Both the position numbers and the translations under genes were made by a program. A stretch of 64,000 bases of DNA from Raillietiella orientalis (taxonomy: Eukaryota): contig JAYWIR010000017.1 in assembly GCA_036172245.1 (NCBI GenBank), positions 1,364,001 through 1,428,000 on the forward strand, written 5' to 3'. Every line of letters begins with the position of its first letter. Position 1 is the first letter of the stretch. The notes under the pieces are model-generated. The model was not told where the DNA came from and ran no database searches. It was given only the letters and a program-made list of their open reading frames with translations. Shown in pieces: positions 1-64,000 of the stretch.

Positions 1-570
1 TTCAGTTTATTCCAAATCTCCCGCAGGCCATGGTTGCAGAACATCACTTAAAATTTGTTCTCGGAAATCTCAGCCCATGAAATCGCAAGCACGAGACCGA
101 GCTGCGTGGTACGTGAAAGAATTTTTTTTTTTTTTTTTTGCCTGGCAGCGGAAGGTGAGAGAGAGGAAAATAAAAAATGAAATTCTTCCGAGCCGCAAAC
201 TGGAGTGGCTAGAATGTGCGATCCGCAGTGGAGAATAGAAATGGAATGCAAGAAGGCAGATTCCTTGTTTTTTTGAGGTCGGAGGAGGCATCTGGCAAAA
301 ATGCGGATTTATCGCTACGGGGTTCTTCTTGCATGTCTTGGCATTTATTTCAGCTGAAAGCACACAAAAGTGAGGAGCAGGACAAAAACAACCAATCTTA
401 TTTCATAGGAGTGAACTGGTAGAGTTGCTAGCACCACTCCGAGTGGCGAAGGATTGAAAATTCATCGCTGGTGCCGTTGTCGTTTCGGCTTGGAAGAAAG
501 ATGAGCCGCTCATGCTTCCCAGGAAGAATTTTTAAACCCTGATTGATTCTAATAACTGTGTACTCCTATG

Positions 571-833
571 TAACCAAGGAGTTGCACAAGAAGAATACTC
601 CGCCCAGACGACGCACGGCTCCCTGCCCGCAGAGACTCGAGGTCGCCGAGACAAGGGGGGAGCCGCGAACGGCCGAAGGCGACCTCCCTGCCCCTCCCTT
701 TATCTGGGCTGTTTCCGGCGAAGACGGGGGGCGGAGAGAGGGCGCTCCGCGGATAAGGAAGCTGCGCTGACCCCTCTGAGCGCGGCCTCCATCCCGGGAG
801 TAGGAGACGTTCGGAGGGTTTAACCAAGGAGTT
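571..833. repeat. GC-rich ~240 bp insert bounded by a 13-bp direct repeat TAACCAAGGAGTT (TSD-flanked insert or solo-LTR-like)
   Basis: Exact TAACCAAGGAGTT at 571-583 and 821-833 with an abrupt GC rise between them. The minus strand ends ...GGTTACA, like an LTR terminus. Confidence 0.45.
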
Positions 834-899
834 CATTTGCCCAAGAAAAACTTCATCCAGTGCTTGTGTTCCCCATGGCCTCCGAATCAGGAAACAAAA

Positions 900-3800
900 A
901 AGCTTCGAAAATTAGTGGATCTTTTCCCGATTCTTTAGAAAGTTTTTTTTGGTCTTTACGGTCCATTTATGATGAAAGTCATGATTCGACACCATTGTTT
1001 CTTATGTTATACTTGAAATCATAAATTATCTGCGAGAGGAAGCACTTAAATCCAAGAGTGAACCAAATATTACGTTTTGATGGATCCATCAAGCTGAGAC
1101 ACCTCAGTACGGTTCTTTTTCAGTTTTGCCTGGAAATCATTCTTGGATCCAGTAGATACGGACAGCTTTTTCTCTCACAGCCGAGGAGCTCAAATTGGCT
1201 CGCAGCCTTGGTTTTTCGGGAGCCAAAGGTGTATCCTTAAGTGCTCCACGAGTTCATAGCACCAAAGAGTTTTCAGATATAGAAGAATCAAACCCAAGAT
1301 GTGATCGACAAACCAAATCAAGTCACTGCGCAATCTCAGCTGACCTTGCTTAACCTTTCATGTTTAGTGTTAAGGATTCTGTTTCTCTGTTAATGGGCCA
1401 ACTTGTCGTGTGGGTGCTAAATCGATTATTACCTATCGGGGTCAACTCATAGGTCTGAGTTTTCGAAGCCATTTCATGATGGATTTAATTCTTTTGTCGC
1501 AAACAAAACAAAACATGGCGATGGCAAAAAGTTCAATACGGAAGGTCTGCATGTTCCTCGGATATTTTCAGAAGGCCCCCTCAGTTTGAGAGCTTTCGAG
1601 AATCTTCTGCTGCTTTACACCTTTATCCGTCCGATAAATATAATTTAGAGATTTTCCAAAGCATGATTTTCACATAAACTTTAGCTAAAAACTTCCTCTA
1701 GTTTCAATTTTATTTTGATTATGGTTATAAGGCAGTGGGTGGTGAAAGTCATTGCTATAACCATTATGTAACCACGTAGTGACGTATCTTTAGTGGATTT
1801 CTTTCTGTGGTAATACTCGATTCCCTCCATTTCCTTATGTGTTGTTTCGCCATTTCTTCCCTTCCTTATCCACTCTTCCATCCTGTACTTTCATGAAATT
1901 TCAAAAGCAGCAAACAGTTGTGTTTGAAAATTTCGATGCTTTAGGGATTCTTTATCCTACAGAAAGGCTTCGATGATATGAATTGTTCAGGTGTATTCAT
2001 CATCTGCAACGAGTACATCCTGTATTCAGTTTTCATCATCGCTCAAGTTCCCTCCCTGGAATCATTAACACTTTTTTTGATGTGGCCCTCTTATGGGCCT
2101 CACAACCATTTTTTTCCGTTTTACCAACACGGCACATCCCGGTTAGAAATGCTTCTTGTTCTCTTCGCCACCTACTTAAGTATTCTTCACAATGATGAAA
2201 TGCTTTATGCAGATGTTCCATAGGAATCTGTTGATTCCTGATAGCCCCTTATCTAGGAATTCGATACGAATCTCATGCCGTGTCCACGTTCGTTATTTAA
2301 ATTTCGACGGGAATCAGCATAGAGATAAGCGTGTTGTTTTTATCATGAAGACAAAATGACTTTTTGTGATTATTCGTCTGATTTCATTTCAATGAGTAAT
2401 TTCATTGATTATTCAGGAATCATTCTCTTGGTTCATGCATGAAACTTGATGAGAAGCCGTTTGGAATATTAAACTTTCCATTTGTTATTAATGACCACTT
2501 GCAATTAATCACGAAATTTCAATGAAAATATTTTTTTCATTCCAAACTCTTTAAGGAGGGTAATTCTGAAACTGTCGTTTCCTGATTCTGTTGGCACCGC
2601 TTTGGCATGTTTTAAAGCACGTTTTCATGCTGAGAAATGAATTTCATAAAGGCAGGTTTCCATGCATCCAGCAGAAAGAATACAGGTCTTGCACAAGTCC
2701 TCAGGCGAAAAGTTAGCCTCTCGGTCCGACATCTTCACATCAACATACGGTGAAATTGTAAGGCTATCGTGAAGTAAGAGGCATTGCCTCAGAAGTATAG
2801 TAAGAGAGGAAGCTTGATAAAACAGCATTCCTCCATTTGAAAAAAAAAAAACAATCCTGATGCATTTCCTTTTTCAGCGAGTGAAGAGGAGAGAAAACAG
2901 AAAACTCTACCTCTTTTTGTTTGTGCTCACCTTAAAAATTTAAAAAAAAAAGTGGTACTAGGAAGGCATGATTTACGAAGTCCCAAAGAAAACGTGTATT
3001 CCTTATCATCATTAACTTCACTGCTTGATTTGTCGAGTCATTTCTTTTATTATTTTGCTTCTGTCTTGCATCCAAACGGGATTCTTTGAACTATGCATAC
3101 ATGGGAAAGGCAGCATTTCTCAAGACTATTACAATACTCGGAATAGCAGTAAATTTACAAGAAGAGAAAGCAAGCTTTTAGGCGTTCCCATTCCTCCAGA
3201 ATTTTTTTTTATTTAATGGCATGGTTTCGAAAAAGTTCCCATTCTTTGCAGTTCGATACTTCTGAACTGTTTCTTCCTACAGCATGTGGAACTAGTCATA
3301 GGAAGAATGATTTGGACAATAATTTGGCCATTTTATTTTCAACAAGTCTTTTCTACACTTTGATTTCTGGTGTTCAAGAACGTTCGACACAAATACTTTG
3401 CACAGAGTTTCTTGTCTATTTTGTTCAAAACGAGTGAAGTATGCATCTATTCATTTTCTTACATCTGTAGAAAGTGAACTGTTTGCCGCACCACCACTTT
3501 GTAGGTGGTACATTAATGGAAGCTTTGAAGAGGAAGGAAGCTGGCAGTGTTGCTATTCTTTCCCGCTTCCAGTGGATTTTCAGAACGCAATTTTCTTTCC
3601 AAGAAAGACAGCACCATCCAGTGCATGCTGATGAACAAGAGTCCAAACGACATTATCCATTCCTCAAGAGGATCATCCCCAGAACCTTACTTACGTTTAT
3701 GGTAACCATTGGAGGAGGTGAGATTCTTAGCAGCGGCGCTTGCTGGTTTTCTACGAAGGATTCGCACTTCACTGCAAAACTGCTTCTCTTCAAGCATCCA

Positions 3801-5570
3801 CTGCGTATACCATTGGTTAGCAGCATGCGATTCCTTTTGCAGTTCACTTGCAGAGATCTTTTTTCCGAGAAAACAAAAAGGCAGGCTACGTTCTAAAAGA
3901 TGTTAATATTGGCCTATGCAATTTTTCTGAAGCAAGTCTTCATACGAAACGTTTAAGGATACGTAAAGAAGATTGCCAATCGAGAGAAATCGGTTTTGCA
4001 AACCTTCTAGTTATCAGAAGTTAATTTGCTCTTTGCTCTTTTCGAAGCAGATGAATTCACGCATGTTTCGGCCACCAATGCAGCATCAGATTAAACGCAC
4101 AAATACAGAACTCCTGTCTAATGGATTTTGGCGAATTCCATTTACCAGCAGATGTATTCCCGTTGTTCAATGGTCATGCTAAAGGTAATGGAGTGTTTAG
4201 AAATGCGTACTTGGGAAAACAACTTTATGCTAGAGTGAACGTGGCTGTAGATGAATACGGAAACCAAATCATTGCGGAATGTACGAACGAATGCTTCAGT
4301 ACCACAATTTCTTGGACGTTGCTAGTAAGCCACTTCGTTAACGATCGCTGATCGGGAAAACTCCATCCTGAAGAATATGGCATGCACGTTTGTTATCCGA
4401 CCGATTATTCATCTTGTTGTAACCAGTTCTGAAAGAGGATAATAATCAGTATCTACAATAATAATCATTTACAAGTTATCGATTCGTGTTTTTACCCGAC
4501 TCGTGATACGTTGTTTCTATTATCCGTCGTTGTTGCTGTTTCTGTTATCATCTCACTGCATCTCCCATCACGGCAGCTTGGATCAACTAATCAGCACACG
4601 CCCCCCTTCTCGCTGAGAAGAGCGCTTACTGAGAAGCAAAATTTCCTTGTTCTTAAAAAACACATCATCATCATGTAGCCTTTGGAGTTTTAATGAATCA
4701 TCTGATGGCGCTTGGGAAAAAGCTGTTCAACCGTCTAAAATATCTTTTGCAAACAGATGCTCTCTGAGACAGTTCGTTGAAGATTCAGCTTTTGTCGTTT
4801 TGGTATCTTCAAACGATCCTCGACTTTCTAGCCAGCCTCCATTTCTCTCCCTGGTCCCTGTTTGTTGTGCAGTCCAAAGTTATTTGCATCTCACTCGATT
4901 TTCCGGTCAGTTCCGCCCTTGCATTGCGCAATAGTGCAACCTTGTTGCTGGAGTCCTGGGGGTTCCCTTATCTGTGGCATTTCTTCCTTTTCCATCTCCT
5001 GAAACTTTCTCGAGTTTGCTTGTTTGCGCGAACCACACCGCGGTATTGTGAACTTTGCTCCTCCTTTGCAGTACACCAGAAACAATTACATGTTTCTGGA
5101 AACGTCTTTCCTCCTCGAGGTGCGGCTCTCGAGTCCGCAGTGCAACTTTACTTTAAGGGCTCACAGACAAAAACTCCGTCTTGTTCTCTGCAGCCCTCGA
5201 TGTGAAAAGATTTACGCCTTCCTTTCTTGTGGTCAACTGAAATAGAGGTTTCTATCTCTTACGAAGGAGATGCCCCTGTTCTTCAGAACGCTTCAGGAAG
5301 CTTGAAAGAAAGCGTGTTCCTTTGCAAATGTACAAAGGAACATGCTTAGAGCAACATCAGTGGAGCAGACTAAATTGCAGATGCATGACTAGCAGGCAGG
5401 CCTTTCCTTTTGCAAGGGGGCGCGTAACAAATGGACACGTTAAAGAAAGTTTCCTTCTTCCGACACCGCTCCAAACGTAAATCTGATGGCGGTGTCTCCC
5501 AGGTACGGCAGAATCTTTTGAATGTCTTTTTCGTTTCTGGCGTTCAGCATTGCCTACCGCGGCATTCCAT
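900..5570 (-). mobile_element. Highly degraded LINE (Jockey/I-like) remnant: ORF1 zinc knuckle and RT traces
   Basis: Minus-strand motifs in the expected order: VYCKG...YRG knuckle (~5030-5090), then YLYAD (~2312-2326) followed by HLHKAFHHCEEYLSRWR (post-YADD helix). Many stops and frameshifts; boundaries approximate. Confidence 0.4.
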
Positions 5571-5579
5571 CCTACAAAC

Positions 5580-5717
5580 AATTTCAAAGATCGCTCTAAT
5601 GTTTGTCTCTCGTTCATAAGTAAAAAAGGAAAACGTGAAACTAGGAAAAGGAACTTTAAGAACGATGGTAGTGGGTTTCAAGGTCTGCTGAACTTTCTAC
5701 AAAAACATAACGTAGAA
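5580..5717 (+). pseudogene. Fragment resembling a bacterial IS110-family transposase N-terminus
   Basis: Translates (one frameshift at the start) as (IS)KDRSNVCLSFISKKGKRETRKRNFKNDGSGFQGLLNFLQKHNVE. This fits the IS110 DEDD-domain start pattern GIDxSKxxFxVCL...FxNxxxGFxxLLxxL. AT-rich. Confidence 0.5.
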
Positions 5718-5733
5718 ATCTCCTCATCTTTCT

Positions 5734-5857
5734 TATAGCCAATCAGAGAAATGTTTCCCTAAAGGGATAAAAAGGTATAATATGGTATTGAATAATAATA
5801 AATGTAGGAAAATGCCAAGACCATATAGTGAGGATCTCAGAGAACGTGTTTTGAAAG
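5734..5857 (+). mobile_element. IS630-family-like left end and truncated transposase start (MPRPYSEDLRERVLK)
   Basis: Starts TATAGC at a TA; TATAAT at 5776-5781; AGGA at 5806-5809; ATG 5812 giving the IS630 HTH start motif M..YSxDLRERV; interrupted at a TA by the next element. Confidence 0.65.
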
Positions 5858-5944
5858 TATAGCACTTCCCAAAATAAATGATAACGGTATAATATGGAAT
5901 TGATGAAATATGAGGTAAGTAATGGCATACAGTGTAGACTTAAG
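5858..5944 (+). mobile_element. Second IS630-family-like left end (MAYSVDL), inserted at a TA inside the first
   Basis: Starts TATAGC at 5858; shares GGTATAATATGG with the first copy (TATAAT 5888-5893); GAGGT at 5912-5916; ATG 5922 giving MAYSVDL, then truncated. Confidence 0.65.
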
Positions 5945-6257
5945 CATCAGACAGACGGAATCTGTCAAATCAGGAAGAAACACTCGGGTTTAAGTTTTTG
6001 CTAATTTTCAAGTATAGTTATGGGAGGGTTTCTGCAGTTAGCTTACAATGGTGTCATGAATACCCGTACTTGAGCATGGTTTTGGAAGGAACGGTCAAAT
6101 CATTGATGGAGTCTTTGTAGATTACTTCGTTTAGGAGATTGTATTATCAACCCCTCCAAGCCGAAGCGTTCCCCTATTACAAATTCAGTTGCACAGTATT
6201 TCAAGATTTTGGGGCTTCTCAACTTGTACTGACTGCCATGGACGTGTTGAATCTCTT

Positions 6258-6380
6258 TGTGAGGAGCGCCATGCTACCGCAGCCGCGGCGCTCTGTCGTC
6301 TGCGCGGTGCCGTCTCTGCAAGGTACGAGACCAGGAAAGGAGCCATTCTCCTCACAACCTGGTTCCTGCGGATCGCGTCG
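6258..6380 (+). repeat. Short TG...CA element with terminal inverted repeat followed by a PBS-like TGG (LTR-like relic)
   Basis: TGTGAGGAG (6258-6266) and CTCCTCACA (6348-6356) are reverse complements; TGG begins at 6360. Confidence 0.3.
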
Positions 6381-6638
6381 AGGTGGACGCACCTGGACGG
6401 CATAAGGAGGAAGCTCGCTGGCATCCTGCACAGGATGCAGAGGACCCAACGAAGCGGATTGAGATCCCACTCCTTCCTTCCCCTCCCTCATCTCATGCCG
6501 TTGCCTCTTTACTTTGTTTTCGTTTGCTTTTTCATTCTTCCCCATACCCTTCCGTTCCCGTCATGGACCTCGTCAGCACCCCTTCCTGAAAAATTGCCGC
6601 TGATCTCGTCTCACCGTTATCTGCAAGTTTATTTTTTA

Positions 6639-8600
6639 TAAGTGGACGTCCCGGCGTGACCGGGTTAACACTAAACTAAAGCAAATCGCACCAATACGGT
6701 GCCGACATGTTCTCGTCCCATCATTTTATCAAACGAAAACTGCAGGAAATGCACATAAGTCAGAAACTGCGTGGACTACTCCACCCGAAATTAATATTGA
6801 TCCCGGAAATCCTAGCGTTGAGGTTATTGGCAGGAGTGTTCCTCCACAGAGCGATTGCTAACTGCTTTCGTCCCCATTTATGCACTCTTCTTTCTCCAAC
6901 AGACCCACACAGTATCTTTGAGAGGCTTTTTCTGTCGCCATGCTTTACAGGAATCATGCAACTTCCAGCTGCAATTCGAAGCAGTAATCAAGTTATAAAG
7001 ATCTTCGACAAAAAAACGAGTACTCTTTCTGCTGTTATCCTGTGGCTCGCTCACCATGCAGGTATAGGGAGACGAGGCAGATAAAGTCAGAAAACTCCAT
7101 TTTATCGTCCTTAAACCAATACGACCGTATCAGTCATGCCAAATGATTCTGATTTGACTATCCGTAGAAACACCTTCTGCCCTCAATCAAGAGTGAAAAC
7201 AAGTGGGTCTCTTCATCTTCTGACTTGTGGCGTACTATCAAAAGATAAAATCTTGGGATGGTTGGTAAGCTATTTCTTTTATGCATTTCGGTATGAAAGC
7301 CAAATGCTCAATAAAAGTGTTAAACATGGAGTCTACACCGGCAGAATCCTGAACACACCATTGAACTCATCCATTGATTTTGTTGCGCATGACTCATTCT
7401 ATTCTGGAATAAGGTTAGAAGTTTATCTCCACTTCATGCGCCTCCATGATAGGAAACGTTCTTGGTTAAGCAGCGTACGCTTTGGACCGGTGCTATCAGA
7501 ATGCAGTCACGTGACTGCTGCTATAAAAACATTCAATGCGCATTCCTGCATTCCAGTCAATCACTAACCAGAAAGTTCCTTCTTTATGATCATAACCCTT
7601 TTATGGAAATATCCCTCCAGGGACGATTTATTCCTCAGTTTGTACTTCGAGGCAAGGTTCTTTCTCCAGTCGAAACATTGCACGATCCGTGTTCAGTCGA
7701 ATTTTCAGACAAATCAAACGTTCGTTTTCGTGAAACACCTCTGGAGTTAAAGAAGGGTCTCCAGCAAACGGACCTCATGATACGCGTTGCTCTGATCCCA
7801 TGATGCCGGATGGAAACTTCGCCGTCCTGCTGAAGAAGTCTTCCTGCCAAGAATTATTTGTCGGAGGTACATGTTGCATTGGCACACACAGTTTGCTTTC
7901 TCTGGGTAGGAGCAAGTTCACGGTGTTATTTGCATATTTAGTAAACAATTCATGAGATCATCATAGGTTGGATGGTCGATTCTAGCTTGCAACCAAATGG
8001 AAGGCTCAACTATGAGCTCAGATGATGACTAATTGTTTTCCAAGTCTCTCCAATCAACGACGTGAAGTCATTCAGGTGTTGCACAATTTCTAGGGCGGGA
8101 CTCGTAATTCAGCTGACAGCACTCATGCGTAGGAAAAATTCGCTCCAGGTGCTTCAGGTGGTAACAGGCGCTCTGCTTCTTTTCTTTTTCAAGGTCGTGT
8201 TTTCTCTAATACTTTCTCTAATACGTTTCTCTCTAATGCGTTTCTTGTGTATCTTACAAAAGCCATTTGTCTGCAGTGCATATAGGGTTCCAAAGTGGAA
8301 CGAAGAGAAGTAACTGAGCAACCCATAAAGCATTAACCTATGAAAACAGGCTGGCCAAAAGCAACGACAAACCTGGCGGCTTTCACGGCAAAGAGAAGCA
8401 CAGGAAACCACATCTCCAAGTTGCGAGTTTCTATGGAGAACGCTAGTGTTTTGTGGTTTATGGGGATGTGTTTGTAAACGTTTCTTGTGCTGGACCATAC
8501 TTGCCCAACCTATCATGGCTGGGAACAGATTGCTTCTTCGTTTTATCAGAAGTTGTGAGCTGAAAATCGTTTCCCAAGAACGAATGGTGTAATCTTGGAC
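6639..8600 (-). mobile_element. Degraded Helitron (Pif1-like helicase region and 3' terminus)
   Basis: Minus-strand relic motifs in order: YGLL...LQTNG (~8260-8340), Walker-A-like GETWKT (8031-8051), LLLP, IMG..PFAGD (~7755-7810), KQLAIAL..GINI (~6790-6875). Then the hairpin CCCGG/CCGGG (6650-6664), 7 nt and a CTTA end, where CTRR is expected. Confidence 0.45.
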
Positions 8601-9042
8601 TAGAGTTCAAGATGTTCGGCTTCTAAAGGCATTCTGCATGAGAATCTCCTAAATAGAAAGATTCTTAAGTGGGTGGAAGAATAAAATGCTCATTCTCAGA
8701 TTCACCTCTTCCTCCACCCCTAGTACTTCGCTCTCCAAAGAAATGCCTTGCAAACTGGAGACCAATTCCCACACTGTGTAGAAGATGTCTGTCTTGTAGA
8801 CTCTGTGAGTGCTTCACCGACAAGGAGATGAACTGTCTGAAAAACGAAGAGTTCTTACCATTAGATAGAGTCCCGGAGCACAACTTTCTTCCATTTCATT
8901 CCGAACGCTTTCAAGAGAACTAATAGCTTCACGAGGAGACGAAAGCTCTTTTCGCTTACTCAGATGACCTTTTCTGACTCTGTGTACACATGAAAGTGCT
9001 TGAGTTTTGAGTCTGTCTCTCGATCCGCACATAAAGTGGGTC

Positions 9043-9080
9043 CTACGTCACATGCCAGGGAATCCTGGCATGTGACGTAG
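9043..9080. repeat. Perfect 17-bp inverted repeat (hairpin)
   Basis: CTACGTCACATGCCAGG-GAAT-CCTGGCATGTGACGTAG read directly from the sequence. Confidence 0.9.
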
Positions 9081-10949
9081 AGAACTTTCGACGTTCAGAC
9101 CCTGAGCACTCAAAAGATGACCGAAAGAAGGAACAGCCTGCACTTTCGAGTGAACGTCTTTTTTCCCTAAAAACTCCGGACCATGTCTAAACTATGAAAG
9201 CTCGAATCTTGGAGACCTTCGGGAAAGTTTTATGCCTCCTTCGAGTCTTCTGCTTTAACCAGCACAAGACTGGCACATTGCAGGATTTTTGGGCCGAATT
9301 TCTTGAGAGCAATTGAACATTCCCAACGAGATTTTCGGTGAGCTTACAACCACATGTCCCCATCCGTTCTACGAGACCACCCCCTGTTCTTTCAGGGAAT
9401 GCCCCGGTACAGGTACGAATGGAGTTTGATCGATACTGGAGCTACTCTGAAACCTTCGTATGCGTGTGGCTCTGGGTGCGACCCGGCTGACTGAAACCTC
9501 GGCCAGCATGTTATCATCCGGTACCCTCGAGGTCACCTTTTCAGATGCCACCGAATTCCCAGAAGAAGTCCAGGAATCGGCTGCCTGGCCAGCTTTTAAC
9601 TTCGGTAGCTGCCACCGGCCGTTGGGTTTTGGAATTTAAGGTGACCTGCCAATACCACACCACGAGTTCTGAGCGCCATCTCACGATCCTACGATTTGCA
9701 CCCTTTGTGCCTGCCTACCGATGTCTTGGCGTTCATCTGCCCTCCTTGAGGTGTCTTTGGATCATACCATTGGCACCATCGTCCCCCTTGACCGAAGATT
9801 AAGTGCTCCGACACGCTGTTTCGCCACTTCCATCCCTCAGATTCTTCCCATCTCTTCCTCGAAAGTCTCCAGAAACATAAAATGAATTTCGGGACCTGGG
9901 ATTTCATTAAAAAGGAGGGAAAAAAAAAGTCATTCGACGGTCGGATTGATCATGTTTCTATCTTTGAGTTAGAACGGAGCACTTTCCTTTGCATTTCGGA
10001 CCCAAGTGTTTCTCGTTGACGTGAGTTAATGTTGGGAGCCAACCCCCCTGTGAAGAAAGTGTTTAGATGGGGTACATCGTATTGGCAATTGGCTGCTCCT
10101 CGTGACCTCTCTCAGTGAAGAAATCTCCCTTATGCTGGCCATCGAAAAAGGACAGGGGAGACTGCCCGACCGTTTCGAGGCCGCAAGATTCGTCATCCCC
10201 GCAGGACATAGGAGGAGGAGAAGGAGGAGAGAGTTGTGGAGCCTTTTTTCCCCTCCGTGACTGGAGATATCTCCAGAGATCTACCCCGTCTACCCTGAAA
10301 TCAGTTGTGTTGCCTCACGAATCCTGAAGAAGGAAGGAAGAAGAGGGGGGAGGGAAATTGCGTCCTACAAGGTCCGGATGCACCGTGGAACCGTCGCCAC
10401 ATCTCGCGGCTGATGCCGCAACACGTTACTGAATGCCGTGCCTCGGGCGCCAGGTCGCGTTTTTTTTTGCAAGAGAAGAGCATACTCGGATGGGGGAGGG
10501 GTGAAGATGTCACGGCAAGCTGCCGAGCTCTGTCATCCCAGGCAGGTACTCAACGGCGCATCCTGGTAAGCTGCCGCACTTCTCAAGCCCTCCCAGTGAA
10601 CGGAGCCGCAGGAGGATGTTTTCAAGGACCACTCTCAGCAAGAAATCTCCTCGGAACTTTGCCTGCTGCTTCAGACCACGCCTCAATCTGACCGAAGCTC
10701 CTCGATAGCTCTTCGCCGACGCAGAAACCTCCTTCGAGAGACATCCCGACCGCAGGAGGTGAGCGCTCTCTAGCAGATCCTGGAAAAAAGATGATGCTGA
10801 GGGACCATCATCTTCCAACAGGACGGTTAGGCAGCTCAGTTCCGACGAATCAAGTGTGGACTCAGTTCAACACTGGTCCACGCTTGGTTCACAGGTCGCC
10901 CAAGGGTGCGTTGTGTGAACTCTTCAAGTTACAGGGGGTACCCTGGGAA

Positions 10950-11705
10950 GGAAACACCCTATGAATCCAGGAAGGCCCCAGAGAAAGGAATTCGTTCCTC
11001 TCACGCCTAGGAGGGATCCTTGAAGAGGAGCCTTGCCCTGGTTAACTCCTCAATGAGGGGGTGACCCGTAGGAACCACCCTATAAATCCATGAAGGGATC
11101 CGGAGAAGGTAGTCCGTTCCTCTCACGCCTGGGAGGAGTTCCTGAAGGGAATTTCCTTCCTTATTCTTTCCGAAGGGACTCCTGGAGGGGACAGCTTCTT
11201 TGTTTTTTTCCCGGAGGGCACCCACAAGGGATCCACTCCCGGTTTCTTCCTTTGAAGAGAATCCCGAAGGAACGCTCTTCAGTTTTCTCTGAAGGGCACC
11301 TCCTCGAAGGGAACAGCGCGCTTCTTCACACTCTGAAGAGGCATCAACCAACCAGCTCCATGTCACGAGATGTAGAGTCCTTTTCCCCGAGGGAAGAGCG
11401 GAGGAACAGTTCCATTCTCACTATCAGAGGGGAACCCCGAGGCTCCTTGTTTCAAGAAAAACTCCCGGAGAGTCCACTTCCAATCCCAGACCAGGTTAAT
11501 GGGGTCATCCGGAACCATCCGGCTTCCACCAGTGCCGCAGCCGAAGCCTATTATATAGGGCCAACCAGCGTCATCTTGCAGAGTAGACTCGAAACCCGCG
11601 ACACACACCCCGTTCTTGGTATCGATCCTTCCCCGGGAGGGATTCGAACGCGTGGCCCTCGGTGCCACGCGCGCGGAGACAACAGTCACACATGGACGCC
11701 CACGT
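10950..11705 (-). mobile_element. tRNA-derived SINE-like element, copy 1 (with ~120 bp internal tandem duplication of its 3' part)
   Basis: Pol III B-box GTTCGAATCC on minus (11640-11649) and a second B-box-like site at ~11587-11597. Homologous over ~600 bp to 61040-61645 in the opposite orientation. Duplicated unit at ~10956-11030 and ~11077-11150. Confidence 0.65.
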
Positions 11706-13546
11706 GAGCCTAGAACGGGAAGAAGGAAACGGAAGCATCTCTTTGAATGCTGTCAGGTGTGCGCGCATTCTCATGACTCTCGGGTAGAATCAGGCCGGGC
11801 GAAGGAATGCACCCTGCGCCAGCTGCCCCGTGGCCCCATCCCAAATGCCCCACTGCTCTCTGGCGAAGCAGTGGCGGAGAGGCCCTCGTCTCCAACTGCT
11901 AGACCGCTCCCGATCCGAGTCTTGAGTGACGCCTTTCCAGAACGTGTTCCTGATTTCCAGCTCTTCAGCTCTACCCCTGCCCCTGGAGCAGGAGGTCCCG
12001 GCTTGGTAGGAAGGACGCGCTGGACGCGGAGACTGACCGTCTCTGCGTCCAGCACGTGGGCCAGGAAGAGGCGCGGTGCGCGCGAGAGGGAGGCGCGTTT
12101 CAGGATTGCCTTCGGCAGTGACCTCGGCGGAGGTCCGCCGCTTCCGGTCGCTCTCGTTCTTGGCGGCGGACTCGGGGCTGGGAGGAGGCTTGGGCATGGC
12201 AGGAGAGGTCCTGTTCGCTTGGGGGGCAGGAATAGAGGGAAGGAGCTCCCCCCACAAAAAAAAAGGGAAGACGGCGATTCCACGTGCGTCCGGCCTGTGG
12301 GCCCCAGCGCCCGCACATCCTTTTCTGCGAAGCCAAGAGGGCGCTCCACTGCCCCCTCGAGTGATGGCAGCTCACTTGGTGCGGGGCGCAGAGTCGCGGG
12401 AACCAGGAATGTGGGGAAAGGCTCACTGTCGCGTCCGAGCTGGATCCGGAAGTCTTGAGATCCTCGGTTCAGAGAAGCAGGTAGGCGGGTCGGGTCATTC
12501 CTCGTTCGCGCGGGTCGCCTCCTCAGCTTCTCCTCTCTCCGCTCCCTTCTCACGGGAGAGGCCCCTCCGGAACGAGGAGACTCCTGAGTCCGGCCCTATC
12601 AGCCGAAAGTGGGGATCATAGGATGAGGTCAGGGCTCCCGGTCGCTTTGACAACGAGCCGGTGCGCGCGCGCTGCCTCCCCACCCTCTTCTTTCACACCC
12701 TGCAACAGTTGAGCACTTAGGGCTGCTCTGGCCGCCAGCGCTGAGGGAGGGAAAGGGCGAGCGAGCTCGGGCGTCTCCCAGGCAACAGGAAGACCCAGCA
12801 GCTGCCGGTCTCTCTGGAGATCAGCCTCCGTCGCTGCTCCTCCTCCTGGAAACCGTGCGGAGAGACTGAGACACGCAGCTGCTGGATCCTCCCCACGACG
12901 AGTTGGCTTGCCCCTCTGACCGTGCCATCCGGAGAGGCTCCCGGGACGCGTCCTCCGGAGGAGATCCGGAGGAAAGCGGGGAGGGGGGGACAGGAATTCA
13001 TCCCCCACCCGGCCTTCTCACTCCCCTCCAGAAGCAGGCACATCGCCTCTCCCGTTCGCCCGCGCCTCCCCCATGGGCGGCGGGGAGCGTCCGGCTCGGC
13101 TGCCCACGGAAGGACGAGCGGAGGACGTTGCTGTTTCTCTCGCAGTTCGCAGCTTCCCCCCCCTCCCGCCTTATCAGCTGTTAATCGAACCGGATCTGAG
13201 GATGGATCGGCGGTCTCCCCGGAAGTCTCCTTCGACCCTGGGCGCGCTTCTTCCGCACGCCCCGGATCGCTTCCTGCCTCCCGGAGACGGAGCTGCCGGC
13301 ATCCTCGCTCCGGGCGGGGGAGGAGGAAGAGGGAGGGGAGGGGGCGAACGCAGCCATCCTCGATGCACCGAGCGCTCTGCCTGCCAGCGATGCCTGAGGG
13401 AGAAGGCTGGGTTGTGATCGTCGCTCGAACCTGCGGTCTCCAGAGAGAGGAGGGAGGTGAGCGGTGGACCAGGGACCGGGAGAGAGGATGAAGCGACGGT
13501 GGATGAATCGCGTGGGCGGCCAGTCGATCGGCGAGATTCCCTGTCA

Positions 13547-14071
13547 ATGGGCTCCTTGAGGAGATCCCGGAGCGCCTGGCCACCGCCGCAGGGGGGCATC
13601 CATGCAGGAGCCGCGCAGCGAACGGCCCGCCACTCGGAGGCTTCCCGGAGCCCTCGCGACGACTGCGCGGGTGGGTCGCGTCCGGCGGCTGCTCGAGGAT
13701 GCGCGGACAGCGGCGCGCGCGCAGGAGACCCACGAGCGTGGAGCGAGGTGGTGGTGGAGGCTCCTGACCTCCGCCAAACCGCGCGTCCTCTGCTGGAAGC
13801 CGCCCGCGGCGGTGCGCACCCGGCCCGATGCTCGCAGCGTAGCCTTTCCGGCAGTCCCTCAGGCAGGCCGTCGGGCCCGGAGCTACTACACGCCTGGAGC
13901 ATCTCCTGCAACCACCCCACGTGCGCTTACCCCGTATCCCAACCGCCCCTGCGCGCACTGTCCTCCCCTTACGCTCCCCTCCTTCTCCCCCTTCTCCCCA
14001 CAAACAGACGCCCCAGTGGTCCCATGCTGCCCTCGTCGCCGCCGTCGTCTTCTCGCCACTTTCAGCTTCCG
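13547..14071 (+). CDS. Putative first coding exon(s) of a long-isoform AMPK gamma-like gene (MGSLRRSRSAW...RPSGPMLPSSPPSSSRHFQLP); may contain an 87-nt in-frame intron at 13921-14007
   Basis: Open frame from ATG 13547 to a strong donor CCG|GTAAGT at 14071/14072 (phase 0), inside a GC/CpG-rich island. Internal weak GTGCGC donor (13921) and pyrimidine tract + CAG acceptor (14007) keep the frame. Motifs RHSEA, QRSLSGSP, PELLHAW and RPSGPMLP resemble insect SNF4Agamma long N-termini from memory; not verified. Confidence 0.5.
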
Positions 14072-17000
14072 GTAAGTTCGCGCGCGCCCGCGTGAGGGAC
14101 GGGAAGAACCGGGGATTGCAACCGGGAGGCAGCGGGTGCCCACGGAGGGACGCAACCTTCCTCTCGACGGCCGCACTTCCGACCTAGCGCGGCTTCCGGA
14201 AGCGAAGTCGGCCGTGGCGGCAGAAGCGGGCGATGTCCCCCCCCCACCCGGAGCGCGCCTTGAGCCCGAATAGGCAGCGGATGAGGACAAATGGCTAGGG
14301 GGTGGAGGTGGACGTCACTCACGGCAAAGAGCCGGTGCTCCGAGCTTCTTTCTCTCCAGAGAGTGCGGGTGGCCATGGCAACGGTTCGGAGGGTGCGCCG
14401 ACGTGATTGCCAGACTCCGCTCGGGGTTTCTCAACTTCGGAGCGCCCTCGGCCCTGCATGGCACGCGGGGCAGCCGGCCATTCGGAAAGGAAAAAAAAAA
14501 AGAGAAGAAAAAAGGCATGAGGGAAGAGGAAGGAGAGGCATGAGCGCGCGCAGCCTTCCATGGGTGTCCCCTCGAACCTCCCCCAGAGCTCCTTCCCCGC
14601 CCCGCACGGGAGCCTCCGTTCCTTCCGCCCCAAAACCGGAAGTTGCGAAAAACTCGCCGGTTCCTTCCTCCTCTTCCTCCGCGTTTCGTGGCGGCGTCCT
14701 CTCTCTGGAGCGGAGGGCGTTGGCAGGGGCGCGCGAGATCGATTCGCCCGAGGCCCTGGCGAGCGGCGACGACGCGTTCCCGTGGCGATGAGCACTTCAC
14801 GCGCCGAGGGGACCCCCCGCGCTGGGAACGAACGTTTCTTCGGAACGAGAAAGCTAGGCTGACCGCTACCCGTCAGCAGGGTCGGCGTTTCTTCCAGGTT
14901 TTCGCGCTGCGCTTTCCTGGCGGAAGGCAGGGCTGCCACCTCCGATTTCTTTTCCGTTGTCTCGAGTCCTCTTCTAGTCTGTTTTTCTTCTTTATTTTGC
15001 TAAATGCCCTGGGGCAACTGTGGTCTTGCGAACCACAATAGCTCCATGGTTGTCGGAATGTTTGCAGGCAGCCTCTGCCTGTGCATCATCGCTCTGTACA
15101 CGGGCACGTACATGCCGTACGCATCTGCATGTGCATGCGCGAAGCAAAGGTGCGTTGAGAGCATCGAGCAGCACGCGCTCTGCCGCCGCATCCAAGGCCA
15201 GCCGCGCCTACTCCCAAAAGCGAAGGGAGAACCCCGGCGTCCGGGCACGCCGGGGCGTTTTCTGGCTTCCCCCAGGTTGCCATGGTCGTGAGAAACTGGG
15301 TAAGAGAGGGGGGAGCTCTGGGATTGCTTGATGATGAGACCGGTGCAACCGATGGTTTTGCCGATTGAGGGGATTCAAAATCTGTGGGTCGCTCCTCTCG
15401 GCTCCCGTTCCGCAGCCTGGAATTTCCAGATTCCGATGGAGGGGTTTCGGCTCTCAGACAGGCCCCGTGTGGCAATGGAACTCCCTCTGGAGAATCCGAA
15501 GAGCTGGCACCTGGCTGGAACGGATCGCGTCCGTAGTCAGGGTCGAGCTGCACCGAGTGTTTTTCGAAGCTGGAACGCTTCCGGTGAAGATGATGCCTGG
15601 CGCATACGGTCTCTTAGCAACTGCGTGCTCGCTCACCGGATGTTCCGTGCTCCCCGAAAGGAGTTTTCCCGAACCAGAGGGACACAGAAAAGTGTTTTCG
15701 TTCCTAAACTCCCGCTGCACCCTGCTCCCAGAAAACAGGCGAATTTCATCATCCCCCTCCTCTTCCCGTACACTTCCAGAAAGCCTCGCGCAAATTGGTG
15801 CGATTCGGCTCTGACGCCTCTTCTGGTTGCGATGGGGACCGCAGAATCCCTCGGTGCCAAGGCGCGGGTCGCTATCAGCTCGTCTTTGGCCTCCCGTTCC
15901 CGGCGAACAGCTTCGCTGCCGATCCCGCTCTTCGCGGTCCGATGAGCCGGAGAACCCATTCCGGGAGCGCGCTCCGGTTTCTGGCACCGTCTTGCTGTCC
16001 TCGCTCCTCGCCTCACCTGCGATCGGAGAATCTTTGGCAAGCGTCTCTGAGCCGTATGAAGCCGTACATTCCTCTGCTCGCTTCCGTATCTTGGTGCAGC
16101 GGCGACGACGTCAAATCTATGGAGACGCTTCCTGGGTCCCCGGTCTTGCAGCTGGAAAGAGCAGCAAGCACGGACGCCACTCCCTTCCTGGCAGCTGCTC
16201 TAGCCTCCCAGAAAGCGGATGAGTCGGAGAGGGTCTGCTGCTGCAGTGGCTTTCACCGAGTACCCTCTCCTGTTTCCAGCCAGTGCTGAAGGAGGTGACC
16301 GGTCTTGCAAGAATGCGGCCGCGCACGTTTAGCCCCGAGTGACCTCCGGAAGATCGGAACTTCTCCATGCAGGGGGAGGGCGAACTTTGCTCGCCGGGAT
16401 GCAAGACGAGAAGATTCTGAAGCGGAAGAGGCAGACGGGTCGTATGTGTGTGCGTTTTGGAGGGGTAAGGGGAGGGGAAACGCTTAGAACGAGGAGGCAG
16501 CTTCGCTTTGAATTTTCCCCCCTCGCCGACAGAGGACGCTACATTCTTCAGTTGTTAAAGGGAGTAGTCAGTCAGGCAGCTTGCACTCGTAAAGGCCAGG
16601 AGGAATGCCTTTCGGGCACTCGTAGCCGTCGTGAACGAGATCGTTCGCAGCTGTGTCTTGCTTTCGCGACTTCCATCCTGCTCCTCCTGAGGAGTTGCGC
16701 ACTCTCCAGCGTTCTCAGTGCGCATCCTTTGTTGCCTTTGCATGCGTTGCTCCCTACGCTGTGACTCTCAGGTCACGAATCTCGCTAGGGAGAGAGTCGC
16801 TGTGCCACGGTCGCGCACAACTGGGTGGGGGGAGTGGGGGCTCCGAGATTGCTTCATGATGCGACCGATGGTTTTCCTCGAGACTGCAGATTTCCCATTT
16901 TAAGCGTCGACTTCCTATTCCGGTGACGACAGCCGCCGTCTTCCTCCCCGAGCCCTGCCGGATGTTAACAGGCGTGGGGACAAATACACCTGCACGTTCG

Positions 17001-17849
17001 TTTCCATTATTCTCCTCCACCTTCTTCTATTGGTCTTGGATGCGCTAGCTGCCCTCTAGCCATGGTTTTCAGCCAGCATCGACTTCCGGAGTTCAAGCCG
17101 CCACCATCGATCTAATGAATTTCGCTCACTTCGCCCCCTCCGACTCGATTCCGCTCCTTGGGCTCTCTCGCTAAGCGTGTGACTGCCAGGGGGAACTGCA
17201 TCGCCCTATCCTAATTTGAAATTCCGTCTCAGCCGGTACCGTGGTAATGCCAGAAGTTTTGCCTCGTGACGTAGTTGGTTATATGGTGTCTGTGATTCAC
17301 CATAAAAACGAAACAAAGCCTACCATTGTGTTTAGATCGCCATGACGCGTTGTAAAAGGAAAAAAAAAAAAGAGAGAAAATTGCTGTCGTGCAGGCGTTG
17401 CTGTTCTCTGCAGCCTCGTTTTTTTCTTCCCACCTTCTATGTTTCTAAGTTTTCCGATCTGTTCGCCCAAGTCCCGGTGACACTCCCAGCGGAGTCCTGC
17501 ACCTGCGTTTTTTCTTCAATGTGTTTCGGAAGAGTTGCTGCTGCAAGCTTTCTCCTTCCCTGCCCCCTCCTCTTCTAGATTTCACGCTATACTGTTTCAT
17601 CTCGTGTTCTTTCAGTCGTTTCCATTTACCACTTTTTAAATTGCGCATTCCGCTGACAAGGCTCCGTTCTTTGTCGGAGTTCGTCCCTGCCGGGATGTAT
17701 CATCGGAAGAATTAACTTGCTGATGAAGATCTTGGTCCTATTCCTGAAAAGAACTGAATCATCACAGCAGATTACGGAACTGTCTTGAAACAGAATATCT
17801 TCCTGCCGATGCTTCTAAAGTAGCAACTTTACGTAGCGCTGCTGTTCGC

Positions 17850-20025
17850 AAGAGATCGCGTTTTATCGTCTGAAATCGAATGCCTTTTTTTATTCCAGCA
17901 TGTCTTGCAGGCTGCCTTCTGAGAAATTTTCTCTCTTTGCTACAATATCGTCGTCAAGAAAGTGCCGTTTCCTTCGCAGCAGTGATCATTGTTTTCAAAG
18001 ATTGGATGCAACTCTTGTTTACTTTTATCTACCTCGGCTGAAAACATGGCACAAAGATGGGTTGGAGATGAACTCCACAGAGTTTCGACAGCATGGCTGG
18101 GTATTCAAATCATCTCCAGCGAAGATGTGCGCATCTTTTCTTCACGTTCCGTGACACGCTAATGTGGTGTCAAGCGATCGAATGTGTGGCTGGTTTGGCT
18201 TCGGATGCTGTTGTCCACTGGGCTGACCACATGGCTATCCAGTTCTCTATTAGCAATCCACGCTTTAGTGGTGCGATGGTACTTTTCAGCACGCATATGG
18301 GGCTGATCCTCGAACTGCATTCCTTTCCTGATCACAAGGCAACTTTCCGCAACATTACAGGGATTTCTTCCCCTGTTCATAATGATTTACGTAATGGGAA
18401 AGGGTTGGAACGATCTCAGGTTGTACTGTTCTAGCAAAGGATTCGACTTTCCTCTTTTAGGGACAGGCTGTGTTTTGCAGCTGTCTTCGCCTGCGTTCAG
18501 TAACAAGGAAACATAATCTTGTGTAGCCGCATGCCCTTTTCTCATCTAACGTCTTTGACCTTCTCTTTTTAAAGGAAAAGAAGAACTGAAAAGTGACTTC
18601 TCTTTTTGTATGTGAGAGCAGAAGTGCGTGTGTAGAACATGGCGGTCGTTCTCTGAAGATTTCATGTTTTTAAACCTTAACTCGGAACTTCTAGAATTTT
18701 CGAAATATCCCTGAACTTTTGAAATCTTTCCAGAAAGGTTTTTTTTTTTTTGTTTACGCTTTCCCACTGGGGATGTTCTAGTGCAAAGCATTCGGCCAAG
18801 CCTTGCTACAGAAACGGACGGAATTTAGCATCCGATCATCACGGCATCTTTAAGCGAAGTAAGTGAATTCTGAAAGAAATAAACTCCGATGCTCGGAACT
18901 CACTTTCCTGCACCATGATTTTCTGACTGATTCCATCCTCACATTCCAATGGAGGTGTTCTTTCAAGGGCTACATTCCATGAATGTGCACTGAGTGAATG
19001 AGAAACTTCAGCTTGTTCACGAGAGAGGGAGGAAGTTCTCCTTGGAGACAAAGGAGTTATTATTTTCTTTCGAAATTGGGATCAAAGAAGTAACTCCTGC
19101 TTCTTTGATCTCCTTGATGAAGTTCTGGATGACGATGAGCGTGGAACGTTTGTAGGAGTGGAAGAGTGTGTTAAAGTGCTTCATATCGCAGAAGGGAAAT
19201 ACGCATATAAGAATTTTTTTTTCGGTCCAGCTGAAGAATTTAGCCATTTGTAAACGATAATCGAAGCCGCTGCTGTTGAAGGTAGGAACGTATCAACTGT
19301 AAGTGTGCGTATGTGTAAAAAATCACCTATCTGTAGTAAAAATCACCTATTGTGTGTCGCTTATAGGCACAAGCAAGCACACAGCTTGAATATGGTGCGC
19401 ACGAATCGCTGTACACAACTGCTCATAATACGTGTATTTACTGACAGACAAGTCGGAATATTTGCATGGATGAATGAATGCCCGTACTTTAGTACGGTGA
19501 GGCATCGATAGAGATCCATAGGTACACCAGGACACGCGTGAAGCCTTAATGTGAGCACGTACTAAATAGACATTTGCAAGGTGAGGTCGGTTGTCTGGCG
19601 TAACGCGAGCTCCTGGAAGTCATTTCGGGAGGAATGCCCAGTGGAAGTCATCACGAGTTGCTCCTTACTGCTTGGGGTTTGTCTTCTTTCTCTTCTCTTC
19701 CGCAGCATTCTGCTTCCAGTTCGATTAAAGTGAACTCGGTCCTTGCAGCAGAGGATTCGGCCACAAGAAACTGAAGATACTTCTGTGTAGCAGTTGGATC
19801 GCAGAGCGCGCCGTGGTACTTTGTGTTGTGTTTTCGGCTAGGGTCGATAAAAGTAAACAAGATTACAGCTTTTGGCATCAAATCTTGGATAACAAGGATT
19901 GCTGTTGCGAAAGGAAACGGCAATTTTTCGACAACGATGTTGTAGCAAAGAGCGAAAATGTCTCGAAAGGCAAGCTGAAAACTTTTTGGAAAAAAATTAA
20001 ATGCCGAAACGCGATCTCTTGTGAA
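17850..20025. mobile_element. Putative ~2.2 kb DNA transposon with long diverged terminal inverted repeats and an internal Myb/SANT-like ORF relic
   Basis: Arms at ~17850-18125 and ~19735-20025 are reverse complements (CTTGTTTACTTTTATCTACCTCGGCTGAAAACA vs TGTTTTCGGCTAGGGTCGATAAAAGTAAACAAG). The internal minus ORF 19017-19247 (MAKFFSWTEKK..LI...IKEIKEAGV) resembles a Myb/SANT-like domain. Confidence 0.5.
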
Positions 20026-20099
20026 TGCTCAAACCGGAAACGGGTGTGCAGTGCGGTCTGCTCTCTCGAGGGGGAGTTGTGGCATCTTACAAGAACGGC

Positions 20100-22450
20100 A
20101 GAAGCTTCCATTCCATCTCAAGAAGGATCCTCAATCACCTAAATTCAGCCCACGCCGCCTCTTTTCTCTCTTATTGAAGTCGTGGTAGATAGGAATCCAG
20201 TCTAACGCGCGACGGAGCGAGATGGACTTCGGTTCCGCACGGTTCTTCAGGGGTCATTGGCGGAGCTGGCGCTGGTTTCGAAGGGCCTGTTCGCTGGTTT
20301 TGCAGGGGTCTCTGCTTTTAGGGCCAATGCCCTACGAAGGAGAAGGCGAAAAAGATGTCCTTCCTACTAGACAAAAAAGTGCAAAAAGAGGGGATCGGAG
20401 ATCCACTTGCTACGGTTTGTGATGCTCCGGGTGAAAGGCGGTGTGTGACCGATCCCAAGTTTTGGGACCCTTGTCAACGAAACTTGCGAAGGATGGCGAT
20501 GGCGAAAAGTCTGAAGAACCTGGCTATGGCAAGGCCGCAGGCATGAAATGGCACTGCCGTTTTTTTTGAAACCAACACATTAAGTCTGCTTCCTCGTTGC
20601 GGGAAGCAGACTCGCGATGTAAGGTCGTGGTCACAGAGTTGCCTGTAGAAATTGTGACGTCCATCCATGCATTGCTGATGTTTGTTCCTTTGCCGTGATG
20701 GCACCACAGGGAACCGGATTTCTGGGAAGTGGCGCCAAAAATTTGCAGCTGTTCCCGGAACCCTCGGTTTCGAAAAGAGACTGCAAGCTTTTTTTGTCTG
20801 CGGCAACTTCAGTAGACGTTTGTTTCTTCCGTTGCTTTCTCGAGTTACCATTCCACCTCTCTTACACTAACGATTCAGGTCTGCTGCATTTCCGTAAAGA
20901 TCTGCTTCATAATGGAGACGTTAACTACGCGCTGCAAAGCGCCGGCTGCTTGGAGTTAACACAAAGCTGTGTCCAATCGGATACTTTTCTCGGTAGACTG
21001 GAGCCTCTCTGCTCATCCACCCGCAGTCATTCCTTCTGGATTCCCGACGTTCTGCCATGTGTACCTCTCTTACTTTGTATTTTGCTTGAGGTGTTTCTTA
21101 TCCGGTTCAGGAAAACTTTTTTTTTGGGGGAGAGCTTCCTGCATGCTTGTCAGCAGTGATCGTCAGTCGTCATTTGTATGCCTTCTCTTGAAGTTCTTCC
21201 TGCCAACTGTTATCGTCACTCTTCAATTCCTTTCATTGTTTTCCTCTCGTTTTCTCCATCCTCAAGGAATTTCCGGTCGAAAAAAAAAACAAAAAAAACG
21301 TCGGATTCGGTTCTTAGGGCCACTCTTGAGGAACGAGATCTCAGGAGCGCTCCTCATGCCTTCGCGACTCCGTCTAAGGAGGATCAGGTCAAACCTCTGC
21401 AATTTTCCTGTCTCTATTTCCCCGAACTTTTCCTTGCTCATGGATGGTGATGGTCGGTATCCGACTGCAGCTACAAGAACAGTGCACGGAGGGCAGCGAG
21501 TCTTTTGGATGACACTTGGAGGGACACATCTACAGAGAGCGAATTTCAAATAATCAACCTGAAAGGTCGTAAACTCTTCAGGCACGACTTGGGCACGTGC
21601 CACAGTCTTGCCAGCTCCATTGTATGTGTACATGCAAGCGTTCAAGGTCATACGCTTTTTTTTTTTTTTTCGCACACACTCACAAGTTCATGCTCGAATG
21701 TGATGTGCACACACATGTATGCAGTTCACACACACACACACACAAAATACGCGCGCGTCTAAATACGTTGAACAGCACGCACGCAGGATCGCTTTTTTCA
21801 CTTGAAATACGCATGTACGTAACATGAAACATGCACACACGCACGCGCAGACGCACACACGCACGCGTAAGAATCTGTAAGCACAAGAACATGCGAAACA
21901 TGAAGACGGGAGCTGCTCACACCTCTCTGCTCTTTTTTTTCTCTTGGCTTGGGTTGCCGGCAGATTTTGGGGAATGTTCGAAACCTGCCACGTAGGGCCG
22001 CTCGCGATTCTCCTGCGATCCGTGCGGAAACGACCACGGATCAAGCCTGTGGACGCGCCATCTTTTAGTTCCGTCTGACTGGTCAGGTAGTTCGTTCGAA
22101 GGCTGCGCAGATGCACTGGATTCCGCGCAGGCGGCACCATCGCAGGCTGCATCGAAGAAGAAGGCTTTCCTTCTTGGGAGCGAAATTCGCTCGAAAGTCA
22201 TTCATCTCGTGTTCAGTGAGACGGGGTTAGGAGATACCCGGTCCTTCAAACTCACGGGACAAAAAACGGACGGACCTCTTTTGGGGAGCTTTTGTGCACA
22301 CGGTGGAAGAAGGCCTTCCCCTGAAATGTGCCTGGAGGCCCCCGTGTGTGGTTTGCTCTGCATAGCCCTGCGTCCATGCGAGGGGGAGGGGGACACACAG
22401 GCAATGCGCACCTTTGTGCTTCGAAGGGCACGGGATGCACGCTTGTTTTC
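20100..22450 (-). mobile_element. Degraded Ty3/Gypsy pol remnant
   Basis: Minus-strand GYRPSPSMSKEKFGEIE...DLI...SAPEISFLKSG..RIR (~21300-21470) fits the PYR...EI..L..G.I..S.W.SP RT start. LPQTKK...FWRHFPE (~20720-20810) fits the RT thumb. Confidence 0.45.
21670..21870. repeat. CA/CACG-rich low-complexity tract
   Basis: (CA)n at ~21727-21744 and CACG/CACA repeats at ~21830-21867. Confidence 0.8.
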
Positions 22451-22568
22451 CTTTGCTCGCTCTTGCTCGTTTCCAAGCATCCTTCTGCCCAGCTCGCAGC
22501 GTGCAGCAACAGAGAAAGAACGCTTTCGATGAGTGACCTCATTGGTTTTTGCTTTTTTTTTTTTGCAG

Positions 22569-23093
22569 GACAGGATGTGTTCTTATTCGGAATTACACAC
22601 GACAGTGCAGAGAAACGAGAACATTGACTCAGAGGGAATTTTTCCCAAGCGCCCGGAGACCAAACACGCTGCTGCAGAAGGCGACTGCAAGCGTCCTTCT
22701 TCTTCCAGCGTGCCATGGGAAGGAGAACTAGGAAGTGATCGGAGTCCTTCCGTCGAGAACGTCAGCGAGCTGCTTGCCAACTTCGGATTCGAGTATCGAA
22801 GCCGCGAAACCAGCAACTTCATGGAAGACATCCTCGAGGAGGAACTGCTCACCACCAGTGACGTGTCCCTCGAATCCAGATTGGACCGCTCGTCGCCGCC
22901 GCCGCCTTCCGCGACCCGCCACCTGCACCCCACGGAGGATGCTTCGATCTCGCCGGCGAAGAGGCACTCCGATGCGAAGAGGGACCCGGGGTTCATCGAC
23001 CCGTCCTTGATCGAGGTGCGACGCCCAAGAACCGAGGTGGTCGTCTCTTCGGAAAGCATCTGGGTCCACCAGTCGTGCTGCTTGGAGATCCCG
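22569..23093 (+). CDS. Putative internal or alternative coding exon (175 codons, DRMCSYSE...FGFEYR...ILEEE...RTEVVVSSESIWVHQSCCLEIP), probably of the same gene
   Basis: Long poly-T + GCAG acceptor ending 22568 and donor CCG|GTAAGG at 23093/23094. 525 nt, phase 0/0, no stops, protein-like acidic and Ser-rich composition. Frame-compatible with the exons at 14071 and 53174. Confidence 0.55.
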
Positions 23094-23699
23094 GTAAGGT
23101 TTGGAACTTTCCCGTGTTGGTCCTCCGTCGCATCCTCGGCCGACCTGACCTGCCTCCAAACGCGTACCGATGGGAAGAGGTCACTCCACTGGTCCTTGTT
23201 GAAATTTCCATCTCGGGGGAAGAATTTCCAGGCTCGGCAATCCTCTGAAATGATTTTTTTTTTTGTGGTTTCGCGACTGGGAGGCTGCGAGCGCCGCGTC
23301 TCGCGAGGCTCTTGGAAGCCTACACTCGTGGTCCGCCACCGCGTGTTTGCCCTTTGACCTCTTGACGGGAAAGCCCGGTGCTCCCCACCACCGCCGTGTT
23401 TCGGCGCCCTCCGGAACCACTTCGGCAGCTTCCCGTGGGCACAGCTCTTTCCGTGCGGACGTGCACTTATCTCTCCGCGTCTTGCCAGCGTCTCGCGAAT
23501 CCAAGCTGGGGGAAGGGGGAGGGACGAAGGTGCAGATCACCTTTCGATGGTCTGCCGGCTGAATCCAGCCGGGCTCCGTAGGGACGCATGGCGCTCGCCT
23601 GTGGTACTCCGAAGGAAATGCTGCTGCCTTGTGGGACTTAGCAGTAGGGCGCGAACCCGGAGCTGCGCGGAATCCCACAAGGGGAAGGAGAGGGGGTGG

Positions 23700-24400
23700 G
23701 GAGAACAAACAGGGGACGTACACGCGCTTCGGTGGCTCCGGGAAACGATGAGGAAGAGGGACAGCTCCTGTGGTCCCTCTCTCTGCAGTTACATAGGTCC
23801 TGGGCTGGTGGAAAATAAGGAATCAGAAACAATGGAAAGGCTTGCCAGAAGAAAGACGGCTATCCTCTGGGCGATCTTTGGAGGGGAATCTGAAAAGGGA
23901 GGGAAGGGGGGTAGAATGCGAATATCTTTGAAGGTTAGGAGGGATGCTGAGGGCATTGGAAAGATTCCTGGAGGACGGCACCGTCCGGGGTTTTCGTGGG
24001 AAGGGTCGCCGTCACCCGCAAGGAGACTGGGGAAAGGAAGGAGGTTGAGGAGGGATCTGCCCACAGTTTCCGAAATCTTTTCGACGTGGTCGAGCGGCCA
24101 CCGCTCAGACGAGCTGCCGGGATCAGAACCTGCGCGAGGGTCTCCCGTCGCCCCCCGCCGTCTGCCGTTTCGAGCCTTCCTTCTGGCTCTGCCTTCGAAG
24201 GGAGTTTGCTGCTCCTGGAGCTGCGCCAGGAGACGCCCACGGATGGCGGCGAAAGTGCTCGCGCGCGCGCGCGCCCCCTGCCGACCTCTCACCTGAGAGC
24301 TTCTCCTTCCCCCTCCTCCCTCTTCGCTGCAGCTCCCGCACAAGCTGGAGAGGCGTGCGTTCCTGTCCGGAGCGGTGGCGCCGGGACGCCGGCAGGCCCC
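23700..24400 (-). mobile_element. Degraded LINE apurinic-endonuclease-like domain
   Basis: LLNLLPFPSLLAGDGDPSHENPG...DIRILPP matches the LPxPxLLxGDFNxH..WG endonuclease pattern. Confidence 0.5.
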
Positions 24401-25799
24401 CTCTCGGCGGGTTCCGTGGGAAGGAGTCAGGACCGCTTCCGACTTGACCCGCGGGCAGGAGTGAACGCGGGAAAACCAGGAAGCGGAAGGGGGAAAGTAG
24501 CTCTTCGATGGTCTTCGCTTCCTCGTTCCTCCGCGTCGCGTCTCGTTCCTTCTTCAGAGGAAGGTCAGCATGACCTCTGCCGTCCTGCTCGCTTGACCGA
24601 AGAGGCGAAGCGAGAGACGAGCTCTTGATGCGGCAACGAGCAGCGAGCATCCGAAGGTGGTCCAGAGCAACGAAGCCTGGACAGCTCCCCTAGAGGGCAC
24701 ATAATGCCCGCGGATGGACCGGTGCTTCTCCCACTTACTCCTTCACGGTGTCTGGAGATGCTCTACTTAGCCTATCTCTGCCTCCATTTCCATCTACATT
24801 TTACAAGTAGACACAAATGTACGTCCAAATAAATTGGCATGCATATGCACGGACTCATGAATGTAAAGAGACGTGTGTTATATTTTACATGTTTGGTATA
24901 CATGTGTAATAATACATGCATACATATATACTGTACATGTAAATTGTATTATTTGAACACGTTTAAAGTAGGGGCGCGTGCACGTGCTGAGGTCTGCCAG
25001 CATTGGTGTTCGTGGCAGACTCTGAGGAACGAGCTCAGCTTGTTCCTCAGAGTTTCTGGCAAGGAATTAAGAACTCCAAGAAGTGACCATCGTGACCAAA
25101 TTCGTTTCCGAAACCGGAAAGCCGAGCTCGGATCTGCTCCTCCTTCCGCAGCCGGAAATCCCAGAATGGTATAGTTCTCCCGCGATGCTCTTTCCCATCC
25201 GTTATGCCGGCTCCCCCCGAAGTCATCCACCGAAAACAACGGATTGGAGAGCAGTCTCTAGGAGGCATTGGCACTCCCCTTGCGAGAAGCCCGGGCACTG
25301 TAACTGGGGGGAAGGGGGGGGGATTGCGATGCGGTCCCTGTTCCCTCCGCCGAGTAGGATGTCCCGCTCCTCTGGCATGGGAGCTGAGGGCATCTTCTCT
25401 AGATTGGGAGGCTAGACTCTGCCGTAGACTCTGCCGTCGGGAATGAAAGAAGGCTCTTTCATGGAAGGAAGGAGATCATTCCAGCTGCTATTCTTGCATC
25501 CAGAGTGTCTGCTGATCGAAACACGAGGGCAAAAGGCCAGACCTCTGCGAGCAGGCGAAAGAAGAAATGGAGGAACTGCAAGAATTTCGCAATTGTCTTT
25601 GTTCCTTCCTAAAAGACGCCAGTTAGCAACAGCCAGCTCTCAGTCCCCTGCTCTCCGTTCGGGGAATCCGTTTCGGCCTCAGGCAGGACCTGAATCCAGA
25701 CGGTGGTGCTTTCCCCGTAAGCAAGCGGGAGCACCGAAGGTCTGTCCGCGGCGCATTCTTTAGCGTATATCTGCAGGAGACGCGACCGCCTTCACCCGC

Positions 25800-26500
25800 T
25801 TGAATCTTCTTCTCTTCGAATGAAAAAAAAAAAACGTCCTATGCGAGGAGGCCCGCGTCCACTGCAGCTTTCAGAACGAGAAGTCGTTCAAACGCTGCCT
25901 GTTTTCACAAGCGAGGATTCGAAGAGATGGGGCACAGCTTGCAGCCTCCTTAAGAGCTGCTTTCAAGTGAGCGGCGAAGCGGAGAGACAGGAGCGACTTC
26001 AAGCACCGAAGACACCGCTGGGAAGGATGAGGTGTTGCCCTCGAGAAACGCGCTCGGGTTCCATCTTCGGAGTCCTCGGGGGAGCAGAGGGGAGAAAAGC
26101 ACAAATCCTCTTTTTCGCAAGCTCTTTCTCCCCCAGAACTCTCAACTCGGCAGACCGGTGAGAGTCCGTGGGAGGCGACTGCAAGGCAGTGAACTCGAAA
26201 ACCTTCAGTCGGGTCCAGGAAGTGGACCAAACGTGGATATGCAGTCTTTAGCACGTCTCGCGGCATGGCCGATGGCTTTTACGCTTAGAGGAACCTTTGT
26301 TCCCTGTTCACTTGAACCTGGTCAGATGGGAGTTTTCGGGAGAGAGATCCTCTCCCTGTTCTGGGGAAGGAGAAGGAGGAAAGAACTCCCTTGTTGACGG
26401 AACTCTGGCTGTGCTCCTTCCTGGTCTTCGTATTTTCCGAGATCCACCGACGTGCCTCTGTTTGCCTTACTCTTCTTTGACGGGAAGCTCGATTCGTTTG
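25800..26500 (-). mobile_element. Degraded Ty3/Gypsy RT fragment
   Basis: Minus-strand DVLKTAYP (~26230-26260) resembles the KTAF motif; weak evidence. Confidence 0.3.
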
Positions 26501-29401
26501 TTTCCGAAATTGGAATTCGAAACAGTCCGAAACCTCGCAGGGAGGTGGATGGTCACACAGTCTGCGTAGTCTGCGTAGGAAGAAAATTAATGGAACGGAA
26601 GGCTGCCTCCCCAGCCTTGATTGCACCAGATGACGATGACCACAGGAACATCCCTGTCCGAAGTGAAAAGACGGCTGCTCAGGTAGGAGGTAACAGCAGT
26701 CAGTGGTTGCTTGCAAACGGTTGCTGGAGGAGGGGGGAGGGAGAACTGCTGCATTTGCAACACTCTGTTGAAGTTCATGGGGTCAGATGAAACAGTCGTG
26801 TAATCTTCGGACGTTCCGCCGCTAGTGCAGGGAGGTTTATCTCGGGATTGCAAACGACTCGTCCCTCTGGACTGTCTACAATATTTTAATTTGTTTCCAA
26901 TTGGAAATGAGAGTTTAAGCTGTGCTGTGGATTTCGAAGACTCCTTGGACCACAAGTCGTCCTCTTGGCGCCTCCGACGTGCTCACTGTGCGTGCCGGAC
27001 GACATGCCGCGCTTTCCACCTTCGGTCCTTTTTAGTTTCTGTAGCGTAAGAAGTGCTTACGTTAATCGGGATAAATTTTCTTCTCGGGATTGCGGGACCG
27101 TCGGATTATGGCTTTCCGATGGGCATGTGAGAATCATCTCCAGAGTTTGGAAACTCCTCCGACTGCTTTTCCTATATATTCAGCTTGCAACCCGCTGATT
27201 CTGTTGTTTCCATTCGTACCGGAGCTGTCTGTAACCGCTTGCAGCGACCGTCACCTGGAATCTTCTCTTTAAAAGGGCTTCCTCCATTCTGAGATAGCAC
27301 CCCACTATTTTTAATTTTTTCTTGGAATTCTCTCAAGCTCTCACCTTAGCACCCTGCCTTTCCTAACGCAGTGCCAATTTCATCACCAGAGCTTGTTCTC
27401 CCATGAGTTCTCCTTGTTCCTCCATCTAGTCATTTGCTTTGGATTCTGTTGGAATCGCTTGAACTTCTTGTCTTGCACCGGGCTGCAGAAACACATCTTG
27501 GAAAAAGTCAAACGCAAACCCTCTGGTTGGCTTTTCCACCGAAGCACAAATTCCTCGAACACTCCTCGATTAGAAAACGTTCCCTTGGTGATACCCGAAC
27601 AGTGTGCCTCAAGAGTAGAGATACCCTCCAGAAGCAAAAATTTCCACAGCGGAAGAAGCAAACTCTTAGTGCGTTTTCAGGATTTTCATTCGGGGGAACT
27701 TTTTTTTTTTTTTTCTTTTAGGAGTTGTACAGATAGATTGGGCGCATCTGCAATGCTTTAGGTGTTTGATCTTTAGAGGGCTGCTATCAAAAAAATACCA
27801 TCAGCTTCTGAAAATGCAAGCTAACAAATAGTGCTTCATTTCGCTGGCACGAAAATAAGAATGAGAAATGATACGGTTGCAGCACTCACCATTATCTATA
27901 GATAAATAGGTACCTGGTGAACAGGGCTTGGAATAATAATCGCGTACCTACTTATCTATAAAAGACATTTAAAAGACAACACCTCTGTTGTCCATCTATA
28001 AGAATGAGTTTCTTGTGTGTGGTGTGGAACACATAACTCCGTCTTTTGCAGCATGCGTTGAAAATCATTTTCGGTGCAGCTGCTACGCAAATGATAGCTG
28101 AAAGTGATTACTCGAAGGGATAGGCAACGAAGCCACTATTCCCAGAGTAATGAAGAAGACAAATAGCTTTTGATGCTTCGTAATGGCCATTGTGATTTCT
28201 TTAATGGAGGACATTCACGGATTTTCAGGAACAGATCTGATTGCAGAATCTTCATTGTGATGCATGAAAATAAGGATTCGGGGGGGTAGGGGGGCAAATA
28301 AATCCAAAGTAATGTAACTAATCGAAATTTTGGTTCTTTCGCGCTTATCGGCCGGTCTTAAATGCTCAATCACACCACAGCTGGTTCATAGATTTGCAAA
28401 CTCGAAGACGCTTCGCCAAGTCCTGCTGTTATCTTTCGTGGAGCCCGTAACCATTTTATTTTCCTCCGAAAAACCTGTCCGTTCAGACATTTCGTTTTTC
28501 CTGACTCTGAGCGAAGAATCGGAAAAGCTGCGCCTGTCTGCTGCTATTGTCCAACTCTGCAGAGAATCTCGTTCTACACGTCGTGAGTACGGGCAAACCA
28601 TCCACGTAATGTCGGACACACCGCCCCTTGTTGTCTTAGAAACCTTTAATCTGCTTACCCGGCGACTTTGCTTAAGTTCCGTTTACTTTCCTTTTAACAT
28701 CATGATGAGACGCCTTCCTCTGAATGCTGTCAGTTGCGGCATGCTTGGTATCCTCCGTCCACTCGCTGCTGAAGAAGGAAAACCAGAGTTTTCGTGCCCA
28801 TCGAACACGCGCCCTCTCTCGGTTTCCGAAACGTTCTGCTTTGCAGCACTATTCCATATGGTCCAGCACGAAGAATGCTAAACAACAACATCACATTGCT
28901 CAAACAACAGAGAGCAGTCGTTCCAAAGATCAGCATGCTGCGCCTTATTTTCATTTGGTGGATCGGACACCACCGTGCTGTTAATGATTCCATAATGTAA
29001 AACGAGGTAAAGCGTGAAAGACGACTTCGGGTGCCTTTGGTTGTCGCTTTTTTTTGCGTGGAGTTCCGCACCAACTCTTTGGCAAATTTTCAAATGATTC
29101 AAAGAGTGGGAAAATTTACCGAAAGGTGCTATCACTGCATTTGAATTAAATTTAAGAAAAACAGTTTAGTTCGACCTCTCCTTGTCGTAACTGAGAAAGC
29201 GTAGAGAAATTGGTGTCAGGACAAATAAGAGGTACAACGAAAATGAGTGAGGATGTGTGCAAGAAATTTTAGAGACCGATTTGGCTTCGCATTTCTAGGT
29301 TTTCGATCAAACATTCTATTGAAAAGGATTTGTGATCATAACAGCATGCAGGGAAAAAGACGTCTAGTGCACAACGAATGCATTCCCTACCTGTAGTCTC
29401 C

Positions 29402-29404
<3 letters not shown>

Positions 29405-29443
<39 letters not shown>
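29405..29443. repeat. (CT)n microsatellite followed by a C run
   Basis: Direct reading of the sequence. Confidence 0.95.
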
Positions 29444-29446
<3 letters not shown>

Positions 29447-29599
29447 CCCCCCCCAAAGAAAAAAACAGAACAACAAATACAACGTTTCAGTTTCCGATTA
29501 AAACTTCGAAGCTGTGAAGCTGAAAGAAAAGAAATAAGCGCAATTCTTATATTTCTCCTTTTCATGTCATAACATCGTTTCATGTCTTATCTGGTTCTG

Positions 29600-32400
29600 C
29601 CGCCGCTCTTACGGCATCTTAGATGCACGCGTTTGAAGAGAATTTCCCATTGCTGCATGATCTTCGAAAATTACTGGTAATGCATGTTTAATTACCTGGG
29701 CAAGATGGGGAGGTAGGTACCACTCGCTTCTCAATCGAAATGCTCGGTTACCGAGATCATGTAGCTGCGATGATCCCGAAAATCATTGCCACTATCAAGG
29801 TTGTTTCATGGCTGAATTTGTTGGAAAAATGCTCAGCTACAATTTATGAATCCCTTCTTTTGGAAACGCGCACCTCCAAATGAATGGGCAAATCTTCAAC
29901 ACGCTCTTGTAATCGGCTTTCTTTGAATTCCTGCTGTTCGGAGGGATTTCCCTGATCATCGCTAATTAGGTTGAACAAGAGTTTTCAGGATATTCGTGCC
30001 TTGTCTTTAGTTTCTGACTCCGGCTTCCAACTGTTCCATCAATACCATCTTCTCTCTCCCTACATCAATGCACATTTGTAGAACGAATAAGGTCATTCAT
30101 CATACGCTTCCATTATTCCAATCCTAAGGATCTCTGAAGCTTGTTGTGGGGTGGGTTCTGAGCTGAGACACGCTCTCCGGTACAGAAACCACAAATCATT
30201 CAGAATCATCGATTTGCATTTGTGCTACTAAGGATGATTTTTTCCTTGAGAGTTACGTCATGCCCCTGATTTGTGCATTTCTTCCTAGCGTTTTCGGAAA
30301 TGTCACAGATTGAGGCTTTTTTTTTCCCTTCTTGCACTGAAGGAACTCTGAAAATTGCACCGCGTGTTTGCCTCCGTGCTGGTAGGTGTAAATTTTATTC
30401 TTTTATTTCAGTGCTTCGGTCTCTCGCTTGTGTTTTGCAATGTAGCCGAGTAGGGAAACGAACTCCCAACGGTATATCATCATTCCAAATAATGATTTTC
30501 CAAAGACACTTCAATGTGCCACAACGCGCAAAACGCCAGAATTCTAAAATTGTGCAAAAGTTCTGAAATAGAGAATAAAGGACACTGGCATTTTCTTCCT
30601 GCGAGTTCCGTCTTCGGTTCTTTGCAGATTCCCGAACGCTTGCTCCAGTCCCCCCGCATAATAACTCAGTATTCTCAGATCTCCTCATGCCTTGTACGGA
30701 AGCTTTTCACGGATTTGAAGCGACCGAGAATTCCTTTATAAATAGGTTTCCTCTGTACGGGAATTGGAACTTTCTATGGCTTACCCCGATCGAAGACATT
30801 CCGATTTTCCTGAAGGATGAGTTCTTTCAGACTGACTTGCTAATGCTTCAACATGCTCTTGACCTCATTCGTAGTCATCCGTTCTTCACTTGGAACTGTT
30901 GTTTATTGAGTGGATGGTGGTTCACGAAGTCTCTACAATCTTTGGAATTCCATTTACTTATTACCCAGCTTTGAGCTGCTTGCTGCAAACAAGTTTTTTA
31001 CTTTTCATCTTCGTTTGCTGTTGGTTTGTGATGCTGCTTGTATCTAAGCGTTACCATAAAAACATGAGTTTTTTTTTTTTTTTAAAAAACATACTGATTA
31101 ATCTAACGTGGTTATACCAGTGTTCTACGGAATAGTACAATAGCCACAGAACCACTAGGTGCACCGCTATTACGCTGAGCTCAAAACAAAAGCTCATCTC
31201 AGAGTGTGCAGCTGCAAGTATTCATCCCCCATGCATAGGTACCACGAAGATTGGCATCAAACGAATTCTAAAATCCTATTCTTGATCTTTGAGATCTTGT
31301 AAAGCTTTAGCAATTCACTTTTTAGAACGTTTCTCTCGCCTTCAAGTGGCCTACTTATCTGTGTCGATTTGGCCGAGGCGAAAGGAAACAAAAACAATTC
31401 TACTCTTGTAGAATGGGAAACCTTGAGAGATGATTCCAGGTTGGTTCCTCCCCACTTTGATTGGAACCTCTAGCAAAATGACAGACCGTACTGTGCACCT
31501 TCGTTTTCGTGTTTGCACGAATGGTGTAATCTTGTAATGTGCACGCTGCAATGTGCTCGTTTCGAACGTGTTGTCTTGCACTCTTTAGCACTTCATTCCC
31601 CGAAAGGATGAATCCTCGTTAAAGAGAAGGACTTTATGGAGAACATTGTGAGAACTTCTTACACCTCTTATCCCTACGTAGCTACGTTCATTCGGAACAA
31701 GGGACTTTCCATGACTATCAGAATTCCATTTTCTGCTCATTCAGGCAGTTGCTTCTACACTCGATCTCTTCCGAGGTGAAGAAACGTGGCATTGAGCATG
31801 CACACCATGCTAGTGAACTCTGCGTGTGTGAATTCTATTTTTCTATCTTCTCACTGCTAGTTGGTTTCCGCCTCTATTCACTTTCGTGCTGCTTTCCCGC
31901 TCAAATCGTCTCCTGGAAACCACATTTTTCTTATTCCCATATGATTTCAAGTTTTATACTAGAAACCATTCTTTGATTGCGGAAAAACCGCAAAGATCGC
32001 AGTGGGGTGCGTTGCCAGAAGGGATCCGAATGAAATTCCTGTGACGCTGCATCTCTCGGTATGCGTCTTTTGTGTTGCATTAGGAAGTTTGCTCTTCCTG
32101 TTGCCAGTAATTGCAAGCAACAAGTCGGTACAAACTCAAGTCTTCGGTGGAGGATCCAAGGAGCAAACTGCCAGAGAATTGTGCAGCACATCGATCTTTC
32201 GCAGCTTGCACTTGCTGTGTTCTGGAACGTTCGCGTGGATGTTTGCTTCTCGCCTGCCCTGTTTTGTGTGTGACTCGAAACGTCAAGAACCTCGGGTGAC
32301 GAGGACCATCCTGAAGTCTTTCTCTTTGAAGAATCACAGCAAAAGTTTCCTGATCTTTCGATGTCACGCTGACGCTTCATCATCTGTCTTGGAATATCTT
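29600..32400 (-). mobile_element. Degraded Ty3/Gypsy gag-pol remnant
   Basis: Minus-strand order: gag knuckle-like ACNYWQQEEQTS*C (~32070-32120), RT PIFVVPMHGG (~31225-31257), LRILSYY (~30655-30680), integrase-like LDSGNDF / TSPSCP (~29695-29805). Confidence 0.45.
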
Positions 32401-33499
32401 CCTTTTTTCAAGCATTTTCAGTATCCTTCAAGCAGTTGCTGGTGATGAGAGGTTTTTTTTTTTTTTTTTTATTGTCGGTTTTCTTACCGCTTCACTCTTC
32501 AAACCAACTCTGAATCGGAACTTTGTCGTGCGTACACGTAGCGGATGTGTTAGGTGATTAATTTAGCAAACTTAGCCCAACTGACTCCGAATAAAAAAAA
32601 AAAAACATCGTTATTTAGAAGAACAAAGTCCTGAGTGACGTGTCTGGATGAGTGCCCTGGAATTTTCCTGTGAAGAATCACAACAAAAATAAGAGACGAG
32701 ATCGTCCGTCATTCCATCAATCCAGAGGCTTCCTGAAAGCTTACAGCAGGAATTGAAATCTATTTCCTCGTCAGCTTTGCTTTCCCTCCCTGGTACTTCC
32801 CAATCTCCAGCAGTTCCGCTTCGCATGTAGGTCAGGTTTTCCTGATTTACCTTCCTCGTTTCGGCTCCCAGCACGCGTCCCCGACGTCTCCATTTGTTCT
32901 GATAGCCATCAGCGATCATTAGCTGTGAGAACCAGCAGTGCTTCCCGTCATCCCACTTTTATTGCGGCGACCACTAATCTGCATAGATAGAATGTTACAG
33001 ATTCTCCTTGGAGCACCTAATTTGAGACTCTCCCTCTCCGGGTCAGTCCGCGATTTCTCGAATGTGGACTTGGAAAGACGAACTCTGTGGTTCTCTCTCT
33101 CTCTCTCTCGATCCACGGGGACGAGAGAGTCGAAGATCATGGAGAAGTGCTTTCTGTGGACGAGACCCCGCAGAAAGCACTTGCTTTCTTCTTCGCCCCG
33201 AGACACTCCCTTGATTTCTTCTTCGCCTCGTGGACGGTTCGCACTGGAGCGGTCTCATCCAAGGAGGAGATGAGATCGCCGGTCTGTGCGCTGAACGCGC
33301 GCGCTTCGACGGGGTCTTCGGGGTGTGCGGAGATGTGTTTTTTGGAGTCACCTCCGGAACTTTTTGCATCCTTTGATCATGGCTGCCCTTCATCACCACG
33401 CGGCTCTCGGATACCAACAAGCCCGACCAAGTTTTCGGTCTCTGTGGCCCACGAAAAAAAAAAAAAGAAAGGGAAATTCTACGTTTCCAAAAGCGCGTC

Positions 33500-36400
33500 G
33501 TCCCAGCTTCTTGTGCCTCTTTGTGAGTCCACATAAGAATTTCCTAAGGAATTTTTTCTCGGCAGAGGTCTTTATAAAGATGCGCTCGTAGTGCGTGACC
33601 ACTATCAGACCATTCCTGCTACTCACTGCCCCGGATTCTTTGGAACTGCAAGTGCCAATTCGGCAGAGAAGATCAAAGCGGAAGCAAAAGGACCAGCCTC
33701 GAATAAGGAATCTGAGATGACCAGTCCTTAACTCGGGGGCCGCAGCTGCGGTCATGCTCGGAGAGCCGCTGGTCTGTTGTTATGTTCCACCGACAGCAGC
33801 CGCGCCGTAGCCCATCTTCCTCGTGCCTGAAAGCGCATCTTTCTCCGGTCGTGTGACCTCGGGCAGGTGATGTTTCCATTTGCCTTTTTGTTCGCATGGA
33901 GGGTCTTCTGGGGCTCTGCGAGAGAAGGGCTCTGCAAAACGAGTTGGCGGGTAAGCGGGGGTGGTCCTCGGGCGACTCTGTGAGCTAATGCTGCTGCTGG
34001 TCGGAGTCCCCATCCAAGCAGCAGCGACCGCTTTTGCTGCACCTTAACGGAAGAAGCGCTCAAAGAACCGACGAACCCCCTTCCCCTCCCCTTCTTCCTT
34101 TCCTTCATCGCTCCCTTCTTTCGTTCTTTTTCTTGCGCAGGCCCTCTGCCTCAGAAATGCCTTTCACCTCGGGGTGTTGAGGAGCGGAAAGTACGAGAGC
34201 GATGTGATCCTCTCACATCTGCCCTTCCCGGCCGTGTCCGCGCTTCCGCCAGCTTTTGCCCAGCCAGCTGGGGAAGAGACCTGGAGCGAACAGTCTCCTT
34301 CTCCCTTCGAGGGGCGCTGCTGCAGCTCCCGGGGTCCTTCCCGAAGAGGGCCTTCTCCGCCGCGCCCCCTATCCAGCTTTCGGAAGCTTCCTTCTCTCCA
34401 TTCTCGAGGTCGTCGAAACCTCTTGATGGGCGCGTCTTTCTTGGATGTCTCTGTCAGGCCTCCTTCCGAAAGACGCGCTCAGCTGGGAGCCTCTGCTCGA
34501 CGGTAGCCGGCGGAGATGTAGCCAACCGTGCTTTTCTCTTCTTGGAAGGGAGGAGAGAGGGGGAAGGAGTGCAGGAAATAGGCAAGGGGGGACGGAAGTG
34601 CATTGTGTTCTCCTCACGCGTCGTCGTGCACCCGACTGACCACTCTTAGACTCCGCTTCCCACCTTTTCGTAGGGACCGGGTCCCCTCCTGCCGGTCTGG
34701 GGTTCCTCGGTCGTTTCTTCCCAACGTCGCTTCTGTCCTGTTCCTATTACTACTGGGCGGATTTGGGAAGGGGAAAACTGGGGCGGGAAAGGAAGGTTCG
34801 GAAAATGGCGCCCCTGCCGTCTCCACCTACGTGATCTCAAATCGGTCTTTCGGACCAAGGACGATTACCGAGGCGATATCACTCGGGGAGGCTTCTCCCG
34901 TGGTGCCCCTGAAGTCTGCACCGTGCAGAAGCGGCGCCTCGCTCTTGGACTCCCAGGCCGGTAGGAGCGGTGGCGAGGACCACCGTGCTTTCCCCTGGAA
35001 CCTGATGCAAGATCGGACGGAAGAACGGAGAGGACCGCTATGGCCCTGGGGTGGAGGAGAGTCGGTTAAGGTCCGAGGAAAAGGAGAGGCTGGCGAAGAG
35101 TGAAGGCGTGTTCCGGGAGGAAGGTGGCAGGACGACAGGACTCTCCCGGCAACTCCCTGGGCGACGCAGCTTGGAGCGGCTCCTGCATTTCACCTCCTGC
35201 TGCCGGATCACAGGAGCAGCTCCCGCAAGGACTCGCTCCCGGTGAAGGTCCCTTGAACCTGTGCTGGCCGCAGATGAAGGCTTCTTCTTTCACGGCTCGT
35301 TAGGTGACGATAGTTCGCCCGTTTTCGTTTTGCTCTTCCTTCCGGTGATCTGGTCGTCCCCTCGAGAAGCTGTTGGGTAGCTCCACTCCCCCTTGACACG
35401 GCATCCTGGTCTAGCTGGTGGTCTCCCGCGAACGCCACTGGAAAAATCTCGTCAGTTAAACTTGGAGTTTGGAGGTTCTTCTTGCACCGCTGCTGTCCTC
35501 ATTCCTCGTCTTCGCTCTCCATCCGCAAACTCTTGGTGTGCTCGGCTTGAATTAAAGACATTCACTAGATGGCGCGTGAGCCCTTTCTCCGCACACGGAG
35601 AAACGGCTCACGTGCCAACCTCCGCCGACCTTCCTCTATAAGTACGAATGAGAGCGAAGAGCCTGAAAACCACGCGCTTCGGTATTCCTGCGTGTCACGA
35701 TGTGGCAGTGGCGGTCTGGTCCGAGAGCAGCTGGAAGCGCGCCATGGGCAGCTCCCTCTGCACAGTCGGTCCGAAGTTTCTGAGAGAACACCGCAAACCA
35801 GACGAGCTTGTCCTTTTCTCCACGTGGAAACTCGGGAGCTGGGAGACGACTTTTCCATCTTGATGGCCGGTTGTGTGACTACTTCAAAGCGCTCCTCAAA
35901 TCGGCTGCCAGAGCTGTGTCGTCCAGATACACGTTTCCCGGCTGTGCCTTTCCCCAGAATCTGCATCTTTTTGGTGCTCGTCAGGGAAAATCGAAATAGT
36001 GGCTCCTCCTCCTCCTCTTTTCATCTCTTCTTTCCATGGCCTTCCTTTGGCCATTCTCACATCGATTGGGCAGACTCCATTCTTTCGCCAGGTGTCCAAG
36101 CACCTTTCGAGTTGCAGCTGTTCCTCAGCACTTCAGTGAGGCTTTTACCGTCTTCACGCGCTCTTCGCTTTGCCATCATCCTTCTGTGCTACGAGGGGAC
36201 TCGGAGGCCTTCAGGTTCCTTATCCCCATTCATCCCCTATTCTGGTTCCTTCCGGAGATACCGTATTTTTCAGTGTTGCTTGTCTTGTTCTTGAATTGCT
36301 CCCTAAGAAACGACCTCCATGCTGCACTCAGGGAACTCACGCTCCTGCTGATGGAGATACAGATTACTCAGCCGAGCAGCGAATAGCCTTCAAAACCAAG

Positions 36401-38300
36401 AGCTAAAGTGTAAAGTAGCATCTCAGAGCGAAGTGACCTTCAGAACGTCAGCGGAGAGTGGCCAGGACTGGGTAACGGTCAAAGACTCTCGACAACATCC
36501 GTTTAGATGGAAGACAAGAGTGGTCCGGCTGTCTTAACTGGAGGCGTTTTCTTTGTAGAGCGAGGTCAGCAGGGTCGAAATACTGGTCACTTGTGTGTCC
36601 TGTGTTGTGCCAGTTGCAAAGTGTCCGGGGGCGCATTCAGGGTCAAACGCCCCTGTGACGTCCTGCTCTACACGGCATGGTCAGTGCCAGGTTTCGTAGC
36701 GCGAGAAGGGAAGACCGTGGGATGACACAATCTATGATTGTTCCTAGGCTCCTGTAAAACTAGTCACCCGTCCACCTCGGGAATGATTTTCCACCATTAA
36801 CCGACGTCTTCATTGGACGGATCCTCAGGATGCATTATTTTCGGTGGCTGGTCCTATTGCCGGATGTTCTCATATCGACACGTTCCTGCCCGCCCATGCT
36901 TGCCTTTCTTTCCCGACGCGTGGTGGCGATTCGTGTCCTGGTTCCTCTTGGACCGAGCAGCATCCACCTCTCACTCATTCGGGCGTATTCGCGCGAATGC
37001 TTTCGAGGACTGGGAAGCAGAAGAGCTCGGCAGGGGCTTGCAAAGAGGTTGCTCTTTCATGGGCTCCTCTCCCGGGCGAAGTTGCAGCCTCAGCCGGCTC
37101 GTCGCTCGCCGGAGCGGTGGAGGGCAGGCGAAGCGAGGGCTTCCTAGAGGAGCACATGCGATCGTCAGTTTCCTCCAGTAGGATTACGGATCCGCGAGCC
37201 ATCCGAGAATCGACGGCTGTCTGGAACTCGACTCCCGATCCCCAACGCGCGCACGTCGTCTGCAGACTACAGGCAGGCCCTACTCTCCCGCTGTCGCTCC
37301 TTCACAGTTCGCATGTATTCCTTCGGTTGCGATTACGCGGTACCACGAGTTCCCGTTCAGTGGTGTGCAAGTGCGCTTCCTCGGCAGGAACGAAGTGATG
37401 CCGAGCGAGTATCAGATGCTGCTACCTTAGAGGAGAGTGGGAGAGGAGACCATGCAGCTTAGCAACAGAGGCTGCGCCTGTGCGCTTCGCAGAGTTTCCG
37501 TGCCTGCTAAAATCACCTTCCGAAACGGCGTGTCAGTATCGAACGAGATGCATGCGTTTTTCCTCTGCTCGTGAGGAACATGGCCATCATGATGCAGTTT
37601 TGACGTGAGACTCCGAGGGAAGCAAAGCGAACCAACAAGACAAGTCGAAGGAAGAAGAAAACGACAACAACAAAACCCTCCTCCCCTCCCCCCCCCCAAA
37701 AAAAACAAAAAAAAAAACAAAAAAACAAACAACAAAAAAAAAAAACGCAAAGTGCTCCCAAGAAACTTCTGCGTGACGTTTGCGTTCCTGCTAGCGACCT
37801 TGAGCGGTATCCCTTCGATATTTTTTTTTTCTTCTTTCCTTCCTTTCCCTTCTGCAGAAAATTTCCCAAGTTCTCGAAGGCGCGAGATTTCTCCCGCCGC
37901 ATTTATTCGTGTTTCCCCCCTCCCCCCCCCCGCCTTCCTTGGAAACCCGGAGAAGACGAAAACGATCCATGCAGTGTGAACTTGGCTTCTTGCCAAATGT
38001 CCACAGCTCGGCGTAATGATCGGCTCGGAGATTCACCACCGCCCTAACAGAAGCTGCGTCCGGTTCGTGGTGAGTATTCGCTTTGGGCGACAGGAAAGAA
38101 TGGGCGCGTAGCTGGGCGTTCGCATGCAAAAGGCGACGCTTGATGTGTCTGGGAGTGGCGAGGCAGGAGGATCGCCGTGGATATGTCCTTGGCGATTCCT
38201 GGAGACCCGCATCCAGGGATCCGAGTGCGAACGATCTTCTCGTTTCGCGATCCTTCGAACATCCCCTTCGACTCTCTCTGCCGCTCTCATACCTCTTGCT
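33500..38300 (-). mobile_element. Degraded LINE remnant (ORF1 knuckle, RT, 3' RTGH zinc region)
   Basis: Ordered minus-strand relics: VNLRADHYA (~38010-38040), TWRKNGVCPIDVRMAKGR, IFPDEHQKDADS, QARLVCGVLSET..RG, FRLFALIRTY (LFADD-like, ~35640-35670), ELRTGHL (~33715-33735). Confidence 0.55.
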
Positions 38301-39044
38301 GGGGAAAAGACTGCTGAGAAAAAGACATTTTTTTTTTTTTTCCTTTCATGTGTGTATTTTCCCTTCTTCCGGGAAGGCAACCGGATAAGATTCCTTCCTT
38401 TAATTTTTTTTTTTTTTTTTTTCTTTCTGATGGGATGCGGTGCGTTCTCTTCACTTCAAGACTTCAAGGAAGCACGGCAGCACACTCGCATCCAGGGCGG
38501 GTTTCCTTCGGGAATCGCTTTTCACCCGCTCTTAATTATTTACCGGGAAGCGAAAAAAACGCCTACTGCTTTCGGGCTCGTCACGTGACCTGCAGGAAAT
38601 GTCTCCATCCTCCCTCAGCGCGCCCCCGTGTCACTCGTGCGATGCATAAGCAAGCAGTCAATCCCGCCGGCGGGAGTCGGTCTCTTCCATGGTTAGCTCA
38701 GCCGCAGGTGCCTTCCATCTGCCATCCACCACCATTCCGTTCTGCCGCCCCGCTTGCGTTTTTCGGGGAGTTCCCTAGCGACGAGCGTCGTGCGGAGGAG
38801 GAAACCGCGAGCTCGCAGGGGAAAAGCCGCCCCCGCAGGGTTCTTAGAAATTTCTTTCTTAGATTTTCGCTCCAGCACCTTTCCCCCTTCCGTTTTAATG
38901 TCGCGAACATCGTTTTGCGAACTCCTGCTTTTCGCTCCCAGGGACACTTGAAGCTTCTTGAAAGGTGAGAAGAGCAGCTCCGGACCGACGACGAAGGAAG
39001 GATCGCGGTTTACTGTGGCATCCTTGAGCAAGAATGCCACGGTA

Positions 39045-40585
39045 TAAGCATCTTGTAGGTGCAGCAGTACGAGCGCCTCCTTTTCGGATGGTCGAGGTCG
39101 CCTCTGCTTTGCCTACTCGCTGTTCCCATTGATTTGTTGGTCTCTTCCGAAACTTTTCCCGTGAACGGTCTCCTGGCAAGCTTGCTCTGTCGCTCCTACA
39201 GGTATCGAAAAAGCTTTCTCGCGATCTTTCTCCTTCGTGTTTCTTAACACGGCCCACTCGTCCCTGGGCCAGTCACCAACTCGTGCGTTGCTTCCGCCAG
39301 TTCGGCTCAGGTCGGGTCCTGTCGCTGCGTTCCTCATGGGGGGAGCAGAGTGGTCCGCCAAGTTTGGCAGAACAAGGAACCCGTGTGGAAAGCCAACGAT
39401 CCTTTGTCCGAAGAGTCCTCCGGCAGCCTCTGCTTTGAAGTTAGGGAAATCACGAAGAAGCGCAAAGATCGAAAAGTGTCTGTTGCCAAGATACTCTTGG
39501 AGAGCGCGGGGTGATTCCGGAGTTCCCCCACGGTTTCATTGCCTAACAGAAACGATATGAAATTCATGATGAAGACCACGCTGCGGAAGCGGTTCGTATC
39601 GTTGCCTAGGTGAGGCGGAACACGAAGTTGGATCAAGTTTGTCAGCTGCTTCTCATTTCTGTCGGCTTTTCATTTTATTTTATTTTTCTGTTTCGAGGGA
39701 GTCCCATTGCTTTGTTACAGAAATTTTCTCTATCGATAAGTTCGCGGTTAGATGCACTGGGACATGCAGTATTTTGCTGCTTCCAAACTTTGGAGCGACC
39801 GCTCTGGCTTCAAGATTTTCATCTTTCAGTTTCCTTGGCTGCAGGTATCTTCGCGTCCGCAGGTCCTTTTTTTCCCCTGGCATCACCAACTTGAGCACTT
39901 TCCAGAATAAAAAATCGCTCAGAATCCCAGTTTTCAACCCTGCCGCGTTTTCTTTCTTCTTTATTCCCTTTTTTCCTCATTTGATGGAAAGCATTTTGGA
40001 CGCGTTCTTGCTTGCAGCAAACGACTCGGACCGTTTTGTATCCATAGTGAATTCCTGTCTTATGAATTTTCCATCTTTTCACTCCTCTCTCTTCCCAGGC
40101 TGCCGAGAGAAATGATTTATTCGTTGTCTCTTCTCTTTTGGATGCTTCCCCAACCATTCGCTCTGCATTTTCCTTTTTTATAAATCAATTTTTCCGAAAC
40201 TCTCAGGGCTTCCCAGAGTGGAATTTCTTTCTGAAATCCAGAAACCGTCAACTCAGAGGCAGAAGACACCCTCACCCTGAACGGAAAGACGTCCCAGCGC
40301 TTTGTTAGTTGGACCGGTGCGAGACTTTTGACTTACGGTGGCATCTCAGATAGAGATCTCATGCTTCCGGTTGACTTTCTATGGATGCCTCCGTTCCTTA
40401 CTTCTTGTAGATGCAGCAGTACGAACTCCTCCTTTTCGGATGGTCGAGGTTGCCTCTGCTTTGTCTACTGGCTGTTCCCATTGATTTGTTGGTCTCTTCC
40501 GAAACTTTTTCCAATAGTAGTCTTCTAGCTGGCTTATTTTGCCGCTCCTTCAGCTATCGAAAAAAGCTTTCTCGCGATCTTCCAG
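39045..40585 (-). repeat. ~190-bp direct repeat pair (39045-39235 and 40400-40585), probably a duplicated gag-end segment
   Basis: Both copies contain CTCCTTTTCGGATGGTCGAGGT...GCTGTTCCCATTGATTTGTTGGTCTCTTCCGAAACTTTT. The minus frame reads RRRSYCCTYK..PWHSC (CCHC-like). Confidence 0.75.
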
Positions 40586-42199
40586 CTTCAATCCTGTGGT
40601 CCTAAATCATTGCGACTCTCCTCTGTGAGAGCGATTCTTGATTCTTGCCAACTTGATATGCGCCCATCGCGAAACTCTTACGGTTTATTTCATAGCTGGC
40701 GGCAATCCTGCATCCTGGATCTCTTAGAGTAAAATAAACTATCAAATTCAGGTGACTGTCTTCAACGCCATCTTTCACATTTAGTATCTCTGCTACAGTG
40801 CCTCTTTTTTTCCCGGCTTTCCTCATTCAGCGTCTGCCTGTCGTCTTTTTGCTCAGCCTCATTTTCCCCTGTGGTCCAGTGGTTTCACTTCATGTGAAAA
40901 GGGAGGCATTCTTGATGCATCCGTTGGAAACCAGCTCGAAGCGCGAATTCAGGTGAAGGTTGACTGGTTGGTGTTGGATGCTTTACCTAAAGAGTCCGTC
41001 GAGATTCCCTCCAAGGAAATCCCGGTTAAATTGAGCTTCCCCGCTTGAATTTTTAGTGTAAGTGTTGCGGGAATTCTCGATAAGAGAACTGCGGCGACGT
41101 ACTTGTGGCAGGAAAGGGTCACTGAACTGCTTCCTCAAGTGTTATCTCAAGACGTCAAATGTGACAGCACATGTTTTTGGATGCACATGCCCACATACAC
41201 TTAAGACGACACAGAAACACGCATGTGTGCTTACTGATACAGATGCGCATATGCCCATTTCTATTTCAGCAGTTTATTTTTTCGGCAGGCAAGCAATTCT
41301 TGTACATGCAGAAAATTCCGAAAATGGAATCTGTTCGTGTATCACTATTCGACCAGAGCTGCATCTTGAGGCTGTCCAGATTCAGCAGCACTCTGCTATT
41401 GATTTTTCTGCCAATGCAAATTACGATTTTTTCCCGCTAGCATCTTCTAAAGATGTCGAGCTTCTGGACTGCATTTCGTATGCGTCATCCGTATGCTGAT
41501 TTATGGCTGCCTGCTTTCCTTTCATTTGTTCATTAGCATGCCAGTAAACAGGAGCGGGCGAACAGAATGAGATCCTAATAGTGCATTCTCACCGACTTGA
41601 GCTGGTTCACCCGAGGGATAGGCGTTCCGGCCTTTCGTGAATGGGAATCTTCCTCGCTAGATGGCAAAAACGTTGGTTCTGCGATGTGGCTTCGGTTTTG
41701 TTCATGCTTGCACCGACGCAACACGAACGACGAGCTGGCCAGTAGAAGAATATGGTGTCGTGGTATGACGATGCGAGGAATTTGTGGTAATATCTGCAGC
41801 CATCTCTCAATCAGCTAAAATTCTCATCTTCATTTTTGGCTTGTGGGCGTGACTTTATGGGGGGGCGGGGAGGGGGCAAATGAGTTCCCTTTTGTGTACA
41901 TCTCGTTTGAATGATTTTCATCTCAGCACGATCGTTCCTTTTTTCGTGGAAGGCGTTGAACCGACCCTTCTAGCCATCTGTCACCAAGTACGTGTATTTG
42001 TATATCTGTGCGTACGTATTTGCGTGCGTCCGAATTTTGTCATTAAAGCGAAATCATTAATGCACGTGTCTGCCAAATCGATTCAACAGCGGCCATCCTC
42101 GTGGTGAGCGATTTGCATGGCAAATGCGGCTCTCCGATTCGATTGTGGGAACTTTGCTCAGTAGGCTGGAGGGACGTAGGTAAGCTCGTCTCGTAGATG

Positions 42200-42952
42200 C
42201 CAAGAAATCCAGAAGTAGTAGAATCGAATTTCGTTGAGGGCGGTTCAGGCATGCGCTGTTGCAACCAAGTCCCACGACTTTTGCACCTCTTCCTGACTGA
42301 CCGTAATCAGGAGAAGCGAACTCTGAAATTCTGAGAGAAAGCGACTGGCAGGTCTTTGTGGTGTCGGAAGCGAGTCTTTTCGCTGTACAGGTACGAATGA
42401 ATAGAATACACTGAAGAAGCCTGTCGGGCGATGCCAAGATTCTCCTGGCAGATGAAGAATTATGGAGCAACCTAAGAGGCATGTGAAAGCCTCACAAAAA
42501 TCCAAAGTCGCGAAAGGGTTCAATTCAGCAAGGGTAAATGTGATGGTCAAAGAAGAAGCGTCTGAAGTGAACGCAGCCGCATTCCAGATTTTCAAAACGA
42601 TCCTTCACAGTTATTAGTGCGTAAGGATACCAAGCATTGCAGTTGCTCCTACCTAAAGTTCTAACGATAGGAAAAAAACAAACAGAACGTGATTGCATGC
42701 TGGGTCCTGTGGCTCTTTCAAACAAACCAGTTGCTTTCCTTTCTTTTTCCTTCTCGATTTAACATTCGGAGACGCGTAAACAGGATGTTTGATATTCCAT
42801 TTCAATGCTGGTTTTCTTTTCTTGGATGTGTGCATTCCTCCTTTGGATGGTTTAAAAAGTGACACTGTTTAATAACGAGAAAGTTGTATCCTTTTGTCTT
42901 TCTGCCCTAACTCGAGTATTATTTACTCATAATACTCGAGTCGGATCACTAG
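42200..42952 (+). mobile_element. Helitron-like 3' terminus with weak upstream helicase traces
   Basis: 13-bp stem ACTCGAGTATTAT/ATAATACTCGAGT (42910-42941), 7 nt, then CTAG|T (42949-42953). Upstream AGLCG, MPRF and SQKSK relics are weak. Confidence 0.45.
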
Positions 42953-45900
42953 TAACCTACACAGGGGTTGTTTCCTAATGACTGATGTGTTTCAACGTGT
43001 TTCAATACATGCCACACCATTACGGTTATAAACGCATCACGCAAGAGATTTGCACAAGAAATGGGCTGTTCCACATTGGTATCACCCAAGGGCATGTCTT
43101 TGGATGCTGCTAGCCTGTACCACCTGTAGGTACTTGTTTGACTTAACAGCTGTGTTTTTTCGCTCTCGAGAATCCGGCGTTGAGTTGCGAGTTTAACCCG
43201 AGGTGTTCCATTTGTTACCCAGGGTGTTTCCTTCGTCTCAGCAGAACTTCTGGGCGTTCTTTGTTAATTTCTTCATCCGTGATCGTTTTGGGTTGTTTCC
43301 TCATTGTTGCTGGCTGACCTTTAATCTGAGTCCGTTCTTTGGATGATGTCGGAATCGCCAGAGCGACGCTGACAGCCCGACTCATCACGACAGCAAATGA
43401 GTTTAGAATTGGATACGGTCCGGCGGCACAGCTGTTTCAGTTTGAGAGCACTTGCATTCAGATTAGTGGATTTCTTTGCATGACAACAGTGGACTGATAC
43501 TGGACCAACCCACTTGCTCTCAGGGATACAAACTCTTGTTTACGGTTGCTACTGAGTCTGCTCCTGGACTGACATCGACGCTTTCACTCCGGGCCATCCA
43601 GCAGACTCGCAGACTTCCCTCAGGACAGGGTGGTCGATTCAGATACGCAGGAAGGCGGACTTCTTGTGGATTTTTCGTTTCCCGAAGTCGTGAGCTCACA
43701 CTGCATCCGATTGGAAAAAGAAAGGGAGAGATGGCTTTCTCCCAAAAGCCGCGGATGATGACTAGGGCCTCCTTTCCAAAACTTCCAAACTTCGAATCGA
43801 TGAGGAGGAATCCGTTTCCCTTTTGTGTCGACACAGCTGCCATTTAGCAGCGCATGTTTGGCTGCACTGGGACATCCGCTGGAAGCTGCTAGACGCAAGA
43901 GTGCGCAGTTGCGGAAAGCTCGCTCTCTCTCTCTATTGCACAATTTTCCTTCCACCTCCGTCTCACTCGGCTTCGAATCAGCATCCGACTGCACGTCCTC
44001 GCTTGCTGTTGAATAAGTCAGAACACAACCGTTCGGGTCCCTCGTGCCCGCAGGTACATAAAGGCTGAGCGAATCCATCCGACCAAAAAATGTAAGTGTT
44101 TCGGGTTTTTCCGTGTTCACGAAAGTTGAAGAATGTCTGAGGAATCAGAAGGGCCAAGTCGAACAAATCCTCGAGCACGCTAGGGATGCTTTCAGCTTTC
44201 CAATCCTTGAGCTTCATAGTTCTCGAACCGCTCTTTTCGTGTGATCTCTAGCCTGTGCACGCGTCTACAGCTCCGGACGCATTCGTGCACGAGACAGTCC
44301 TGGAACCTCAGTGGATTTTGGAACGTATCTCCGGTAAAGCTCGAAATGGCGCTTCAATACGGAATGGGCACGGCTCCACGAAGAGCAGCCCTCCAGGGCG
44401 CTGATGAGATCTGCCAGATCCTCCGACGTGCAGCTCCGACGGATAAGAGCGCAACCCAAACGTGACCATGTAAGCAGCTCTTTCCATCTGGATCGAGATA
44501 AACGCAGCTTTCATCGGTTTCTGGTCGCGTGATCCGTGGAGCAAGAGATGCTCGTGCTTAGGAACGTCTTCGTCCTCGTTCGAAATTACCCAGTTATGGC
44601 CTCGGAGCTCATCTTCGTTTCCTAATCAGCGGGTAAAGGCCGAGCAGCTTATCAGGAAAATGCGCGTCTCTTCACCGAGTCGTTTGAGCGTACCGGAATC
44701 CTTTCGGAAGTCTGGCTTCCGGTTAGATCTCACATCGTCTTCTTCGAGAGTTTGCTAAAAGGCCTTTGCGGTTTTCCTCCAGTTGAACACTCATCTCAAT
44801 CTCTGAAGCGCTTCGTTCCCCCGCGAAAAACACTACTACATGTCTTCTGCGAAGATCCTTTCGATGCTAAGACAGCTTTAGAAAGAAAAAAATCCGTCGT
44901 CAAGCATTTCGTGTTTTTTTTTTGTTTCCTTCTGCTTGACGCTTCTGTTCTTTGCACTTTTCTTTTAACTATATGACGCCTCTTTTAGAACCCTGATGAG
45001 CTGCAAACCTTCCTGTTGTCCCGCGAGATTCCCGGTTCGCATCGCCTCTATTCATTAAGTTTCAAAAAAAAAAAGGAAACGAAACTTTTTCAGGAATAAC
45101 TTTCATCTCGTGCGTGACGTAAAAAAAAGTCCTTTAAAAGCTCGTAGCGATCCAAATCACACATGCAACCGGGTCTCAGTAGCGGGCGCCTCAAAGGCGA
45201 CGGAAGCCACCCAGTGAAGGAGGAAACGGGTTATTCGAATGTAATAACTGCAGCGAATAAGGATTACGAGTTTGAGAGGGCTTGCTCATCTAGAGGAACA
45301 GGGTTTTAAATACAAGGTCCGTTGACTTTTGCAGCAGGGATAAACGAGGTCCTTTCTCCCAGAATCCGATCGGCGAATCCGATCGTGGCCCGTATCGGAA
45401 TCCGACCCACGTGGGTTGTCCCAGAGATGTTGTCATAAGCATGAAGAACTGAGCTTATCTTCCTTCCCTCTCATTCTATTTGGTAACGGCTCTGCCCCCT
45501 GCACGCTGGACCAGTTTCTTCTCATCTATCAGTGAAAGTGCACGGTTTCTGAAGAGGTGAAATTTGCGGATTGGGGTTCTCAGCAAGGTCAGGTGCCGAG
45601 ATGAGGAGGAAACAGGGACCTGCGCTGGATAGAGAGGAGCCTGCAGTGCTCCAGTACCCCAATTCCAGATGCTAAGAGTAGCGGCAGCGAGAAAACCGCT
45701 TCGAAAACGCCCTTCCGAGACAGATTTCTCTGTGAATAAGAGGGAGGTACGCACGCATGAGAAACATGCTTGCGTGATCGCAAATATGTTTCTCAGTCCT
45801 TCTCAACGAAGAGGAAGGCTGTTCGTAGGACTGTCGGTCGAGACTCCCAGCATCCATTGCTCCCTTGTGCGCTTTATGTTGTTGCCCAGTACCGTAAGTA

Positions 45901-46499
45901 GTCTTCGCATGTCTGCGGTCCTTTCCATGGTGGTCGTGCCGCCGTTCAATTTGAACAAACTGAACTGGGTGACGAAGTTCATCGAGGATCAGTCCTTTAG
46001 TCACCTGGTGAACCAGATGCTGTTTCATCGAAGCCGTTAAGAAACTAAAGAAAGACCTCCTCTTTGTAACTCATAATGCCTTCCTTCATTGTGAATCGGT
46101 GTGTGCGCCTTCTCAGCAAAGAACATCTGCTCAACCCTTGACTGTCAAATGTCAGATGAAGCCAAGCATGCGCAGTTACCAAAGCAGAGGAAACAGAAAT
46201 CCGGAATCAAGCCTCCAAAACTTTTGAGATCTCTTGCGCACTGGATAAAGCTTCCTGGATAAAGGATTCCCTCACTCTGAAGGAATGAAATAATCGTGTG
46301 ATTTCTCTCTCCCGAACGCAGAGGGAATCTCTCTCCTCAATCTTGAACTCATGTCTTTAAACTCCATCCATGCTGGCGAATTTTTTTCTTTCCTTTTTAC
46401 CTAGCAAAAAGATTGCTTTTCGACAGAAGCGAGTGCGAGTAAGGAAAGCAAAACCTCCTGCTCCCTGAGTCTTTCGGAATCCGTTAGCCACGTTGAGCG

Positions 46500-49400
46500 T
46501 TTGGTGTGGGATCTCTCACCTTGCTGCATAAGAATCACGTATCCAGGAAGCTGCACAATTGAGCCGAATAGGCATCCCAGGATGGTGGTAGCATTGCGGA
46601 TTTTATTCCGGGATATGTTCTTGTTTTATCGATCTTCTACCCTGCTTAACGACATCCAGGGTAGAGTAGTGCAGCTGGTACGCGTGTAGCCAGCACATGC
46701 GCACGAGAAGTTGGTTTCTCTTTCCGTATTTATCCTCGGCTGGTCTCAGTTATCCAAAAACAGACCTTGGAAGCGTTTCCATACCAGAAGAGTGGCTTCA
46801 TTGTAGTCGTTTGCGATAGCTATAAAAGGGCAGCCCCATTTTGCGGTCGCCATCACACCACACATTGCAAAGTGTGGATATCACATCATGGAATTGAGTT
46901 CCGTTTCTGTTCTTTCTTTCCTTTTCCTGTTGTTTTATTGCTCAGGCTTCAGTGTTGTCTAATTCTGTACGTGCACCCAAGATTAATGGCCATAAGAGTG
47001 TTTGGGTGCAACGAAAATATTGGAAGATCTGATAGCTACCAGCCCGGCTAACTGGCTTCATTTAGAGATCACCATGGACCGTAGGGAACCTTACAAATCC
47101 TCACGGATCACATTTTGGAAAGTGATGTTTCCGAGTCCTGGTGCATCGTGATGCATGAACGTCGGCTGCCTCACAGCATCTTGCGCAGCAGCCGATGTTC
47201 GGATGCGCAGAATGAAACGTGTCCTCTCCCACGCGTGGGGAACACTACTATCTATTTTGGAATATGCGTTGCGTGTTCAGTTCGGAAGAATGGCCAGACA
47301 AGTTGATTAAAAATGTTCAGCATCTCACTTCCGTATTTATCGCCCAACCCGATTCATGCAAGAGTAAAAAAAAAAGGAAACAACAACAACAACAAAAAAA
47401 AAACTTTCCCTTGAAGAGCTTACAGTGTTCTACTTTTTCGAAACATCATGCTTAAGAAATGGGAATACCATGTGTGTACTGTGTGTTACGAAAGAGTTGA
47501 TAGGTCTTTCAGGGTTCACTAAATGTGAGGCAGTAGAGAAGATACTGCTTTGTGGAAGAGCAGGGAATGAGTCGAAATCATGTGATTCAGGGTTACTACT
47601 GTGAGGGTTACTACGAGCTTACTGTAACTAGTCGGAGCTTAACAAGAACCTATGGGGAAGAACAGAACTTTTGTTGCGAAAAAGCAATGATGTGGTTCTA
47701 TCCGAGCAGGAGACAGATGAGTCGTGGATGCTTAGAGGTTTTGGAAAGGTTTCTGGTTGCCACCGATCTGCCACGTGTTATTTTTATGATCGAAAATCAT
47801 GTTGTGGGGTGCTTTCGTTTTTCTCCAGGGAATGATCTTCACCGTTGGAGAAATGACTGAAGAGTTTTGTTGTCAATTCATGCTGAACGAGTTGTCTTGC
47901 AGTTCGTTTTACTCACAGGCAAACCTCCAAGGAGCGAGATCCAACAGATCCTGCTCTAGCAAATCTCTTCTTGTGAGAGGTGCTTACAAAAGCTTAAAGT
48001 TGCGTCCAAGGTCCTACTCTGGACCCATTTCTGAAGTGTAGTTGCCTCTCAAGAAACTTCTCTCACCTCCTGTTAAATCGAGGGGAGATTGCCTGTGTTC
48101 CTTCTCTCGTAAAACCAGGAAGTTTTCCAAACGGAAATCCTAGAGATATGTGAAATTGATGAAAGTGATTTCACCGTTTCCCAAGGGCACTCTTGTTCCC
48201 TCATTCTCTACGGAGACGATTTCTACCTGCTTCGAAATTTTTCAGCCTTTGCTTTTCCCATATTTAGCAAAAAGTGAATCAGCACTTTGAGCCGCAGGAA
48301 AGAAACTCATCCGGAATTTTCCTAAACAGTCTTCCCGGGAAATTTATAAAACTCATTGCGAAAGAGTAATTACGTTTTCATCAACCAAATAAGCTCTCAC
48401 CAAGTTGTTGCACTAACAGTTCATTCATGCTAAAGCACTATTACAGTTATGGCCGTCTTCCTGTACAGGTATAACTTAGCTGAACGAAGACATCTATCAC
48501 TGACGGCTACGACCTATTATTCCTTCTACGAAGGCAACAAAGAAAGCCGGTTTCAATGTAGATGTTTTCCTTGTTTGTACAGTAGTTGAACGTTACGTAC
48601 GTTGAACATTCCATTCCCGAACGGAAGGGCTTCTAAGTGCATGCCAAAATTGCAAATAGCCAAAAAAAAAAAAAATGAGTGTATACAGTTTAATGTTTAT
48701 GACACGGTTCAGTAGTGCAACAATCTGTAAGGTTCACTGCTTGTGAAAAGTTTCCCTCTCAGTTGAGGATTGGCTGTACGGAATCGTACAGAATGCGAAA
48801 AGCATTCTAGAGTTTTCTGACCAACATCAAGATATGTTATTTGCAGTCGTTCTTATGATGTTCCGGTATCTCAGTAATGTTCTGACTTGAAAAATAGCAT
48901 TACCCAAGGATCAGGAGTTAAAAGTGTACAGTTCTTTCAGTCTCAAAACTACCGAATGTCCTTCAATGATACCGTGTGATAGTGTTAACGATGTTTTGGA
49001 ACGTCCAAAACTCATTATCATGTATAACATGTATCGCATTATATCTTATTTTCAGGGCATAGTTTCTCTTGAACCCATTTTTCAAATTATCTGGGAGCAC
49101 ACTTTTCCAGGAGACTATAGACATTATGGGTGAGGAATGGCACCAGCAGATTTGAAGACGAATGTTACACGTAGATTGCCGCATACCTGTAGGAGCTGCA
49201 CTGCTATCGTGGTCACAGATAGTAGGAGCAGCTATCGAGGTTATAATATTTGGGTTCGATGCTTGTTGGTCGCAGCTAGTCAGTCTGCAGTCAAGTCTTC
49301 CATGTCCGAAGAAATTTCAAGTTGCCTCATTCCATCTGGATTTGTGGGGCAGCCAAATCACAGTATCGCTCGACGACCCACTTCATGAAAACTTGCTCCC

Positions 49401-49500
49401 CGCTTACCCTGTTGTGCTTTCAATCAATTAGACCAATCTTGCGCGTTACGGTCTGGATTTTTGAGCTTTCATTTTTGAGCAACCGTCTCGCGCGTCCCAA
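46500..49500. mobile_element. Scattered degraded LINE fragments
   Basis: Plus-strand D.NGHKSVW (~46980-47005) and HLDLWGSQIT (~49333-49362) are GDFNAH..WG-like; minus-strand QHDFRS (~47787-47805) is QHGFR-like. Confidence 0.3.
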
Positions 49501-52199
49501 CTTTCTTGCTGTTCTCAGTGAGCGGTGCTGACGGCGGTAAATTTACGTGCAGCGGTGAGCTCCGGTGCTGCATCCTTTTATCAGCTTCATTCCCGCGATT
49601 TTTCGAGGGGATCCAACTCCTATGCGACACGTTTACAGAGTTCCAAATGAGAGAAAAGCGTCTCGGAACCATCATCAAAGCAGAATGGATTCGCTTGGAA
49701 ATTGTGCATTTGCCATAATCCCCTGGAACAGTGGTTCCAGCGAGACTCTCCCCTTCTTAAATTTTTGGTATTCCCTCCTAGTATTTTTGGGCTTTTTGCA
49801 TTTCATTCTATTTTTGGAGGTAGTATCATGCTGCATGGCTTCCCTTATTGAATTCAGGGCATCCTTATCCCATCTTCAAAGTTGCTCGGAGCTTTGGGAC
49901 CGGGGTAAACTTTGCTTTTCCGGACCAGTTTTGTGAAGTCTTCGGTTGGTTGGTTCTTACTTCCGCTTCGTGGAGCGTCTTCGTGGTTATCTCTTTCAAG
50001 TAATCGTTCCGGTAGGCATTTTTCCAGTCTTCGGCGTCATTATTCTTGAAATTCCTTTGCCTGTGTATCGAACGGATTACTATCACAGTTTCTATCGTCA
50101 TTTCACACCTTGCACGTCATCACGATGCGTATCGCAACTTCATAATCCATGCGTTTTATCTGTCATTAGAATTTATAACCGACTATGACCTCAAGTATTC
50201 ATAGATGGACTTTGGGCTAAAATGCAGTGCCTTTTCCTGGATTATATGTGGTTTCCGTTTAAGAGAATGCGCTTTAGGATGGTGGTGCTGTTGGTGCATC
50301 GTCCATCTTGGAAAGCTTCATGGATTTGTTTTTTGACAACTTTCCGAAAAGCCTTTCTGGTGGACGTTCACTCGCATGCTGTGGTTCAGTTCCAGAGTTC
50401 CGTCCTTGTCTAAAGAGAGACTCACTTTATCTGCTCTTCCCAATTTACTCTTCGGGGTCGCATCTTTGACAGACGAAGTTGACGACACTTTGAAGCGCTT
50501 GAATCTCTTTCGGTAGGAGCACTGCGTAAGACCACTGCTAAGTTGCGGCGTTTCGAAAACCGCAACCAGCCTACCAAGGTACCATCTTACCGAGGTCTCT
50601 GCTACCTCAGCTGTTATCGCATCGAAGATTGTGTGAATCTGCGCGTGTGTTTTTTTTGGTTCAGGAGATGCTTTACTCGCGTACTTTGTTTTTCCTTTTT
50701 TAAACAAATAAATAAATGACTTTTGTATTCGTATCTTTCGAGCACGCCCGCAGAGAGCCGGATTTCTTTCTTGTGACCCAGTCATCTTGCCGCACTCGTT
50801 ACGTCTGTATCGTGACATATTCGTGACGTCCAAGTGCACGATTAGTTCCTCGAAGGTACTCGCTCCTTCCACGGTAAAGAGCCGTGTACGTATTCTTCTG
50901 ATGATGCGTTCAAAGTGGATCGCGACAGATCGCCACCTTATCGGATGTCAGCCGCTTCATTTCTTGCTTCCCAGTCAATCGAAAAAAGAAGAAAAATCTC
51001 TCCAGGTGAATCTGAATGCAGACCGTGGAGGAGAGGGGGAGCTGCCTTCCCCCTTGTGGTCCGTGCCGCGCTATTCTGACGACGCACGCTCCTTACAAAG
51101 AGGTTCTCCACCGTCCGGGGAGCCCACGGAGCAGCGGCTGGATGCCTTGAGGCTCGGCTGAGCTGCTCCTCAAGAGGGAAAGAAACTGAGCTCTGAGTAA
51201 TCGAAAGTCCTGGGGCGGATGGAAGCTTCTCGAAGAAGAGCTTCCGGGTAGTCTTGCCTCCTCCCTCCCCCCCTCTGCGGGCGGTTCCTCCTTCCCTCTT
51301 GCACGCGAAGGCACGCTCGCTTTCCCCTGCTTTCCCCCGTCGTACCATCGGGGCGCGAGGGACGCACCAGGTGGATGAGTTGCTGCTTCCCGCATTCGGT
51401 GGCCGGCGTTCTCGCGGCAGGGCAGCAGCCGAAGACGTCAGCAGTAATCTTGGAGCCTGGTGCAGGTCTCTCTTATTCGCTTCCGCAATCTCTCGGCCGG
51501 CAGGTCGGGCCCGTCACGCGCCTTCCGGAGCCACGGAGAGCCTCGTCCCTGAGGGCTCGGGTGGTGTCCCTGAGGTGGCGCAGCTCGTCCAGGTTTCCGA
51601 ACCACGCGCGTACGTCACGTACCCCGCGGCAGGTGTCCCAGTATCCTCCTTGAGTGCGAGGAGACTCCAGCATTTTCATCCCCCCAGGCGTTGACCGTGG
51701 ACAGCACCTTCCCGCTTCCGTAATCTTCCCAGTTCGGTATCCTGATTCATCCTACCCTTGGAGTTTGCCTCTTCGAATCATCTTTAACGGAAGGTCCTCC
51801 GGCAGCCCTCCCTCCGGCTCTTCCTCAGACGGAGGTGCTCTTTCTGGCACTCCATGGCATGGTTCCCGCACGTTTGTTTCTCCCGTCCTCCCGAGGTCTT
51901 CCCGCGCTCGGCACAGGATCCCGCCTCGTCCGGGAACTGGGTGAACGCGTGCAAGGAGGCGCAGGGAACTGGCTGCTGGAGTCGATGCTCTCGCGCGGCC
52001 AACCCCATCCCTCCACCTCCGGAGATGGCAGCAGCTCGTGGGCCGAGCAGCGTCGCCGTTTCACCGCGATCTCGCGCTCCGGAGAGCATGGACGCCGCCT
52101 CGCGTCCCACCCCGAAGAGCCGTTGGGACGGTCGGGATGCCTTGCAGCAAGCACTCCGTCGCCATGGAGGCAAGTGCGGGCGGCGGAGAAGAATCCCGC

Positions 52200-52900
52200 T
52201 CTCTCTGGCTTGCCTCTCAGGCTCGCGGATGACGTCATTTCGATGTCCGGTTCTCCCTCGCCGCGCAAATATCCTCGTCGCGCGCAGTAGTGGTTTCCAG
52301 GGACGCATGCCATTGAGATGAGGGCAGAATCTTCACACCTAAGACTTTCAGCTCCCCTTCCCTCTCTCCCTCTGCTGGCATCGAACAGAGAGTGGCAGCG
52401 CGTCGGAAAGCTTCGCCCTGACTCGTGGACCAGGGAGCGCGGACCACCCGAGAGCGCGCGGGACGGAGCAGCCCGTTGGTCCGGTGCGGAATCGGTGCAC
52501 CGCGCTCGCCTGCGCGGGCCACCGTCCCCAGACTCGTCCTCCTCGCTCATGGCGCCTCTTCGTGTGATGCGCGGCGTCTCCGGGTCCTCCCTCGAGCTCT
52601 GCGCCGACCCGCCCTCAGGCTTCCCTTGACGGGAGTCTCGCTCGTTCACCATCCCGCCGCAGCGATGGCGCTGCCTTCCATCTCTCTTTGTTGCCTGCGT
52701 TCTTCTCCTCGACTTTCCTTCTGGCCGGTTACACCAGCCGGCGTTGAAATCCGGGGCTTCGCCATAGTTCCAAGGCCATTCCCCCCTCCCCCCATCTCCT
52801 ACGAATCTGCTGTCCTGAGGACACAGCCGCTGCCCCGGGGACGCGCCTCGCGGCATCCCACCGGGAAGGAAGGCAAACTCGGTCGGCCGGTGGGACGTGG
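52200..52900 (-). mobile_element. GC-rich degraded LINE endonuclease fragment
   Basis: WNYGEAPDFNAG within the minus ORF 51825-53270 resembles the GDFNA motif. Confidence 0.3.
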
Positions 52901-53173
52901 CGGAGGCTGCTGGTTCGACACATTGCGGCCCGCAACCGATTCCTGCCGGAGGTCGCGCAGCACCTTCCGAAGAACGCGCGCACCCTCGAGGTGGAACGGG
53001 AAGATCAGCGGCGGAGCTGGAAGGGGGAGGGGGTAAAGAAAGGAAAAGCGACGCCTGGACACGTGGCGGCGACAGTGCTGCCGCCGCGATGCGGAGGGGG
53101 GGGGGGGGGACGCGGCGACGCAGTTCTCCCAGCATCCTCTTCCTGCCTGACGCCATCTTCTCTGCCGTTCTAG

Positions 53174-53605
53174 AACATTCCCGTGGCAATCGGCGAGGAG
53201 GCGGAAGGAGGCGCGACCAACCCCTGCCTTCCATCGGGGGCGCCCTCGCCGCTCCCAGAGATGGAGCCACCGGCCGCGCAGGTGCCCTGCGCGCTGGCAG
53301 GCGGTGGCGCGAGGTCTCCTTGCGAGCCGCCTCCGCCGTCGCTCTCGTCGTCCGCCTCTCCCAGCAAGGGCAAAGGCGGCGGTCGCACGCGCTCCGGGAC
53401 GTGGTCCGCCTACTCGCGCCAGCTGCTTCTCGGGAGCGGCAGCGGCGCCAGACAGAGGAGGAAGTCCAGCAACGACGCGGTGGAGGCCAAGGCAGGGCGG
53501 CTGTCGCAGATCCTCGACAGCTTCCGCCCGCGGTCCAAGTCGGACGCCACCAGGCAGAGGAAACCCAATGTCTTCACCCTGGTGTCAAAGAAGACTCCTG
53601 CCGAG
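53174..53605 (+). CDS. SNF4Agamma: Exon of AMP-activated protein kinase gamma subunit, long N-terminal extension (…ILDSFRPRSKSDATRQRKPN…)
   Basis: Pyrimidine tract + TAG acceptor ending 53173; donor GAG|GTCAGT at 53605/53606; phase 0/0; in-frame ATG at 53261. The motif LDSFRPRSKSDA..KPN matches the arthropod SNF4Agamma/PRKAG2-like N-terminal region as I recall it. Confidence 0.72.
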
Positions 53606-56600
53606 GTCAGTACAGCTCCCCTCCCTCGTTTCTCGGAGGCGTTCCCGACGTCCTCTCTCCACCTCCCTTCCCCTCTCCCCTCCCTGCCCCACCCGCGTCT
53701 CTTCGCGCGGAGTCGACGGGAACAGGAAGGAGAGGGAGGAGACGATGCGCGTCCGGGAAGACCTGCCCGCTCTCCACCCTCTCCATTCACGTGGCCAATG
53801 TGGAGGCAGGCCAAACCACCCACCACGGGAACATCCTCCTACCCTTTTTCCGGGAGGGAGCGTAGGGAGTTAGCTGGGCCCAACGGTTTTACCGAAGAGG
53901 TGAGGGCGGGCTCCCCGTTCCTTGAATGCCTTCCTTTTCCGCACGCTCACGCCAGACGCACCAGGCCTTCCCCGCATTCCTCTATTTAGAGCAGAGAATT
54001 CCCTTCGTGGGAGTGGAGAGGGAAGGCGAACCTTCCTCGTACCCAGATGCACTCAACTGCTCGTCCCTCACCTCTTTCTTCCCTTCCGGAAGAAACGGGG
54101 AGAGAGGAAGAGGGGAAAGGGAAAGCAGGAGAGCCTGCTAGGTTGCGCAGCGCTCCTCTCCCCTCCTCCTCTTCAAGCTCTCCCGGAGAGCGACTGGCGA
54201 GTCCTTGGGACAATTTCCAGCCTCACATCGATTTCCTCACGCGCGCCCCCTTTTCTTCATGGAAGGTTTCTTCATAGTTCTGTGTCCCTCGAGGAGATGG
54301 CTCTCGCCTTCCCATGCACTGCAGGGACAGCGAGCAGCGCATGCACCCTGTTCGCTCTGGTGACGTTCGTGATGTACCCGGACGGAGGAATAAAGTGGCC
54401 CTGCGCATGTGCAGCTTTGTCAGGAGTGTGATGCGCCCCTCCCCTCTCCTCTTCTCATGCCGCCTCTGATCGTCGTCCAGAAGTCGGGAAGCATTCTCGA
54501 AACAGGCACTTACTTAATGGAGACGGGAGAAAGCGATTCGTGGGAGGACTGTGAAATGGGGGAGGAACGAATGGCCCCTGCGAGGAGCTAGCGCTGACTT
54601 TCTTCCTCAGTCGCCCGTCTGCCTCCTGCTTTTGTTGCTTGCTTCCGCTTCCCGGCTTCCGTGGGCGCGCTTCCTTCCGTGTCCCGCCTGCACGAAATAG
54701 TCGTTTTCGGAATTCCCGTAAGTGCTCCCTCACATGCAGACCGCTCAGGTCGCACCTATGCTTCTCCTCCACTTAGGGAGTTTTTTTTTTTTTTTTCCAT
54801 CGAGGCGAGATGCTCCAGATTCTCTCGGAGGAAACAAGTGGCACCGCATCGCCGAGGGGTGGCTGTCTGCGTGCAGCAGATGGGTCGGTAAGACGTTCGC
54901 AAAGCTTTCTGCCTCTTCTAAGGGAGAGAGAGGATGAGGAAATGGAAGGCAAGCGTAAAAAGAACACCCGTGTAGGAGAAATTTCGGTAAGGCTCGAGGA
55001 GAGCGCATCCAGGTAGCGCGGGAAGATTTCTTGTCGGGAATGCTGCGGAAGCTGGAAACAAGGAGTCGCCAGGAAGAGACACGGAAGGAAAAGGAGGCGA
55101 CTGGCAAAGCCACTGGGAGCGGACAAACGAGTGCGTGCGAGACGGAATCAAAGCAGCTGTAGCTCCAGGAAAAAGTGGCGCAAGGAGATGAGAACGGAGA
55201 AGCCGCTTTTTTTTTGTGTGTATTTTTGCTTTCCGTTTTGCGAACATCGAAGATGCCTGAGCCAAGCACGCCCGATGTTCTCGCTATTAGAGCTTCTCTT
55301 GTTGCGAAGCCCGAGCGTCCCCTTCCGTGCCTCAAGTGTTCCAAACCTCCTCCGTGATACACGTCGCTTGCTCGGGAGTCATTCTACCGGAGCTGCTGTT
55401 GGCGTGCAGATGCAAGGGCACGTTCTTCGAGCTTCGGCAAGCAGCGGCGTCGCCGTCAGGCAGCTGGCAGTTTGGAGTTCTCCATCGGAAAGCCCCGCTG
55501 AACAGACTCTATTGAGGACGCTGAGGAATGGCAGGGGAAAGATACTGGGTCAACGACAGCGAGCGCCAGTATCCTTCCCCTGCCATTCAAAGAAACTGCA
55601 CCAAGAGACCACCAGCTCAATGGAGGTGGAACTCGGATCTGCGGACGGAACCGTGGTGTTCGCTCGTTATCGGGGCAGTGCGGAAAGTTCAAAGAACACG
55701 TTATTCATCTGCTGCTCCCGGAAGCTGGGATTCTACCCGCTTGCTCAGCTGTCTTTGGCGATCGGCTGTACCAGAAACGGGTAACTAGCGACGACTGCTT
55801 TAGTGGTTCACTCGAGCACGCCGGAATGAGTCAAAGAGAGAGGCACGAATAGGTTTTCTCCGAAATTTTCTGGAAAATTAACACCGGACGCTTGCGGAAC
55901 AGGGCAAAGCACTCAGGGAACTTTCCCCTCTGCGATGATGATTCTGGTATCCCTGGCCAACAGCGAGTTTCTTTTTTCAGTGCGTCTCCTCGCTGTGGCG
56001 CTGCTCTTTTCCGGGTCACCAAGATCTGCAGCGTCGTATCCAAGGCATTGCAACAAACGGGTGATTTTCTTTCCCTGTCCTGCTCTTGTGTTAGAGGAAG
56101 TTCCTGTTGGTACAGAACCGTGCTACAGAACGTGTTCCGCTGTGCCCCTGAACTCATGCGTCTCAGAAGGGTCGGAACAGCCTCAGATATGATCAACGAA
56201 GCTTCAGAAGGCGAGAGCACATCAACCGAGCTGCCGTTGCTAAGGGACGAAGATTCCTGGATGAGGTTTTGCAGAGTCCGAGAGCATGCGTGCGCTCGAG
56301 TGCGAAGATCAGATGGGTGCATTCCAGTAGGACGACTTTGGCAGTGACTTGGAAACTCATATCTGGAATTCCTGTCTGAGCCACCGTGTTTCATTCTCGG
56401 CCTTTGCAAGCCCACAAGAATCGATTGGATTGATGAAGGCTCAGCTGACACGATTCGCCCTAGTGATGCGGTAATCTAGGTGCGGGGTAGTGGCCACGTG
56501 CAAGTCGACTAAAGGTTCGTTTCGGACGCATCACGGCAGCAGTCAGGACAAAAGGTCGGCCAGTCGGAAACCCGAAGAGGATGGGTGGAGAGAAAGATCG

Positions 56601-56899
56601 AAGATGATCGTTGAGGATTATGTACTCTCTTGTATTGGGAAGAGCATCTTTTGCGTAAGACAGAAGAGAAATGCATTTGAGTTGGCTATACGGAGGACGA
56701 GCAGCTAAGTGGTCAGCAATTAAGGAAAGATTTCAGGACAGAGTTGACATAACAGCAAAAAAAAAAAAAAAAATCCTTAGAATGTGCTTGAGAGCGGGAA
56801 CCGGAAGTTCATGTCGGATCTGCTCAACGCTAGGCATCCTCTACCGAGAGAAAGTACCTATCCTTTTCGACATGGATTTTGGGAACCTCTGGCTCCTCT

Positions 56900-57660
56900 T
56901 TCGCCTCGTTCTCTGAGACTTCCTCCATTGCTCTTTCGACCATGCCACGTGATTTGCGCCCCCCTCTTTCCTTCGGCGAAGGAAATCCACGACGACCGAC
57001 CCAACACGCGACTCGCCATCCGACCTTCGTGGACATCAAGGAAGTCTGACAGATCCTTCGCTGAAGAACGCGTCCTGGAGCTGGTCTCTTGCGGCTAAGA
57101 TGCTGCTTTTCGCATCCGTGAGCCAGAGACGCTGCTTCGCAAGGACTGGCCGCTCTTCTGCTATAGGGCGTTTCAGGCGAAAGTATTTCTCCAGACGGCC
57201 CAGGTTTCGTCGAAGGAGGGGGGGAGGAGGCATGCCATGTAAACTCTGGAAGAAGACAAGCATTCCAGCGGATGGCGAGGAGCATTGGAGGATCAGCTTG
57301 CAAATTTGTCCAGCAGTCCTCGCAAGTGTTGCTTACGGGATTGCGGCTTCCCACCTACACTGTGAAGGGATTCCAAGGAATCCCCTGATCCTGGGTCGGG
57401 AAGGAGAACTTCCTGACCACGCAGGATTCCGGTTGCTCCCGCACTTGCGTGCTCACGGCAGAACTTTTCCTGCAACTCCCGTGGTCTCTTAGGCAGGTGA
57501 TCGCGCGGCTTTCCTCAGGTGCTGTCGCGCTCGCGCGGAAGGACGTGCGCGAGATCGGTCTCACAAAATGTTTGGAATGCTTTCTAAGCCACGCCTCCCT
57601 GTTGTGCGAGAAGTCAGGAGCGAATTTCGATCGCTGGACCATAAACGTGTCGTCCCGGAA
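56900..57660 (-). mobile_element. Degraded Ty3/Gypsy integrase core fragment
   Basis: Relics RDHG...STQVREQPES...GIPWNPF...NT and PMLLAIR...TWHASSP, in integrase order. Confidence 0.35.
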
Positions 57661-57697
57661 GACTCTTCCAGTCACCACGGATTTTCGTTTCTTGCAG

Positions 57698-57859
57698 TTG
57701 CCAAGTACTCCTGTGTCCTCGAAGCTGAAGCTGATGGAGCAGGTCTGGAGGCCACGCTCTGATTCAGATAGCAGCAGCAAAGGCGCGGTGGCCAAAGTGA
57801 TGCACATGTTCCGAAGAAGATCGTCTAGCATGAACGAAGACAAAAGAGGAAACTGGCCG
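57698..57859 (+). CDS. SNF4Agamma: Next exon of AMPK gamma-like gene (LPSTPVSSKLKLMEQVWRPRSDSDSSSKGAVAKVMHMFRRRSSSMNEDKRGNWP)
   Basis: TTTTCGTTTCTTGCAG acceptor ending 57697 and CCG|GTGAGT donor at 57859/57860. 162 nt, phase 0/0, splices in frame to exon 53174-53605. The RPRSxSD...V.KVM..FRxRS..EDKR pattern follows the RPRSKSDA motif in arthropod AMPK gamma long isoforms. Confidence 0.75.
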
Positions 57860-57869
57860 GTGAGTACCC

Positions 57870-60800
57870 CGCGATGCTATAGAACTTTGGGGACTTTGGT
57901 GAGGACAGAGTTCCCAACGTTCTCTCGTCCGCGGGAAGACGTTCGGAACTCCTATCTCCAGATGAGTTCACTCGTCGGATCCTCTCCCGACCTTGTCATC
58001 ACAAAGGGCGCGTGGCGACAAGATCCCGTGCAGTGGGAACTCGGAGGTGTGACAACCCACGTGCCGGAGAGGAAAAAAAAAAAAAAACGCGAGTGTCTGT
58101 TCTCGGAAAGTCTCAGCAGGAAACCCGGTCCTTGAGGGAAAGAACAGAGGTGTTTCTGCGTGCATCATCCACCCATCTTTTTTGCGCGTCCGAGTGAAGC
58201 TTCAGCTACATAGTGGGTTCCCTTTCGTCACCCGAGAGCCAAGAAAAAACGGTTCGCGCGCGTCATGGCGACGGCTAGATCTTCTCTCTTCTTCCCAAGC
58301 GCAGCACAGATTTTTTTTGTGTGTGCGTGTGTGTACTGCTGTGCGTGCGGTCCGCTTTTCGGCTGTGAAGCTGGGATGGACATCTCTCGTGGTCCAGGAA
58401 CAGCAGGTCTCTACAAAGTTCGCCTCTGTGACCTGCACAACGGGTGTTTGCTGAAGAGGAACTTTGCGCGGCAGAATCACGAGAAGAACTCTTAACCTTG
58501 CGATGGCGGGTTTCGCGCGCGATCGGGAAAAAAGAGGAGACTGGCAGCAGCGGTGCAGACCCGCAAGATGGAGAAGATACGGAAGCCCTCGCGGATCGCG
58601 GGGGACGCTGGAGCAGAGGCGACCACATTCCAGGCTTCGTCTCTGGTCCCACTCTCAGGCTTCGAAGCGAAACTCCACCGAGACGTCCACGTGCCACCAA
58701 CCACCGGGGCCTCCGCGCACTTCCCGGTCCACGTTCCCGGAGAGAAGTTTCCGATTGCGACTCTGGCCGTTCGCGGAATGGGGGAAAGATGCCTGGATCC
58801 GTTCCGCAGGGATGACAGTGATGCTGGCAGCTCTCCGTGGTGGATGCTGGAGGGGCCAGCTAGATGCAAATGGGAACCGCTGCTATGAGCTCTGCCGGAA
58901 GAGGGCGCTCGTCTCCGCGGTGCCATAACTCCCAGATGCCACCGGCAGCATCCGTGAATCATCAGCTGAGCGCATGTGGAAGCGAAGGGGGAGGGATGAA
59001 AGCGAGATGAGAAGCAGCCTCTCGATAGAGCTCCGGAGCGTACGGGTTGATGAGAACAGCGCAGAGAAGAAGAACGTGGTCCATTTCAGATGGAGGAGGG
59101 AAGCAAGTGGGCATCCAGCTAGCAGACAGCTTGGAAGGCATTTCGCTGTTCTTTTCCCTGCTTGAGAGGCGTTCCGCACGGGAATCCCGCGGAAGCAGGA
59201 CGATGTTAAGGAAAGGAGAAGGAAGGATTGGTGTTTTTGTTTCCACAAAAAAAAAAAGCAGAGGAGCACCGGGGGCTGACCTTAGTGAAGGCCATTAGAA
59301 GACAAAAGAGTTGAGTCAGAAACAGGAAGGAAAAGCACGCGAACTAGGCAGGAACATTGGGAAGGGCGCGCAGTCTCCCTGCTGCAGCCGAAAACAATTA
59401 AAAGAGTGAGGGGATCCATCCTAACCGTGAGAAGAGTTCGGATAAGATTTGTCGCTCACCGAAACCAGAAACCGGTTTTAGATCTGCCTCGCGATGCGGG
59501 GCGGAATGAGGAACGCGGGTTTCCCATCATTCCGTGAGGACCGACAGAGTCGTCGCACCCATTTGGGGAGGAACGGGAATTTCTCTCGGCAAACACCAGA
59601 GCCTCCGGGAGATCCGGAAAGGGAAACTTGAACCCGCCCTCCATCACGGTTCCTTTCTTTCAAAGACGTCCATCCGCTCTACTTGAGAGCCGTTCTGCTG
59701 CGTCGCTGGGAGTTACGAGATCATAAAGCCATTCAGTGGGAATGATCTCTTCCACGGCTCTTGGAAAGAGAAGATCCGCATTCCCTCGCATCTCTCGGAC
59801 TCTTCTTGCAAAGGGGAACGTGAAAACTCGCCCGGAAGAAGCCGGAACACGAAGTGGCCCCACCTTGCACCAGGCGGCGCTGCTCGGCACGCGTGTTCCT
59901 CCCAACTTCCACCATACCCTTCACAGCACGGAGTGCCTTCTGCAGGAGACCTACCGATGCCTCGCGAATCCACCTGCCGACCCGGAACAGGGAATTCTGG
60001 GTGTTTTTCGTTTCTTTCTTTTTGCTGTTGCTGTCTTTACGGGCGGCCCTGCAGGAGCGACTCTTCGACACCTCTTCCTCTTCATCGCCTACCTGTGCTG
60101 ATCTCTGGAACCAGGTCGAATATCTCTCGAATGACCGGCGTTCCTTTTTCTCCCTGCAGTGCGCTTGGATCCCGAACAGGAGATTCCCGGCTTCCCTTCT
60201 ACCACGGTTTGGAAATTTCCAACAGACCTAGGCTGTTATTCTGACCACATGGGAGCCACGGCCCATTCTCTTGCCACGCCGTTCCGCCGATCATGTTTTC
60301 TCGATTGCCCTGCGCAGCATCTGTTCTGTATTTTTTTTTCTCTTTCTGAGGAGAGAGAGGCTGTGCTTTCTTTTTCCTGGATCTTTTCCACGTAGAAAAA
60401 TTCCCGATTGGTAACACGGCACCGTTCCCTGCTGTGACCTTCCCACTCCAAGACCCATCTCTTCCTTTCCTGCCTCTCGTTCGGACCGCACCTAGGTTCT
60501 TTTCCATCCCTGGATCTTTCCCTCGTACTCCTGGTCCAGCTTCCGAAGGGACAGCTCCCGTTCAAGCTGCCGACAAACCCGACCGGAGCCACGGAACTTC
60601 GTGGCTCGAGGACCGAAACAGCGCGCGAAAAGTGCGTGATCTGGCAACCCTGATCGGTGTCGGGCGATGCTCGCTGAGCGCGAGGCCGTCGCCGCCATCG
60701 GGATGGTTTTCAGTCTTCCCTGTCCGGCAGCTGCGCTTCACTTGGAGTTCTCTAGGAGAGTCCGGTCGCTGCGAAAAGCCGCAGACAGGATCTGATCAGG

Positions 60801-60900
60801 CAGGTCCTTTGAAATGGCCGTGGGGGCTGCATCTTCCCCGTCACTGGCGCTGCACCGAAGGCGGAGCACGTCCGCTCTGCAGCCCCTCGGGCACACTCAG
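57870..60900 (-). mobile_element. Degraded Ty3/Gypsy element (gag, RNase H, integrase traces)
   Basis: FTDAAGG (TDAS-like, ~58935-58957), SSIHHGELPASLSSLR, RW..EFRF..NVVASAP (NVVADALSR-like, ~58605-58700), and integrase zinc-region and linker relics (~57900-58300). Confidence 0.55.
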
Positions 60901-61039
60901 TGGCAGCGTGGCCGGCTTTTCTCAAGCGAGCGGTTGGGCGTGACCTCGACGAAGGGCGCCAGAAAGGACCCCGAACCCGACAGGGACGGCTCGCTCGCGA
61001 CCGCGGCGGAGACGGTAGTCCTTCCCACGGGGCAGGTCG

Positions 61040-61645
61040 CCTCGGAGGCCACGTGGCTGCGGTCTCCGCGCGTGGAGCCGAACGTTGCGAGTCTCGGCAG
61101 GAGAAGTATCAACGTCGAGAACGGGGGGGGGAGGGGTGCGTCGTGGGTTCGAGTTCCTCCCGCGAGGTGATGCTGGTTGTCCTATCTTCGGGTGCAACAC
61201 TGTTGGAAGCTGAAAAATCGGATGCCCCCCGATGAGTGGCCGGGATTGGGAGTCGAGCCTCCGGGGTCCTTCCATGAATCGAGGAGTCGGGTTCATTTCG
61301 GGGCTTCCCTGCGGTTGTGCAAAGGAGACGTCCCTCCCTCTAGGGGTGGACCCTCCATCTCGTACCAGGGAGCTGGCCTCTCCAGTGTGCAAAGAAGCGC
61401 ATTGTTCCCTTCGGGGAAGCTCCCCTTCAGAGAAACTGGGAATTCGGGGTTCTCTTCAGAGAAGGAAACAGGGAGTGGATCTTTTGCGGGTGCCCTCCGG
61501 GGAAGAAACAAAGAAGCGGTCCCCTCCAGGGGTTCCTCCGGAAAGAATAAGGAAGGAGGTTCCCTTCAGGAACCACCCCCAGGCGTGAGAGGAAGGAACT
61601 CCCTTCTCCTGAGCCCTACCTGGATTCATAGAGTGGTCCCCTCCC
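61040..61645 (+). mobile_element. tRNA-derived SINE-like element, copy 2
   Basis: Reverse-complement homolog of 10950-11705; conceptual translations GFSSEKETGSGSFAGALRGRNKEAVPSR and GFSSKEETGSGSLVGALREKNKEAVPSR align. B-box-like GGTTCGAGT at 61146-61154. Confidence 0.65.
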
Positions 61646-61899
61646 GGCGTACTCCCTATCTTGGAGATGTCCCATGCAGAGAGGCCGCGGATACTTCACG
61701 CATCTTGTCGGGAGGAGAGGTGACGTCTCTTCGGAGGCGGTGACGGAGGGAACGAGGGGTGGGAGGGGGAAGGGGGCTGCTCCTGGGAAAGAGGCCGCGC
61801 GAAGGTAGGCCGGGTCACAGGTTCGGGAACGTGCCGGCGAGAGCCCGCAGGGAACGCCGAGAAGAGACGGAGCGCGCGGCGGCAGCCCGCGGGCGCGTC

Positions 61900-63500
61900 T
61901 CCCCTCGAGATCGCGGTGTCCGTAGCCGCGCAGCTGTCGTCTCCCGCGCTCGACCCACCCTCGCAGACGCCAAGAGGGAAAAAGCAATCGCGCTCTCAGG
62001 CGGCGAGCATTGCGGGCTGCTGACGCAAGAGGCGCAGGAGTTTCGCGGCGCGTATCACCCCCAGAGAGAGGTTCCCGCCCTTCCCGATCGGACGCACGAA
62101 GTTCTTGCTGCCGCGTCCCTCCGGTGGAGCCTCCGTCCGTCGCGCGGTGGTCCTGGGGATTCCGATTCCAACCACCCACCGGCGACTCCCCTGGCTCTTC
62201 TTGAGCACGTGGAGTGGCTGGCGGGAGAAGATGGCTGCCACCGCCGCCGCCGCCGAAGCAGAGAGCGTTTCCTACTTCCTGCTTCGGTAGCCAAAGGCGC
62301 GGGAGCTGGAAAGAACGCCTGCGGAGGCGGACGGTTTCCGGAGCTCGCGGAGCGGTCCGCTGTCGGTCGCATCGGTTCGTCCCGCCGATACGAAGAGGAT
62401 GCCGTGCGGGAAGCAGTGCAGGGCGGGACGACCAACCTTCCTCCCTCGGAACGCGAGCAGCGGAGCCGCATGCGCGAGGCTGCCCAGTGGATCCGCGAGT
62501 GCGTGGATCGGCCAGGTGCAGGAGGCGGAGGCGGACCTCGTTGACTCTGCCCCGCGTTGACGGTTTCGCAGCATCCACGGCGGTTTTTTCCTCCTTCCTC
62601 CTTTCCTCCTCGATCCTGCTTGGCGGCTGGCGATCCTGCAGCCGCAGGACATCCACACCCAGCCGCCCTCCCCGTGCCAAGTCAGCTGCGAAGAGTCCTG
62701 TGAAGTTTTCCAGAACGATCTGTGGGGTCACCCGGATCGACTGTCGACGTCGATGTCCATTGTCGATGCTTCCTCCCGGATCACATCCAGAAGGGGAGCT
62801 CGTTGCGAGGGGCCGCGTGCCAGCGCTCCTCGCGGCGCACAAAGAGCGACCATGCGACCTGCGGATGCAACTTATGTGCGCATGGAGCTTAGAGACGAAT
62901 CGGTTGGTCCTTTGCTCCTGAGATTTCTTGCGTACTGATCCCCCCCCCCCCTTCCTCCCGCTGCAGAAACGACGGTCTGCGCTCCTCGGAACGCGTGCAT
63001 TGCTGATGGAACTGCGGACGAAAATTCATTTTTGATCTGCGCTCGGGCAGGGAGGATTGCGTGACGCCATTCTTCCTCTCTAGGAATGGACTGCGATCCC
63101 TGTCGCATCCCGAGGTTGTGAGACCCAGATGAAAAATTATGAAGATCATGCCGCGATCCCACTTTAATTACCGCGTTCGTTCTTTCCGGAATTTCCGTCG
63201 CCTGTCGCAGTGGATTCATGATAATCCGGTTGATCTTAAGGAAGGCCTTCCCGTTCACCCCGGTGCGAGAGAAGAAATTCGAGTGAAACGAATCTGTGAG
63301 CAAAGAGGGCCCCGTACCCTTTCATCGGGCAGTAGTGGACGTGGGGCCGGCATTGCGTTTGGTGCTGTTGCGCCCAAGGCGGCGGACGTGCAAGCAACGT
63401 GTGTTGTTTCGTCAGCGGTTCGATGATAATCGTAAGACAACAACCAAGTGGATGCGAGCAGCTTGCCGTTCTCGATGATGCATTCTCAATTTTAGGGATT
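61900..63500 (-). mobile_element. GC-rich degraded Ty3/Gypsy RT remnant
   Basis: IVLENFTGLFAADL...GQPRAC and RKPSASAGVLSSSRAFG match the protease-RT linker, G..RLC and KTAF..MPFG regions. Confidence 0.45.
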
Positions 63501-63916
63501 ATCCACTGAATATTCAAAGCTTTAAACGGTAAATGACGATGACTCCTTCGCATTAGTTGATTCACGTGGAACGCGGGGAAGATGCACGGGACACGCGTCC
63601 TTCCCCTACAAGCGATTCGATTTTCAGAACGTCGGGCAGATGTTCTTTGAAAAAAAAAAAAAAAAAAAAGTCATCTTTGAAGTTTTTAACGTATTTTTGC
63701 CTCGGAGTAAGAGAGCAGCGTGTTTCTTTTTACTCCACCGCGGGTTCTTTCCCGATGCCAAGTAACTTCCGTTTTTCGTCGCGTCGTGTCGCTGCGCGCG
63801 TGCAACAATATGGCGCGTAAACGCGCCTGTAGCCATATTTGCTAAAGCAAACTGCATTAAAATGAAAGAAATCAATGCTCCATATGTGATATGTGTGTGT
63901 GTTTTTTTCTTTCCAG

Positions 63917-63941
63917 AAGTCGCAGTCAATGAATGTCGCAG
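63917..63941 (+). CDS. Candidate 25-nt microexon (KSQSMNVA+G) continuing the AMPK gamma-like gene
   Basis: TTTTTTTCTTTCCAG acceptor ending 63916 and consensus donor CAG|GTAAGT at 63941/63942. The phase-0 start is compatible with the exon ending at 57859. Confidence 0.42.
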
Positions 63942-64000
63942 GTAAGTCCGCTACGAATTCTCGGGAACGGAACGTGTTTGGGGAGAAGCGGAGGGGGGGG

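Follow-up and report, generated by a model that had tools for sequence, protein, structure and literature searches.

A probable fossil of Wolbachia-lineage insertion sequences in eukaryote-like DNA

How does a patch that carries bacterial-looking promoters and start sites come to lie in DNA that otherwise looks eukaryotic, and does it do anything there? An earlier note on the window (the whole stretch of DNA analysed, 64,000 nucleotides) had proposed that positions 5580..6180 were endosymbiont DNA made of IS110 and IS630 fragments. We located all the sequence features listed in that note, namely an IS110-like peptide and two TATAG units with their boxes and ATG codons, at the places it had given, and the bacterial patch proved to be real. 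Its limits, however, had to be moved to 5581-6185, and the final ~245 bases turned out to be a fourth insertion-sequence (IS) fragment that had not been recognised. The resulting island (Table 1) has a GC content of 36% compared to 51% for the 64-kb window, with values of 29-41% per 100-base step within it and of 42-63% beside it. Considering the evidence presented below, we think it likely that the island is a non-functional fossil of a Wolbachia-lineage bacterium, a lateral transfer of the 'nuwt' type lying in non-bacterial, eukaryote-like DNA, whose mosaic structure was pre-formed in the donor.

Table 1. Features of the island and its borders; assignments are by homology.
Feature	Positions	Strand	Size or GC	Description
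Left flank	5400-5580		44-50% GC	Non-Wolbachia; no match in 60 Wolbachia-genus genomes; unique in window
AT-rich bacterial island	5581-6185		605 bases	Four same-strand IS fragments: A, B, C and D
Piece A	5581-5717	+		Internal fragment (codons ~12-59) of an ISWen2-like IS110-family transposase gene; both ends cut
Spacer between A and B	5718-5733		16 nt	No Wolbachia match
Piece B	5734-5859	+		TA, IS630-type left end, GGTATAATATGG, AGGA, ATG 5812, 16 codons; cut at TA where C begins
Piece C	5858-5944	+		TA, second IS630-type left end, GGTATAATATGG, GAGGT, ATG 5922, 7 codons; cut where D begins
Piece D	5942-6185	+		Leader (5' non-coding left end) of a further IS110-family element, reaching from the left terminus to ~25 nt before the transposase ATG
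Right flank	6186-6500		54-63% GC	Non-Wolbachia; no match in 60 Wolbachia-genus genomes; unique in window

Wolbachia origin of the island

BLAST of positions 5540-6200 against 60 genomes of the GTDB genus Wolbachia, a comparison that the earlier note had recommended, gave matches in 43 of them, with E-values down to 7.7e-62. The matches of pieces A, B, C and D tiled the whole island, those of C starting at 5855 or 5858 and those of D at 5937 or 5942, except for the 16-nt spacer between A and B, and the sole match touching this spacer was a 37-nt plasmid match (E=0.05) that reached 5722. When positions 1-20000 of the window were compared with the 60 Wolbachia-genus genomes (five candidates scored per genome), all the matches listed fell inside the island, and positions 20001-64000 matched none of five IS-rich genomes. 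A sample of 400 genomes from the order Rickettsiales, with two candidates scored per genome, contained 18 matching genomes; 15 of these were members of the 60-genome Wolbachia set and the other three presented short matches only, of at most 82 bits. Searching a plasmid collection by blastn yielded only weak matches, to Rickettsia plasmids (79% over 53 nt) and to the Wolbachia plasmid pWALBA2 (89% over 37 nt), both with an E-value of 0.05. The earlier note had named a lack of bacterial matches as an argument against its own reading, and we obtained Wolbachia matches at both the protein and the DNA level. On these homology grounds, we regard the derivation of the island from a Wolbachia-lineage bacterium as established, which bears out the proposal of endosymbiont DNA and points to its donor.

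Identity of the four fragments

The family names used here rest on full-length Wolbachia homologues of the pieces and not on the peptides of the window itself. When five short peptides from the window were compared with Pfam, four had no family and the remaining match was noise (DUF5551, E 0.14). Similarly, no Rfam family was found in the window at gathering scores, or in positions 5500-6300 at E-values up to 1.

The IS110-like peptide of piece A is read from an open frame on the + strand (5586-5717). Homology begins at 5581, with one nucleotide (A) missing from an A-run at this left edge, and ends at 5717. We searched a 53-aa translation of positions 5577-5735 against 5.8 billion proteins, considering longer proteins only, and obtained 65 matches among 80 candidates, with a best E-value of 5.5e-17; they covered 81-89% of the query at 72-91% amino acid identity. 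Almost all the named matches were Wolbachia transposases of the IS110/ISWen2 family; two matches were listed under insect host names and one was labelled Rickettsiales. The best Wolbachia IS110 transposases reached 84-91% amino acid identity, which places piece A with the Wolbachia ISWen2 group of IS110 described by Cerveau et al. (2011; PMC3205602). At the DNA level, piece A was 93% identical to L056/L078 (best genomes G003 and G057) and 84-92% identical to many other Wolbachia-genus copies. A full-length homologue (P0003) presented both IS110 domains, PF01548 (DEDD) and PF02371 (Transposase_20), and its relatives in GTDB species genomes were overwhelmingly from Wolbachia, with more distant ones (39-52% amino acid identity) in Caedibacter, Orientia and others. 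Nothing useful was returned by tblastn of the IS110-like peptide against the plasmid collection.

The two units that follow begin with TATAG(C), at 5734-5739 and 5858-5863. The 12-mer GGTATAATATGG occurs exactly twice in the 64 kb, at 5774 and 5886 (chance expectation 0.01; two matches in none of 100 shuffles), and a 21-nt block around TATAAT forms a direct repeat of 90%. The ATG at 5812 opens MPRPYSEDLRERVLKV, followed by a stop, and the ATG at 5922 opens MAYSVDL. From TATAG on, piece B showed 71-79% nucleotide identity to the Wolbachia-genus copies L101-L104 (best genomes G001, G056 and G005); in the L102 copy, the 16 residues are the same as in B and a DDE_3 remnant lies downstream (B-type DDE_3 2.8e-7). 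This homology begins at TA-TAG (5734) for two Wolbachia copy types whose upstream DNA differs. Piece C was 94% identical to L100 (best genome G055), 92% to L105 and 87% to L106, three copies with unrelated left flanks in which homology to C begins at the same TATAG. The C-type ORF of L105 carries HTH_Tnp_IS630 (3e-13) together with DDE_3. In addition, C begins right after the TA of B's reading frame and B also begins after a TA, the dinucleotide targeted by IS630 elements.

Judged by homology, each unit is the left end of an IS630-type element, and the two elements are related. Their termini were placed from homology boundaries only, and a search of two Wolbachia C-type copies for terminal inverted repeats found none. 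The right ends, where a TA duplication would show, are absent from the window. The HTH_Tnp_IS630 and DDE_3 domains that would make B and C members of IS630 are missing from the window, which retains only 16 and 7 codons, respectively. The match of B and C to Wolbachia IS630-type left ends likens them, at the family level only, to the ISWpi10 and ISWpi11 groups covered in the same Wolbachia survey (PMC3205602). All the Wolbachia copies of B and C that we examined were themselves frameshifted. The B-type remnants L101, L103 and L104, from three Wolbachia-genus genomes, share ~40 nt upstream of TATAG while the upstream DNA of L102 differs, and the B-type element may lie inside a larger repeat in the first three. 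A further observation concerns a Rickettsia endosymbiont plasmid (AP029036.1; L001:2001-2053), in which an IS630-type gene annotated as hypothetical has the stretch from the Shine-Dalgarno site to codon 14 in common with B (79% over 53 nt); this resemblance suggests that related IS630 elements occur in Rickettsia plasmids and Wolbachia.

Piece D, the fragment that had been overlooked, belongs with a Wolbachia repeat present in several copies (at least nine in the genome G017), to which it is 74-81% identical. Downstream of the leader, the copy L076, which is frameshifted, has ORFs carrying Transposase_20 (9.6e-10) and, short of the 29-bit cutoff, DEDD_Tnp_IS110 (25.3 bits). Eight Wolbachia D copies with unrelated left flanks started aligning at the same base (5942) and the homology of all the D copies ended at 6185. 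The complete DEDD plus Transposase_20 recombinase that characterises IS110 is found neither in A, which is limited to codons ~12-59, nor in D, which lacks any gene; by homology, both pieces are derived from IS110-family members and are not elements themselves. We also considered a site-specific insertion of D into C, as one alignment, to genome G020, reached 5921. This was rejected, the extra 20 nt being a chance resemblance and the left flanks of the D copies being unrelated.

Most IS110-group elements encode a bridge RNA in their left non-coding end, according to Durrant et al. (2024; PMC11208160), and D resembles such an end in being long, conserved and placed directly upstream of a DEDD/Transposase_20 gene. 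The alignment of the Wolbachia leader (L076:1499-1772, 11 other Wolbachia-genus loci and the window copy, 13 sequences in total) spans ~270 nt with 82% mean column identity. Its consensus fold has 57 predicted pairs; a long-range helix among them shows some compensatory changes, and double changes occurred in only 3 of the 57 pairs among 12 Wolbachia variants. D differs from a bridge-RNA end in its weak covariation, in the broken hairpin and missing recombinase of the window copy and in the lack of an Rfam family, since a search with the Wolbachia leader returned only a chance snoRNA match (E 0.36). We therefore propose the D-type leader of Wolbachia as a candidate bridge RNA, which should be taken as a lead.

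Formation of the mosaic

Each of pieces B, C and D starts at the very point from which independent Wolbachia copies, differing in their flanks, become homologous to one another. As nested transposition needs active transposases, the mosaic was most likely built in a bacterium, and the boundaries of the pieces suggest the order of events. An IS630-type element (B) would have landed beside an IS110 gene (A) that was already truncated; the transposase gene of B would then have received a second IS630-type element (C), at a TA in its codon 17, and that of C an IS110-family element (D), in codon 8. A piece of ~605 bp of this IS-dense locus, broken inside A on the left and inside the leader of D on the right, would later have entered a host chromosome, presumably when a double-strand break in the germ line was repaired by end joining, and would have decayed neutrally since the transfer. 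Nested transposition in the donor followed by the transfer of one ~600-bp piece is thus the most likely course of events, in a donor arrangement that we infer. The same kind of locus is found in living Wolbachia: the genome survey counted 52-171 IS copies per genome, of which 71% were non-functional, and reported 18 nested insertions across four genomes; IS110 and IS630 were among the families present (PMC3205602). The pieces of the window differ from those Wolbachia elements in being fragments of 87-245 bases located outside a bacterial genome. If the proposed order is correct, the island offers a clean, small example of an IS-dense bacterial locus whose three nested insertions were frozen on landing in a host chromosome.

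The B|C and C|D junctions were searched for in the 60 Wolbachia-genus genomes at up to 3 mismatches, and as degenerate exact patterns in metagenome_contigs and viral_contigs, and neither was found. Since no collection contained them, formation in the donor is a deduction. Their absence from all 60 genomes could also mean that the mosaic was made in the host, either by successive insertion of separate Wolbachia fragments or by rearrangement after the transfer, and the A/B boundary, which is not an IS terminus of A and holds the unexplained 16-nt spacer, would agree with this. However, IS insertion sites are strain-specific, so that the absence of a junction from species representatives carries little weight. 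Moreover, the four pieces share one orientation and only A does not start precisely at an IS left terminus, an outcome that random breakage and joining would hardly ever produce, and C sits at a TA of B. We consider assembly of the mosaic in the host to be improbable. The transfer of a single fragment already pieced together in the donor explains everything except the 16-nt spacer. A quite different origin for the two units, also raised in the earlier note, is a eukaryotic transposon of the Tc1/mariner type, native to the host and with an N-terminus resembling IS630. The YSxDLR-type motif is indeed common to the IS630-Tc1-mariner superfamily, and the 16-aa IS630-like peptide on its own gave no significant match by tblastn against the plasmid collection (E of at least 1). 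Against this, the DNA homology to Wolbachia copies (76-94%) extends beyond the motif, from the non-coding left ends into the first codons, the units sit between two IS110 fragments of Wolbachia type, and no other copy exists within the 64-kb window. With Wolbachia copies as the closest relatives, non-coding ends included, we give the Tc1/mariner origin practically no credence.

Decay of the island and its probable integration into host DNA

The earlier note had judged the signals of the patch to be better preserved than their surroundings. We could attach no functional meaning to this preservation, since TATAAT and the Shine-Dalgarno motifs belong to conserved left ends of IS630-type elements and thus provide no evidence of activity in the host, and the window copy carries private damaging changes. 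Piece A presents three substitutions that are absent from 24 distinct Wolbachia variants; each is non-synonymous and affects a conserved position of the Wolbachia consensus (F to S, D to N and D to G). Of 136 columns found to be invariant in the set of 12 Wolbachia variants, 11 are altered in piece D; the corresponding figure is 0-5 in 11 of the variants and 15 in the remaining, divergent one. In addition, an 8-nt deletion in D removes one arm of a predicted hairpin, so that 49 of the 57 predicted pairs are kept, compared to 53-57 in the Wolbachia variants. On these small numbers, the pattern of private changes appears to be that of relaxed constraint. Four pieces arriving together would have undergone equal decay after the transfer, for which the 6-7% divergence of A and C sets an upper limit; given this limit, the lower identity of B and D (79-81%) would mostly reflect IS variants that are absent from the species genomes.

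The longest in-frame bacterial stretches in the island run for 46, 16 and 7 codons before a stop or a junction interrupts them, and no complete gene, catalytic domain, right end or recombinase is present. As judged from this content, a patch with no complete transposase, right ends or recombinase can neither move nor encode anything. To our knowledge, bacterial signals do not act in the nucleus. Promoter-like sites numbered 4 in the island, compared to 1.5 +/- 1.7 in shuffled sequences, which argues against a function in the host, even though one good sigma-70-like site (10/12) lies in unit C. As some nuclear Wolbachia transfers are transcribed, according to the Brugia malayi account (PMC3849323), we weighed whether the patch could be a domesticated or expressed fragment or a still-mobile element; with such short frames and no catalytic domain, right end or recombinase, this appears highly implausible. 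The case illustrates that promoters and start sites of bacterial appearance may be no more than inert fossils when they turn up in a eukaryotic assembly.

The island is contiguous with the rest of the window, with no N and with non-Wolbachia DNA on both sides (at least 5.5 kb before it and 58 kb after it). From this contiguity, we judge a real insertion into a host chromosome to be probable. The alternative is an assembly artefact in which reads or contigs of live Wolbachia, or of a contaminant, were mis-stitched into a host contig. Hosts with live Wolbachia yield mixed read sets, and the two host-labelled proteins among the IS110 matches show that such sequences enter host assemblies. A search of public sequencing runs listed one that contained part of the sequence (6% of the sampled words) and no RNA run; its coverage reached neither junction, being confined to 6809-7084 (two 151-nt contigs) and to two scraps of 18-19 nt near 4750-4850. 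An artefact would, however, require two false joins 605 bases apart in an otherwise continuous contig without N. Furthermore, a live genome is not expected to supply a piece cut inside elements at both ends and bearing private damaging changes, an argument tempered by the degraded IS copies that also exist in live Wolbachia (PMC3205602). On balance, an artefact seems unlikely. Patches of this kind should not be discarded as contamination before their junctions have been checked.

A genuine insertion of the island has well-described counterparts. At least 115 kb of Wolbachia DNA have been transferred in Brugia malayi (PMC3849323), and nearly 1 Mb of short, disabled Wolbachia fragments are reported as co-assembled with nematode DNA in Dictyocaulus viviparus (PMC4046930). 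The island resembles these nuwts, or Wolbachia fossils, in being a short, disabled Wolbachia fragment co-assembled with non-bacterial DNA and with no evident function. It differs from them in consisting of IS debris only (four fragments and no housekeeping gene) and in being joined to its flanks by the assembly alone. Nuclear Wolbachia transfer is thus a known phenomenon in many arthropods and nematodes, and the island matches this class by its origin, its size and its decay. It would also share its presumed mechanism with NUMTs and NUPTs, fragments of organelle DNA that are captured in nuclear genomes during double-strand-break repair and then decay neutrally; its donor differs in being a facultative bacterial symbiont and not an organelle. 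The island would mark present or past contact of the host lineage with a Wolbachia-type symbiont.

Regarding the surroundings of the island, their earlier description as eukaryotic TE debris found no support in our analysis: none of the 288 flank ORFs of at least 90 aa (150 and 138) had a credible Pfam domain, the best being DUF4668 with 16.8 bits, under its cutoff of 27. By its low coding density and composition, the DNA of the window looks eukaryotic and non-vertebrate; CpG is nowhere depleted (o/e 0.94 overall, 0.64-1.37 along the window), TpA is strongly depleted and GC ranges from 38 to 70%. The genomes of most known Wolbachia hosts are AT-rich, and the window, with its 51% GC and islands of 65-70%, would look unusual among them. 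This composition, the lack of any recognisable protein domain in the 64 kb and a candidate exon that has no homologue (see below) raise the question of whether the flanking DNA belongs to a host beyond the usual arthropod and nematode range of Wolbachia, such as a protist or a different parasite that inhabits Wolbachia-infected animals. We regard such a host as quite unlikely; if it were real, the island would testify to a bacterium-to-eukaryote transfer between unexpected partners or to a symbiosis since lost. The general interest of the locus is modest unless the host proves to be unusual.

Several minor features of the flanks were noted. The ORF at 22575-23354 (+) has the strongest 3-base periodicity of the window, with a third-position GC of 0.68 compared to 0.50-0.53; no homologue was found among proteins of 456-2000 aa or among 1.84 billion representative proteins, and it may be a lineage-specific host exon. 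Islands of 63-70% GC at 12000-16000, 51000-54000 and 61000-63000 contain stop-free frames on both strands of up to 582 aa, without a Pfam domain. Three repeat pairs occur within the window, namely 11071-11609 and 61133-61640 (inverted, 72% over 552 nt), 39051-39236 and 40403-40589 (direct, 86% over 187 nt), and 17888-18056 and 19819-19996 (inverted, 75% over 179 nt, ~1.8 kb apart), which may be host repeats or ends of non-autonomous transposons. Finally, a perfect (TC)20 microsatellite lies at 29405-29444 and an A-rich tract of 48 nt at 37698-37745.
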